DNA of 64,000 nt from Haliotis cracherodii (taxonomy: Eukaryota), in contig NW_027266264.1 of assembly GCF_022045235.1 (NCBI RefSeq), positions 35,898,001 to 35,962,000 on the forward strand. The letters run 5' to 3'. Positions 1 to 64,000 of the stretch are shown here, one piece after another. Position 1 is the first letter of the stretch. The number at the start of each line of letters is the position of its first letter. The notes under the pieces were generated by a model. It made no database searches. It had not been told where the DNA came from and saw only the letters and a list, made by a program, of their open reading frames with translations. Both the position numbers and the translations under genes were made by a program.

Positions 1-35
1 GGCGCCTTAGACGACTGTGCCACCTGTGCCCCCCT
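1..35 (-). mobile_element. 5' head of a tRNA-derived SINE (same family as 40253-40530), truncated by the window edge
   Basis: Reverse complement gggggcacaggtggcacagtcgtctaaggcgcc resembles the head gggggcacgagtcgcccagttgtctaaggcgc at about 40253. Confidence 0.55.
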
Positions 36-86
36 GGCGTCCTGAAACATTACATTTGTAGAACACTGTATGACGCATTTAGTCAC

Positions 87-176
87 CTTGCAATGTCGGA
101 GTGCTTCCTTAAATTCTTTATTTCGAATTGCCTCCCTTGCATTTTTCAAAGCGTTCTTTACTTCCTTGGAATCCAT
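87..176 (-). CDS. TTC37: TTC37/SKIC3 (SKI complex TPR subunit), first coding exon; gene continues off the left edge
   Basis: Minus strand ATG at 176 reads [30 protein letters not shown], then a GTGACT donor (85-86). This closely matches the vertebrate TTC37 N-terminus as I recall it ([30 protein letters not shown]). Acceptor ttgtag at 234-235, so a non-coding exon lies further right. Confidence 0.9.
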
Positions 177-2039
177 GCTGTGTATAGGTCATCCAATTAC
201 TGGGCACCGAGACTCTGCACAACATCAGTTTTCCTACAACAAAAAACAGGTCAACTCAAGCATTAAGGCCTAATTTGAAACTCATATTTACAAGGATTTT
301 TACATGGCAGTATAGATTTATACTTATATTTATGTCACATTTTGTGTTTTTCCAAACATTTTGCAAATCTGCATAGACGGTATTTTGAACAAATAAGTAT
401 TGACCATGTGTCCTGGATTTGTATAGAATGGTATGTGTTAACTATCACAGACATTTACAACGGTTGTACTCTATGGTGGTGCTCTGTTGTAAATATACAA
501 ATTATCTTTGAGTGATTCTATATTGTAAGCCATATGTTAAGTTATTAATTGCTGTGGCATTAGCATATCTGTTAATGTGCAACTCCCATACAATTGGCAC
601 AAGACTGGACCGTCGACGGTTCTGTATGAAATAATTTACTAGTGTGTCACATTTGCCTTGATTAAAAAACAAGATAGAAGCCAGTTTGCTCTATGCGAAG
701 CTCTATTGTTTTGGTTGAAGAATTAAAAATACAGAGGCATACAGTGAAAAAGGATCTCATCGATCTCACCGTACCACAGAGAGCTACCAATGAGGTCGCT
801 TTGATGTGTAAAGCTATATTGTCATAAATCAGTAGCTGCTTATGTATATAATTATGCAAAACAATATGTAAAGCGCACCAAAAGGCTTCCATTTGGCCCA
901 TGTGTTCTTATTTCAGAATAAGTGTGTTTGTTTATAAACAAGAGGAATGTCCTGTCGCATGATAGGCCTACACCCGCAGTGCGGTCACTGGAGCACAAAC
1001 GAAATAAGGCGAGCAGAGGTGAGTAAATCTGGGGGTAAACGGCTATTGTTTACAAAGCTTCAGACCGTTTGTCCCTTTAATAACTGACTGCCACAAGCTG
1101 GTACACATTGCCGCTTATGTGAGCAAAATACCACATGCAGGCCAACATTCACATGCAAACTTGTGTTCGTGCGATAAGTTCACACTTAACCATCTGCATT
1201 CCCATGATTTACTCAATCAGATTCAAACTCAACATTCATCTCAAACATCTTGATCTTGACATGGACCCCAAGTAAAACACGATTTCACAGACTGAAAAAG
1301 TTTAGTGTTGTGCAGTAGAGAACTTTGGTTATTCTATTGTTTTCAGTAAATTGTTCAATTCATCCAACAGCTGATTGGTTCGATCAGATGAAATGTATAC
1401 CAACCGAACGTTAACTTAAATTATTGTGAAATTCCCCTGTGCATTCACTTTGACAGAGCATTGCCTATTATTGTGACCTTTTCGTTCACTATGCCATTCT
1501 ATATGAATTTATGAAAGATTGAAGTTACTGCATCTATATGTCTATTTATAATAATGCTGAAGGTGTGCAGGACAAGGTTTACTCGGATGACAGCCTGCTC
1601 CCTATTTATTTCACGGCACCTGTTCTCCAAAAATAGCCTAAATCACATCAAGTCAACATTCATATGAGTAATGGACATTATTGTTCTGTCAAGATGTCAA
1701 CTGAGTGTACGTACATCTAACACTGACTTCGGGTAATGCCAATGCTAAACTAGTCTTAATAATTCATATCGTCTCAGCTAAGACTAAGACTAGTAAGAGT
1801 AGAGACTTTTTCACGGGATTTAGATTTCGTGATCGTGTCAGATGTTTTTCGGTCACATGGAAGTACAGCGTTTTCGTGAGGCTTTAAGAATGTGTGAGAT
1901 GTAGGGAGGTACCCGGTACGGCTGAAGAATGAGAATATTTTGACTCACAAGTCTCAGGCAGACCTATTATGTTCACCTAAGCTGGGCCCCGTCTCTAATA
2001 TCACAATTTGACGACGCGCATAGGGAGCCGGGAACCAGC

Positions 2040-2300
2040 TTATATGTGGCTAAATGACACCTGTTGTCATCCCACTGTCTATTGGTCCTTTATATAATGT
2101 CTACCAATCAGAGGTCGCATAACAAACTTGGTAGGGTATTGATGTAAACTTCCGGTCCACATGGTGGTGGTGACATATTCTTATTTCTCGATAATCTCAA
2201 ATCAACCTGGTGATTATGTCTTTTGTTTTCTATGAATATGATCTTCGATCACATCTTACATAACACTTCCTTTATACGCTGAGTTGAAATGGTGAAGTGT
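2040..2300. promoter_or_regulatory. Probable bidirectional promoter TTC37/ZCCHC9
   Basis: Lies between two divergent genes that both need an upstream non-coding exon. Opposed CCAAT boxes (attgg ~2081, ccaatc ~2104), an ETS core acttccgg (~2148) and locally higher CpG. Confidence 0.5.
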
Positions 2301-2691
2301 AATTTGTTTTGTATTTTATAGATCTGTAATCATCGTAGGGCCAGCAATGAGTTATGTTCCTGTGCTTTTGGCTTGGGGTGTGTCGTTCGTCGCTGAGTCC
2401 TTCAGTCTCAACACATTATACTTGCCTACTTGATCTCCGCTGGCCTATTTGGCCTACCCTTGTTTTGTCTACCCTTGCCTACTTGATCTGCCCTGGCGAT
2501 CCAGTTCCATATGGTTGTATCAGTGTGTAGGCTGCAGCACTTGAGTCTGTACTGACACACCAATGTAATTCCTGGCGTACGACTGGTACAAAACTCCATA
2601 CTAAGAATGTATTCAATAATGCTTGGGAAAAAAAGATTCAAAAGAGTTTGGTAAGATGCATCTGAACTTCAGCAGCACTTTGTCAGAAGCC

Positions 2692-3551
2692 ATACTGCAT
2701 GGTCACCGACCAGTTATCGCCATTTCTTTCATGTTTTTCCTGACATGTACAAAGTTGACTGTACCAATAACTTTCATTTTTGTGAAACAATGAACAGATA
2801 CACTTATTTCTTTCCGTGGAATAAGCATGATAAGATTAAGTTGAAATAGTAGTTTCCCGTTGACTTACTGTACCAGTTATTGCCATCATATCTTTACAGC
2901 ACGTGCCACAAGATCACACCACCCACTTCAGTTATACCAATTACGTTTTTTAGTATCTCGTGTATCACACTCAATTTTTTTATCATCAAGATGAATAAGA
3001 AACACTATGATCAATTTTTCGTCTGCAAACTAACAAAACCCAATATTCCCAAAATTTGATCTTCACGTGCTTATCCTTAACACTATGTACAATGGATTTC
3101 GAGATATATACACAGGTTCTGCATTTTTGCAAATATGACTCAAATAGGTTGTAAAAATTGTATTTTGGGGAAGAAATGAGAGAACTGAAAGTGCATCATT
3201 GTGGCGTTTGATTTATATTTTCACATGAATTAGTCCTGTGTCTTTTCTAAATTGTATTTGAGTTTTGGGGAAGAAATTTACAGAACTGAAAGTGCATCAT
3301 CGTGTTGTTTGATTTATATTTTCGCGGGAATTAGTCCTGTGTCTTTTCTAAAGTTGTATTTGGGGAAGCTGATTATGGTGGGGCTTTTAAAAATATTTCC
3401 TCACAAGAGTCCATTTGGTCTTCACTTTTGGATAAATATTTCTCTCTTCTCATGAAAACGAGCAAAAGTAAAATGCGCGTTTTCACGTGGGCGCTATAAC
3501 TGGGAGTTGGCGATAATTGGTCCTCAGCGATAACTGGTGGATAGCCAGTAT
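2692..3551. mobile_element. Degenerate non-autonomous DNA transposon
   Basis: Imperfect terminal inverted repeats (accagttatcgc ~2709 / gcgataactggt ~3527) and an internal ~100-bp direct duplication (3165-3370). Confidence 0.35.
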
Positions 3552-3581
3552 ACCATTTACCATTGTTCTCTCCCCACAGTG

Positions 3582-3850
3582 AGGGTCACTGACGCACCTG
3601 ACGTCTAAGGCACAGAGTTGCGTCCCTTGGGTATGCCAGAAACCTATGATCATGGGTTAATCCCGGTTTGGCCCGACTATGTTTCACGGTTTGTCAGCAC
3701 CATACCCGTGTTTGTGGATTTCAACAAAGTAGTTAACGTTTGAGATCTACATTACTTCAGGATTTCCTCCCATAGTTAAGCTGACATGCCATGATAATAC
3801 TGGAATACTCTTCAAAGCAGTGTTAAAAACCCAGCTCACTCACTCACTCT
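3582..3850 (+). mobile_element. tRNA-derived SINE with (ACTC)n tail
   Basis: Colinear with 40253-40530 (gtctaaggc...atgccagaaacctatgat...gtttgtcagcaccatacccgtg...ctcactcactcact). Confidence 0.7.
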
Positions 3851-4209
3851 CCCACAGTCAGTGATGGGAGAGGAATCATTTACTTTGTGTCAGCTAGTGA
3901 CATAAATATATAAAGAGATTGAATGGTGGCTATTTCTTAAGAAAAAATGCTTACTGTATGTGATGATTGAAAAATAAAAAAATAAATTGCTGCTTTGGGA
4001 TGATTGGTTATATAGGTCCATGATTAAATGTGGTAACATTAAATAGGTGAGTTATAGTTATGGTTAGTGAGTGGATAAACTATTATTTGTGTGTGTTTTT
4101 TCTGTAAAATAAGACCAGCAAAGTAGCAGCATGATGATCAGTTTAATTAAGATATTTATGTCATCTGTCATGTGATGTAGTTTTGTTTTACATTCAATGG
4201 TTTCAGATC

Positions 4210-7200
4210 ATGACACGCTTTGCGAGAGCCGGTAATGCTAAGAAGATCCCTCATGATGGTACAGAGTGGAAGGATATGTTTGGAAGTGGTAGTGAATCCA
4301 AACAGAAGTCAGACAGTGTGTCCAAAACACAAGGGAAAAAACATGACAAAAAATTCAAGAAATTCAAGAAGGATAAAATGAATAAGAAAGTCAAAGGCGT
4401 TGGAAAAAATATAAAGGTTGATGAACAAAAGCCATGGCAAGTCAACATTACTACTGGTGATAAGATGAAGGAACGGGCTATGAGGAATCAGTTCTTCCGG
4501 GATAAAAAAAGTGAACAGAGGCGTGTACAGAGGAAGGATGATAGAGACCGATATCTGGTAAGACATGCTGGTGCAAGGTGTGATCTCAGTGTTCCTGTTT
4601 ACCGATAATAACCAGTAATTTACCAGTAAAATTAGGTTTGGACTGGTAATTCATGTGACTGCCAGTCCCTGTGGACCGGCAAATAAACTACCCCATAAAT
4701 CTTTGTTGTTGAACAAAATATTTTCGATGTTCATATAACTATATTTTCGAAAAAAGAAGTCAGCCTGTCTGTCCATCAGGGTTTCTCCTGTCCATTTTTG
4801 GTGCAAGGAAATAACATTCACTTCGCTTTGAAATTAAATCTGTATTTCTATTGACTTAGGCGCGAAATATTCAAAGAAAAGAGATAAAATTGTTACTGAT
4901 CTTTGTGTGAATGACATGTAGATCTAACTGAGTTACTTCAGATATGATGTCATGGCATTAAACCTGATGTTGAAAGAATTAAATCCAGGTAACTTTCATA
5001 CAGTTTTTGATTTGTTGAACTGACAAAAACTAGGTGGGACTGGTAATTTTTAGAGTTGCCAGTACATCATGTCAATCAGGACTGGCAGTTTCAAAAGCCA
5101 GCAGGAACACTGGATCTTTTATTTTGCATGTTTAATAAACAACTTTGGCTGTAATTCATGATTAAACACTGATGTCATATCAGAAATGACCATGCTTACA
5201 GCCCCTAAAACATCCAAGTGTTCCTGCTGGCTTTTGAAACTGCCAGTCCTGATGGACATGATTGACTGGCAACTCTAAAAATTACCAGACCCCAATAATT
5301 TTTGTCAGTCCCAACTTTCAATAAAATAAAAACATATGAAAATTACCTGGTTTTAATTCTTTCAACATCATGTTTAATGCAATGACGTCATCTCTGAAGT
5401 AACTTAGTTAGATCTACATGTCATTTACACAAAGTGCAGTTACAATTTTCTCATATTTTTTCAATATTTCGAGATAAAGTCGTTACAAATATATATTTAA
5501 CCTCAAAGCAAAGTAAAATGTTATTTTATTGCATCAAAAACAGGCAAGGGGAAACACTGATGGTAACAGACATGTTGACTTTGTCCGAAAAATAGACTTA
5601 TATGTATATCGCTGATGTTATGTTTAACAACAACTACCTATAGGGTACTTTATTTGCCGGTCCACAGGGACTGGCAGTCACATGAATTACCGACCCAAGC
5701 CTAATTTTACCGGTTAAAAACTGGTATTACCGGTAAACAGGAACACTGCATCCCCTTCTTTCAGGTCGCACTATAGAACTGGACTGTCATATTCCACTAT
5801 ATACCATGATATACATGATATACATGATCTAAGATATGTTGGGTCCAACCAGTACATATAATCCTGATTATAGGGTCAGCTCACATATATTTGTTATATA
5901 ACATGTAAACACACACAGCATTATCATGGAATGGCTTTTGAAATATCCCTATACTGTTAATCTTGGTGAAACTTCACAAATTTGAATTAAATATTTTGCA
6001 ATTACACGACTCAGAAATGTCAGTCCAGCATGCTGAATGTTAGAATGGATGCAGGAAACAATATATCACATCCCAAGGAATGCACAGTACTATTCATTGC
6101 ACCAAATTCTTGACAAGAAATACATGAAATATAAGATGCTGTAATTAATGTAATGATGAAATCCTACAATACAGTACATGACGCCATTTCATTACAGGAC
6201 CCTCATATCAGCTGTATTGACCATGTTGTCTCTTGAAATGAATTATTGGGGGTGCCCTGGACCCCAGTGTTGTAGGGCAAGGTAAACCCTGTGATACACT
6301 GTGATGTTACTGATATACTTCTCAAAGCGACATTTAACCCAAATCCTCCTAATTACCAAATTTTTCCAATTTTTTAAAATCCTAGATATTAAAAGTAGTG
6401 ACGCTAGCTGGATCTTGATTCTCACTTACCAAAACTGAAAAAACATTATGGACATTTTGATAAGGTTCTTTATCATGTTTATGTGAAACATTTACTTTTT
6501 ACAATGTTCTTATAACATTGCACAAGCCTCCCTGGATCCGATCAGTCTTGGAACTAAATGCTTCACTAGGCAAACAACTCCTATTATCATCTAGAATGTC
6601 AGAGTTGTATCATCAGTGCCCTTGTGTAGATGTGTGGTGTCTCCTGTGTAGGTGTGTTTCAACTGCCGGAAGCATGGTCACCGGATGGGAGACTGCCCCC
6701 AGACGAAAGGCTCCAGCAGTCATGGCACAGGCATCTGCTTCAAATGTGGCTCCACAGAGCATGTGTCAAGTGCATGTTCCGCAAAAGTAGCTCCAGGTAG
6801 GGTTCTTGGGTTTCCTCAGGATAAGGGCATTTCTTATTTAAGGTTTTTATGTATCCCTACCTCACATTGTATGATGGACATGTCTGTACATCTGTCCTTA
6901 ATGTTTGATTGAAGTGAACACAATGATTTATTTTGTGGACATTTAGTTTACCGTATTTGCCGTAATAAGCGCCATGGGTACTATGAAAGTTATTCAAGGG
7001 AAGTTGTTTGTTAAAACCATACAAGGTAAATTTGATGTCAGAGTGATAGAGAACGGACATATTCAAACATGAAACTTTTCTGTTTCATTAATAGCTTCCA
7101 GGCACATAAATACCCTATTTACATGACTCTGTTTTATGAAAACAGATCTGTAAAATACACAAGAAAATATTACTTTCATATACAGTTTTGGGCTTCAGAC

Positions 7201-9261
7201 ATGGGTCTTATAAATATCACTTACAGGCTGCAAGGGGGTGCTTTTTGAAACGGGTGCTTAATACAGCAAATACGGTATTACATTGCATGGAATCATTAAT
7301 CGAGGACTTCAGCCCCAACATTGTGAACAGAATTATAAACCATTTACTCTGTATCTTCTGTGTATGTACTGTCTACATCTTCATCATCTACACACCTAAT
7401 TGTCATGTGGTACGTTTTTCATATAAGGTAATTTATATTCAGTGTTGACAGCATTGATTTGCCCATACTTCAGTGAAGTCTGTCACATCTATTGCTGTTG
7501 TTGTTCCAGGGAATTACCCATTCGCGAAGTGCTTCATCTGTGGGGAGATGGGTCACATCACCAGGCAGTGTCCAGACAACCCAAGGGGCCTCTATCCCAA
7601 TGGTAATTATACAGCAGGATTTATCTATAACTATGCAGGACTGTGTGAGAGGTTTACCAAATTTGCAAATGGTGCATATAGCATGGATGGGTTATTTGTG
7701 GGAAAAAGAATAGCTTTGTATTTCATCATAATGATTCTGGGAGTGCTGTACAGCCTCAATCTGCAGCATGTGTTCAGGGGCATGTCGTTATGAATGTGGA
7801 TCTGTGGATATAAGTGTTAGTCTGCGTCATGTATTACATCCTATGATTCTGACACCCTACATCTTCAGGGGGTGCTGTAATGAATGTGGATCTGTGGATA
7901 TAAGTGTTGTATCTGCTTCATGTATTACATTGTAATGATTCTGACACCCTCCATCTTCAGGGGCATGTCATTATGTATGTGGATCTGTAGATATAAGTGT
8001 TGTATCTGCTTCATGTATTACATTGTAATGATTCTGACACCCTCCATCTTCAGGGGCATGTCATTATGTATGTGGATCTGTAGATCTAAGTGTTGTATCT
8101 GCTTCATGTATTACTTTGTAATGATTCTGACACCCTCCATCTTCAGGGGCATGTCATTATGTATGTGGATCTGTAGATCTAAGTGTTGTATCTGCTTCAT
8201 GTATTACTTTGTAATGATTCTGACACCCTCCATCTTCAGGGGCATGTCATTATGTATGTGGATCTGTGGATATAAGTGTTGTATCTGCTTCATGTATTAC
8301 TTTGTAATGATTCTGACACCCTCCATCTTCCGGGGGTGCTGTAGTGAATGTGGATCTGTGGATATAAGTGTTGTATCTGCTTCATGTATTACATGTAATG
8401 ATTCTGACACCCTCCATCTTCCGGGGGTGCTGTAGTGAATGTGGATCTGTGGATATAAGTGTTGTATCTGCTTCATGTGTTACATTGTAATGATTCTGAC
8501 ACCCTCCATCTTCAGGGGGATGCTGTAATGAATGTGGATCTGTGGATATAAGTGTTGTATCTGCTTCATGTATTACATTGTAATGATTCTGACACCCTCC
8601 ATCTTTAGGGGCATGTCATTATGAATGTGGATCTGTAGATCTAAGTGTTGTATCTGCTTCATGTATTACATTGTAATGATTCTGACACCCTCCATCTTCC
8701 GGGGGTGCTGTAATGAATGTGGATCTGTAGATATAAGTGTTAGTCTGCTTCATGTATTACATTGTAATGATTCTGACACTCTCCATCTTCAGGGGGATGC
8801 TCTAATGAATGTGGATCTGTAGATATAAGTGTTGTATCTGCTTCATGTATTACATTGTAATGATTCTGACACCCTCCATCTTCAGGGGGATGCTGTAATG
8901 AATGTGGATCTGTGGAGCACTTAAAGAAAGACTGTCCTGACCTACAGAAACAGAGAGGTACTGTGGTTGGATGTGTGTGTAAAATGTAGCCAAATGAGAT
9001 GAACGTGCCAGTTTCTAGGTAGAAGTACATGTATGTTACCAGTTAAGTTAAAGATGCTAAATCCACTGCAACATGTCTTTGAATTTGTCAAGAAACTAAC
9101 TCCCATTATCTGTGAAACTGTATATTTCAGGTACTGAGACTGTGACAATAGACAAGATGAGCAACACCCAGAGTGCAGACGCCGAGTTGGACACATCATC
9201 ACAGCCACCACCTAAGAAAAAGAAAGGTGGACATGGTGGAACAAAGATTGTGAAATTTTGA
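4210..9261 (+). CDS. ZCCHC9: Zinc finger CCHC domain-containing protein 9
   Basis: Exons 4210-4557, 6652-6796, 7510-7602, 8886-8957, 9131-9261; all introns GT-AG with compatible phases. Protein: MTRFAR...EWKDM, Lys-rich tract, four knuckles (CFNCRKHGHRMGDC, CFKCGSTEHVSSAC, CFICGEMGHITRQC, CNECGSVEHLKKDC) and a C-terminal KIVKF. These match ZCCHC9 hallmarks. AATAAA at 9267. Confidence 0.93.
4587..5112 (+). mobile_element. MITE, CAGTGTTCCTG termini, 5-bp TSD GATCT (hAT5-like)
   Basis: TIR cagtgttcctg...caggaacactg; gatct on both flanks (4582-4586, 5113-5117). Confidence 0.8.
5216..5748 (-). mobile_element. Second, inverted copy of the same MITE, 5-bp TSD CATCC
   Basis: Reverse-complement homologue of 4587-5112 along its length; catcc on both flanks (5211-5215, 5749-5753). 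Confidence 0.8.
6949..7277. mobile_element. Tc1/mariner (pogo-like) MITE
   Basis: Termini taccgtatttgccgtaataagcgcc...ggtgcttaatacagcaaatacggta with TA flanks; related TIRs at 52567-52898. Confidence 0.6.
7772..8915 (+). repeat. ~93-bp minisatellite (13 junction copies) made of the ZCCHC9 intron/exon boundary
   Basis: Unit ...gattctgacaccctccatcttcAG|ggggatgctgtaatgaatgtggatctgtgg...; the last copy runs into the real exon at 8886. Confidence 0.92.
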
Positions 9262-9626
9262 TATGTAATAAATTGTCCTGATGGAGATACCTTTAGTTTG
9301 TCTGTGGAGTCTGATTAGCCAAACATCCCAGTCATGGATGATGCCACAGGTAGATGTTCTATCTCCAGACTAGCTGAGCATCTTCATCACATTTCCTCGG
9401 CATCACATAATGAACAACAGCAGAAACACATTTGTTTTGTACAAAGTTTAATAGCAGCAAGTTATTTTACAATTAAATTAAGAAAATATAGAAATCCCAA
9501 GGTATAATCTGTACAATAACTTAACAGTGTGTACGCTAAGTCAGCTAGTTGTTATTCTGGGTATGAAGAGGTATAAATGATAACATAATCACATATCACA
9601 CATTTTAACTATACACAGCAGAAGAT

Positions 9627-10012
9627 CGCAGTACAGCACAACATTGTCACTTACTAGTTAACAAGGAGCCCTTGCTTAGCAGTACAGCACAACATTGTCA
9701 CTTACTAGTTAACAAGGAGGCCCTTGCTTAGCAGTACAGCACAACATTGTCAGTTACTAGTTAACAAGGAGGCCCTTGCTTAGCAGTACAGCACAACATT
9801 GTCAGTTACTAGTTAACGAGGAGGCATTGCTTAGCAGTACAGCACAACATTGTCAGTTACTAGTTAAAAAGGAGGCCCTTGCTTAGCAGTACAGCACAAC
9901 ATTGTCAGTTACTAGTTAACGAGGAGGCCCTTGTTTAGCAGTACAGCACAACATTGTCAGTTACTAGTTAAGAAGGAGGCATTGCTTAGCAGTACAGCAC
10001 AACATAGTCAGT
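9627..10012. repeat. ~52-bp minisatellite, about 7-8 copies
   Basis: Unit gcagtacagcacaacattgtcagttactagttaacaaggaggcccttgctta. Confidence 0.9.
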
Positions 10013-10762
10013 TTCCAGGTAACAAGCACAACAGTTTTGACAAATCAATGCATACCGGTAACAAAGACTGGCCCCTAGAAACTACAACACAACCAGATTT
10101 TAAAACATCAAGCATTCATGATTGGGGCTGAGGGAAAGACTGATGGCCAAAACATTCTTTTTGCAAAACAACACAATTGATCATGTCTGATGAATTCCTT
10201 TGATCAGTATGGCCATGAATACTAAGTATGCAAAACATGTAGGTACTTAACTCAAGACCCTAACTATAACAATTATGTATGAGTATCTGACAAAGGGCTG
10301 TTTCCCCCAATCGCCATTGAGAAGAAAAAATATCAACAAAATTTAACATTGCACTTGCTTGAAAGAAACTGCTCAATACAGATACTGCTCACTGTGTTTT
10401 CTTGGCTTGATAAAAAGTAATAACATCATGAAGACAACATCATTAGCAAGGTAGGCATGGTCTATTCAAATGAACAACTTTATTCAACATTGATCCAATT
10501 GTGATGAAATGATATGTATAGCACTGATTAGTGATAAAATCCCACCATAGATCATAACGCACTGCACGAAAACTGTGACATACTTCAGAATTACAATGAC
10601 ACGTTTCAACATAAAAACTACATGTCAGTGCATTTTGACCCTGTTAACATAAACGCTTTTTCCTATCGATGAAAATTGAGATTAGATAATAAGACATTTC
10701 ATACAACAATATTCAGTGCTTATGCACTTTTGTTCATAATCATTCCTTGAATTGTGTTTCAA

Positions 10763-10927
10763 AGGTTCAAGGATGATACACATGCATCAAGGTTCAAGGA
10801 TGATACACATGCATCAAGGTTCAAGGATGATACACATGCATCAAGGTTCAAGGATGATCCACATGCATCAAGGTTCAAGGATGATACACATGCATCAAGG
10901 TTCAAGGATGATACACATGCATCAAGA
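10763..10927. repeat. 27-bp tandem repeat, about 6 copies
   Basis: Unit caaggttcaaggatgatacacatgcat; it produces the periodic ORFs at 10752 and 10754. Confidence 0.9.
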
Positions 10928-12933
10928 TTCTATTGCAGTTACTGATAGAAGTGACTCACTCAAGCGGCATTGTATTGACCTTGCATAGCTCTATCACTTA
11001 TTGGTATTTCTGGGCTGGGAACATCATATTGCACTTTCCAGGATCAAGGAATGAATGTTACTTGTTGGGGATGTGAATTCAAGGATTATGTAATGGACAT
11101 ACTATATTTGATAGAGGAGATTCATTTCCCTTCACAAGTGATGAGACAAGCTGTAAACAACTGTAGCTAAACAAAACCCAATATTATGATTAAGTAGGAG
11201 CATGCATGTATACAGTTTTAAAAGAAAACATATATAGGATATGCTACAACAACTAAAATCATTTCGAAGATCAGTACCCACGTATGATAGGGGTGTGCCT
11301 CGCTGTAGAAATAACTCCAACTCAGTCAACAAAACACATAACTTATTGGGACAATTTGAAACTACTTCAACCACATCCTTGTCTTAAAAATCAGGACTGC
11401 GTCCCCCGCCATGATATTGCTTGAATGTTGCTAAAAGCAGCGTAAAACCATACTCACTCGCTAAAGATAAGGACCTCTTCATATTGATATATGCAAGTAC
11501 TACCAGCACTCTCCTAAATCGAATGAGTTTCAAAGTTCAGCATTAGAACACAGTAATTCATAAACTGTGTTGAACATTTCGGAAAAAGACCAAACCATTT
11601 GGCAGGAAAATTCCATTGAAATATAACTTGCCATCAAGTCAAAGTAAATTTGACTTTCAGGAACTTACAAAATGTTAACAATACCGGAAATTAAAAGTTT
11701 GAGGCACCATTTCCAGTTTTAAATACTGACTATTATACAAGCATACTATCATCTAAAGCCAGGATTGATGCTTTACTTCCAGCATCTCCTAATGAAGGAT
11801 CAATTAGTCTTCCATTGAAATCACAGATGAAGTTATTTCCTCCAGAAAAACACTGCCATTCATAGTCCAATTTGTCTGTCTGTAAAGTGATATAGTTGTG
11901 TGTAAATACATCAAACTCATACAACCACAGGTAAACAAAACAAACATAATGAGAAAATGAAATTAAATATACAATAAGATGTAAAACTGTACAAACTGAT
12001 ATGCAAAAGGAATATGCTAACAAAATTGTAAAGGTTATAAACAAACACATAAAGAGGACAAGAAGCAGCTTCCAAGACTGTTGTTTCCATAAGGATAGCG
12101 GATACACAGAAATCTGTTTTTATTCACCTTGGTTTCATTCATTATTGCCAAACTTTAACAGAAATCACAGACTTGGTGGAAAGAAAAGAGTATCTGTTCT
12201 CCAAATATTTATCTTTAATAAAATTTGTAAAAACTTGATCCATATACCAAATAAGTTAAAAGACCTCTTTATAAAAATTGTTCACAAAAACATGATAGAA
12301 TTTAAGGAGAATTGAAGACTCCAATAGAACAATTTGACAGTAGTCATAACATTCTAATGAACTTCAGAACTTGGGTTATCATGGTTATCATGGTGGGGTG
12401 TATCAGCATTTGTTTGGCACAATAATACTACAGTTATGCTCATGATAAACACAAAATGATCGCATAAGACAATGATGAAGAGATTTTCACTATTTTCTTT
12501 CAAAACATATTACTTTTTTCTTCTTGAATTCCGGAACAGAATCCTATTTCCACAGACTCTCACTCAAATCTACCTGAACCTCTGACATTCAAATATATAA
12601 GTGAGTGTTTTATGCGGCTTTGAACAGTACGGTATTTCATATATATCCCGCTATGTCTGCTTGATACAGAAGGAAAGCCTCAAGTGGTGGAGGCTGTAGA
12701 CATTTGCCACTTAGTCTGGCAAACCAAGGACCACACTCCTTGTGAATCTGGGATACGAATCCACAATCACAGGCATTCTACAGTACCTTGGACAGCCAGG
12801 CCATCCATGCCTCTGGTCAAACATAAAGACTGTTGATACAAAACTGACCAGACAATTTAACATATCATGATCACTCAGCTGCAGCCTACACTGGAAATAT
12901 TATGGCATAAATTACTGTGGTCACTGTCACTAA

Positions 12934-13489
12934 TGCCTGTCACATTTGCTCTATGGCAGTGGCTGCAGAGGATCTGCGGTGGCCTCAGGGTCGCCCTAGG
13001 AGGTATGCCAATCTTTTACAGGCCGTTGGGGTCGCCGTGGGAATATAGTGCAGAGTTAGAACTTTTTAATTTCTGTGTTCGCTGTAGCAATTAGACAAAT
13101 CGACACGCCGTAGCCATGCTGTAGAGTGGTTCCACGGCGACCATACATCGGGCGTATGGTGGCCTTGCGTTTGCTGTGCAGTTGCCCTGTGTAGCGGAAG
13201 CGTCAGTCTGGCCGCACGGTCACTGTATTGTTCCTCTGCGGGCGGCTTGCATCTGCCTTGATATTTGCCAAAAACCTACGGCCGCAACAGGGAAGCTATA
13301 AGTGCATCATCACTTCAAAGGCCATACGGCAGCCACTTGATTTCTGTCTCCACAAATTCAAAATACGCTACCCTAACATTTGTGACTGCTGCAGTATGTG
13401 ACTGTGGGAATGCTGCAGCGGCCCTACAATTGCTATTGGCCATAGATATTTTTGACCCCACGGCCGTAGCGGCAGATGTGACAGAGGCA
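12934..13489. mobile_element. PIF/Harbinger-like non-autonomous element
   Basis: GC-rich block with TIRs tgcctgtcacatttgc / gcagatgtgacagaggca and TAA on both flanks. Confidence 0.6.
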
Positions 13490-14750
13490 TAATACTCTGA
13501 CATCTTACTCAAGTCAATGAGTTAAAGAACAAACTCAGTTTCAAGTTTCTCCCAAGATTTAAATGCAGTCACAATTATTTAATTTTGTATTGTTATTTAA
13601 AAAGAATAGCAGTTAGAGTTTTGTCATTGAATAATCACACACCATGTCAACTGTAATATATGAGAGTACATTTCACTCAAGTAGTGTTGAAGCAACAGCT
13701 GATCACACACAAAGTCGATATCTCCCTGATATAAACACTGGTTCCACTGTATTGTATTGCCCCTGGAGTAAGTGACACATAAAGCATGCTCATGTTATTC
13801 TGGGTATGTATCCATCAAGTGAATCAATACTGTACACAGCAACATTCCAAAGCAACTATTGCTCATTGAAATATTCACAAAGCAAAAATGAGGTGCATCA
13901 TTTTAACACAGATGCTTCAAACTTTCCTGACAAGAAAGAGCTAAGTACATTCATTAATTTTACACTCAGTGAAATGTAGGACATGCATACAATTTGTTGA
14001 CCTTCACCTTGATATACCATAAATGGACATACACTTTTTACTTGTGCAACTTGTGTCAACATGTGTCAGGCCTCTGTTACTTTTGTTTGTGACTCTGACA
14101 TCGTGCACCTTTCCCCCCGCACACACACACTTCCCCATTTTGTTCTGTCCTGAAAATGTCTGTCAGTATAAGTTTATGTTAATCATTATTATGGCAATCA
14201 ATAAACATAAACATCTTATGCAATGAAACAAATCAACATATGACTCATTAACTAAGCCATACACATGGACAAATGCAAAACAATCCTCTGTAATTTCTTC
14301 ATCTAATCCACACTATTGGGCTCCAACATCTACAGTAACATACACATTTGTTTGTCACAGCCACACCCACAGAAAATTTACTGGTGAGAATTCTAGTAAT
14401 CACTACAGCTGGAATGCTTCTTTGAATAAATTATAATGTCAAAAAAACATACAAGCAATACTCAAAACAAAATATGGAAATTGTAAAACATGTGCATTAA
14501 CATTTGCCCCAGTCAACCACCCTCTTTTGTTTATCAATTACCGGGGGTAGTATCATTAAACAATCTATGAAATACTTATCATAAAGAGATATTAAGAATA
14601 ATTCAACATCCACTGAAGTCTGCACAACAATCTCCCAAGCAATAAAGCCTTTAACCGAATTTCTGTTCAGATTAGCTTTATCCTTAAATGCAACTACCTA
14701 CTTTCCTACTGACTGCCTGGCCGGTACAATAGGCCTGTCATAGAATATCT

Positions 14751-15228
14751 CAATCTCATAAAAATCAGATCTTAGTTCTCGCTACCGCTAAACAAAGATC
14801 CGAGGGCACCCCATTACAACTTAGCACGAACTTTGACCGACCAATGGAATGACTGATAAGAAGTCAACATAAGAAGGCAGCTTTCTCCCACTTTACGTCA
14901 CCAATATCAAAATGGCGACTACACTTTGAAACATATTTTGACAAATTCTCGATTAAAGATTTGAAACCTAAACAAAAGAACATTCTGGAATGGCTAATAG
15001 ATGGTCCAGATTGTATGGATTCAGTCGTTAATCTCGAAACTATCGTTCGGAATACCCTGTGTTAAAGTTTCTAAGGATGCATGATTAGAAACACACTGTC
15101 ACTTCATGATCTGGTAAGCGACGCTCTGATTGGTTGGATGAAAGGTCGTTTTGACGTGACCCTAATGGGATGTCCTCAGATCTTTGTTTAGTGGTAGCGA
15201 GAACTTAGATCTGATTTTAATGGGATTG
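14751..15228. mobile_element. MITE with ~65-bp TIRs (Academ-like family A)
   Basis: caatctcataaaaatcagatcttagttctcgctaccgctaaacaaagatccgagg... inverted at 15160-15228. Possible decayed 9-bp TSD (agaatatct / ataatgttt, 6 of 9 match). Confidence 0.7.
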
Positions 15229-16429
15229 ATAATGTTTCTGATACTAAACTGGAGATCTTCAAACACAAGAGTCACTACTATGCTTTGGGCCTGAGCTCAT
15301 TTTGAGCGAGGGAATTTTTGTTAAATCACCAGTTTCACCTGTTCACAGCATGATCATTATAATTATGCCTATTCATTCACACATACATGTTATTATCCCA
15401 GTGTTCAAACCGTATCATATTTCCCAACATATATCTGCTCTTTCTACCTTCATAAATCAACGTTCCAATGTACATTCAACTATATGCAGATCTCAACACA
15501 AAACAATGTCACTACTATACAATATTTTGTGCAGTCAGAGCCATCATAAATAGTCTTAAAAATTGTGTCAACAATACTGTTTTGTGTTGGATTAAAAATC
15601 TATTATCTATACTGAAGAAACCTATGTTATAAAACGTAAAATTGAAGGAGCAGTGATGCCTGCATGAGTATCTGACATGTCAAACAGTGTACAGGTGTAA
15701 ACATGAAGTCACACAACAAAGAAAGTGTATCCAATACACCAAACAATGTAACATGTAATACGTAACTTAGACATCAGCTGGTTACATGCGTCATTTGGCA
15801 AACAGCAGGAATACTGAAGTTCGAGAAACTTGAATGTCGCCTTTCATTTTAATGCTATGGCCACACCTGTGCAGGGGTGATAACGGGCCCACCTGCTTTA
15901 CCAGTGACATGAACCTAACCACACACAACCGAGAGGTCAGCAGGAGAACATTAGGCGTTTCCTTGTTGCTCAGCAACAGGAAGAAGATTAGAATGTCAAG
16001 CACATTTGTTTATTAGGGCTGTAAAAGTATCATCTCATTACAATATTGTTCTTCCATACCAGTGTCCAAAGCCAGTTGTTGAATGATGTGCAGTTTGAGA
16101 TATACACACTGGAGAAAGGTTCAACCTCAGTATTCAGAATGTTTGCTTACAGTTGCGTCTATACATGCAGTTCCAGCCTGCATATACCTGGACAGTCTCA
16201 GCCATCTCCACTTGGGTACCAGGGATGCACCTTGGCTCTAGCCTGCTAGCCCGTGTCAGTTTGTCTGATGTGAAAGGCATCCTAAGGCAAGCAGAATTTC
16301 GCTCTTTAGGGGGGGGTCCCAAAATGTTAGTATCAGTACCTGTGATGATGTTTCGGGTTTAGTTGCATCCCTGGATGTATCCATGGTTTTCATGGGTTTC
16401 AATTTCGGCCACAGTCAAACAAACCTTGT

Positions 16430-17120
16430 TGAACCATGATTGACACCACATTGTCAAGCTTTAGTTTAAGACAAATGCTCAAACCAAGATTGACACTTTC
16501 GTCATGCCCTGGTATAAGACATACAGTCAAACCATGACTGACACCATATTGTCAAGCTATAGTTTAAGACATACAGTTAAACTATGATTGACACCATATT
16601 GTCAAGCTATAGTTTAAGACATTTAGTTAAACCATGATTGACACCATATTGTCAAGCTATAGTTCAAGACATTTAGTTAAACCATGATTGACACCATATT
16701 GTCAAGCTATAGTTTAAGACATATAGTTAAACCATGATTGACACCAAATTGTCAAGCTATAGTTTAAGACATATAGTTAAACCATGATTGGCACCATATT
16801 GTCATGCTATATTTTAAGACATATAGTTAAACCATGACTGACACCATATTGTCAAGCTATAGTTTAAGACATATAGTTAAACCATGATTGACACCATATT
16901 GTCAAGCTATAGTTTAAGACATTTAGTTAAACCATGATTGACACCATATTGTCATGCTTTAGTTTAAGACTTATAGTTAAACCATGATTGACACCATATT
17001 GTCAAGCTATAGTTTAAGACATATAGTTAAACCATGACTGACACCATATTGTCAAGCTATAGTTTAAAAGATATAGTTAAACCTAGAGTGACACCATATT
17101 GTCAAACCATGGTTTAAAAC
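16430..17120. repeat. 50-bp minisatellite, about 13-14 copies
   Basis: Unit aaaccatgattgacaccatattgtcaagctatagtttaagacatatagtt; terminal copies are more diverged. Confidence 0.92.
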
Positions 17121-17434
17121 ATATGTCACCCATGCGTTCAAAACATGGTTTAGATCAATTTGTTAAAACCATGATTCCTCCCGCCTGAATTAAACCAAAA
17201 GGTATATATAATAATATATACAAGGTTAATATTCCAGGTTTACACCTCATGTTTGTATAATGATTTACACAAATGGTTTACAGACACTGTTTAAACCACA
17301 CAGTGTTAACATGGCAGATACCACAGGGGTTTTTCATTTAGTTAATACAAGATGGTTTACATTTGGCTTACACACGCTGGAAGACAACACAATACTTCCA
17401 CTCTTCCTGTTCTCTGTTGGTTTCAGTGATAATA

Positions 17435-20400
17435 TCATATTGCTGAAATGCTATTTTTGATTGGTCGAACAAGCAGGAGCTCACTGCCTTGTGTGACGAT
17501 GGGTAGATTATTTTGGCGATGGTAGGTTATGAGATGTGTCACACTGTCAAATATGAAGTCTTTAGTTCTTACCTAGAAAACAAGAATATCACAATATTTA
17601 GCAATATATAGGGATGAGTAGATCTTATGTGAATACAAGAAACATTATTTTAACAGTCTCTATTTTTCTTTTGTGTTGATCAGGATGGTGATACTAAAAT
17701 GTCCATTATGTTAATGTTTATCATGTTGTGCAGGACCTTTGACCCCACACCTCGATAATACAGCATATCGTATCTCCTTTGAATTATGATAAATACCCTG
17801 GACCAATTCGCCACCAAAGCTTCCAGTTCAAATGACTTGACTAAAAGTATTCATCCAATCAAATTATACGATATCAATTTCAGGAACTCCATACAGGGAA
17901 AGTAATGATAGCACAGGTACTCGACTCATGTTATTATGAACCATCACAAGTACAACTGGGAACCCATGGTAGCATAAGGACTACCTGTTTTATTTTTCAA
18001 GAAATAAATATCTTTTCCTGCTAGTTTGTTTGATTTGTAACAAATCCTTATTTGAAATATAACAAAGCCACTATTTTGAATGAAGATCTGTGTAGACCTC
18101 TTATTTAGAAAGCCATTTTCATTGGTTGCAGATTCTGTAGGTTAGCGATAAGGGAGACAGAGATTGTGATGTCACTTCCGCAATGAGGCTTTAGTGGTGG
18201 AAGGGGGAAGGTATTATACTATATATATATTAAAATGGAACTGAGATATAATATTATCCTGGATAATCGAGGATACAGAGCCCACTGAAAGAATGTCCTG
18301 GTCTAAGTGCTCCCACCCTGGTCTAAGAGCCCCCACCCTGGTCTCAGTGCACCCACCCTGGTCTCAGTGCACCCACCCTGGTCTAAGTGCCCCCACCCTG
18401 GTCTAAGTGCCCCCACCCCCTACAACTGATGCACTCACCACTCCCTCAGGGTCAACAAGAAGCAGATGTTTGACTAGTCCATTCTGTCTGCCACTCAGCA
18501 CATACTGTCCAGGACTGTTACTGCTCTCTCGTACCAGGAAGTCCCCGTCATGCTCCAGTCGCTCTTCAGCCTGGAGGGACAAAAGTCACATTCTACTTTC
18601 TATCTAAAATACTCATCACTGGGAATATTTGGCTACAGTTCACTGGTCTGGAAGGGAGTGCTCTGTTTGCTATCCACATGATTAGATATAACGCATCCTA
18701 GAGTTGGAAAAGCAGTGTTTTGTGTTGAGGCGTGCTACACACTTGTTGAAATGAAAACTACAGTAAAAGCATATACACACTAATGTTGAAAACCTACACT
18801 TTAATAACTCACTACAAGGACAAATTTGCAGTGTTTCCAATTTTCACACTATGTCTATGTAGATATTCTTTCACACAGTTCAACAATGTTTGTTTGATTC
18901 ATAACTGTTGTATACATATACAAACTTAATTCAACAGTAAATATTATTGTTGATAGATCATAAGAAACATTTTACCAGTAAAATGAAATAAAAAAAGTTA
19001 GTGTCTTAACTCCACAAGACAAACACACTATTTGAAGAAACACAGATTGGGGGTGACAAAACAACAATTGAAATTGGCACTTACCTGCTTCCTGCCAATG
19101 TTGCCATGGAACCACTCTTCAAATATTGGTGGTGAGTTAACGGCGCCACCAGAGGGCTTCATGGCACCTGATGCTGGAACATTGTCTGTCACAGGAGACT
19201 TTGGCAGGTTGGAATCAAACTGACCTGGAAAGGAGAAAATCAACAGATGACGTCAGGATGTGTGTCTCAGCCTGAAAAGGTTTGGTATGGAATGCTTTCT
19301 AAGTCAAATTCTTAATTTCAAACCTTCATAATAAAACACCATTATCAATACTTGCATAAAATTATTCTTGATACAGTAAAGGTCCTAATTTAATACTTTG
19401 TTTTGTTTTTCTAGATGGCCCGATTATCACTACTGATCGAAAGCAAGCATTTACTGCAGTTTCCCAATCTCATCAAATCCATACCTTTTACTCTCATATG
19501 ATAACACTTTTTCCATACAGCCAATGAGTGCCAAGGCTTCTAAATCCTCAGCATATCTGATTTGTGTATCTCGCAAATGAATATGATCAAGGAGTTCCAA
19601 ATGCAAAAACAAAAGACACTCTATAATATTGTTGTGGATAATTCAAACACCCTGCCTTTCTGAGCGACATGGCATCTACACCACAAGGGTTATACTGTGG
19701 AGGGCATATTTGAGCTCTGAGGCGGTTTAAGCTCTCCTGAAATGACCTTCTATGGATGTTTTGTCAGAAACCTTATGCAGAGAAATCCTTTCTAGTAAAA
19801 TATCTTATCTTAATGATATTGCCAATTTCACAGCTTAGTCCCTGTGGGCACACAGGTGAAACAGCAGCACAATGTATTTAAAATCACATCTCAGTTCTCA
19901 CAACACCTGAATATTGAAAATGGAAGTACTGGCACACAATTTCGACTATCTATTGGACATGCTAGACATTTTCTTTTGTTCATATTTCAAATATTGAATC
20001 AATATGTTTCAAACGTAATGAAACATGAAATGGAAGCCGCCATTTTGAAACAAGTGCCAAAAAGCTTGAGAAAGCTGCTTTCTGATTGGCTGTCAACTTT
20101 GTTAGTCATTCCATTGGTCGGTCAAAGTTCGTAAAGGTAGTTCCGTAAAGAGACGTCTGCAGGTCTTTGTAGATCTTTAGCAAGCTCTAAGATGTCATTT
20201 TCATTGGAACTTGAGATTTTTTACTAAAACATGATTCAGTCAGTGAATACTGCCAAAACATGCCAGGAAGATGAGTGGTACACAGAGGTAATGTTGAGGC
20301 TGATGTTCTACCTACCCAGATTGAAAGGATCAGCTGCTTTTCCTCCTTCAATCATTTCTACCATGACATTGTCTTTGTTGTCATAGATGACGCCATTCTC

Positions 20401-23400
20401 CTTGTTGTCATACACTGTGTCATCAAACATGCGGTCCGAGGCTGATGCTGCTCCTGCACAACAACCAGTGACATAAATATTTAGTCTTTGTTTTTGTATC
20501 TAAAATAGTTTGACATCCTGATTTTTAAAAAGGGGGGTTCTACTAACCACAGGTGGAATTGCAAGTAAAAAGGGGTGGTAGAACCAAACACACACTCACA
20601 AACCCACCCTTCTAATGTACCCAACCCCTAAAAGCAAACACATAAAAGTAAGAAGGAATGTATGCATAGATCTAGCTACTTGTTCTAGTGTAACCATGGA
20701 ATTTTATTGTTATTGTCATTAAGCAATATATCACATGACTAACCACGAGTCCAGATAGTCCTGTGGGTACCCGGGTCCTACTCCAGACCCACCAGACCTG
20801 AGTAACCGGGCTGCACCCCTCATGGTTTATTCTCCCCGCAGTGTTTTATTGTATGGAAAGCAATGACCACTCATTGTTATTTTCAAACAGAGTCTCCTGT
20901 TATAATGTATAAGGAATATAGTCTCTCCTATCAGGGCATCATGGAATAACTGATGATGACAGCTGAGAAGTAACACAAGAAGCTGCTGCACCAACCTGTG
21001 TTGTCATACGTGGCGTCGCTCAGATCTATCAGCTGCCCCTCATGGGTCTCGGTATACAGACCATTCTCCTTGCGGTCTTTCAAAGACGCATACAGACCAA
21101 CCTGTACACAACAATTTATTCATTTCATTATAGTCAAACTACAAGTTGCTCAAACTGAGATTTAAACCTTTTTTTAAATCAATAATTGACTATACTTCTT
21201 GTTCTTACAGGATAATATCTGTTTAAATAGAAACGAATGTATCATAGATATCTTTCCAAATATATCCAAGCATGAAGTATTGTGCACTCACCGGTACATT
21301 GGTAGGAGACTTGTACTCTGGGACAGGGGGGACTTCGGGGATAGGGGGTGAGGGGGGACACGCCCCAGGGTGGTCATTGTAGTATTCCTCTTCATCACCC
21401 CATTTGCTGTTGTCAAAACTAGGATTCTCTTGCCTAAAAACATACAGCTCTGCTATCAAGCCAATTAACATTGCTATATCAAATCAGTTTCAGACATCTT
21501 ATTTCCCACTGTTTTCACATAAACTATAACTGGGATCTACTATTTTCCTGTTTATTATCAATGAAATGATCTCATTATTTCTGTCACCATATCTTCACCA
21601 CAGGCATTATGCCCATCGCACATCATCCTCATCAGTAACAGCGTCATCATCTTATCACAGGTCTCACCTGTCTGGCAGCCTGACAGCCTTAGGCTGCTTC
21701 TTGAGATACTGCTTGAAGCGGAGCTCGAAGGCTTGCCCGACTGTGGTGACCACGTCCTCCGCCAGTCCTCCCCCACACTCCAGCACATGACAAGCTCGGC
21801 CCTTCTGGGGATCCTTGGCAACGTAAGCCACAAAATCTAATGTTTCCTGTCAAAAAACAAACATGAACTCCATGATTGAACTCCATGGATCCCATTTAAC
21901 ATTTCATATAAGTTTAGATGAAAATCTAACAATGAATGTACTGGCCTTAGCAAATGCTTGCAACTTATAAGGTCAGCACAAATATTTAAATCTGAAACCG
22001 TGACTATTATTCTCATTTTAACAACCTTCATTACTAGACTCCCTGTGTCCCAAACATTCATCTTCATGCAAATCTTGAAGCAACTCTAATGTTTCACTGT
22101 CTGCAGTCACCTATCACCTTTAGGATTCAACACAATGATGCTCCTTTAAAGATTGTTCACATTACACATTTACATTTTTCTACTTACAGCATCCCCTCCT
22201 GAGGCAAACGACACAACCTGCATGGGGTGGTCAGCAATAATCTGTGGAGGGAAAAACAATGATGTATACAATATTTTTTAAATGAAACTCTCAATGAACT
22301 GAAAATTTTGCAAAATCATGTTTTATTGACAAAAAAATATTTGCAATGACCACCCACTCCCTGTTCTACAACATATACATACAACTTATGGTCATTCAAT
22401 ATTATAATAATGTCTAACAAATTCCCTTTCAGGCAAAGCATTAGTATTAGTAGTACTAGTAGTACTAGTAGTAGTAGTACTAGTAGTACTAGTAGTAGTA
22501 CTAGTAGTAGTAGTAGTAGTAGTAGTAGTCAGTTGTGGTCTGCAAACAAGAGACTTACCTCCCCTGATTCCATGACCATAAGATTAATGGATTCCACAGT
22601 GATGGTAAGATTGACATTAGATCCAGCATACTGCATGTACGGATTGTCGCCGATCATTTTCTGTATCTTCTTTTCTACCTAAAATACAACATGACCATTA
22701 ACTGTCATATATATATATGTGTCTTATACTGTCAAATAAACGTAACTCAAGCTTCACATTACAAATATCAATATTGGATAACATTTCTGAATTCAGTCAA
22801 TGAAAGATCTGATAAGAACTTTTATCTACTGTAATTTTCTTGAGGGAGACACAGGAAGACATATTCTTCTCAGGAAAGAATAAAAATAACCTTTCGTTTC
22901 TTCGACGCTGTTTTGAGTCCAGCTGCTTCTGTTACTTTGTTGATTGCTTCTCTGTAACAGAAGCCATATAATCTTGTCATAAACAATCATCCACCAGAAA
23001 TGATCATACAGAATCATTCAGTCATAGAAATGAATTTATACAGTTATGGACTTACCCAACATTTCCGAGGTCAGATTCTATTCAGGGAGTCACCATTATT
23101 TACATACAGGGTAGAATAAGTCTTCAGCAACCCATTCTTGCCATAGAAGGCGACTATGCTTGTCGTAAGAGGTGACTAACGGGATCGGGTGGTCAGGCTC
23201 GCTGACTTGGTTGAAGCATGTCATCGATCCAATTACATGGATTGATGCTCATGACATCAATCACTAGATTGTCTGGTCCAGGCTCAATTATTTTCAGACT
23301 GCCATCATATAGCTGGAATATTGCTGAGTGCAGAGTAAAACAACAAACAAACCAAACCAAACCAAAACATACGGGTAAACATATTTAAAGCATGTACATT

Positions 23401-24879
23401 TTAATAACATCCTTCTCCCTATAGTGTTTTATTGTACAATAAACAACTCCCAATTGTCGTTTATTTCTTAAATAAAGTTAAACAGTGAACCTACCTTGTG
23501 AGTGTCGTTCTTGTTTCAAAGTCTAAAGATTTCATGGATTCCTTCACTTCTATACAACCAATATACTGCAGATTGAGAAAAACATGTAATTAGATCATGA
23601 TAACAATGTTCATAAAATGAAAAAGATTCAGGTAACAAATGCATGGTACTTTTTGGTATATTTTCAAGAACCCTTTCTCAAGAAAATATGAGACTTTTTA
23701 CACTTTTCATATGTATTGTAATGGACACTGCCTCTAAACAAAGATCTGAGAACATCCCATTACGGGTCATGTTGAAACAACCTTTCATTGGATCAATCAG
23801 AGTGACGCTTACCAGATCAGGAAAGAGTCATCCAGAATGTGTTTTCTAGTCATGCAACCTGGAAATCGTGAAAACAGCGTATTCCGAACAACAGTTACGG
23901 GCTGTACGACTTATTCCTTCAAAATCAGTGTCTATCTCTCACTTTAGGTGAGGTGAGGTGAAATTGGATTTAACGTAGCGTCCATGATTATTGCACTTAT
24001 ATAGTGACATGCATGCACATGCCTGTGTGTGTGCGTGTTCGTGCGCGTGTCTGTGTCTGTGTGTGTGTCTGTGTGTGTGTGTGCTTGTACTAGTCACAGT
24101 TGAACATGAATACCCCACTCAGACACAGTATACTGACTCCGAGCTGACCAGTCCTTGTTTTAGCCCCTTAATGCCGAGGGCCACAACAAGTACCATCTTT
24201 AAACGACTTTTGGTATGACGCGGCTGGGGATTGAACCCTGGACCTTCCATCTACCACTAGACCATGGAGGCGGTACCAACAAGTACCATCTTTTAACGTC
24301 TTTTGGTATGACGCGGCTGGGGATCGAACCCCGGACCTGCCATCTACCACTAGACCATTGAGGCGGTCCTCTCACTTCAGTGGGATAAACATTTGAACAG
24401 AAAAGACTTTGCATAGCCTGTGGGAAGTGCTGCCATACAATCTAGGCTATCTATTAGACATTCAGTTGTCGTAATCAAGAAAATATTTTTCAAAGCGTAG
24501 TCAGGAATGAGAGTCGCAAGTTTGAAACTAGTGCCGTATAGATCAAGACAGTGGCTTTCTGATGACTTAGGGTTAGTCATTTCTTTCATGGGTCAAAGTC
24601 TGTGAAGATCATTCTGACATGACCTGTAATGGGATGACTTTGTTCAGCAGTAGTGATAAGTAAGATCTGATTGTAATGAGATTGACACAGGTGGTGCTAC
24701 AATTAAAATATACATCTGACACATACCCTGACACCATAGCAGATTCCTGCATCAGGCTCCAGCTGTTGGTCCGGGTGGATCCAGCCTATCTCGGGTTTGT
24801 TCAGGAAGCTTCCTGTCCTGGACCATTCTGACGCAGGAACCTTGTTCTTCTTCCGCAGCTTGTCAATCACACCAGCCAT
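17435..24879 (-). CDS. SHC1: SHC-transforming protein (PTB-CH1-SH2 adaptor)
   Basis: Exons (minus) 24879-24727, 23565-23495, 22951-22891, 22678-22559, 22241-22188, 21846-21668, 21433-21292, 21101-20996, 20453-20316, 19224-19085, 18570-18439, 17572-17435; all GT-AG and in phase. PTB ([46 protein letters not shown]), CH1 YYND, SH2 ([28 protein letters not shown]). The symbol denotes the Shc family, not a specific vertebrate paralogue. Confidence 0.95.
18297..18420. repeat. ~21-bp minisatellite, about 6 copies, directly after a Shc splice donor
   Basis: Unit cctggtctaagtgcccccacc. Confidence 0.85.
22440..22529. repeat. (AGT)n microsatellite
   Basis: Imperfect agt/act trinucleotide run. Confidence 0.9.
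23108..23367 (+). mobile_element. Short interspersed repeat with (AAAC/AAACC)n tail
   Basis: Colinear copies at 63250-63500 and, decayed, 42367-42540 (gtagaat..tcttcagcaaccca..gcttgtcgtaagagg.gactaacgg..ctggaatattgctgagtg). Confidence 0.7.
23730..24684. mobile_element. Family A MITE copy interrupted by a SINE
   Basis: Colinear with 36795-37400 on both sides of the 23945-24368 insertion; right terminus agatctgattgtaatgagattg. Confidence 0.7.
23945..24368 (-). mobile_element. tRNA-derived SINE (MetaSINE-like central domain), duplicated head, 9-bp TSD
   Basis: A box tggtctagtgg and B box ggttcgatcc present twice. Core gcattaagggg..aaggactggtcagctcggagtcagtatactgtgtctgagtgggg. Internal (CA)n. 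TSD ctctcactt at 23936-23944 and 24369-24377. Confidence 0.75.
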
Positions 24880-25029
24880 GCTGGAACAGAAGACAGACAT
24901 TATCACTTATCAACTACCATGTCTGGACCAGACAAGTTATAGCATGAGCAATGATTCACACCGTTGGGGTACAATGACACGTAATCTGCTAAGTCAAAGC
25001 AGATCCACTAAGGTGCATATAATGTAAAT

Positions 25030-25189
25030 ATGGTGTGCGTGCGTGCATGTGTTTCAGGGGGGGCGTATAATGTACGTATGGTGTGTGTGTGTGTGTGCGT
25101 GCGTGCATGTGTTTCATGGGGGGCGTATAATGTACGTATGGTGTATGTGTACGTGTGTGCATGGGGGAGGATATAATGTACGTATGGTG

Positions 25190-25246
<57 letters not shown>

Positions 25247-25486
25247 GTGCGCGCGCGCTGGCATATAATGTACGTATGGTGTGTGTGTGTGCGTGAGAGC
25301 GTGCGTGCGTGTGTGTGTGTGGTATAATGTACGCATGGTGTGTGTGTGTGCGTGCGTGTGTTTGTGTGTATGGTATGGTGTGTGGTGGGGTTGCGGTGGT
25401 TGAGTGGGTGTCTATGTGTTTGTGTATGATTGCGTGCGTGACTTTATAAGTAATTTGGTGAGTGAGTGAGTGAGTGAGTGAGTGAG

Positions 25487-25542
<56 letters not shown>

Positions 25543-25548
25543 TGAGTG
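25030..25548. repeat. Compound GT/GCGT/GAGT microsatellite with ~60-bp higher-order unit
   Basis: Repeated tataatgtacgtatgg followed by (gt)n(gcgt)n; source of the HTHARTHA ORFs. Confidence 0.9.
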
Positions 25549-25726
25549 TTCATAACCTAATCTTAACTTTAAACATTGTGTTAGTATATATGTCTTAATT
25601 TACCTTATCCAGATCATGATGTTATAATTTGCTATTATGTCTAAAAGTCTCGTTTGTTTGTGTATGTGTTTGTGTATGTGTTTCAGTATGAAGTGTATAT
25701 GACATGTGACACTATAATAAACATTA

Positions 25727-25727
<1 letters not shown>

Positions 25728-25757
<30 letters not shown>

Positions 25758-25763
25758 TCTCTC
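25728..25763. repeat. (CT)n microsatellite
   Basis: Direct reading. Confidence 0.9.
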
Positions 25764-27001
25764 GATAAGCATAGGTTGCTGGGGATCTATTCTAACCCAG
25801 AATCCCAACAGGAATTTAGCAACCATGAATTAAACTACAGTATTGGTTTACTTAGCAACATATACTACTTGTGGACATGTTTACTTCTGACAGTTTCATG
25901 CAAGCGTCTTTACCCATTTGAGTGAGTTGTCAGTCCCTGCGTCTGGTAGAAAGACAGAATACCTTTTGACTGTACTAAGTATTATCTGACCCCTACACAA
26001 CATGTCCGAGTTTGCCTCTAATGTTACAAACACATAAAAAATAACTTGACTACTTAATGAAAGTGATATGACTTTCTAAATATAAACATTAGTCAGACAG
26101 AACCATTATCGGCCTTGTTTTGTTGGGGTAGTATTACCTCAGCACTTCTCATGGGCTTTACACAATGTGACTATAATATGACACAGTTATCTCATAGCAT
26201 GTGCTGCTTCAACAGCTGGGCAACAACAAAAAGCAGAAAATGTTGTCAAACATTCTTTCAGGGAAAAAACACCTCTCTATTTGATAAGAAACCATAGGGT
26301 CGAAACTACTGGCATTTATCAATGTCTGGTATGCTGCTGGTCCTACAGCAATGCTCACCTGCTGATACTACCCGTCAGAAACACAAGCTGTTCACACGGT
26401 TCTTATAAATATTACAGCTTCCGGGTACAAAACAACTTCCTGTTCATAGCTGAGACTTACAACCCAGTAACACTGTTACATTATTGAACAAAAACTGCCT
26501 GGATCCAAACTTCTATCCTTAATGAATCGGGGTTGCAAGATCAGAGTTACACCTTTCATAATCTTTGACTCATGATTTGCAATTTGGATTTACTTTATTG
26601 ACACCTTCACAGAATCAAATTTCTGGTAAAAAATACTGTTGCATATTAAAGTTACTGAAATTTGAAACTGACACATAGAACTATTTGAGCTAGCTAGCCA
26701 GCAATCTAGACATCGGAGGGAACTTGAATATCTCATCTTGCAAGTTTTATTCAACATGTTCAACCAAGCCCAAACTAACATTCCAGCACATCAAGGTTCT
26801 TAGTCCACCATACCAACTGCCAAACTGAGAATCTGGTGTCAGTGGTTACAGTTAATTCTAATCACAATAGGCCCCAAAATACTTGTGTTTCAGGCAACAA
26901 TAATATAAAATAAATATTTTAATTATGTTTAACATTGATGGCTTGTTTAGAACTTATGTTAATTATGTTTCTCAAATTTGTAGGCCCAGGCAGCGACAGT
27001 T

Positions 27002-27546
27002 CATCTTCCCAAGGCAAGAGAGTTAACTGACTATAAAAGTCCAGTTTTCACCCTTGTCAAACTAGGCTGGAATTCCAGGGCTCGATCATAGCACCACCAG
27101 TGGTTGTTATGAGGTAAGTCCCTTCTATGCCTCTCCTATGGACCAATCAGATTCCACCTCTCGTATCACTTGCATTTGCTTCAAACAAAATGGCGGTGCC
27201 AAGTCAAGACTATCTGATCGATAATCAAAATCTATATTGTGAGAAAACTGGTCTTACATCGGGAAGTGCATCAAATCACATGAGCACCTTGATTAAAAAC
27301 TTGAAAAGATTTGGAAAATATCTGTTGACAACGAGTTGGCGGTGCACATGCTGTGCAAATCCTGCAATCAACCGAATTCTGCATGACAGTTTATGAACCG
27401 GATTTCGATTTCAGTGTGCGATTTTGATTGGACTAAGCATAGACTCGTTAGTCCAGCCAAAATCTCACTCCATAATACCAGCCTAGTTCGGCAAGGATGG
27501 AAACTGGACTTTTAAAGTCAGTTAACTCCCTTGCCTCGGGAAGATG
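27002..27546. mobile_element. MITE with ~70-bp TIRs and 9-bp TSD (family B)
   Basis: catcttcccaaggcaagagagttaactgact...agtcagttaactcccttgcctcgggaagatg; flanks gcgacagtt / gtgacagtt (one CpG transition). A decayed copy lies at 37940-38362. Confidence 0.8.
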
Positions 27547-27942
27547 GTGACAGTTTTGATATTCAGTGATAATATGGCATGTAGTCAGTTGGTTTATCCG
27601 AAACACAAATATTTTCTACGGGATTTATAAGATATCCATACATAGTGACTTAAGTCCTATTACTTGATTACCTGATTACCATGATAACTCATTTTTTAGG
27701 ATTACCGGGTAATATGAATACTGCATGGTTGGGAGAGTGACGATGCTATTTACGACATATTAGACACCCCATTGGGATATTTGTACAGAAAGGATTCACT
27801 GCACTCCACTCACAGTGAGGACATGGTGGTAACATTATCCTCTGCTGTCATTTTATACCCTCTCAAATATTGTGAAAATGAAACAGAAGAAATAATCCCA
27901 GTACTGTTATGTGACAAATCTCTGTATTTGTACCACGCTGGC

Positions 27943-28400
27943 AACACAGCTGCATGACATATCATGCTGGTCATGTTCATAGACAACACAGCTGCATGAC
28001 ATGTCATGCTGGTCATGTTTATAGACAACACAGCTCAATGACATGTCATGCTGGTCATGTTTATAGACAACACAGCTGCATGACATGTCATGCTGGTCAT
28101 GTTTATAGACAACATGGCTGCATGACATGTCATGCTGGTCATGTTTATAGACAACACAGCTGCATGACATGTCATGCTGGTCATGTTCATAGACAACACA
28201 GGTGCATGACATGTCATGCTGGTCATGTTTATAGACAATACAGCTGCATGACATGTCATGCTGGTCATGTTTATAGACAACACAGCTGCATGACATGTCA
28301 TGCTGGTCATCTTAATACAGAACAAAGCTACATGACATCATGGACATGTCATGCTAGTCATGTTTATACAGCAGAACACAGCTACATGGCATGGCATGTT
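27943..28400. repeat. 42-bp minisatellite, about 10 copies, palindromic core
   Basis: Unit caacacagctGCATGACATGTCATGCtggtcatgtttataga. Confidence 0.92.
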
Positions 28401-28463
28401 GAATACAGCCATGGAACTGTGTTTAATTATTCAATTGTTTGATTGATTATATTCTATCCTTAT

Positions 28464-28884
28464 TAGGCTGGGATGGTTAATCTGATACTCGGGTTGGGTG
28501 GGTACTGAGCAGGACCCGGGTACCCACAGTTCAGACTGTTCTACCTGGACCTGTGGTTAGTCACGTGATATATCATTTAATGACAAAATGTCACTATAGC
28601 TCAGTGGTTACACTACAAGTCGCTAATGTTCGCATTTCTTTCTGACAATGCACACATTCCTTTTGACTTGTATATGCTTGAGAAAAGTTAAACCTATCGG
28701 CAACTTCAATGTTCACATGATCTGATCGTTTGATACATGTATGTAAATAGTTTTTGCCGGGGCTGTGGTAAATCAATTCCCAATCAAACAGTTTGTACCC
28801 AACTCTTGAGACCTACAATGCGTACGCAGGTAGGAAAAAGGGGTCAGGCACCCAGGAAGTAAATTTGGACTAATCCCAGCCCTA
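28464..28884. mobile_element. hAT-family MITE, 8-bp TSD
   Basis: taggctgggat...atcccagcccta; atccttat on both flanks. A related fragment lies inverted at ~20700-20815. Confidence 0.75.
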
Positions 28885-31648
28885 ATCCTTATAGTATTGA
28901 GATTACAGGAGCTTGGCTATCCAGCCCCAGACAAATTCTGCATTAAAATTATTAATTTTTGGATCTAAAATTGCTAAATTCTGGAGCAAAAATCATTTTT
29001 CCTTCAAAACTTAATACAAACTCATTTTTATTCTTTGAAACCTTTGATATGTTGCATTTATGGTTGAATATAAACATAGTATATGTGGTCATAATACCAC
29101 AAGAAAAGGAAAATCATTATTTCAAATTTTGTCTTATTGTAGGATTCATATTTTTAATGTTTAAATTGCATGTGAAACTTTGGGTATGATTCAAGAAAAA
29201 CTTCAAAGGAGAAGTTTGAAAATAATGAAAATTAAAGTATTGATTGATCAAAAAGGGCAAATTCCACCAATTTTCTACAATTCAGTGGTAAGTTACATTT
29301 TCTGCAAATCTTTCCACAATTAAAGAATAGCAGAATTCATCTGGGACTGGTTATCACCTGAGAGATATTAATAACATCGAGTACAGTATTCATGATATTT
29401 AATACTTGTCAATAGATGTCCATAAAACCACCACATCATAGTTTATAACCCAGTCACCAAATCCATCTGTATGTTATCAAGCTATGTCTTTATCACTGCT
29501 AACATAAGTACACAATGTACACATTATGAATGGTATGGGTGAAAATCGATACAAACATATTTATTTCCATAAAGTGGAGGGATTGGCAAACAAGCAAATT
29601 TTGCTTATCTGAATGCCTCTCCCAAACATGATACATATACAAATAGCAATGTATTGTAAGTGACATGAGAAATAGCATACATTGTATAATTGGCATTAAA
29701 GATAAGTATTGTTCTGTAAGTGTTTAATTACTGGATTATCTTCCATAACTACAGTTACATTATTATTTACATTCAGCCAAACAACATCGGGAAAATAGGT
29801 CAACAATATATCAAAGTTACATCATGATGATTGTATTTCAACTGATTAAACTCAAACAGGACTACCATGTTGTCACATATTTAAGCATGTTTTAAGTATC
29901 ATTCAAATAATAAATGATAACCTAATTATTTATCAATACACTTATCACAGAGATAATGTGACACATCACTAAAACTTCAATTAAACACCATGGCATATAT
30001 TTCTTTGAGACACTCCCCCCAGCGTTTAAACACAAAGATAATAATGGAGAGAATTCCATGCAAAACAAAATACCTGGGATGTAATTGAGGCCTGGCGTTT
30101 AATCAAGTCAGTACAAGTTAACAGCAAAGAGGTTTGGGTCTACTGTAAGATAGAAAAAAAACATATAACTATTTTTTTCTTGTTGAAATATCATATACAG
30201 TGTTTGAATTCAAAGGGTCTTGGTCATGCTGTCAAGTTACAAGCTGAAGATGTAAGGGCCCATACATACAAATAGCACATCAGCAAACTTCAGTACCTCT
30301 GTCAATGTCAAACCCTGATTTATTCAGAACACGTAAGTTCGAAAAAAGCTTTAACAAAATATCCCATGCTACAAGTTCTATTTCGAAATTAGACAAAGGT
30401 TACCCTGGTTACATTTCTGACATTTATTTACTAAAACATACCAAAATAAAAAACAAAATCAGCATAAAAAACTATTTACCTCAATATGTGTTCCTCAGCA
30501 AGAGCACTGACTTGGTATGTGACCACAACGTGTGGTGGTCTGTGTCACTGCTGAGAGAGGACTGATTTCCTGGTTACCCTACTTGTCTGTCCAAGTCAAA
30601 AAGATGTGGACTAGTCCAAAGTCAGCTGAGGCAGGAAGTGTATTACATGAACAGTCCTGTGACTCAACAACTGTCCTTCAGTGCGTATAGCGGCAAACTG
30701 GGTCAGTATGCATACCATACCTAAACCCACCACTGTGTCACTAGTATTGTCAAGTAAAGATATATTTAGACCTACAATGGTAAGCGTGACCCTGTGAGCA
30801 TACAAATAAATTATGTCAGTTCATCATGCTAATAAAAAGGAGAAAAAAGTCATTTGTTCCTTGCTTCCCCTAAATCTTATTCATTGTGTTGGGTCCCAGA
30901 TTAACAAGTGTGTGACATAGATCTATATCTCATACAAAGCTGAATCTGTACACCCAGAGATGATATACTTAGGTCTCTGGTACAACTCACAAAGAAGTAG
31001 GAAGACAGTTTCAAATTTACAATTCTGCTTCAGTGAAATTTAGTAATGTTTTTCTCCTGTTTGTCTTGAACACACCCCCAGTGTATTGAACAGAGTAATG
31101 GCTTCACATCTAAACATAGTATCTGGCAATCATGATTTGGGGTGCCGCTACAAAGGAATGTGTACATAAGATTTCATGTAAACAGATTTCATGTTGAAGT
31201 GAGATTGACATTATATCACGATAAGATATTTTTAACTATTCTCAAGATCAAACATAGTCTGTACGGACACGATGCTGACTTACAACTGACTACCTGTGAT
31301 AGGTATTTGATTTAATATTAATTAATACCTACCGAATACCAGTGCATGTTCCAGTACCTGTGCACATGATAATACCTACAACTACCCATTATAATGCCTG
31401 CCAACTACCAAGCATTAAAAGTTGGGCTAGCAGTCAGAAACATTTACTAGCTCTGATGAATCAGCCTTACCATATCATGTTTATTGCTTATATAATCAAA
31501 GAATGAATTGTCTGCTCTCACTTGTGTAGTAACTAACTATAATATATGGTGAAACACATCAGGGATATGTAGGAATAGGTGGATGAGTGAAGTACATCAG
31601 TGCAGGAATTCAAGTCAAAGGAAATGCACATCTAGTTTCCTGGGACAA

Positions 31649-32028
31649 TTCACTAACCACCTGGATCACATTCACTAACCACCTGGATCACATTCACTAA
31701 CCACCAGGATCACATTCACTCACATTCACTAACCACCAGGATCACATTCACTAACCACTTGGATCACATTCACTCACCACCTGGATCACATTCACTCACA
31801 TTCACTAACCACCTGGATCACATTCACTAACCACCTGGATCACATTCACTAACCACCAGGATCACATTCACTCACCACCTGGATCACATTCACTAACCAC
31901 CTGGATCACATTCACTAACCACCTGGATCACATTCACTAACCAACAGGATCACATTCACTAACCACCAGGATCACATTCACTAACCACCTGGATCACATT
32001 CACTAACCACCAGGATCACATTCACTCA
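31649..32028. repeat. 22-bp minisatellite, about 17 copies
   Basis: Unit cattcactaaccacctggatca. Confidence 0.92.
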
Positions 32029-34599
32029 CGATGAAGTAATTGTTTCTAATTAAAAAAAAATGTTAAACCATTGCTTAGGATTTTCCTGCCAGGGAAATGG
32101 TTCTAAATTTCTTTTCTTAATCATTGTGCCGAATTAATTTTTTTTAAATTCAGATGCCTACACGTTTCACTGCTTGGTATTAAGTTAAAAAATATAAACA
32201 AGATAAAAAAACAAATGTGGCCTTTATGTCCATCACTTACTTATATCACCTGTCCAAATTATTGCACTAAACACAATACTACGAACAACTTGCCCTTGAA
32301 AGGGAAAGTAAAGTCAACATTGCAACTTTGCAGATTTTAATTTTAATACTTAATACCAAAATTAAGTACGAAATCGGAAATAGTGAAAAAGAGACAATAA
32401 AATACAACACACTAAATCGTCCCCCAAACAATAACTATCCTCCAGTAAGGGGATTCCCCTTTCTGGCAGTTAATAAGGTACCCTCTGATTGACGTATTGT
32501 GCTATTTTAATGATGGGGCCTTATCTTTTCCACTGGGTACTGAGGGAACACAGAACTAACTTTGTAACTACCAGTAAGGCTCTACATTCAACATGGCACC
32601 TTCCTGCTGTCAGAAAAAGGTCACTCAGTATCCAACAAACTTTTCAAATCTATCACATGGCTGAAATATACTTATTGAGTCTATATCCCAAATATCTGCC
32701 TTGAAGGCACAGCTAAACACCAAATACCATTATCATCATTCAAAGCTATTACATAACATTGGATGCAAGATAAACAGCATCTCCATAATCAATCAACTCT
32801 TAATCTGGAGACCAGTGGTGCATGTCTAATTCCCAGGAGTGTCTACAGCTGGCCTGGGTGTTGCCTGTAGGGATAAATGACTACTGTAAAATATACGTGA
32901 TATACTCAGAAGACTGCTTCAAGGAATTAGCAAATGGTGAAACTCACTGAAGCATGGTGGTTACTGATGTGTGATAATCTCATAATGGCACAGTGTTTCT
33001 AACCAGGGAGCCTCTAAATACATGGATCCTCATACCCAAATGTGGTGAATTATGATATCTTGCTTGACCTGACTGACCCACAAAATGAGGTCACCATATT
33101 TCACCCTTGATCTGTCATTGTTTAAAAGAGGGAGTTGCATGTGATGTCACTATGGAAAGTCATTGGAAATCTCTTTGTGGGTGAGGTTTGTTTGATGACA
33201 TCATGAATACAGCATGTGTAGTGTTCAGTCACTAAAACATTAAACATTTTAAAGAAATAACAATGTAATGACTCCACTGAATAAATTCAAAGTAATTAAA
33301 TTATTGGTGCGGTTTATACTTATTTGCTTTGATTGAACAAAACAACAATAAGACTGATTCTGCAGGGAATGAGGCCTACTCATCCAAAACAACCTGCCCT
33401 GTGTTAGAGGTGTCCTCTGACATGTGTAATATGTATTACTTTTTAATAGCGTGCCGAATATGTTATTGTTATCATAATAATCAGAGAAAAAAAAATATAT
33501 ATTTCTCCAGACTAACATATCTCAAATGTGTGTTTACTTACTACATCTTGTGTAGTCAATACTTTTGTTTGAACATAACAAAGTACAAAATGGGAATAAA
33601 AACATTTCCTCAACAAGATCACATAGTAGTGAAATTAGAAGGATCTTGTTTTATGGATTCTGAGTTAAACATTTTTATTATATTACATCATATTTACACA
33701 ATTGTTTCATGAACTATTGAAACTGATCAGAAATTGGAACGGAAAAGATAGATTTAAATATGTCAAAATGTCTTCTTGTATAGCTGGAACTAGAAATTTT
33801 GCTCAGGTTTACCCTTGTTCATGAGTGCTTTCATAAGATTGTGACATGCAATGACAAAATATTGTTCAAAATTATATTAATGCAGTTTCAACCCAAATTC
33901 TTTTCTATCTCAATTGCTTTATTGTCAATGTCATTCCTTGACATATTAAAAGGGGATATGTCAAGACAAATGACATGTTTTGTAAGACATGTACTGAAGT
34001 CCTGGAAATTTGCTTCTATAATACAGGATTGTTATGACAGGACTCTTTGCTTGTCATGATTAATCAAATTTAACACTGACCATGTTGTTAATATATGACA
34101 TAACAGGAAAATACTCAAACATGTGTCTGAAGAAAATGTTTTCACATGTAATCAGTAATGAAACAACAGCTGGAGATCCATGTTTAATGTAATGGCTTCA
34201 TGGTAACACAGAAGGAAAGTTTAATATGTATTTCATAAATAGTTGTGGAACTCACCCTGCCTTCGACTTACAGCAATGTTTGTTCAAACCCATTCTAAAT
34301 TGTTTCTCACATTCACAAGCACAACCTCTTATACTATCTTAAACTGATTGCATCACATAAATAGAATATGCACGTGAGAGGTTTAAATGAATCATAGTCT
34401 AGATCGTGAGTACTGTATACAATCAAACCATTCACTGCATGCAGTGACAAATAGAACATGTTGTAACCTTCTATTTTTAGTAAAACGTGAGCTAAAAAAG
34501 TACTTAACAAAGTCATTATAGGAATAGTGGTTAGTTACCGATCGATATCATTCTCCAAATAAACGAACGTACCGTCGCTTAAATATCATATCGCCTTAC

Positions 34600-35034
34600 C
34601 TGATTGTGTGTTGTTAAAGCAAACAATACCCTGTTCATAAACTCATCCCACCAAAACTAGGAAGTGGGATTGGCGAAATAAACAGGAAGTTCTCCATAAA
34701 AAGGACAGTGCGCATGCGTGCTAATTCCTATGTTGTTTGTAAATATAATGGTATTGCGATTGATAAAATGTCGTGCATCCTTAAATCTAAGCTATTCATC
34801 GTTGATGAATAGTCATATTAAAAAATATGGTGCTTCATAATTTCGGCAATCTTCGTCAAATATTCCGTAAATATCAATGAACCAATAGGGACAAATGTTT
34901 AGATCCTGCCGACCAATCAAATGCAGGGACCGTGTTTGAAAACCTGTCAGATGCCTTCATTCGGTCACTAAACTTGCTAAGAGAGGCACAGTGAGGCGGT
35001 ATTTGGAAAGTTTCGAACAACCGCGAAACCGAAA
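34600..35034. promoter_or_regulatory. Bidirectional promoter Shc/CKS1 with putative Shc non-coding exon 1
   Basis: Minus-strand donor cag|gtaagg at 34599. ETS ggaagt twice (~34660, 34685), NRF1-type tgcgcatgcg (~34709), CCAAT boxes (~34670, 34882, 34913), CpG-richer. CKS1 ATG at 35035. Confidence 0.65.
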
Positions 35035-38000
35035 ATGTCTGCCAAACAGATATATTATTCTGACAAATATACGGACGAGGACTTCGAGTACAGGTGAGCA
35101 TGTAATAATTTACATCAACCTGTCTGAACAATACCGCTCATAACAAGCACTTGCTGCAACTTGTTTGAAAACGGCGACGGTTTTTAAATACAGGATACTC
35201 GATGAACGAATAATCATAATAAACCATAATAAATTAAATGTCTCACCAGGTAAACATATATTGCCCATATTAGAGGGGTTAAATCAGTGAAATCTGTATT
35301 CATAAAAGCAAAGTTATCTCAAACGGATGCGAGGTGTTGCATTCACACGTGACATGTGACATATCATAAACGTTTTAGCTAAATAAGACGTGTCACTGAT
35401 TACTGGAGATTTGGGAATTATATTTAGTTAGAACGTATATCTTAATCGTATCATTTATTATGACATGGTCTATCCGTAACTTCTACCACCCTGCCTCGAA
35501 TTTTATAAAATTCATAACATCTGGTTAGTTTGCAAATTTAGCCCAGGCAAATGTTGAAGATATGGTTACGGGCACAAGATCTTTCCCATTTCTTACCATA
35601 TAAGCATATGGGACAAGCACTTGGTAAGGCTGCATAGTACCGTCAAGTGCTGATGCACTGCATACTTTTTCCAGTAACAATTAGCAATGTTGGCATAGTT
35701 TTTATGAAAAAGGGGAATTATTACCATGCTCAGGGATCCAAATAACCATTGAGTAAATTACCCATTTGAATGTTTTCATCAGCTGATAGCATTCACTCTA
35801 TTTATATTCCTTTGAATTTCAGATTTGGGGTACTCATAAGTTGACATTTTAATAATAATTCTGCTTGAAATGCTGTTTCAGGCAACTTCTAATTTTCTTC
35901 TGTTCATAGTCTTTCCCATTTATCACTTGATGCATAAGCTCCCAACAGCAATATGCATCTCAGTTGTGAGACAGCACTCGAGGAAAGACACATGTACAGC
36001 CACAAGACCGTTTGCCCAAGACTAGTCTTGTGGGAATAGTGATTTTGATAAAATATTGAGTTTTTACTTGAAAGGAAGGTGGTTTATTTAAGGATTGACC
36101 GTGTATTTTTTTTCAGTTCATTGAGGTATGAATCGAAAAACCGATGTGCAAACTGTATGAATCCGCGTAGCTTGGTAGTTTGGACAATGAATATGCATGA
36201 AAGTTGCTAAATGTCCTGTGCATGACGATACATGTGAACAGAAAGGGAATTCCCTCGACTGTAATATTGGGATTCCCCAACATTCCGCAGTAATAAAAGT
36301 AGTTGGCGTGGCCTAATTTTTTACATTCATCGGGAAATGAATGCAATAACACAATGCAGAAAAATGTGGCGTTAAACAACAAACATTCTTGTGCATAATA
36401 ATGAAAATTACATTTAATCGAAAAACTTAAAACATGTATTATTCCCACTTTTCTCAGCAGCAATATGAATTTTTGTTACAGACATGTAATGCTTCCCAAA
36501 GAAATTGCCAAACTTGTGCCAAAGACTCACTTGATGTCTGAACCAGAGTGGAGAAGTATTGGTGTCCAGCAGAGCCATGGCTGGATACACTACATGAGAC
36601 ATGAACCTGGTAAGCTATAGTCCTGTAAGATTTGAAGAATTAGCAATGGGGAATTGCGGGTTGTGTCCCAAGGTAATTAACTTTGTAAGTTTAGAGTATT
36701 GGCATGAAGTATTGATGATGTGTCAAGATCCATTGTATATTGCCAAGATAAATGCTGGTTATTGTCTTGTGCAATAGTTTGGCAGAAAAGAAAACAATTT
36801 CATTAAAATCAGATCTTAGTTCTCATTATCGCTAAACAAAGATCCGAGGACATCCCATTACTGGTCTCGTCAGAACAACCTTTCATCCGACCAATCAAAG
36901 CATCCCTTACCAGATCATGAAAGTGACAGTCAGAATGTGTTTTCTAATCATGCAACCACGAAAACATTGACACGGTGTATTCCGAACAACAGTTACGGCC
37001 CATACGTCTGATTCCGTCAAAATTATTGTCTATCTCTCGCTTCTATGGGATAAACATCTGAACGGAGGAGGCGTTGCACAGTTTATGTGGGAAGCACTGC
37101 TATGCAATCTCAACCATACATTAGACATTCCAGTATGTTCGTTTGGTCAGTTTTCAAAATCTTAATCGAGAACTGCGTCAACATATTTTTCAAGCGTAGT
37201 CTGAAAAGGAAATCGCCAGGTTGAAACGAGTGCCGTAAAGTTCGAGAAAGCTGCTTTCCAGTTGGCTGATGTTGAGTTCTTGTAATTCATTTCAGTGGCT
37301 GGTCAAAGTTCACGAAAGGTCATTCTGACATGACCCATAATGGGATGTACTCAGATCATTGCTTAGCGGCAGCAAAAACCTAGATCTGATTTTAATGAGA
37401 AAACAAATTATTTGTTTTGCTTCACTTTTGTACTTGACCATACTGAAAGATTGAAAGTTAGTACCGGGGCTCAACAGTCAACACATTCCATTATTTAGCG
37501 ATATTTCAAATTTGGGCCTTTACACTTTGAAATTATCATATATTCTCTCAAGATGCATTTTCACTGAACCAATGGAGTTGAAACTTCACATGGTTATTCC
37601 CACCACTGATGACATGTGAAAAAATTCAAGAGGTTTGAGTCTGATTTCATTATGGCCACCAATGCAGGTTTTTCTCTGTAAACATCTCTAAAATTTCCAG
37701 ACTGAGAAAGCTTGACTTTGTCATGTATGGTTCTTGTGACATGTTGTGTATTTTGTAAACAATTTGAAAAAATGTATAGCATTAGAAAAACATTATGCTC
37801 CATGGAAGATTTATAAGCATTAGACTTGTTTCTAACTTTATATTTGTATATACTTTTGTTTCCAATATTTGGGCTCAAAATATAACATGTTTTATGTGAA
37901 TGTCAACATTTAGACTGTTTACATATCCATGTGAGCTACAAGGAATTCCATGGTTCGATCATAGCGCCACCACTGGCATTTTACAGCCCTTTTATGTCCC

Positions 38001-38601
38001 CATTCCACCTCCCATCACTTGCATTTGCTTCAAACAAGATGACGGCACCCTATCAAGACTATCTGATCAATAATCAAGATCTTTATTGCATTAAAACAGG
38101 TCTTACCTGGCTAAGTGCATTAAGTACTTGACCATGTTGATAAAAACATGTACAGATTGAAAAATGTTGATGCTGGCAGTACACATGCTTTGCAAATCCT
38201 GCAATTACCCAAAATCTGCACAGCAGTTGCTATCTTTACGAACTGGATGTTGGATGCATACTTGTTAGGTCAGCCAAAATATGACTCACATTACAGCCTA
38301 GTAAAAACTATTAAAAAAACTATAACTGGGTTTTTATGGTCAGTTTACTCTCTTGCATTGATGACTTGTATTTTGCTGATACCAGGAATAATATATATAG
38401 AAAGAAAAGGCTTTAAATATTCTCACATTATTGAACATTATGCTAAAATCTACTATTGTGTGCAATCCATTGAGAAATCATGGAGGGCATGTATAGAATC
38501 TTTACACTGATTTTTATCTTTGCTATTTCATCACTCATTGAACCCTTACTCTTCCAGAGCCACACATACTACTGTTCCGACGGAAACTCACCGCTGCATG
38601 A
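35035..38601 (+). CDS. CKS1: Cyclin-dependent kinases regulatory subunit
   Basis: Exons 35035-35093, 36482-36609, 38558-38601 give [82 protein letters not shown] at 39072. Confidence 0.97.
36795..37400. mobile_element. Family A MITE (opposite orientation to the 14751 copy)
   Basis: Same TIRs (cattaaaatcagatcttagttctc...tagatctgattttaatgaga). Confidence 0.75.
37940..38362. mobile_element. Decayed family B MITE
   Basis: Colinear with 27068-27546 (ggaattcca..tcgatcatagc..ttgcatttgcttcaaacaa..caagactatctgatc). Confidence 0.65.
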
Positions 38602-40252
38602 TCACACTTCATCTCCATGTTGAGCACCTACATTTGTACATACTCAATTCACCGTCATGCGATCGATCTACCTTCAATCAGATGCCGTCCCCCTTCATCC
38701 AGCATCTGTGGATCCTCCGCCACAGGCAGAATTGTTGCATTTGCTCGAGCAGCAGGGCAGTGCTATATCCCGAGTCCCGAACATTACGTTATACATATAA
38801 CCTCCACTGTGAAGTGAGCATTGACATTAAGATGCGGTTCAGTTTCAAGTGTTACCCTATAATGTGTGGACTACAGCAGGTTACAAGGTATCAGTCTCCC
38901 CAGTCTTTCATGGCATACATGTTGCAGTGAACATTGTGTTCAGAGTCATACTAGAGTGTATTATGTGTCATTCCTTCTGAGATCTTTGTTTATTGTGTAG
39001 ATACCTGTCATGTCTTTTCCTAACTCTTGCGCTCATTCTTACACTTGCTCTATTTTTCTATAAGAACTCAGAATAAATGACCTGTCTTGACTTTGATTTC
39101 TTTTGTTATTTACTTAGTTTGGTGATTTGTTCTGACCTGAAGGAAATGTGAAAACTATTCACGAGACAGAACAGAGCTGCACGCGCGCACGCACACACGC
39201 ACACACATGCTTTCAATTAACTTGCGTACAAACTTAAAGTTAGAACCGTTACATACATCTTAAACATTATTTACTTTTAAATCTCAAAATGTTGACTCAT
39301 TTGGGGGAAAACCCAATAGTGATGAATAGATGAGTGAAAAAATATTGGTTACCCAATGAAAAATGTAATAACCCAATTCAAATAGAGGTTATCACGCTTG
39401 TGTGTTTGGGGATACATAGTGTTTATTCCTAATACAGGATATTTACCATCCCCAAACACACAAGCGTGATAATCTCTTAATCATATAATGTCATTCTTTA
39501 ATTCTGTGCTTCAAAATCGCTTTCCCACTCTCACACACTTTACCGAAACATTGCGAGTTTTCCTGGAATGCGCACATTAATATTTATTTCGTCACAGGGT
39601 AAGTGATGTCAGTCGGACAGTGACAGCAGCCAATATAGTTCCAACTGAAATCTGTTTCTTATACAGTGGTGAAGCAACATATATGCAAAACAACACTTGT
39701 TTTTATTTGCCTCTCGCGGCAATCCATTGGTCTGTCCGCTAGAGTAACTGCCCTTTGTCAATGGTATTTTAACCCTAGTCTGAGACGTCACAGCCACGTT
39801 CAGACGTTGACAGTCGGTTTGTCCTGTCATAACGTTAAGAAGTGTTGTCAGATGTACACACAGTGACAAAACAAGGTAACAATTCAAACATATTTCGGCC
39901 AAATCCAACTATTTTAATTTATGGAGAATGTCTACAAGCACAGATATGGCTACTGATCCAGCTTGGCTAGGCCTCGTGCCCTGGCAATATTGTTTCGAAA
40001 TTTATTTCTCTAAAGTTGCCAAAACTTATAAAATGCCTTAGCTATGTCAGACACTGATTTTCAGTATATTAGACTCTTCATTTGATAATGATAGCAATTA
40101 TCCCTGTAGTTAATCCAAATTCCCGATGGTTAATCCTGACTCGATCGCTGAATGACAAGGGCGACAGTGAAAGTAGTCCCTACTTGACCTTTGATATTTG
40201 CATCTCTATCCGCATATGACCCGAACGGATATCATTTTTATCCAGCCGAGGG

Positions 40253-40530
40253 GGGCACGAGTCGCCCAGTTGTCTAAGGCGCAGCGATTCGCTGTGAAGA
40301 GTTGCGTCACCTGGACATGCCAGAAACCTATGATTGTGGGTTCGAATCCCGGTTCACCCCGAGTATGTTTCTAGGTTTGTCAGCACCATACCCGTGTTCG
40401 TGGGTTTCACTGAAGTGGTAAACGTCTGAGACCTGCATCACTTCGGGCTTTCCTCCCACATTTAGCTGACACGCCGTGATATAACTGGAATACATTTAAA
40501 AGCGGCGTTAAACCCGACTCACTCACTCAC
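40253..40530 (+). mobile_element. tRNA-derived SINE with (ACTC)n tail
   Basis: A-box-like gtctaaggcg, B box gggttcgaatcc, tail actcactcactcac; homologous to 3582-3850. Confidence 0.75.
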
Positions 40531-41484
40531 CGAGAAACCTACCCATTATATGATTAAAAAGGTATCAGGAGCACTGAGAGAACATAATTAGCTTCGCCTA
40601 ACTCATCGTTAGTGTGTGCTGACTGTTACTTGACCAGCAGAGAAAGCTAACATCTTCATATAAATGTAGGAAGGATTAAAAGCTGGTGCGTTCTTTTAAA
40701 GAGGATGTGCAAATAGGGAAATGTTTTGTTTGCTATGGCATTTTTTTTGTTAAGTTATGAAATGCATCTCCCAGGGCAAGTATACCATTCATTTTGGACC
40801 AACTCGATTACATTTAACAATCACCTAAATATTACATGCCCATGTTATGAGCAAACAGCTCTAATCTGTTTTGTTGAAGAATACAATACCAAATCACAAG
40901 TAGGTACATATACCGTAGTGCAGAGTAACATACTGTATAAAACTGCATTAGACATTTTGCTGTTCAATAACGCATAAACAATTAGTCCTGATGTAAGTAA
41001 ATATTTAGTTGTTTATTTCATACAATTTCTTGCATCACCATGGCAGAAGACTACATATGTTAACCTTCCGTGCAGCTTCTCGGGTTTGAATCCTGCTCGC
41101 AACACGTTTTTCATGAACTTGTATCAAGGTAAATTATAAGGGGAAAAGTTCTCTCATTGCCAAGTGGTGTTAAAGCATGGTCAAAGACAAAGGAGCCATG
41201 GTTTAAAAGACAAATCCTAACCTGTGTGATTTTGTGTTCAGATCCTAGATTCACTTTTATTATGTAATAAGTGGTTTGTAAAATTTGCTTTTGGGGGTTT
41301 GTGCTCAGCTGGTACATGAATCCTTAAGATCATTATCCTGTTTCACAATATGAGTGTCAGACATATTCCTCATTGATGCAGCCTATAAATAATCAAGTTT
41401 GGACAAGGCAATCCAGTCACTGATAGCATGAGCAACAATCCTCAACACCTGAGCACCAAGACTACCAACACGCCAAGTGATCTG

Positions 41485-41765
41485 GGACCGTCTCCATGGT
41501 CTAGTGGTAGAATGTTCGCCAGGAGAGCGGAAGGTCCGGGATTTGATTCTCTGCTGTGTCGAACCAAAAGATGTTTAAAGATGGTACTTGTTACCCTGTC
41601 TGGCGCACAGCATTAAGGGGCTTAAACAAGGACTGGTCGGCTCAGAGACAGTATACTGTGTCTGAGTGGGGTATTCATGTTGAACTGTGGCATGGTATCC
41701 CAGTGAGCTGGCACTATATATGGCATCAGTCCAGACTAGCACACCAACGCACACACATACACTGT
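41485..41765 (+). mobile_element. tRNA-derived SINE (MetaSINE-like)
   Basis: Single-headed homologue of 23945-24368; a further fragment lies at ~45140-45300. Confidence 0.7.
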
Positions 41766-42649
41766 GCTTTGTACAGAGCTATGATGGAGGCAGAACCTGT
41801 CACATCAAGAAGGAATAAGATCAGCTGTCCACAATAATGCTTTCATCATACTGTTATTTGACAAATATACTGAAGTTCAAAAGAAACCCAACATTTTAAA
41901 AATTGTATATGTATTATTAAAACATTCCATTTTATCTGAATTGAATGGGAAATGACAGATGAACTAATGTCATGCAAGATGGTGTCCTTTCCACACCTGC
42001 AAACACAACCACAATAAACCATGACCATAAATTTTGTGTAACAGCATGTGCCTTTTCATTCTTTTATTATTATCAACTAAGGTGGATGTGGAACATTAGT
42101 TCAGTATTCACACTAGGGTGTGTGGTACAAAGGATCACAGTGCTGAGGTGATCATAACTCCCATTCCTTAACATACATGCAACAGTCGCAGCACTGAACT
42201 GTACCATGGCACCCAGGTCTACAGTTGAAGACAACTATGCCTAGACTGCTGCCTGTGCTGCAGCCGGACAGGATGTCTTTTCACCACTATCACAAAACTT
42301 GCACAACGTCTACAGCTAACTCTGTCCGTTGTTGATTGATGCGTCAGGCTGGTCCTCTGAAGATTCCAGGTTAGAATTTGCCTTCAGCAAACCATCCTGT
42401 CATAAGAGGCAACAAATGGGATTGGGTGGTCAGACCCACTGACTTGGTTGATACATGTCATCATAAACCAAATGCGTACATCGATGCTCCTGGTGTCGAA
42501 TAGCTGGAATGTTGCTGGGTGTCATGTTCAACAACACAACGTTCTGGTCGACCCAGAGTATTACCACGCAACTATGGTAAGAACCACACATTGACTTAAG
42601 ATGATTATTTTGGTCCTGAGGAAATGTTAAGTAGTACACAATATCTGTA

Positions 42650-43287
42650 CAATAACGCCGTATCTCAGTCTCTCAGGAACAGAAATCAAGCAACAATAAC
42701 AGCAGCTCTAGTTCAGGGGCCAATGGGGCAGTATCAGCTGACAGTATTCAATGATGTCTCCATCTTGCTTAACTCCACTGTCGACGATGTCGCCCTGTGG
42801 TACCAATTCTGACACAACACCATCATCAATGTTTACAGTAAAGGCCCGGCTACATCTGTGTTGGCGACGTGCACAGTGGCTTCAAGTTATTTTCAGACGA
42901 GTCTGGCCTCCCACTAATGAACGTCATCATGATTGCTGTCATTCTGACTAACTGATGGGTGGTGGAAGTGTGAAGGTTTGGGAAACGTTCAGCTGCAACC
43001 ATAGGTCCTCAGTCACTCTCACAGACACGAAGAGGCGACATTGTACGGCCTGTGTGCAGGCCAACGGCCGCCATACTTGATACTGAGGAAACATGTCATT
43101 TTTACTAGGAAAGGTATCTCCCTTTAACGTTCTGTGCTCCTTTGTAAACTCCCGTATTGCCAGTGTAACAATCGCCTTCAGTTTACTGACAGTCCTCTCT
43201 AAATATGTGATTTGACATCATTGCGTTGGTCGTTTGTTCTAAAACTTGAAAAATAAGGCTAACTTGCGTTTCCTTTGCCTTCAGTAT
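42650..43287 (+). pseudogene. Decayed Tc1-like transposase / element remnant
   Basis: Fragmentary motifs read across frames (W..VIF.DES, GGGSV.VW, RRR..C.ACVQANG.HT.Y) and a terminal ttcagtata. Confidence 0.45.
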
Positions 43288-43944
43288 ATTTCAAACTTTT
43301 TCAATAATATTCCCACATTTCCCAGTGCAACTTTTATTTCGGGTTCAAATATAAACAAACAAAACGTGACGTTTTTCATCCATTTATTTCCTGGCCTCAC
43401 CTTGCAAAAAATGCAATTTTAATGAAAGGATTACATACCTCGTTTACATACACAATGCCTGTATGTAACATGCAGGAAACAGACTTAGGAATGCCAAGTA
43501 TCTATAACGGCCTGTCCCTTTGGGCGTATGGTAGTATGGAATTCACATACACACTATCGTAAGAAGATATGTATGGTAGTGTGATACACATACACACTAT
43601 TACACACCATAGTAAGAAGTATATACACGTTTACCTCTATCACTTATTTCCAATTTAATTACCCATTTGAACAAAAAACCTCTACAGGTCTTACTGAAGA
43701 ATATAACCAACACACACAGATATACATACGTTCTTAATAAATATATCATGTATAAACAATCTTGGTTACAGACGTCTGCCAAGGTGTGAAAGAAATTAAC
43801 ATTATAATATCCAATAAATATTAGCGCGAAATATATGCCAAAAGTTCATTTATAACAATATGACAATTAATACAATCAAAATATACAAATATTTTTTTAA
43901 AATGTATCAAATCCTTTCATAAACCAAAACAAGATAAGCAGGAG

Positions 43945-46768
43945 CTATTCTGGCACATCTACAATCAGAGGACAGACGAACTCGGAATGTCGGATTCCAA
44001 GGGAATGGACAGCAGCCTTTGGTCGGTTGATGACAACTCTCTCTGGGCAATGAGCTCCAGGCCCTGGCTTCATCGTACTGTCCCCGGGCATGTAGCTGCG
44101 TCTCCTCAAGGAGTACAGGGGGGCCCTGTCCTTATAGAGGTCGGGGACGGTGGCATTGTAGTTGCCAGGTCCGGGGGCCTTGGCCATGTCATCCGCGTAG
44201 CCGCCGATCATCGACCGTGCCGTCATGGAGTAGCCGGGAGATGATTGCTTGTCCGGCTGGAATGCCCCCAGAACCTTTGGTAGGGTGTATTTGTTCGGGG
44301 CTGGGTTGCCATCACGTTTACGGTAGCGGGTCCGGGAACCGATGGAATGCTTAGGGGCATTTTTCTCCCCCTGTGGGTGAACCCGTTCCGGCATGTAAGC
44401 TCTTGGTGATGGAGTCTTGAACGTGCCTTTAATGTGAGAAAGCATTATTATTTAGTGATGCTTTACTTATGTTATCTTGCCATCAATACAATATAAATCA
44501 GTTTATTTCCCACGTCGACATTATTGTTATTATTGTTGTTATACATACCAAGATATGTCTGTCTGGCAAGCAGGGAATAGGCAGGGGTGCCGTCTCTACC
44601 CGACCTTGTTATGCTCGGGTCGATGAAATACGCCGGACCAGGACTGCATTCCTTCTTTGTGGCTGTAGAAACAGCACGTACAAAATTTATGACAAACAGT
44701 GGGTTGTTATAAAGTCACCCAGATACATAATATGATGTATAGTTCAGTTTAGAAAATTAAACAACATAATGACCTACACGTGCACAGGTTTTCCTTGTAT
44801 GAAACACCTTATTGCACGCAATTTTCCCTTGTTACACCTGCACACATGATCCACTTAATGAAGCTCCTATAATGTTCTTTAAAATGTGAAGTACATACTC
44901 ACTCACTCACTTTTGGTGAAATGTGAGCATAGAAATTACATGCATCCTTCAACACCGCTAGGATCCACTGGTCTAAGGGCCAGTGAGTTCGCAAAAGGTA
45001 TGGATTGAAATCCGTATTACCAGCTACAGATCTTCACCTGAGAGAATAATTTCACTGCAGGGGTTCATATTGGTAAAATTTGGCTGACTACTGTTTAACA
45101 CTCGCTCAGAACCATATGTCCAAATTACATAAAATCCTCGGCATTAAGGGGATAAAAAGGACTTGTCGACTCGAGTCTGGTATCTCAGTTGGCTAGCACT
45201 AGAAGTCTGGACTAGTACAAGCAGTCACACATTGACACGTGAATGCACGTCGCAAAACAAATGAACTTATCTTGAACGCAACGTTAGTCCCCATTTCACT
45301 CCACTTATTTTGTGGTAAGACCCGCACAAAATATGGATAGAGTGGTCAACGTGTTATTTGATGGAATGCGTCATTGTACCCCTGACAGCGTCCATCGAAG
45401 CTCATGCTATCAACCAATATACACATTCTCAGTTATAGAGGCGCCGAGTTGAAAACAAATATATATATCCAGGAACAGCAATCACAGAGACAGTGACATC
45501 AAAGTTATGAAAGGTAGGACCTATTGATAAATGCCACCCTCACAGTGGGATAAGAATCAACCCTCGTCTTCTGCTATGTTTCCGCTGCTCAAACTATATA
45601 TAAGACATAAAATGGCCCCAACTCCCCAATAACATAATAGTAGTCACCTGTTTATATCGACACTCCAAAAAGAAGATGAATGACTACCAACAGAATTAAG
45701 TGCAATTGGCCAAGTGGATTAGTAACACCCAATATAACTGCAATGATCTAATGATAATCTAATGCTGCAATAAAAACAAACTCTAGATTTCCTATCCGCA
45801 AAAGCACATCCCCTGTTCGAGTGAACAGCTGTTGTGTTCTGCATCGTCAGTAAATACGTGACACAAAAGCACATATTTGATATTTAATGTCAGTTACAAT
45901 CAAATGCAATCGTTTACGTATTTTGGCATGATCGGTAGCTCCGTGTAGAACATGTTAACGTGTAAATGTGTTTGATCCTGGACCGAGTAACATTAACTTA
46001 GTATTTTAACGGTAACTATGCCAACTAACCGAAGTCCCCGAGACGACGTCCAAACGAGTAGGCAGGTCTGGTATACTTTGTGAAGTCATGACCATTGAAT
46101 CCACACGTAGAAGGCAAGGCATAACGCCCAGGACCGGGACCTGTAGTAAATAGATATGTAATTAACACCTAAGTAACTATATGATATTCACGATTAATAT
46201 ATCCATATTTACGACGTGACTAAAACCATACATAACGAAACCTGAGTGAAATCGACAAGACATAAAATATAATATGCAGGATGCGTCTTCTTCATGTGAT
46301 TTGATAAAGCTGAACTCGTATTTCCACTGGTAGCTTAGACCAACATTTATACCCAGAAACGAAATTATATTATTTAAAAAAAATTATAAACAAACTACAA
46401 AATAAAACCCACATGAGTTCAGAACAAAGCTAAATTTTAGCCTAGAGCTGAGTCAATCTCAGCTTGCCAAATCAATCTAAACTTTTGTTGGATTATTTTA
46501 TTAATTTTTTCTCTAATGTCTGGTAGCAGTACATGGTTTTTTTCACAAATTAAGGGGTATGCCGGATGCCTGGAGGTAGCAAGTTGGCACCTCAGTAGAG
46601 GTGAGATTAAGGTGCAGGCTGTTGCTCCCCGTAGAGACGCGATAAACTGGACTTACTGATAATGACACTGAGTGCTAAAGTTCTAAGTATATAAAACAGG
46701 TATTAAATTCACTCACCCCTCTGTCTAGCAGCAATGGGGATATTCTTCTTACTCTTGACAGACTGCAT
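43945..46768 (-). CDS. ODF3: Outer dense fiber protein 3 / CIMAP1-like (SHIPPO PGP-repeat protein)
   Basis: Exons 46768-46717, 46140-46030, 44662-44549, 44426-43945, in phase. PIAARQRGPGPGRYALPSTCGFNGHDFTK..PAYSFG, SPGPAY, PAPNKY, PGPGNY, GDSTMKPGPGAH, C-terminal SLGIRHSEF. Confidence 0.9.
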
Positions 46769-46779
46769 GTCTGATTAAA

Positions 46780-46935
46780 TAGCCCGCCACGAAAGACTTC
46801 TCAATGGGGGCGTGCCTTAACAACAATGACGCGTTGCTATTCAAGCACTTCCGGGTTGTCGTCACGTCCCAATCTCGCGCGGTGAACGTGAATACGAGCC
46901 TTGGTCAAGTGACTTCCTGCTTTATGAGGTACACA
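46780..46935. promoter_or_regulatory. CpG-rich promoter upstream of ODF3, possibly bidirectional
   Basis: gttgcta (RFX half-site), cacttccggg (ETS), gtcacgt, tctcgcgc, gacttcctg; possible + strand donor gag|gtacac at ~46929. Confidence 0.5.
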
Positions 46936-48669
46936 AACTTTAAGAACATATTGTGAATTACTGTTTATTCTGTACTGTTATGTGAAGATGCACATCCCAA
47001 AAGATATACGATTTCTTTTAAACGAACGTTATAATCAATTGTCTTTCAGAAATATACACGTTATGTCTGTCATCTATCGGTGATGTTTTGGGTGGAAATG
47101 GTTGAGTGATTCTGCATCTTGCGTGTTGATAAATAAGTCATTCAGTTCAGTAGGCATATCTGTATGTGCAGCATTGACGCAATGCTGTGGGGTGGCTGAA
47201 ATAGTTTAAGTTGTGTGTGTCCAAGCGAAGAGAAGTGTTGTCAGAACATATAATTTGCCTTTGAATGCACAACTTGTGTGTATTTTATTTAGGCCTTCTA
47301 GGCTATATGTAGGTCGATATCAGTCTCTTATCTCAATCTTCATGCAAATGCATTCAGATGGTATTTCATTTAGATAAATACAAATACTGATATGGAACAG
47401 CAGCAGAGATCTGACATTTCGATCATGAAATAACTTGGTGTGCATTTACGAGAATAATATGTGTCTCTATGTAAAATAATTGCTGTAATTAATGGAGAAT
47501 GAGTAATGTCAGTATTGAGTAATTCATATTGCTACTACTACTAATAGATATGTATTGCGCTTAATATCCATCTGCTAGCTGCTTGTGCTTGAACATGTGA
47601 TTGTAGTCTACATGAAGTAAATAGTCTCCATGTTGTTCTCATATTGAGAGCTCTCTCCGTAATGATCGATAACCACGAAGACCTTGGGATACGATCCCAG
47701 GTTTATTCATCTATCATGACGGTAGTACATGTGACATCATCAACTACGTCATCGTTCAAGCTACCTGATACTATATACTCTAACACTAATCTCAATAAAA
47801 TAACACTGCAATGATAAAATGTATTGAGTTTTGTGGGAATAGGAATAAAATGTGGAGATGCTTTAATGATATGTGTATCATGATTGAGGACTGCTGTGAT
47901 CGCTCTTTGTTTTTGCATTCCTGACTCACTACTGAGGTATGTTTGAATAGAAAGGTTTTAGGCTGTCTTTTTAAGGCTGTCTCACAAATGATTTGTCACA
48001 TCTGGCATGGTAGGTGATGCCACAGTTTGGTGCTGCAGCTGCTAATGCTCTGTCTCCCGTTCTACTAACCTATTTTATCATTGAAATGTCACATTCCTGT
48101 TTTGCTTTCCTAACCTTCCCATGCTGTTCCAAAATTAAGAAAATCCTGTTGACTTTTGACAGAATACAAATGATAAATCAATAGAATAAGGATATTGTTG
48201 TCAGTAGGTCCAGTCCTATTGCAGCTAATGTGTCTCCAAAAAGATGACTCTGTAATTGTAAATGGAGCTATAGGCAGTGTCTGAAATAATATTTACTCCC
48301 TATGTCTGATTCAAGATTGTCCGTGTATTAGATGACAGTTGGGCAGGCTGGGATAAATTTTACCTATACTGACAAAAATGTTAGCAGCCACGGTATAGCC
48401 GGCTTGCAGCTATTTTGGACACTGGCCATTGACAACCTTCATCACATGTAAATTGTTCCTAGTACAACATCATGAAGAGATGACTAAATTTGAGTTATTA
48501 GTAGTTAACAATATTGGGACTTTCCTGATTATGTCTTTTTTTTTTTAACAATGTGTGATTATCATATCATGCATATGACAGTCCAACCTCATTTATCCTG
48601 ATCTTGCGTTTCTTAATATGTTGTCTGGATAAAAGAGTTTCACATAAATATCATCTGGTGGGCAATGTT

Positions 48670-51600
48670 CAATCAATCAATCAATCTTTATTTCAAGTAC
48701 TGAAAAGGCCATAGGCCTATAGTACATATATACATACAGTAGCAATGGGTGCAATAGGAATTACATATATCGTAACAAAATATCACATCTATAATGCAGA
48801 GGATCTGATGTTCATTGCATGATATCTATACATTGAAAGATATTTTGTGACTGTTTCATTTTGGGATGACATGAGGATATAAAATTTGTCTATTCTAGGA
48901 TTCAGATAAAAATAGTTATGTATGTATTCTTTTCTGATATTTGCATACAATGGACAGACTAGCAAAAAATGGTATTCATCTTCTATCTCTTTGCAAGTAC
49001 AATATTTACACAATCTGTTTTCCCTTGGTATCGCTAAATGTCTACCTTTTTCTATTAGAAGGTCATGAGAACCACATCTGAAACGGGATAGTGCTGTTCG
49101 GAATTTCTTAACATTTATATCCAAAAGATATTTTTCGGTCAGAATGAATGATTTAAAACAGGTGTAATGCTTTAACTTATTATGTAAGTTTAGTGAAGAG
49201 TACCACTTTTGAAAATACATATCTTTTAGCCTTTGTCTTAAATTATATATGAAACGATCTGGTACTGTTACATGTTGCTCTCTCCAAATGTACTCATACC
49301 CGCAAGATTGGAGTATCTTTTTGACACCCGAGGCCCAGTTATTTTTACCTCTGCTATCGTAAAGAATCATCATGTTATAGCATTTCTTTGGGAATCTGGT
49401 ATTTGGCATTTTAAGCAATTTTATCCAATATTTTATTACTTTTATGTAACTGAATATATACATTGGGTATCTCCCACATTCCCCGTAAACTGTAACATTT
49501 GGAGTGTTGGAATTTACTCCTAAAAATCTTTTATACGCAGATAGATGTACCTTCTCTATTGTATCATAGTTCTCTAGGCCCCAGACCTCAGCACCATAGA
49601 GTAAAATAGGACTGATCTTAGTGTCGAAAATCTTAGAGAATGTTTCAAAGCTAATATTTCCAAGGGGTTTTAGGTTTTGTAAAATGCCAATTAAAATCTT
49701 TTTGGCTTGTAGTGCGGCTTTGTTGCAATGCAGTGACCAAGTAAGTCGATTTGTAAAATGTACCCCCAAATATTTGTAACTTCTTACAACCTCAAGTTTT
49801 TCACCTTTGTATAGCCATTTTTCTCGTTTTGATAATTTCCCTCCATTTTTGAAAACTACAACCTTTGTCTTATCGATATTGACCTTCAATTTCCATTTGT
49901 TACAATAATACTCAAGTTCATTTATTAACTTTTGAAGTCCAGATACTGTGCTCGAGAACATAACTATATCATCAGCAAAAAGGAGTAGGAAAAGTTTAAT
50001 AGTTTCTGGATGGAGTTGGATACCCTCGTTACAATTTTCAGATATTTGTATCGAAAGTTCATTTATGAAAAGTGAAAACAGGAATGGACTTAGAATACAT
50101 CCTTGTCTAACCCCAGTATTACAGTAGAAGGAATCAGATAAGGTGTTATTGTTTCGAACACAGACCTTCACATTGTGATATATACAACATAGTAATTTAC
50201 CAATTTTACTACTGATACCTTGAGATTTGCAAAGGGACCACAACATGTTTCTGTTAATTGAGTCAAACGCCTTAGCAAAATCAACAAATATAGCATACAT
50301 TTTTTCTCCTTTTCGTGCTAAATATCTCTGTACAAGTGTCTGCAATACAAATACATTATCAATTGTAGAGTATCCATGCCTGAAACCGGCTTGTGCTTCA
50401 TTTATCTTATTAAAGGAATCTGTCCAAAATACTAAACGTTTGTGTATAATACTGGTAAAAATCTTACTGAAAACACTCAAAAGAGTTATACCCCTATAGT
50501 TATTGGTGACATTAGTTGATCCCTGTTTGTGCAAAGGAATTACTATCCCCAGAGTCCACTGTTCTGGAAAATAAGTCTTTTCAAGCATAACGTTAAAAAG
50601 AATTTCAAGGTAGGGGAGGAGAATATCGGACGAATATTTAAAAAATTCAGGAATCAAATTATCTTCACCAGCTGCTTTATTGCTTTTTAAGTTTGCAATG
50701 CTTTCTGAAATTTCATTTCTTGTTATAGGTGAATCAAGAATATCTGAAGTTAACTGACAAAAAGAGTTATCAAATACATTCCATTCGTCGATATCAAAAC
50801 ATCTTTCCTCGTTCTCTGTAGAAGTTGAAAACAGATCCCTGAAATAGTTAAACCAATCATCAATTGGAATATTGTTTTGTGTATAACGATTAGTGTTTAG
50901 CCCTTTAAGAGTGGCCCAAAATTGTTTAGAGTCGCGCATACAATGTTCAAGTTTTTCCTGTTTCTCTTTGAAAAAATTCGTTTTCTTTTCTCTGCATACA
51001 CTATTATATTTATTTCTAATATAATTATACTCATATAATGAGTTATTATCCTTTTTTCTTCTAAAATTGTTTAAATATTTACATCTTTCCTTTTTGAGTA
51101 GCTCACATTCACGGTCAAACCACTGTTGACTAAATGTGTTAGAAGTACACACTCTTTTCATGTCGCTTGCTGCCGTGCACAAGGCCTCTGACATGTATCT
51201 AACACTTTCGTCTATATTGTGTAACACTTCGTCAACAGCCTTTTCTAATAAAGAGTAGCATTCACTGCTCAACAAGTTATACATAAATTGGTCAGCTTTA
51301 TCATTGACCCAAACGAATTTGGAAGCCTTCTTATTACCATGAGCTTGCACGGGTTTAGTCTGCACAGAAGTATATAAGCTCGCCATGACAGGAAGATGAC
51401 AGGATTCCGTGCGTGATACAATGGTGAAATTACAGCATACGTCAAACAACCCAGATGAACAGATTATGTAATCTATGACGCTAGCACCTTGATGGCCAAT
51501 AAACGTATAGTCCCCAACTTCTGAGTCTGACCCACATCTTCCATTCAAGATATGTATATTTAAGATACTGCATAAATTTATCAAACTTTTTCCAAAGTTG

Positions 51601-52375
51601 TTTAACACATTATCTGCTGACGCTCGTACCATGTTAAAATGGTCGAGTAGAAAACTATACACGGAAGAATTATCATTTTCTAAATATTCAAGAATATCAT
51701 CTTCAACAAAATCCGGCTCAGTACCTGTGCGTGCATTGAAATCTCCACCTAACATAATATAATAGTTGCCGCAGTGAGAAAGAACATCTAGTAGCTCCTC
51801 CTGCAACAATAGCACACCGTTACTACAATCAGGTGATAACGCACTGTACCAGCGTGACGATTCTGGGTGAATATACACACATGAGTACACTACATCCTTA
51901 TCTATATTAAACATGGTTTTGTCTAATAACACAAATATTCCACTTTTACGGATTTTTGTCCATTTCACAAAATTCTCATACCTTTTTCTTATAAGAAGTA
52001 CTATTCCACCTGAAAGGCGGCCGAAGTCAGATATTTTTTCTCCATGTTTTGTTATAACCTTAAAATCTGGAAATATGGATAGTAAGTCAATATCTTTGGA
52101 CCAGGATTCTGTCAATCCAATGATGTCGCATTTACATATAAAGCTTACAAAGTCACGATCCTGTAATTTAGCCATCAGCCCTGATACATTCCAAAATAAA
52201 AATTGTACATCCTTGTTGATAGTTCTGTGGGGTACACTTGTTTGAAGCACCCGTAAATTGACATGGCCCTGGCCACACCCCTATCTCACAGCCTTCCGAC
52301 CAGGGGTCTATGTTTCCGGGTATATGGTCCGGGTAAACAGGATTCCACTGGAGGTGGAGTATTTATTGAAACTTG
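48670..52375 (-). mobile_element. Non-LTR retrotransposon (APE-RT LINE, RTEX/CR1-like), probably 5'-truncated just upstream of ORF2
   Basis: Intact ORF2, short 3'UTR with a stem-loop (48697-48725), AATAAA and a (GATT)4 tail at 48670-48686. The 5' boundary is approximate and no TSD was found. Clade assignment is tentative. Confidence 0.85.
48789..52250 (-). CDS. LINE ORF2: AP endonuclease + reverse transcriptase + C-terminal Cys/His motif
   Basis: 1153-aa open frame: WNVSGL, LTESW, GGDFNART, SVIDYI, NYRGITL, QAGFR, FVDFAKAFDS, GVRQGCILSP, LFADD, YKYLG, CKYC..EDEYHFLLVC. Confidence 0.95.
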   Translation of the reverse strand: MLQTSVPHRTINKDVQFLFWNVSGLMAKLQDRDFVSFICKCDIIGLTESWSKDIDLLSIFPDFKVITKHGEKISDFGRLSGGIVLLIRKRYENFVKWTKIRKSGIFVLLDKTMFNIDKDVVYSCVYIHPESSRWYSALSPDCSNGVLLLQEELLDVLSHCGNYYIMLGGDFNARTGTEPDFVEDDILEYLENDNSSVYSFLLDHFNMVRASADNVLNNFGKSLINLCSILNIHILNGRCGSDSEVGDYTFIGHQGASVIDYIICSSGLFDVCCNFTIVSRTESCHLPVMASLYTSVQTKPVQAHGNKKASKFVWVNDKADQFMYNLLSSECYSLLEKAVDEVLHNIDESVRYMSEALCTAASDMKRVCTSNTFSQQWFDRECELLKKERCKYLNNFRRKKDNNSLYEYNYIRNKYNSVCREKKTNFFKEKQEKLEHCMRDSKQFWATLKGLNTNRYTQNNIPIDDWFNYFRDLFSTSTENEERCFDIDEWNVFDNSFCQLTSDILDSPITRNEISESIANLKSNKAAGEDNLIPEFFKYSSDILLPYLEILFNVMLEKTYFPEQWTLGIVIPLHKQGSTNVTNNYRGITLLSVFSKIFTSIIHKRLVFWTDSFNKINEAQAGFRHGYSTIDNVFVLQTLVQRYLARKGEKMYAIFVDFAKAFDSINRNMLWSLCKSQGISSKIGKLLCCIYHNVKVCVRNNNTLSDSFYCNTGVRQGCILSPFLFSLFINELSIQISENCNEGIQLHPETIKLFLLLFADDIVMFSSTVSGLQKLINELEYYCNKWKLKVNIDKTKVVVFKNGGKLSKREKWLYKGEKLEVVRSYKYLGVHFTNRLTWSLHCNKAALQAKKILIGILQNLKPLGNISFETFSKIFDTKISPILLYGAEVWGLENYDTIEKVHLSAYKRFLGVNSNTPNVTVYGECGRYPMYIFSYIKVIKYWIKLLKMPNTRFPKKCYNMMILYDSRGKNNWASGVKKILQSCGYEYIWREQHVTVPDRFIYNLRQRLKDMYFQKWYSSLNLHNKLKHYTCFKSFILTEKYLLDINVKKFRTALSRFRCGSHDLLIEKGRHLAIPRENRLCKYCTCKEIEDEYHFLLVCPLYANIRKEYIHNYFYLNPRIDKFYILMSSQNETVTKYLSMYRYHAMNIRSSAL

Positions 52376-52566
52376 ACTAGGTTACACAGTTATTGAGTTC
52401 CACACAGAAGTAAGTTAGGCGGTATAAGGATGGTAAACATATTGACCAGGTGGTTCAAACAACATTTTCCTGCTGTCATGACTGGCATTAATAGTTTGGA
52501 TGATAGTTCATAACATGGTGGTTAATTGTTACAGCATTGTGCTGATTTCCTGAAAAAAAAGCCTAT

Positions 52567-52898
52567 TACCGTATTCGACGTAATAAGCGCCCACGGCGAT
52601 ATTTGCTGATATATTGGCTAGTGAACAAGCCCAATTTGCATCCCTTTCGATTGATCAATGTACACAAGACTTATTTATTCGGTATAATACGCACACGTGT
52701 GTTATATGCACCCTTATACATGGGCAATTAAAATCTGGAAAAAAATATCTGTCGTACATAAACATTTCAGGCTGTCAGCATAAACAGAGAAATTTATCTC
52801 TCAACTATGTTTTTTTTCACCAAAATAATATGCTAATAAGAGCCCCCTATTTCTTATTTTGAGAGCACCCCGGGCGCTTATAATGTCGCATACGGTAT
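52567..52898. mobile_element. Tc1/mariner (pogo-like) MITE
   Basis: taccgtattcgacgtaataagcgccc...gggcgcttataatgtcgcatacggta. Confidence 0.65.
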
Positions 52899-53086
52899 AA
52901 GTGGTTATCTTGATCAAATTTAGCATATTACTGCAAAATACCTGATTATAGAAGCAAAGCAAATTTTAAGATTTTTTATTGGAAAATGACGCAATGCAAC
53001 ATCTGTCCAGTTACAAATCCACATCACCTTGACAACCAGAGGCTTTTGTCCTTTGCCTTTAAAAGGACAAATATCATTGTGTAGAC

Positions 53087-53540
53087 TAGGGCTGCAATGA
53101 ATACACTATGAGGTGATTACGATTCGTATCATGAATATAGGGTAACGAATACGAATATTAATTCTCGAATACAATAACAAGACAGCAGCTGATGTATTAT
53201 TTGTTGTATGAAGTGTAGTAATAACAACATACATTATTTGACATGGTTTGTTAATTATTAATATATTATACATTTATATACTGCTCTTATCCAGGTACTA
53301 GTATCTGCTCAAATGTGACAATGACCAGTGACCACAATACTGTCAAATTAAATATTATAAGATTGTTGTCTTTTGAAGAAATCTATGCATATAATATGTT
53401 CTTATGGATATTTTAATGTAAAGGCACATGCTTGCATACATTCATAAATATTCGATTCAAGTGGCCACGAATAACTAATTCTGTTCATGAATGGATACGG
53501 TTCGATTCACTGAATATGCCAGTGAATCGTAAGAGCCCTA
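53087..53540. mobile_element. hAT-family MITE
   Basis: tagggct...agcccta termini; 8-bp flanks gtgtagac / gagtagac; subterminal cgaata/attcg motifs. Confidence 0.7.
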
Positions 53541-53919
53541 GAGTAGACTAACATCTAGGAAATAAACATATCTAACAGAAAAAAAACAGTTGTTAAATTA
53601 TCTTAATAAAAATATAATAAAAAGGAGCCCAGATACTCTCTTCATTTTCAGATACTGCAGAAATCTAAACTTGCCAAACATCATAAACTGTCATGGGCTA
53701 GCTGTATTGGATATATTTGTTTCAGGGTCTGTATGACAGGCTAAGCTGTGTGTTGATAGTATCAGCAGTAGGTCTTTGTTGATGTGGCCTGTTGAGCAAT
53801 TGAGTAAACCCTGCTATCTGTTTAGCAGGTAAACGCTGTCAGAATGAGGGAGATTTAGGCTGTTCACTTCTGCTGCAACTGAATGTACTGTGGTGATCGG
53901 CAGCATCAGAATACGCACA

Positions 53920-53985
53920 ATGACATCCTCAGTATCTCAGTCTCTGGAATACCAGAGTTTCAGGAGCACCATTCCACAGAAGAAG
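53920..53985 (+). CDS. Candidate first coding exon of an unidentified gene
   Basis: Acceptor tttagcag at 53828, ATG 53920, MTSSVSQSLEYQSFRSTIPQKK, donor AAG|gtatat, followed by T-rich intron-like sequence. Protein not recognised. Confidence 0.35.
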
Positions 53986-54832
53986 GTATATTTATATATG
54001 TTGTTTGAATGAATCTATTTTGTGTATAAATTGTTTGTTCTTGTACAGTATGTTGAGTGTTCATTCTGTTCTACAGACATTTATACTTATAGTAAAAGAC
54101 TACATGTCTATCTTTTCTATCTACCATATATAATTTTGGAAATTTTGCCCTAATTCATTTTTGTTTTGTCTTGTTTTTCTCTTAGTCTATGAAGACATTT
54201 GCAACATTTGATTTGAATTACATGTGTATCTAAAAGTTAAAAAACGCCCAGAATCCAAACCTCCGGGCCTATTTGGATGGAACATTTTGAGTTGGGTGAT
54301 TAGTAGCACAAATAATAAATAGGAAAAGATAGTTTTGTTCTGATATGAATATTGAAGTCTTTCAGGGGAATTTAACTAAAATGAGGGCATTTGTCTTTAG
54401 ATTTCGAGCTAAGCTGTATCAGTGAACATGGTTTGTGCCCATTATGATTTGTGATAGTTTGTCCAAAAGAGCTGTGTCAGCTACCTAGAACTTTCTTGCG
54501 GGAATGGAATATCTGTTTCGTTATCCGTTATTGGCTCTCTTAATTTGCCGTTGTTTGATATTTCACATTATGATTAGCTGTGACACGTTATTTCACAAGT
54601 ATCTTGTTGTAGTGAATTATCAAATATATTACACATTTTCTGTGAATTGTCTTTTTTTTACTCTTGAACCGTCATTATTTGTTTTCCCGTTTGTTTACCT
54701 CATAACCAGGAATACTAGTATAGAGTAAACTTAGGAAACAGTTGCCTACAATGCATGTGATGATCTGTCTGACAGGTTGTTACCGAGTTTACATGTTATA
54801 ATAATATGAGATGTGGTCCTAGTTTATACATG

Positions 54833-55674
54833 TATCATGGTTAACATTTATACTAAGTTATCTTATAATAATTAGATCTACATCAAGTGCTTTTATGAGT
54901 TATCATGGTGTAATATTTATACACCATTGCATATAATTATAGTTTAGCAAGTAATAATTATCATCAGGTAAAATGCATATATAAAATATCAGTAGTTTCA
55001 GTTACAGCTTTTTAGATGGTTGCTAGACTAAGGTATCAAGATCCCATCTCCCAGACAAAGGATATTTATTTAAGTATATCTGTCATCACCTACCGGGGTA
55101 TATTAGAATAACATTACTTCAATTAAGACTCATTAAGGATTAGCCCCGTACAAGCTCGTCTATAGTGCATTAAGGATTAGCCCCCATACAAGCTCGTCTA
55201 TAGGGCATTAAGGATTAGCCCCACACAAGCTCATCTATAGTGACACCCTAATCTCTTTCAAGCATCCAGTAAATATGTCAACAAGATTAGTGCCAGTCCA
55301 ACAGGATTAACAGGATTTAGTATTCCCCTCTGTCCAGCCATCCATTTAGCATAGGACACAACCAATCGTGTATCAACCAATCACATTCCTTTCTATTGTT
55401 CAAACTTTCATTAAATACGTACTGTAGCCAAGTTCTAGCAGAGAAGGGGTTTGACTCTCTTACCAAGCAGACCTCTCTCCCACAGCCCAGAGTGTGTACC
55501 GACTCTCTGTGGCACCCTCAGTTATTATCTAAGCATAAATTGTAAATTGTTAAATGTTCTTGTAAATAAAATTGTGATTAGTCTCCTGTGACTCTGGCTC
55601 TTTGCTGACTAATTCCCCAAGAAAACCAGCACGTCATTTGGAAGGTATTGTTCACCTAGAACAGTTCCATGATA
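54833..55674 (+). repeat. 5' LTR (842 bp)
   Basis: Direct repeat of 62355-63196 with no difference seen by eye. TATCATGG...CCATGATA ends, two CCAAT boxes, AATAAA at ~55565. Confidence 0.95.
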
Positions 55675-55945
55675 ATTTGGCGGAGAATCATCGTTTTCGG
55701 AACCACGGAGTCCAGGAACTACCTACAACCAGCTACAAGAACCCATTGGAGGACATGTCCAACCGTGATCATCTGATGGAATAACAAGCAAGCTGCATCT
55801 ACCTCTGACCTCAACACTGGATTAAAGACAACCAACTCCTGCAAAGACACCAACAACGAAAGAAAAAGTCTTCAAATATTGTAAGTACTACATTGTTGAT
55901 TACTTGTCTTCCTTTAATTTAGTACGGTACATACTAATAGGTGTC

Positions 55946-58900
55946 ATGGCAAATATGGAGTCTGGTATGGAAAGTAACTTCGAAAGTGAAATTCCAACAG
56001 TGTCTTTAGTTACGCCCCTTGCCAAAAGTGTAATTCAGGCAAAATTTGGCACAAAAACAACAAATTGTTTAGTAGATACAGGGGCATCCATTTCTTGTAT
56101 TTCGTCTGCTTTTCTGAGCACAGCTTTTGAAAACCTTACTCTTGGAAACTCACCCTTTCCACAGGTTAAAGGTGTTGGCGGCGAATTGCATAAAGTGTTA
56201 GGTTCAGTTGTGTTAGATTTTGTCATTGAGGATCAGGAATTTTCTCAAAGATTCTATGTTCTGCCTACACTACCAGAAGCAGTGATACTAGGTGAGAACT
56301 TCCTTGATGACAATGATGCAGTCTTAGATTATAGCTGTCATTCCTTGATACTTAACAACAGCACCTCAGATAGGCAATATATCAATTTCATAGCCAATTC
56401 AGTGCAAGAGATTAGTGGATTAGCAAAAACAATAGATCAGATTTACATCCCCCCTCAGAGTGAAATTCATTTCAAGGTTAGACTATCAGAGGTCAAAGAG
56501 GATTCCCTCATCCTGATTGAACCCATTGCTTCCCTCACTGCTCATTCTGAAGTAGCAGGTGGTAGAACTCTTTCCAAAGTGAAAAGCAAAACTGCTACCT
56601 TTAGGCTTATGAATCCCTCCCAAGAAGAAAAAGTTCTTGACAAGGGTACAGTTGTAGGCAAATTTAGTTACATTGACAAAGACTCTGTTTTTGAAATCGG
56701 CTCTGACCAACCATTCATCAGTACCGTTAACACCGACAATGAGAAGAGAGACAATGACACCAGGGATTATGTTAAAATTGCACAAGAATTAGGATTTGAT
56801 TTGACCAATACACAACTGACTCCAGACCAACGACACAGACTACTTAGATTCTTGGGACAAAATAGAGACATGTTTTCAACAAGTCTTGCAGATTTAGGAA
56901 AGACTGACATGCACCAACATATCATTGACACTGGCGACCACCCACCCGTTAAGTGTAGACCATATCGCCAATCTCCTCATCTCCAAAAAGTCACTGAAGA
57001 ACTTATAGATGATTTTCTGAAGTATGATTTAATCGAGGAGTCTACTTCTATGTATTCAGCTCCCATTATCCTAGTCAAGAAACGCGATGGCTCATATAGA
57101 TTTGTTTGTGACTACAGAAAGTTGAATTCTGTCACTTTACCGATGTCATGGCCTCTTCCTGTTTTTGATGATGTTGTTGATAACATAGCCAATGCACAAG
57201 CTAAGATCTTCTCAACTTTAGACCTTGCTAATGGCTTCTTCCAAGTGCCATTACATGAAGATTCAAAGCATAAAACTGCTTTCGTCACCCATCAAGGCCT
57301 TTATCAATTCAAACGTTTGCCCCAAGGTTTGACAAATTCTCCACTTTGTTTTCAACAGCTCATGAGCAAAGTGCTAAGAAAATTACTTTTTAAGGTTGCG
57401 CTGATCTACATTGATGATTTGATAATTTACAGCAAAAACTTTGAAGAGCATCTCCAGCATTTGGAGCAAGTATTTTACTATCTGAAACAGGCAAAATTGA
57501 CACTAAGGCCATCCAAATGCAATTTTGCAACAGACAAAGTTTCTTTTCTGGGTCATGTTTTATCATGTGGAGGTGTTCAAGTTGATGACAAAAAGATTGA
57601 AGCAATTAGAACCTTTCCAGTGCCCAAATCACAAAAGCAGATCCGCTCCTTCTTAGGTCTCACGAACTTCTACAGGAAGTATGTGAAAAATTACGCTCAC
57701 ATAGCGCTTCCACTGAATGCCTTGCTAAAGAAGCATTCAGAGGCAGAAGTAGGAAAGAAACCAAAGTTCCAATGGTCACTTGAGTGTGATCAGGCATTCA
57801 ACACACTCAAACATGCTATGAGTAATACACCTGTTCTGGCTTATCCAAATTTTGACAAAGAATTTCTTCTCGCAACTGATGCCAGCGATATGAGCATAGG
57901 TTTTGTTTTGAGTCAAAAAGACGAGAAAAATAATGAACATCCAATAGCTTTTGGTGGTAGAGCTCTACATGGCAGCGAAAAGAACTGGAGCATTACAGAA
58001 AAGGAAGGCTTAGCTCTAGTTGAAGCCATTAGATCCTTTCGTCCATACCTTGCAAATTCCAAATTCACAGTCTACACTGATCATATAGCATTGAAATGGC
58101 TGAAATCAATCAAGGATGCCACAGGTAGGTTAGGGCGATGGTCTTTGGAACTTTCTACCTACACTTTTGACATTGTTCACCGCAGCGGCAAAGCCAATGG
58201 GAATGCCGATGCTCTCTCACGTAGGGAATACGAGGAAAATATTAACTGTAATGATCAGACAGAAGAAGATGCTGAGAAAACAGTCTTCTCAGTAACTTCA
58301 ACTCAGCAAAGCAAATCAACTAGCAATACCACAATCTTGCCAAACACCCATTCATCCACACGGGTCACACAGACAACTCAGACTGAGGATATTTGCACAC
58401 CTATTGTCAATCACTTAGAATCAGACACACAGACAACACATTGGTCAGTCACCTTTGAATATGAAGAGGATTATCAGTCAGTACCAGTTAATGTTGTTGC
58501 AGCATTACATGCTACAAATGCTGATGTTACCCAAGACACATTGGTTGAAGTAAGTATAAAAGAACATCCAAATTTACGTCACCTACAAAGGATTTGTCCA
58601 GATTTCATCCAAATCTTTGACTACAAAGAGGATGATGTCCTTCCACAAAATGAAAAGGATCGTCAAAAGATTCTTATTGAAGCCAATACTTTTGAAATTG
58701 ATGAAGGCATCCTATACAGATTTGTTCCACAAAGACAGAAAGGCCATGCAGACAAGTTCATTAAACAGCTGGCAGTCCCAAGAACCCTCAGAAATCAAGT
58801 CCTGCAATCCTATCATGACTCAGAGTTTGGCGGTTGCCACCATGGGAAAGAAAGGATGCACAACACCATGAGACCTAAGTACTACTGGCCCAAAATGTAC

Positions 58901-61129
58901 AGCGAGATTGCTACTTATGTCCAGACATGTGAGGTATGTCAACAGACCAAGAGGCACTACCATGCTAAGAAGGCACCACTTCGTCCACTACCTGTAGAAG
59001 AGGTCTTCACCCGATGGCACGTTGACATTCTCGGTCCCCTGCCAACAACACCAGATAAGTACAAGTACATTTTGGTTATCACAGATGCATCATCCAGATG
59101 GTGTGAAGCCTTCCCACTTCGGACCCAAGAAGCCAAAGAAGTAGCAGATGTTCTCGTCAGAGAAATATTTTGTCGGTATGGCGCACCTAGGACCTTAATT
59201 TCAGACAGAGGTCAGAACTTCATGTCCAAACTTATCAAAGCAATTTGTGAACTTTTGGCAATTAAATTTACCCATACCAGCCCATACCATCCTCAAACAA
59301 ACAGCTGTGTAGAAAGGCTCAATTCCTATATCAATCAGTCACTAAGAGCCTATTGTAACAAGTCTCAAAATGATTGGCCCCGTTTTATTCCTGGCATCAT
59401 GATGGCCTATCGGATGGCCCCAAATTCATCAACACAAAAATCCCCATATGTCATGCTTTTTGGCCGAGAAATGAGAGCTCCACAAGATGTAGCATTAATT
59501 CCAAAAGAAAATTTAGGCCACAATAACAAAAGTTATCTTTCCAATTTGCTTGAGGAGCTTGAAATCACTAGAACAATCGCAGCTGAAAACACTGCTCGGG
59601 CTAAGGAGGTGTATTCAGAACAATATAATAGAAAAGCTAAAGAACCAGAATTCGCCCCAGGTCAAAGAGTTTGGCTTTACTGTCAAAAAGTTGAAAAAGG
59701 CCTTTCCAACAAATTAACCAAAAAGTGGTATGGTAGCTATTATATCGTCCATACAGGTCCAAATTATACCTACAAACTACGCCGAAGTTCTGACGACAAA
59801 ATACACAAACCACTGGTCCATGCCAACCGTCTGAAGCCATATTTTGATCCTGCTGATCGTCCACAGTATCCTCCAGAACCATACCTCAATAACCCCAGTG
59901 ACATAGATTCAGGAGTCATGGATGACAACGAGGAACCAGTCAATGATACTCAGATTGACACCAACAATTCCCCATCAACAAGTTCAACTTACCAGGCTAC
60001 TGATCAATCACCTCCACAACAGAAAGGTAAGAAGGTCAATTCCAAAACAAAGGCAGGTACTTCCAGCAACAAGAGTCCGAAGCAAAAGACCCCAACAAAG
60101 AAGAAAAACCCTGCTTCAACTTCAAGTACAACAGAAAAACCTACCAGTCCCACGGCAACAATGAAGGAAAATCATGCCACACCAGGTCCTAGTGCTCCAA
60201 CCAAGGTAAATGAAAAGGTAAACAAAGGGAAAAGGGGAGTGAATAGTAAGCATCACCAGCCCAAATCCAGAAAACAACCCGACGACAGCCAGGTACAACC
60301 TCCAAGTCCAACATCAGGTAATCAAACCAAGGATATCCCTCAAGTCTTCAATCCAGAGGACATCCACTCAATTGTTAGTTCCAAGAGAGCAAATGGCAAA
60401 ATGTACTACAGAGTAAAATGGAAGGATCCAGAAAGAGGAAACACATGGGAGTATGGCAGCAGCATTCCAGACTCCATTCGGAGAGAATTTCACCTCAAAA
60501 GAAGTATGTCAGGAAAACGACGAAAACGTCCACTGAAGAATCATAAGTTTTTCGACCAAAAGGAAACAGCACAAGACAATAAATCAGTCAATGTTCTGTC
60601 AGGTAATTCAATGTCAGGGAATGTCCAGCAAGTCAACACCAAACCATGCATAGAATTAGATGTCAAACCATATCTGTTTTTTCCAAAACACCTACGAAAA
60701 ATAGATCATAAAATAGAAAGAGTTCTGGGCATTGAAATTATTCAAGGAGACTGCTATGTCAAGGTCTTATATAAAGGATTTCCTGATACTGACTTCACAT
60801 GCTATTTTGAAAGTGTTCCTCCCCACCTCATACAGCGCTACCTTGATGATAGCTGGGAGGATCTCCGTAATTGGTCCTGTCTAGAAGATAATCCTCGATA
60901 TGATCCAGAGGAAGCACCAATTTATAAATCCAAAAGGGTTATTTTTCCACATGAAGACTTTGGAAACATCAACACCTTTTACTACCGTATTTCACTCACA
61001 GACATTAGTCCCCATGGACCATACCAGGATCAACTCGCCGTACATACCGAACAATGCCAATTGAACATATTCTTGATCAAAATACAAAATCTCCTGAATA
61101 AACGGTGCAAATCACGAAACAACTATTAG
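55946..61129 (+). CDS. Gypsy Pol: protease - RT - RNase H - integrase - chromo-like domains
   Basis: First ATG at 55946. LVDTGA, YRFVCDYRKLN, YIDD, ATDAS..TDH..ADALSR, H..H..CEVC, VDI..SDRG..VERLN, and YYRVKWKD..NTWE. Confidence 0.95.
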   Translation: MANMESGMESNFESEIPTVSLVTPLAKSVIQAKFGTKTTNCLVDTGASISCISSAFLSTAFENLTLGNSPFPQVKGVGGELHKVLGSVVLDFVIEDQEFSQRFYVLPTLPEAVILGENFLDDNDAVLDYSCHSLILNNSTSDRQYINFIANSVQEISGLAKTIDQIYIPPQSEIHFKVRLSEVKEDSLILIEPIASLTAHSEVAGGRTLSKVKSKTATFRLMNPSQEEKVLDKGTVVGKFSYIDKDSVFEIGSDQPFISTVNTDNEKRDNDTRDYVKIAQELGFDLTNTQLTPDQRHRLLRFLGQNRDMFSTSLADLGKTDMHQHIIDTGDHPPVKCRPYRQSPHLQKVTEELIDDFLKYDLIEESTSMYSAPIILVKKRDGSYRFVCDYRKLNSVTLPMSWPLPVFDDVVDNIANAQAKIFSTLDLANGFFQVPLHEDSKHKTAFVTHQGLYQFKRLPQGLTNSPLCFQQLMSKVLRKLLFKVALIYIDDLIIYSKNFEEHLQHLEQVFYYLKQAKLTLRPSKCNFATDKVSFLGHVLSCGGVQVDDKKIEAIRTFPVPKSQKQIRSFLGLTNFYRKYVKNYAHIALPLNALLKKHSEAEVGKKPKFQWSLECDQAFNTLKHAMSNTPVLAYPNFDKEFLLATDASDMSIGFVLSQKDEKNNEHPIAFGGRALHGSEKNWSITEKEGLALVEAIRSFRPYLANSKFTVYTDHIALKWLKSIKDATGRLGRWSLELSTYTFDIVHRSGKANGNADALSRREYEENINCNDQTEEDAEKTVFSVTSTQQSKSTSNTTILPNTHSSTRVTQTTQTEDICTPIVNHLESDTQTTHWSVTFEYEEDYQSVPVNVVAALHATNADVTQDTLVEVSIKEHPNLRHLQRICPDFIQIFDYKEDDVLPQNEKDRQKILIEANTFEIDEGILYRFVPQRQKGHADKFIKQLAVPRTLRNQVLQSYHDSEFGGCHHGKERMHNTMRPKYYWPKMYSEIATYVQTCEVCQQTKRHYHAKKAPLRPLPVEEVFTRWHVDILGPLPTTPDKYKYILVITDASSRWCEAFPLRTQEAKEVADVLVREIFCRYGAPRTLISDRGQNFMSKLIKAICELLAIKFTHTSPYHPQTNSCVERLNSYINQSLRAYCNKSQNDWPRFIPGIMMAYRMAPNSSTQKSPYVMLFGREMRAPQDVALIPKENLGHNNKSYLSNLLEELEITRTIAAENTARAKEVYSEQYNRKAKEPEFAPGQRVWLYCQKVEKGLSNKLTKKWYGSYYIVHTGPNYTYKLRRSSDDKIHKPLVHANRLKPYFDPADRPQYPPEPYLNNPSDIDSGVMDDNEEPVNDTQIDTNNSPSTSSTYQATDQSPPQQKGKKVNSKTKAGTSSNKSPKQKTPTKKKNPASTSSTTEKPTSPTATMKENHATPGPSAPTKVNEKVNKGKRGVNSKHHQPKSRKQPDDSQVQPPSPTSGNQTKDIPQVFNPEDIHSIVSSKRANGKMYYRVKWKDPERGNTWEYGSSIPDSIRREFHLKRSMSGKRRKRPLKNHKFFDQKETAQDNKSVNVLSGNSMSGNVQQVNTKPCIELDVKPYLFFPKHLRKIDHKIERVLGIEIIQGDCYVKVLYKGFPDTDFTCYFESVPPHLIQRYLDDSWEDLRNWSCLEDNPRYDPEEAPIYKSKRVIFPHEDFGNINTFYYRISLTDISPHGPYQDQLAVHTEQCQLNIFLIKIQNLLNKRCKSRNNY

Positions 61130-61264
61130 CTGTATCTTGTTATGTTTACTTGTGTCCAGTCTTTTCACTATGGGTTGCCAGTTGAGAACAAATGGCATCA
61201 GCCTGATCATCTGAGTTATTTGTATCACAGCAAATTTTGAGCATTGACCTGATCAACCAATCTC

Positions 61265-61700
61265 AAAAGCGAAGTGAAATGACACAAAGCAAACCATACT
61301 GCGAATTGAAACCCAAACCGCACCGAAGCGAAGCAAACCATACTGCGAATCGAAACCCAAACCGCACCGAAGCGAAGCAAACCATACTGTGAATCGAAAT
61401 CCAAACCGCACCGAAGCGAAGCAAACCGTACTGCGAATCGAAACCCAAACCGCACCGAAGCGAAGCGACCATACTACGAATCGAACCCAAACCATACCGA
61501 AGCGAACCTAAACCGTACCGAAGTGAAATGGCACAAACCAAACAATACTGGGAATCGAACCCAAACCGTACCGAAGCGAACCCAAACCGTACCGAAGCAA
61601 AATAAACCAAACCATATCGCATTGAACCGAAGGAAAATCAAAGCGAAACAAACCAAACTCAAATAAAGAAAACTTAACAACCGAAATGAACCAAAACAAA
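61265..61700 (+). repeat. ~42-bp A/C-rich tandem array inside the Gypsy 3' non-coding region
   Basis: Unit gaaacccaaaccgcaccgaagcgaagcaaaccatactgcgaatc-like, decaying to the right. Confidence 0.85.
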
Positions 61701-62354
61701 GAAAAGGCAAACCAAATAGTTACGAAAACTAACAATGATATACACCTTTTGTATACCGTATTAATGTAACAAATCAATGCACTTGTTATATGCACATGCA
61801 CATATATGTATATATAATGCGTCTAATGATTGTATCCAAAAATAGAAGGATATTACTATTTTTCTCATGATATACTTTTGTAATTTGCCGCCAATACATT
61901 CTTCCTGGCCATGACACCGTTTAGTAATAATTATGTACTGATCTTTTACATCATAATTATCATATTTGTTTTATTTTCTAGTTAATACAGACAAACTGAG
62001 GAAGTATTTATATATGACATATTATTTGAACATGCTAACTCTCTTTTCTTTGTTTCCATGTAAAACCTCCATGGACACAGCCTACTATCTTGCAACCCCA
62101 ATCCAGGATGTGGAACTCAAGGCCTCCTACATCACCCATAAAACCACCAGTACAGAGTGCCAAGACAAGCCAGCTCCACATCCAGATTCCCTGATGACAG
62201 CATTTTTATATCATGTTTCCTTATATCAAAGAGACGCTATAATAATTGTTATTTACTATACTACCAGTTTAACTTAATACATTGTCCATCTAAGCCATAA
62301 TTATTTTAATTTTTACACGTTTGGGGTCCAAACTTTTTCAGACGGAGGGGAAGT

Positions 62355-63196
62355 TATCATGGTTAACATTTATACTAAGTTATCTTATAATAATTAGATC
62401 TACATCAAGTGCTTTTATGAGTTATCATGGTGTAATATTTATACACCATTGCATATAATTATAGTTTAGCAAGTAATAATTATCATCAGGTAAAATGCAT
62501 ATATAAAATATCAGTAGTTTCAGTTACAGCTTTTTAGATGGTTGCTAGACTAAGGTATCAAGATCCCATCTCCCAGACAAAGGATATTTATTTAAGTATA
62601 TCTGTCATCACCTACCGGGGTATATTAGAATAACATTACTTCAATTAAGACTCATTAAGGATTAGCCCCGTACAAGCTCGTCTATAGTGCATTAAGGATT
62701 AGCCCCCATACAAGCTCGTCTATAGGGCATTAAGGATTAGCCCCACACAAGCTCATCTATAGTGACACCCTAATCTCTTTCAAGCATCCAGTAAATATGT
62801 CAACAAGATTAGTGCCAGTCCAACAGGATTAACAGGATTTAGTATTCCCCTCTGTCCAGCCATCCATTTAGCATAGGACACAACCAATCGTGTATCAACC
62901 AATCACATTCCTTTCTATTGTTCAAACTTTCATTAAATACGTACTGTAGCCAAGTTCTAGCAGAGAAGGGGTTTGACTCTCTTACCAAGCAGACCTCTCT
63001 CCCACAGCCCAGAGTGTGTACCGACTCTCTGTGGCACCCTCAGTTATTATCTAAGCATAAATTGTAAATTGTTAAATGTTCTTGTAAATAAAATTGTGAT
63101 TAGTCTCCTGTGACTCTGGCTCTTTGCTGACTAATTCCCCAAGAAAACCAGCACGTCATTTGGAAGGTATTGTTCACCTAGAACAGTTCCATGATA
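62355..63196 (+). repeat. 3' LTR (842 bp)
   Basis: Same length and apparently same sequence as the 5' LTR. Confidence 0.95.
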
Positions 63197-63249
63197 CATG
63201 CAACAACGTAAACTTGACAATGATATGGTTTAAATCACTATCAGATTGG

Positions 63250-63500
63250 ACCCGTGAAGATCCGGGGTAGAACAGGTCTTTAGCAACCCATGGTTGCCGT
63301 AAAAGGCGACTGCTTGTTGCAAGAGGTGACTAACGGAATTGAGTGGTCAGACTTGGTTGATGCATGTCATTGATCTCAATTGCGGGGATCGATGTTCATG
63401 ATGTCAGTCATTGGATTGTCTGGTCCAGCTTTGATTATTTACAGACCTCTGTCACATACCTGGAATATTGCTGAGTGTGGCATAAACAACAAACAAACAC
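63250..63500 (+). mobile_element. Short interspersed repeat, family of 23108-23367
   Basis: Colinear, with an (AAAC)n tail. Confidence 0.7.
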
Positions 63501-64000
63501 TATCAGATTGATCAGTAAAAATGAATCTCTATGAAATAGTTTACGAGGTAATTATTCGTGATTGTGAAGTGGGTGGAATTTTTGTGATCTGTGAAGAGGT
63601 GGTCTGAATTACCTGTGAACAGTTACTGGGCAGAAGCATTCCCTACTCTTTCTTGAGTGTCTGATTAACAATTACATGTACCTCAGGGTATGCATAACTT
63701 GCAGTCATAAGCTATTTACTTCTTAATAACTGGGAAAAAGTAGTGTTAAACCCAACTCACTTACTAATAACTGAAACATTATATGGGGGCATGAGGTCTG
63801 AGAAATTGTCAGACATTTTTGTGTGACATTGTGAAACAACATATGCAATGGCCTTCGTTATTCGATTGTTTTGTGTGGTTACGGGTTTGTGGAGAAAGGG
63901 TTGGTGGGGGTGCATATACAATGCTAGATAAATGCTAGATAATTTGATGATTGTGATATTTTTCTTTAGAACATGCTACCAAATGCTTCCAAAAGGAGGG

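Follow-up and report, generated by a model that had tools for sequence, protein, structure and literature searches.

An LTR retrotransposon with TA...TA termini was identified in the window, the whole stretch of 64,000 nucleotides that was analysed. The element is probably best described as a recently inserted Ty3/gypsy element without gag, having TA...TA ends, at most a weak target bias and a likely trimming of short spacers from its cDNA. The TA...TA ends of the integrated copy were taken as real with high confidence. The coordinates of the features are summarized in Table 1.

Table 1. Features of the element and its surroundings (positions in the window)
Feature	Position	Strand	Remarks
ODF3-like host gene, four exons	43945-46768	-	90-100% identical per exon to Haliotis rufescens protein
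Non-LTR retrotransposon ORF, uninterrupted	48789-52280	-	1163 aa; endonuclease and RT domains
Left target-site duplication CATG	54829..54832	.	flank contigs from two runs stop matching at 54832
5' LTR	54833..55674	+	842 bp; start TATCATGG, end CCATGATA
Degenerate internal duplicate of LTR start, including AGT spacer	54898..54923	+	AGTTATCATGG plus about 15 similar bases
Three tandem units of 37-38 bp in 5' LTR	55131-55242
Motifs within 5' LTR			TATATAA at LTR position 146; AATAAA at 733
Spacer ATT between U5 end and PBS	55675..55677	+	3 nt; missing from integrated right end
PBS TGGCGGAGAATC, tRNA-Ala-like type	55678..55689	+	exact complement of tRNA 3' end listed as 'others' (PMC13524379 supplement 1)
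Possible leader intron, 60 nt	55881..55940	+	GTAAGT ... CTAAT AG/G, just 5' of pol ATG; motif prediction only
pol ORF, uninterrupted	55946..61129	+	1727 aa; without gag; domains protease, RT, RNase H and integrase (HHCC and core, SH3 weak), putative chromodomain-like tail
44-bp tandem array, 3' non-coding region	61243..61640	+
Polypurine tract (PPT) AGACGGAGGGGAAG	62340..62353	+	downstream of T-run
AGT adjoining 3' LTR start	62352..62354	+	missing from integrated left end
3' LTR	62355..63196	+	842 bp; 100% identical to 5' LTR (exact direct repeat)
Right target-site duplication CATG	63197..63200	.	read from sequence
Dispersed repeat	63265-63498		65 bp right of insertion; other copy 23109-23352; 79% identity between the two

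The LTR ends TATCATGG and CCATGATA form a perfect 8-bp inverted repeat, for which the chance is about 2e-5 (eight given positions, window composition). With the boundary marked by a slash, the outer junctions read ...TTTATACATG/TATC on the left and GATA/CATGCAAC on the right. The inner junctions read ...GGAGGGGAAGT/TATC (also written GGGGAAGT/TATC) on the PPT side and GATA/ATT-TGGCGGAGAATC (GATA/ATT-TGGCGG) on the PBS side. Nine boundary placements were tried (0-4 nt outward, 1-4 nt inward) and only TA...TA gave identical LTRs together with a duplication of at least 4 bp; a 4-bp duplication is expected to match by chance at about 0.005. No further LTR copy was found within the 64,000-nt window beyond the two of the element itself. 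A preliminary description had proposed TA...TA termini on which a CATG duplication imitates TG...CA, and this was borne out by the boundary test as well as by the reads and contigs given below. The inverted repeat which it noted was confirmed on the exact 842-bp repeat of both LTRs, as were CATG on the outer sides and AGT/TA and TA/ATT-TGG at the inner junctions. The second AGTTATCATGG, placed about 65 bp inside the LTR, is present at 54898 and 62420 (LTR position 66).

Other copies were analysed by mapping four of the 18 listed public runs (X1, X7, X16 and X17; X2-X6, X8-X15 and X18 were left out) to positions 54500-56700 of the window. The raw runs showed zero depth on the left flank and a depth from tens to more than 100 on the LTR, and the family is therefore multi-copy; these runs are odd in that 98-99% of the reads were partly mapped with a strong C>T/G>A excess. 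At 54833, the clipped reads of X16 (12) have as their majority line the PPT junction of the window copy itself (agreement 0.56), and at 55674, 24 reads of X17 were clipped. A variant subfamily, represented by 24 contigs of X1 and 20 of X7, deviates around LTR positions 8-10 and keeps the TA start; the tandem units within the LTR vary between copies. Single-copy flank contigs from X1 (depth 21) and X7 (depth 20), two runs with different species labels, match the window through 54832; the next 39 and 33 letters, known only by their disagreement with the LTR, lie beyond. This is consistent with the expected empty site having one CATG. The flank evidence is made of majority lines among the matches listed and not of single junctions, so it would also accommodate a pile at 54829.

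The majority letters flanking other insertions were CAAC on the right (X17, 24 reads), AAAC on the left (X1, 24 contigs) and ATAC on the left (X7, 20 contigs), with flank-pile agreement as low as 0.44-0.63. The right-hand pile drops flanks starting with A by alignment, and the loci of X1 and X7 may overlap, which would make these two sets non-independent. The earlier claim of CATG-specific integration is not supported by these data, as A and C hold the majority at +3/+4, and again at -2/-1 in the two further sets. In simulation, 24 independent flanks at 40% CATG lost both T (+3) and G (+4) with p=0.004, and sampling of 8 loci at 50% CATG gave p=0.04. The element is thus likely not targeted to CATG. 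The top letter beside the element was C in all three flank sets, at a chance of about 0.1 each for the 38% GC window, and target motifs are palindromic on average according to the available part of PMC3276498; a weak preference for C/G at both site ends is therefore suggested. The bias would be at most a weak one of the form (C/G)WW(C/G).

TA...TA ends with no sequence preference at all, where CATG and the C-rich majorities would have come up at random, would fit the low agreement of the flanks, the A instead of C/G at position -4 in both contig sets and the 475 occurrences of CATG in the window. The same reading gains from the possibility that X1 and X7 have old loci in common and are hence not independent. 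It is nevertheless unlikely, as it leaves the recurrence of C at the element-adjacent position in every set to coincidence.

An errantivirus-like cDNA AGTTA...TAATT, trimmed by exactly 3 nt and integrated specifically at CATG, was also considered. The inner 5+5 bases of the element equal the Zam-clade motif AGTTA...TAAYT (PMC3601003, in the part available), and insect errantiviruses (gypsy, ZAM, Idefix) are described as pairing such ends with palindromic 4-bp targets (available parts of PMC5408687 and PMC3276498). CATG in the window copy is palindromic as well, and the right-flank majority of X17 starts with CA, as would also be expected if CATG were partly preferred. However, integrated errantiviruses still carry AGT/AnT at their ends and use the fixed palindromic targets TATA, CGCG or ATAT, as far as described in PMC5408687, PMC3601003 and PMC3276498. 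The outer ends of the element are without AGT and ATT, its target is CATG here with mixed flanks elsewhere, and similar spacers occur in CA-ended relatives. Errantiviruses also have gag and usually env (PMC5408687, available part), whereas the element has neither. Together with the flank majorities and simulations above, this renders the model very improbable. The suggestion of errantivirus-like AGT...ATT ends is weakly supported.

The canonical TG...CA reading, with the duplication absent or mutated (TACA/TGCA) and the inner junctions altered, is largely refuted and has hardly any probability left, because TG and CA at the outer junctions of the window copy and the CA start of the X17 right majority are outweighed by the four mismatches which this placement (2 bases outward) costs in otherwise identical LTRs, the loss of the duplication, the same PPT junction in other copies, the letters A and C in place of T and G before the LTR (24 and 20 contigs), and empty-site contigs matching through 54832 and not 54830.

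The order protease-RT-RNase H-integrase of the element is that of Ty3/gypsy (Metaviridae), and the two LTRs, PBS, PPT and 4-bp duplication agree with this group, where duplications are 4-6 bp; its usual, non-universal TG...CA termini are not those of the element. The best PDB match was Ty3 Gag-Pol (E=1e-36). The matches after the integrase core were weak, with SH3_Tf2-1 at E=0.017 and Chromo at E=0.022, both below the curated cut-off, and the Atlas chromo matches of the pol tail scored 0.88, which is a lead only. The tRNA ends of the ATTCTCCA type are labelled Ala in supplement 1 of PMC13524379 (available part), and PBS-like sites of the tRNA-Ala-like type were also found in close relatives. 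No tRNA gene was found within the window. No significant hairpin was detected at the U5/PBS junction (z=0.57), and there is therefore no sign of self-priming.

The pol of the element opens at its own ATG. A profile built from the gags of related loci detected no gag in six frames of the element, and the same profile recovered 4/4 held-out gags (E<=1e-51); env was likewise absent on ORF reading. The distance from the PBS to the pol ATG is 268 nt in the element as compared to 909-1748 nt from the PBS to protease in 8/8 relatives. The element is filed as a non-autonomous Ty3/gypsy derivative, since an autonomous member carries gag. The leader and pol showed similar read depth. The closest relative with DNA, L001 (1-330), has 330 AT-rich, stop-filled nt before pol without gag signal, and all four controls of similar length scored. 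The N-terminal Met peptide of pol is common to the proteins P0001 (66% identical overall) and P0340; the P0001 contig of 6763 bp against 6680 bp for the internal region of the element is suggestive only. Among 127 proteins examined, 88 had a readable motif, and 41 of these share a Met that lies 55-58 residues ahead of the protease Asp; this Met was rejected as proof of gag loss because the gag-bearing L015 carries such a Met too.

The gag-pol junction was compared in 21 related loci. Gag and pol were in frame across one stop in 11 of them (9 TAG, 2 TGA), overlapped in different frames in 3, were separated by a 243-nt gap in 1, and 4 were without a long upstream ORF; the protease motif was not readable in the other 2. 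The pattern suggests that stop-codon readthrough may be the usual mode of gag-pol expression in the marine clade. Single in-frame TAG/TGA stops between gag and pol were noted in L002, L003, L006, L007, L011, L012, L015, L016, L018, L081 and L084. A separate 798-aa ORF with hydrophobic N-terminus lies between pol and LTR in L084 (975-3368) and is a candidate env-like gene.

The scans gave 79 + 26 = 105 related loci. The close loci are collapsed contigs whose termini were read from inner junctions only; none of them showed both LTRs with both flanks, hence no duplication is readable for the clade. TG...CA ends were found in L015, L016, L084, L031, L035 and L043, and the CA end only in L018, L072 and L074. 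L081 (1540-2275) is likely TA...CA, L006 (690-720, 7886-7925) has a TA start with an ambiguous right end, and the termini of L003 and L005 are ambiguous. L081 and L006 are possible intermediates toward TA ends. In 10 CA-ended relatives, 1-4 nt separate CA from the PBS (AAT in L081, TCT in L035), and L084 and L035 have AAT/TG on the PPT side. By this comparison, AGT and ATT resemble ordinary spacers of the clade rather than errantivirus ends. As a control, 14 distant long-read elements were checked, and five of them were clear TG...CA with 5-bp duplications.

The named pol relatives belong to Mytilus, Pinctada and Haliotis with 50-56% identity in integrase, and the closest protein to the element was P0001 with 88% identity in that domain. 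A quick integrase tree of 50 rows, with no gypsy, ZAM or Idefix among them, grouped the window firmly only with P0001 (support 100); the wider group of 38 rows, which mixes end types, reached 85, and the tree is weakly supported. The loop-helix Pro214-Gly218 of foamy virus integrase (PFV) inserts at the DNA end, as described in the available part of PMC6784120. The element has Ser at the position equivalent to Gly218. A residue special to TA ends was rejected here, as the change of Gly to Ser/Ala is clade-wide and Ser is also present in the CA-ended L016, L072 and L084. At most, this Ser may mark a permissive clade. Exact patterns of the LTR ends gave no match in metagenome contigs or viral contigs, and scanning the viral contigs at the protein level yielded no confirmed relative. 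Two bacterial bins labelled Sedimenticola (L080-L087) hold several animal gypsy contigs and are likely contaminated by host DNA; a search of both for the L081 LTR returned L081 itself only.

In the proposed mechanism, the integrase of the element likely joins a TA-3' end in place of CA-3'. The AGT and ATT spacers would be copied into cDNA and then removed by 3'-processing. The tRNA's last base may be retained in cDNA. Trimming on the PBS side would accordingly be 3 nt, or 4 if that base is retained, and on the PPT side 1-4 nt as set by the RNase H cut. Removal of two or three nucleotides is known for integrases (PMC6784120, available part). A staggered 4-bp cleavage with a probable weak (C/G)-(A/T)-(A/T)-(C/G) bias would follow, CATG being one such weakly preferred site that by coincidence mimics TG...CA. 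The TA ends may have arisen within a mostly TG...CA marine-invertebrate clade when TG was replaced by TA at each end of the LTR, possibly by way of a TA...CA stage like the one likely in L081. Translation of Pol would begin at its own ATG, and Gag would presumably be supplied in trans by a related element that is primed by the same tRNA; no helper element supplying Gag was found. Foamy viruses express Pol separately. A further reading, quite unlikely as a whole, is a long-lived pol-only gypsy lineage of molluscs with Pol from its own ATG, possibly a spliced RNA, and borrowed Gag. It could thereby have evolved a private pair of TA end and integrase, and its unprocessed ends AGTTA...TAATT match those of insect errantiviruses. 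If true, such a lineage would be a living model for the origin of errantivirus ends from an element with TA ends in which trimming was later lost.

The element was compared with known systems. Reports of TA...TA or TA...CA ends concern Copia elements of plants (AtRE1, TARE1, lotus TATA group), where members with differing ends, canonical included, cluster together (10.1101/137141, PMC9804982, in the parts available). The terminal dinucleotides of the plant TA...TA Copia are the same as those of the element, but the integrase of the element lies after RNase H in the gypsy order and not upstream of RT; the element further differs by its animal host, long LTR, 4-bp duplication and absence of gag. 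The element shares host groups, a tRNA-Ala-type PBS and possibly the chromodomain-like pol tail with the chromodomain Ty3/gypsy elements known from molluscs, annelids and cnidarians (PMC13524379, available part), and the 12 nt of its PBS are identical in one Platynereis element of the supplement. Those elements were chosen for gag-pol-env, whereas the present one is without gag and env, and the available part of that source holds nothing on LTR ends or target sites. Troyka elements resemble it as marine-invertebrate LTR elements with non-TG...CA ends that occur in abalones (PMC12440569, available part). They are described there with CG...CG ends, 3-bp duplications, LTRs of 100-400 bp and mostly a Gag-Pol protein, in contrast to TA...TA, 4 bp and an 842-bp LTR here. 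No report of TA...TA ends in animal gypsy was found in the open-access literature (Repbase being outside this scope), nor, among the papers listed, any mention of a lacking gag; the available parts of PMC6238403, PMC10886601 and 10.1101/2021.07.27.453949 contain nothing on TA...TA termini.

For retroviral integrases, PMC6784120 (available part) calls the CA-3' end invariant. A young animal gypsy with intact pol and TA ends, standing near TG...CA and likely TA...CA relatives, offers a natural series on the relaxing of end recognition. LTR finders demanding TGCA would miss this multi-copy family or, where the target is CATG, place its termini 2 bp off. Non-canonical LTR ends as such are already known and a striking sequence-specific targeting is not supported; the pol-only architecture is maybe a more interesting lead than the termini.

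The ODF3-like host gene, whose match to the Haliotis rufescens protein makes an abalone the likely host, has the element about 8 kb upstream. The surrounding DNA also holds the uninterrupted ORF of a non-LTR retrotransposon to the left and a dispersed repeat to the right of the insertion (Table 1).

What the first reader, a model, noticed from the sequence alone, without database searches (positions are those of the whole stretch)
54833..63196. Recently transposed Gypsy element with an intact Pol but no gag: possible pol-only half of a bipartite retrotransposon
Seen: only ~270 bp separate the 5' LTR end (55674) from the first Pol ATG (55946), and the protease motif LVDTGA follows ~40 codons later. 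No capsid or zinc-knuckle ORF appears in any frame or strand between the LTRs. Yet the LTRs look identical, PBS, PPT and TSD are intact, and the Pol frame of over 1700 codons has no stop. Known: Ty3/Gypsy replication needs Gag particles, and gag-defective or gag-only partners exist in plants (BARE-2, TR-GAG). Inference: this form moved very recently using Gag in trans. Pol has its own ATG in good context (gtcATGg), which suggests a stable pol-only lineage, perhaps paired with a gag-only element sharing the LTR/PBS.
Basis: partly seen in the sequence, partly recalled or inferred. Interest (0 to 1): 0.88.

Follow-up and report, generated by a model that had tools for sequence, protein, structure and literature searches.

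The report
Young gag-less Gypsy retrotransposon in abalone
A very recently inserted Ty3/Gypsy retrotransposon in an abalone-like genome has intact enzymes but has lost its entire capsid (gag) gene, so it is most likely an ordinary deletion derivative that cannot move on its own; nothing available here shows a two-part transposon system.

Summary
Two 842-bp LTRs (54833-55674, 62355-63196) are 100% identical and flanked by a 4-bp duplication (CATG). A TGG-starting PBS-like site and a polypurine tract are present. One uninterrupted ORF (ATG 55946 to stop 61129, 1727 aa) encodes PR-RT-RNaseH-INT-chromodomain plus a roughly 190-aa lineage-specific tail.

No gag exists. The LTR and the pol ATG are 271 nt apart. 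Pfam finds no capsid. A gag profile built from relatives scores nothing in the element (best E 0.62), yet it finds gag in 22 of 22 control relatives.

Relatives for which DNA could be fetched (30-44% Pol identity) normally carry a 300-650-aa gag abutting pol. In the five best-matching readthrough-type loci (37-44%) it is in the same frame behind a single stop. This copy is therefore a gag-deleted derivative of a gag-stop-pol family. The host is an abalone (a host exon is 95% identical to Haliotis rufescens).

The claim of a stable pol-only lineage paired with a gag-only partner could not be tested. The closest protein (69% identity) begins with the same MANME, but that fits either model.

Best reading: a non-autonomous deletion derivative made during or shortly before its last reverse transcription. 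Moderate-to-low interest.

The parts
54829..54832 (.). Target-site duplication, left copy (CATG)
   Evidence: flanks end and begin with CATG
54833..55674 (+). 5' LTR, 842 bp, termini TATCATGG...CCATGATA. Contains TATATAAA at 54978, AATAAA at 55565 and 3 x 38-bp tandem repeats at 55131-55242.
55675..55945 (+). Leader, 271 nt, with no gag. PBS-like TGGCGGAGAATC at 55678-55689. In-frame TAA at 55823-55825, followed by 40 codons without an ATG. GTAAGT at 55881 and ...TTTAG ending at 55922 form a 42-nt intron-like stretch (unverified).
55946..61129 (+). pol ORF, 1727 aa from the ATG (context gtcATGg), no internal stop
56027..56317 (+). Aspartic protease (LVDTGAS)
   Evidence: RVP, gag-asp_proteas and Asp_protease_2, residues 42-138
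57074..57559 (+). Reverse transcriptase core (YIDD at 57407)
   Evidence: RVT_1, E 1e-38
57773..58162 (+). RNase H
   Evidence: RT_RNaseH and RT_RNaseH_2, E 1e-35
58775..59293 (+). Integrase: H2C2 zinc finger and catalytic core
   Evidence: Integrase_H2C2 E 8.5e-19; rve E 1e-15
60362..60472 (+). Chromodomain at the integrase C-terminus
   Evidence: Chromo E 1.1e-4, 22.4 bits, below the 25.1 cut-off; weak PDB chromodomain matches; pLDDT 81-86 for this stretch, three strands plus a helix.
60545..61126 (+). Lineage-specific C-terminal extension of about 190 aa, fold unknown. Shared only with P0001, P0247 and P0248.
61130..62354 (+). 3' untranslated region, 1.2 kb, with 44-bp and 74-bp tandem repeats at 61287-61614. 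Polypurine tract GACGGAGGGGAAGT at 62341-62354.
62355..63196 (+). 3' LTR, identical to the 5' LTR
63197..63200 (.). Target-site duplication, right copy (CATG)

Best explanation
This is a non-autonomous, gag-deleted copy of a chromodomain-bearing Ty3/Gypsy LTR retrotransposon in an abalone (Haliotis-like) genome. Its family normally reads LTR - leader - gag - one stop codon - pol - LTR. Pol is then made as a Gag-Pol fusion, either by reading through the stop or, in other branches, by frameshifting.

In this copy the whole gag ORF, roughly 1.1-1.4 kb, is missing. The leader now runs almost directly into the first pol codons.

The most likely origin is an internal deletion made at the RNA-to-DNA step. 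Reverse transcriptase may have switched template inside a particle built from Gag and Gag-Pol of a full-length parent or sibling. Alternatively, an already deleted RNA may have been packaged by a sibling's proteins. The deleted cDNA kept the PBS, PPT and both LTR ends, so it integrated normally and produced identical LTRs and a 4-bp duplication.

The copy is so young that its pol ORF has had no time to decay. An intact pol therefore need not mean that pol is under selection in this copy.

Shown: the anatomy, the absence of gag, the presence of gag in relatives, and the host. Inferred: the time and mechanism of the deletion, and dependence on a helper.
For: - The anatomy and 100% LTR identity show a recent, complete integration event.
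- Gag is absent by ORF scan, Pfam, tblastn and a gag HMM with positive controls.
- In relatives that have upstream DNA, a 300-650-aa ORF abuts pol. It lies in the same frame behind one stop in L001, L003, L004, L005, L024, L026, L029, L082 and L094, lies in an overlapping frame in others, or is fused.
- Five of the six upstream ORFs scanned match Retrotrans_gag (four above Pfam's own cut-off), two of them also zf-CCHC (one above cut-off); L002's has no Pfam match but the gag HMM detects it at E 5e-13.
- The pol N-terminus aligns with the post-stop region of those relatives. DTGA lies 43 aa after the ATG here and 44-97 aa after the gag stop in them. The missing block therefore corresponds to gag and little else.
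- No second LTR copy, no related pol fragment and no capsid-like gag lies elsewhere in the window.
Against: - Only one copy could be examined, so the deletion cannot be dated relative to the insertion.
- The closest protein, P0001 (69% identity, 1730 aa, another sample), starts with the same five residues, MANME. P0002, P0123 and P0124 start within a few residues of that point. This would also fit an older lineage with its own pol start.
- The deletion is unusually tidy. It leaves an ATG in good context at the head of pol.
Confidence: 0.58

Rival explanations
1. Stable pol-only lineage. Gag-less elements persist over evolutionary time, express Pol from their own ATG, and rely on Gag from a gag-only or full-length partner that shares the LTR, PBS and packaging signals.
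For: - The pol start MANME is shared with P0001 at 69% identity.
- The catalytic cores are far better conserved than the linkers between the two: RT 80%, RNase H 89% and integrase core 89%, against 36-64%.
- A conserved C-terminal extension is found only in this small clade.
- The Kozak context is good.
- There is a plant precedent. Papaver Retand sub-lineages lack GAG, and others hold mainly GAG and PROT (bioRxiv 10.1101/2025.03.30.646164).
Against: - No second copy, partner element or gag-less relative was actually seen.
- A gene caller would start pol at the first Met after a gag stop, so the shared start does not discriminate.
- Conservation of the pol cores is expected in any active lineage, with or without gag.
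- Six upstream ATGs precede the pol ATG.
- Pol made without a Gag fusion is normally not carried into particles (my own knowledge).
Confidence: 0.15
2. Deletion after insertion, or an assembly error. A full-length element inserted, and gag was then removed from the chromosome or dropped by the assembler.
For: Nothing in a single copy excludes it. The identical LTRs and the TSD would be unaffected by an internal deletion.
Against: - With 0 differences in 842 bp of LTR, little time has passed for a 1.1-1.4 kb genomic deletion.
- The window has no N and no sign of a join at the junction.
- Deletions made by reverse transcriptase are frequent per replication cycle (my own knowledge).
Confidence: 0.15
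3. Retro-copy of a spliced sub-genomic RNA. A donor in the leader was joined to an acceptor just upstream of pol, which removed gag. The spliced RNA, still carrying PBS and PPT, was then reverse-transcribed and integrated.
For: The missing block matches gag almost exactly. The leader contains a consensus donor, GTAAGT, at 55881, and a pyrimidine-rich ...TTTAG ending at 55922.
Against: - A used splice junction leaves no donor or acceptor behind, so the motifs seen are not the junction.
- They could be chance in a 38% GC sequence.
- The best-matching relatives fetched as DNA have gag and pol in one frame separated by a single stop, an arrangement that needs no spliced pol mRNA if the stop is read through.
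Confidence: 0.07
4. Gag function is present but unrecognised. For example, it could lie in the basic low-complexity stretch or in the C-terminal extension of the polyprotein.
For: About 190 aa at the C-terminus have no known fold, and both models were of low confidence. A lysine-rich stretch precedes the chromodomain.
Against: - No Gag or capsid signal in Pfam, the HMM or PDB sequence searches.
- The predicted secondary structure is three strands plus a helix, not the all-helical capsid pattern.
- Relatives that have a separate gag also have the low-complexity stretch and the chromodomain.
Confidence: 0.02

Closest known systems
Chromodomain-bearing Ty3/Gypsy (Metaviridae) LTR retrotransposons of molluscs with a gag-stop-pol layout. 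Examples: loci L001, L003, L005, L082, L094; proteins P0003-P0014, including Pinctada imbricata entries.
   Same: Same pol domain order, with 37-45% Pol identity over the whole length. Same conserved domain between PR and RT. Same chromodomain followed by a KRRK...FF motif at the integrase C-terminus.
   Different: Those elements carry a 370-460-aa Gag (Retrotrans_gag, with or without CCHC) directly upstream of pol. This copy has none, and it adds a C-terminal extension of about 190 aa.
Retand sub-lineages lacking GAG in Papaver (Group II; bioRxiv 10.1101/2025.03.30.646164)
   Same: [quoted passage not shown] The authors class them as non-autonomous.
   Different: Those are plant, non-chromovirus elements, shown as multi-copy sub-lineages. 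Here there is one animal copy and its lineage status is unknown.
TR-GAG (PMC4350172) and BARE2
   Same: Non-autonomous LTR retrotransposons that depend on a partner for missing proteins. What I say of BARE2 is from my own knowledge.
   Different: TR-GAG keeps only gag, which is the mirror image of this copy. BARE2 has a defective gag start but keeps the gene. Both are plant elements.
Incomplete copies within ordinary families, e.g. TARE1 in tomato (PMC3701649)
   Same: [quoted passage not shown] The LTRs start with TA rather than TG.
   Different: TARE1 is a Copia-like plant element. Its incomplete copies were not reported as young with an intact pol.
Foamy-virus style Pol expression (my own knowledge)
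   Same: Pol is translated from its own ATG rather than as a Gag-Pol fusion.
   Different: Foamy viruses keep gag and use a spliced pol mRNA. Nothing here shows that this Pol is made or packaged.

Membership tests
Ty3/Gypsy (Metaviridae) LTR retrotransposon | Pol domain order PR-RT-RNaseH-INT | tested here: met
   domains at residues 42-138, 391-552, 624-753 and 958-1130, in that order
Ty3/Gypsy (Metaviridae) LTR retrotransposon | Direct LTRs flanked by a 4-6 bp target-site duplication | tested here: met
   842-bp LTRs, 100% identical; TSD CATG
Ty3/Gypsy (Metaviridae) LTR retrotransposon | PBS next to the 5' LTR and PPT next to the 3' LTR | tested here: inconclusive
   The PPT is clear (GACGGAGGGGAAGT). 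TGGCGGAGAATC lies 3 nt after the LTR. No matching tRNA could be checked: none in the window and only three in the related loci.
Ty3/Gypsy (Metaviridae) LTR retrotransposon | 5'-TG...CA-3' LTR termini (usual, not universal) | tested here: not met
   termini TATCATGG...CCATGATA
Autonomous LTR retrotransposon | Encodes Gag (capsid, with or without a zinc knuckle) | tested here: not met
   no gag. The positive control found gag in 22 of 22 relatives.
Chromovirus | Chromodomain at the integrase C-terminus | tested here: met
   Pfam Chromo E 1.1e-4, 22.4 bits, below the 25.1 cut-off. AF2 pLDDT 81-86 with three strands plus a helix. Weak PDB chromodomain matches. Sequence support alone is weak.
Chromovirus | RT/INT phylogeny places it inside the chromovirus clade | not tested
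   No tree was built with reference chromoviruses
Gag-lacking non-autonomous sub-lineage (as Papaver Retand Group II) | Several copies share the same gag-less structure through one shared loss event | not testable with these tools
No relative above 44% identity was found in the DNA collections.
Gag-lacking non-autonomous sub-lineage (as Papaver Retand Group II) | [quoted passage not shown] | tested here: met
   271 nt here. In relatives pol is preceded directly by a gag ORF of roughly 300-650 aa (0.9-2.0 kb), apart from the fused cases; LTR-to-pol distances in relatives were not measured.
TR-GAG / LARD / TRIM | Internal region with gag only (TR-GAG) or with no coding capacity (LARD, TRIM) | tested here: not met
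   The internal region encodes a complete 1727-aa Pol
Troyka | 5'-CG...CG-3' termini and 3-bp TSD (PMC12440569) | tested here: not met
   TA...TA termini and a 4-bp TSD; for the definition

The most novel reading that the evidence does not exclude
A small clade of mollusc Gypsy elements would be an evolutionarily stable pol-only lineage. Its members would be this copy, P0001, P0247/P0248 and perhaps the P0002 family. The clade is marked by a unique C-terminal extension after the chromodomain and by a conserved pol start. These elements would translate Pol from their own AUG and borrow Gag from a partner. That would be an animal example of a split, two-component LTR retrotransposon.
Probability: 0.12. 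Interest if true: 0.75.

Novelty: new member of a known kind. Interest (0 to 1): 0.3.

Why it matters
As it stands, this is a clean, datable example of a non-autonomous LTR retrotransposon that lost gag but kept a complete pol. It is useful for annotating abalone repeats and as a marker of very recent retrotransposition in that genome.

It would matter more if a genome-wide survey showed many such copies with selection on pol. That would show that the coding functions of an LTR retrotransposon can be split between partner elements in animals, and it would raise the question of how a Gag-less Pol gets into particles.

The conserved C-terminal extension of unknown fold is a small open question of its own.

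Tried and rejected
The DNA around P0001, P0005 and this protein could therefore not be fetched. This was the main obstacle.
The JGI contigs of P0002 and P0123 are not in that collection.
- This exact Pol is not in the 15-billion-protein collection.
- I tried to infer gag presence on P0001's 6763-nt contig from length. The remainder after pol, about 1570 nt, fits either leader plus a 1.2-kb 3' UTR as here, or gag plus short UTRs. I rejected this as uninformative.
I did not run it. At 20-27% gag identity the 5-residue word filter would probably miss the target, and a blank would say nothing.
- Structure prediction of the C-terminal part, run twice, gave low confidence outside the chromodomain (mean pLDDT 47 and 39). 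No fold search was run on those models.
- tRNA scans of the window and of 23 loci gave nothing usable to identify the primer tRNA.
- Rfam found no family in the window.
- The zinc-knuckle hits at 6652-8986 are CCHC exons of a host gene, not a retroelement gag. Only HMM positions 367-407 match.
- Alternative LTR boundaries with TG...CA termini were examined and rejected, because the flanks would then not form a direct duplication.
- dN/dS could not be computed, because no nucleotide sequence of a close relative was available.


Full report
**Observation.** A direct repeat of 842 bp occupies 54833-55674 and 62355-63196 with no mismatch. Identity stops on both sides at those coordinates. The flanks carry CATG on both sides, a 4-bp target-site duplication. 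The LTR ends form an 8-bp inverted repeat, TATCATGG...CCATGATA, so the termini are TA...TA and not the usual TG...CA. I tested alternative boundaries that would give TG...CA, and they fail because the flanks would then not be direct repeats. A purine tract, GACGGAGGGGAAGT, abuts the 3' LTR. TGGCGGAGAATC lies 3 nt after the 5' LTR. Inside the LTR are TATATAAA at 54978, AATAAA at 55565 and three 38-bp tandem repeats.

**The ORF.** A single long ORF runs from 55904 (TTG) or 55946 (first ATG, context gtcATGg) to the stop at 61129. That is 1741 or 1727 codons. Pfam places aspartic protease at residues 42-138, RT at 391-552 and RNase H at 624-753. The integrase zinc finger is at 958-1017 and the integrase core at 1034-1130. 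A weak SH3-like match lies at 1253-1313 and a weak chromodomain at 1487-1523. The catalytic motifs DTGA, YIDD and the integrase D, D, E are present.

**Is gag really absent?** Only 271 nt separate the LTR from the pol ATG, and the longest ORF there has 60 codons. The 1.2 kb between the pol stop and the 3' LTR is largely 44-bp and 74-bp tandem repeats, and it has no ORF over 119 codons. Pfam finds no Gag family in the whole ORF or in its four unannotated pieces, even at E up to 10. tblastn with nine gag proteins of relatives finds nothing in the element.

I then built an HMM from eight relatives' Gag proteins (alignment A4) and searched all 179 six-frame segments of the element without filters. 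The best E was 0.62 at 2.6 bits. As a control, the same HMM found gag in 22 of 22 further relatives that were not used to build it. The E-values ran from 1.5e-71 to 0.013, whether gag was a separate ORF or fused to pol. Across the whole 64-kb window the HMM matched only its zinc-knuckle columns, in CCHC exons of a host gene at 6652-8986. AlphaFold models of the C-terminal 274 and 194 residues show a confident chromodomain (pLDDT 81-86). After it comes a low-confidence stretch of three strands, a helix, a disordered part and a terminal helix, which does not resemble a helical capsid. Gag is absent.

**What the family normally looks like.** A protein search found 275 Pol relatives. The closest is P0001 (Logan, 1730 aa, 66-69% identity, 99% coverage). 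Next comes the P0002/P0123 family (JGI, 58-59%). Everything else is at or below 45%, including bivalve entries such as Pinctada imbricata. DNA could be fetched only for relatives whose best aligned segment is 28-48% identical to this Pol (30-44% for the loci that match most of it). These came from metagenome contigs, from MAGs that evidently contain host contamination and from IMG/VR.

Wherever those loci have enough upstream sequence, a 300-650-aa ORF abuts pol. In L001, L003, L004, L005, L024, L026, L029, L082 and L094 it is in the same frame and separated from pol by one stop codon. In others it overlaps pol in another frame, or it is fused. Of the six upstream ORFs I scanned, five match Retrotrans_gag (four above Pfam's own cut-off) and two also match zf-CCHC. 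The sixth, L002's, has no Pfam match but is detected by the gag HMM at E 5e-13. The norm is therefore gag-stop-pol, most likely with readthrough.

In the alignment, the N-terminus of this Pol lines up with the residues that follow the gag stop in those relatives. DTGA is 43 aa after the ATG here, and 44-97 aa after the stop there. The missing block therefore corresponds to gag almost exactly. Upstream of the ATG the pol frame stays open for 40 codons, back to a TAA at 55823. Whether that TAA is the old gag stop cannot be decided.

**Host.** An ORF at 43948-44445 (minus strand) is a SHIPPO-repeat exon. It is 95% identical to outer dense fiber protein 3-like of Haliotis rufescens and 67% identical to that of Lottia. 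The window therefore comes from an abalone or a very close relative. It is not human sequence.

**Mechanism.** Three facts constrain the history. The copy integrated as a normal cDNA (TSD, both LTRs, PBS, PPT). It did so recently (no LTR difference in 842 bp). And it does not encode the Gag that its family needs.

The simplest account is a deletion at the reverse-transcription step, or in a recent progenitor RNA, inside particles built from Gag and Gag-Pol of a full-length element. That yields a deleted provirus with identical LTRs in a single step. It also explains the intact pol by youth alone. I give this 0.58.

A post-insertion genomic deletion or an assembly error is possible but less likely in so short a time (0.15). 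A retro-copy of a spliced RNA would explain the neat excision. The leader does contain GTAAGT at 55881 and a pyrimidine-rich ...TTTAG ending at 55922, a 42-nt intron-like unit. A used junction would not retain those signals, however, and they may be chance (0.07). A cryptic Gag inside the polyprotein is very unlikely (0.02).

The points in its favour are few:
- P0001 begins with the same MANME, and P0002, P0123 and P0124 begin within a few residues of that point.
- The catalytic cores are conserved at 80-89% between this copy and P0001, against 36-64% in the linkers.
- A C-terminal extension of about 190 aa is shared only with P0001 and with two Pol C-terminal fragments. P0247 and P0248 match at 44-49% identity in an exhaustive search of 1.84 billion representatives.

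None of these discriminates. A gene caller starts pol at the first Met after a gag stop. Core conservation is expected in any active family. The extension says nothing about gag. P0001's contig length (6763 nt) fits either architecture. A Pol made alone would also lack the Gag fusion that normally takes it into particles (my own knowledge), which makes the role of Pol donor mechanistically demanding. I give this reading 0.15 overall, and 0.12 for the full split-element version.

**Comparison with what is known.** Non-autonomous LTR retrotransposons are well known. TR-GAG elements keep only gag (PMC4350172). Some TARE1 copies lack gag, int or rt, and TARE1 LTRs also start with TA (PMC3701649). 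Papaver Retand sub-lineages fall into a GAG+PROT group, a group lacking GAG with a shortened LTR-to-protease distance, and a complete group (bioRxiv 10.1101/2025.03.30.646164). The kind is therefore known, including the idea of complementary partial elements in plants. This is a new member in a mollusc. It is not Troyka, which has CG...CG termini and a 3-bp TSD (PMC12440569).

**Limits.**
- No DNA of a close relative, and no other part of the host genome, could be searched. Copy number, partner elements and dN/dS remain untested.
- The primer tRNA was not identified.
- Both structure models of the extension are of low confidence.

**Verdict.** The element is a new member of a known kind. Interest 0.3.

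Noticed in passing
window 48789-52250 (-): Intact 1153-aa ORF of a non-LTR (LINE) retrotransposon, with an apurinic-type endonuclease and an RT domain. It lies 2.6 kb from the Gypsy insertion.
   Followed up: partly
window 43945-44445 (-): Exon of an outer dense fiber 3-like / CIMAP1A gene (SHIPPO repeats). It is 95% identical to Haliotis rufescens, which identifies the host as an abalone or a near relative.
   Followed up: yes
window 6518-8990 (+): Several short ORFs with CCHC zinc knuckles (for example 6652-6777, 7518-7622, 8882-8950). They look like exons of a host zinc-knuckle gene. They are interleaved with a tandem-repeat array at about 7768-8822 that creates a spurious 183-aa ORF.
   Followed up: partly
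window 55881-55922 (+): A 42-nt stretch in the leader has a consensus 5' splice site (GTAAGT), a pyrimidine run and a terminal AG, just upstream of the pol ATG. Its length is a multiple of three. It could be chance.
   Followed up: no
window 60545-61126 (+): The C-terminal extension of Pol, about 190 aa after the chromodomain, has conserved motifs (GDCYV, VPxHLIQxYL, SWxDL, NKR tail). It is found only in P0001, P0247 and P0248. The fold was not predicted with confidence; it may be a second chromo-like unit.
   Followed up: partly
window 61287-61614 and 55131-55242 / 62653-62764: Tandem repeats inside the element: 44-bp and 74-bp units in the 3' UTR, and three 38-bp units in each LTR.
   Followed up: no
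window 24001-26000: Local GC rise to 0.46 with positive GC skew, against a background of about 0.38. A 181-aa ORF at 25008-25553 (-) has no Pfam match.
   Followed up: no
L081-L131 (genome contigs): Many MAGs filed as bacteria or archaea hold eukaryotic Gypsy elements with gag-pol. Examples are Sedimenticola sp. TCF1, Stappiaceae, Nitrospirales, Rubritalea, Nitrosopumilaceae and a Wolbachia record. This points to host contamination or host-derived contigs in those bins.
   Followed up: no
L001, L004, L094: These contigs have identical 91-123-nt ends. They are assembled as circles of one LTR plus the internal region, a typical assembly artefact for LTR elements.
   Followed up: no
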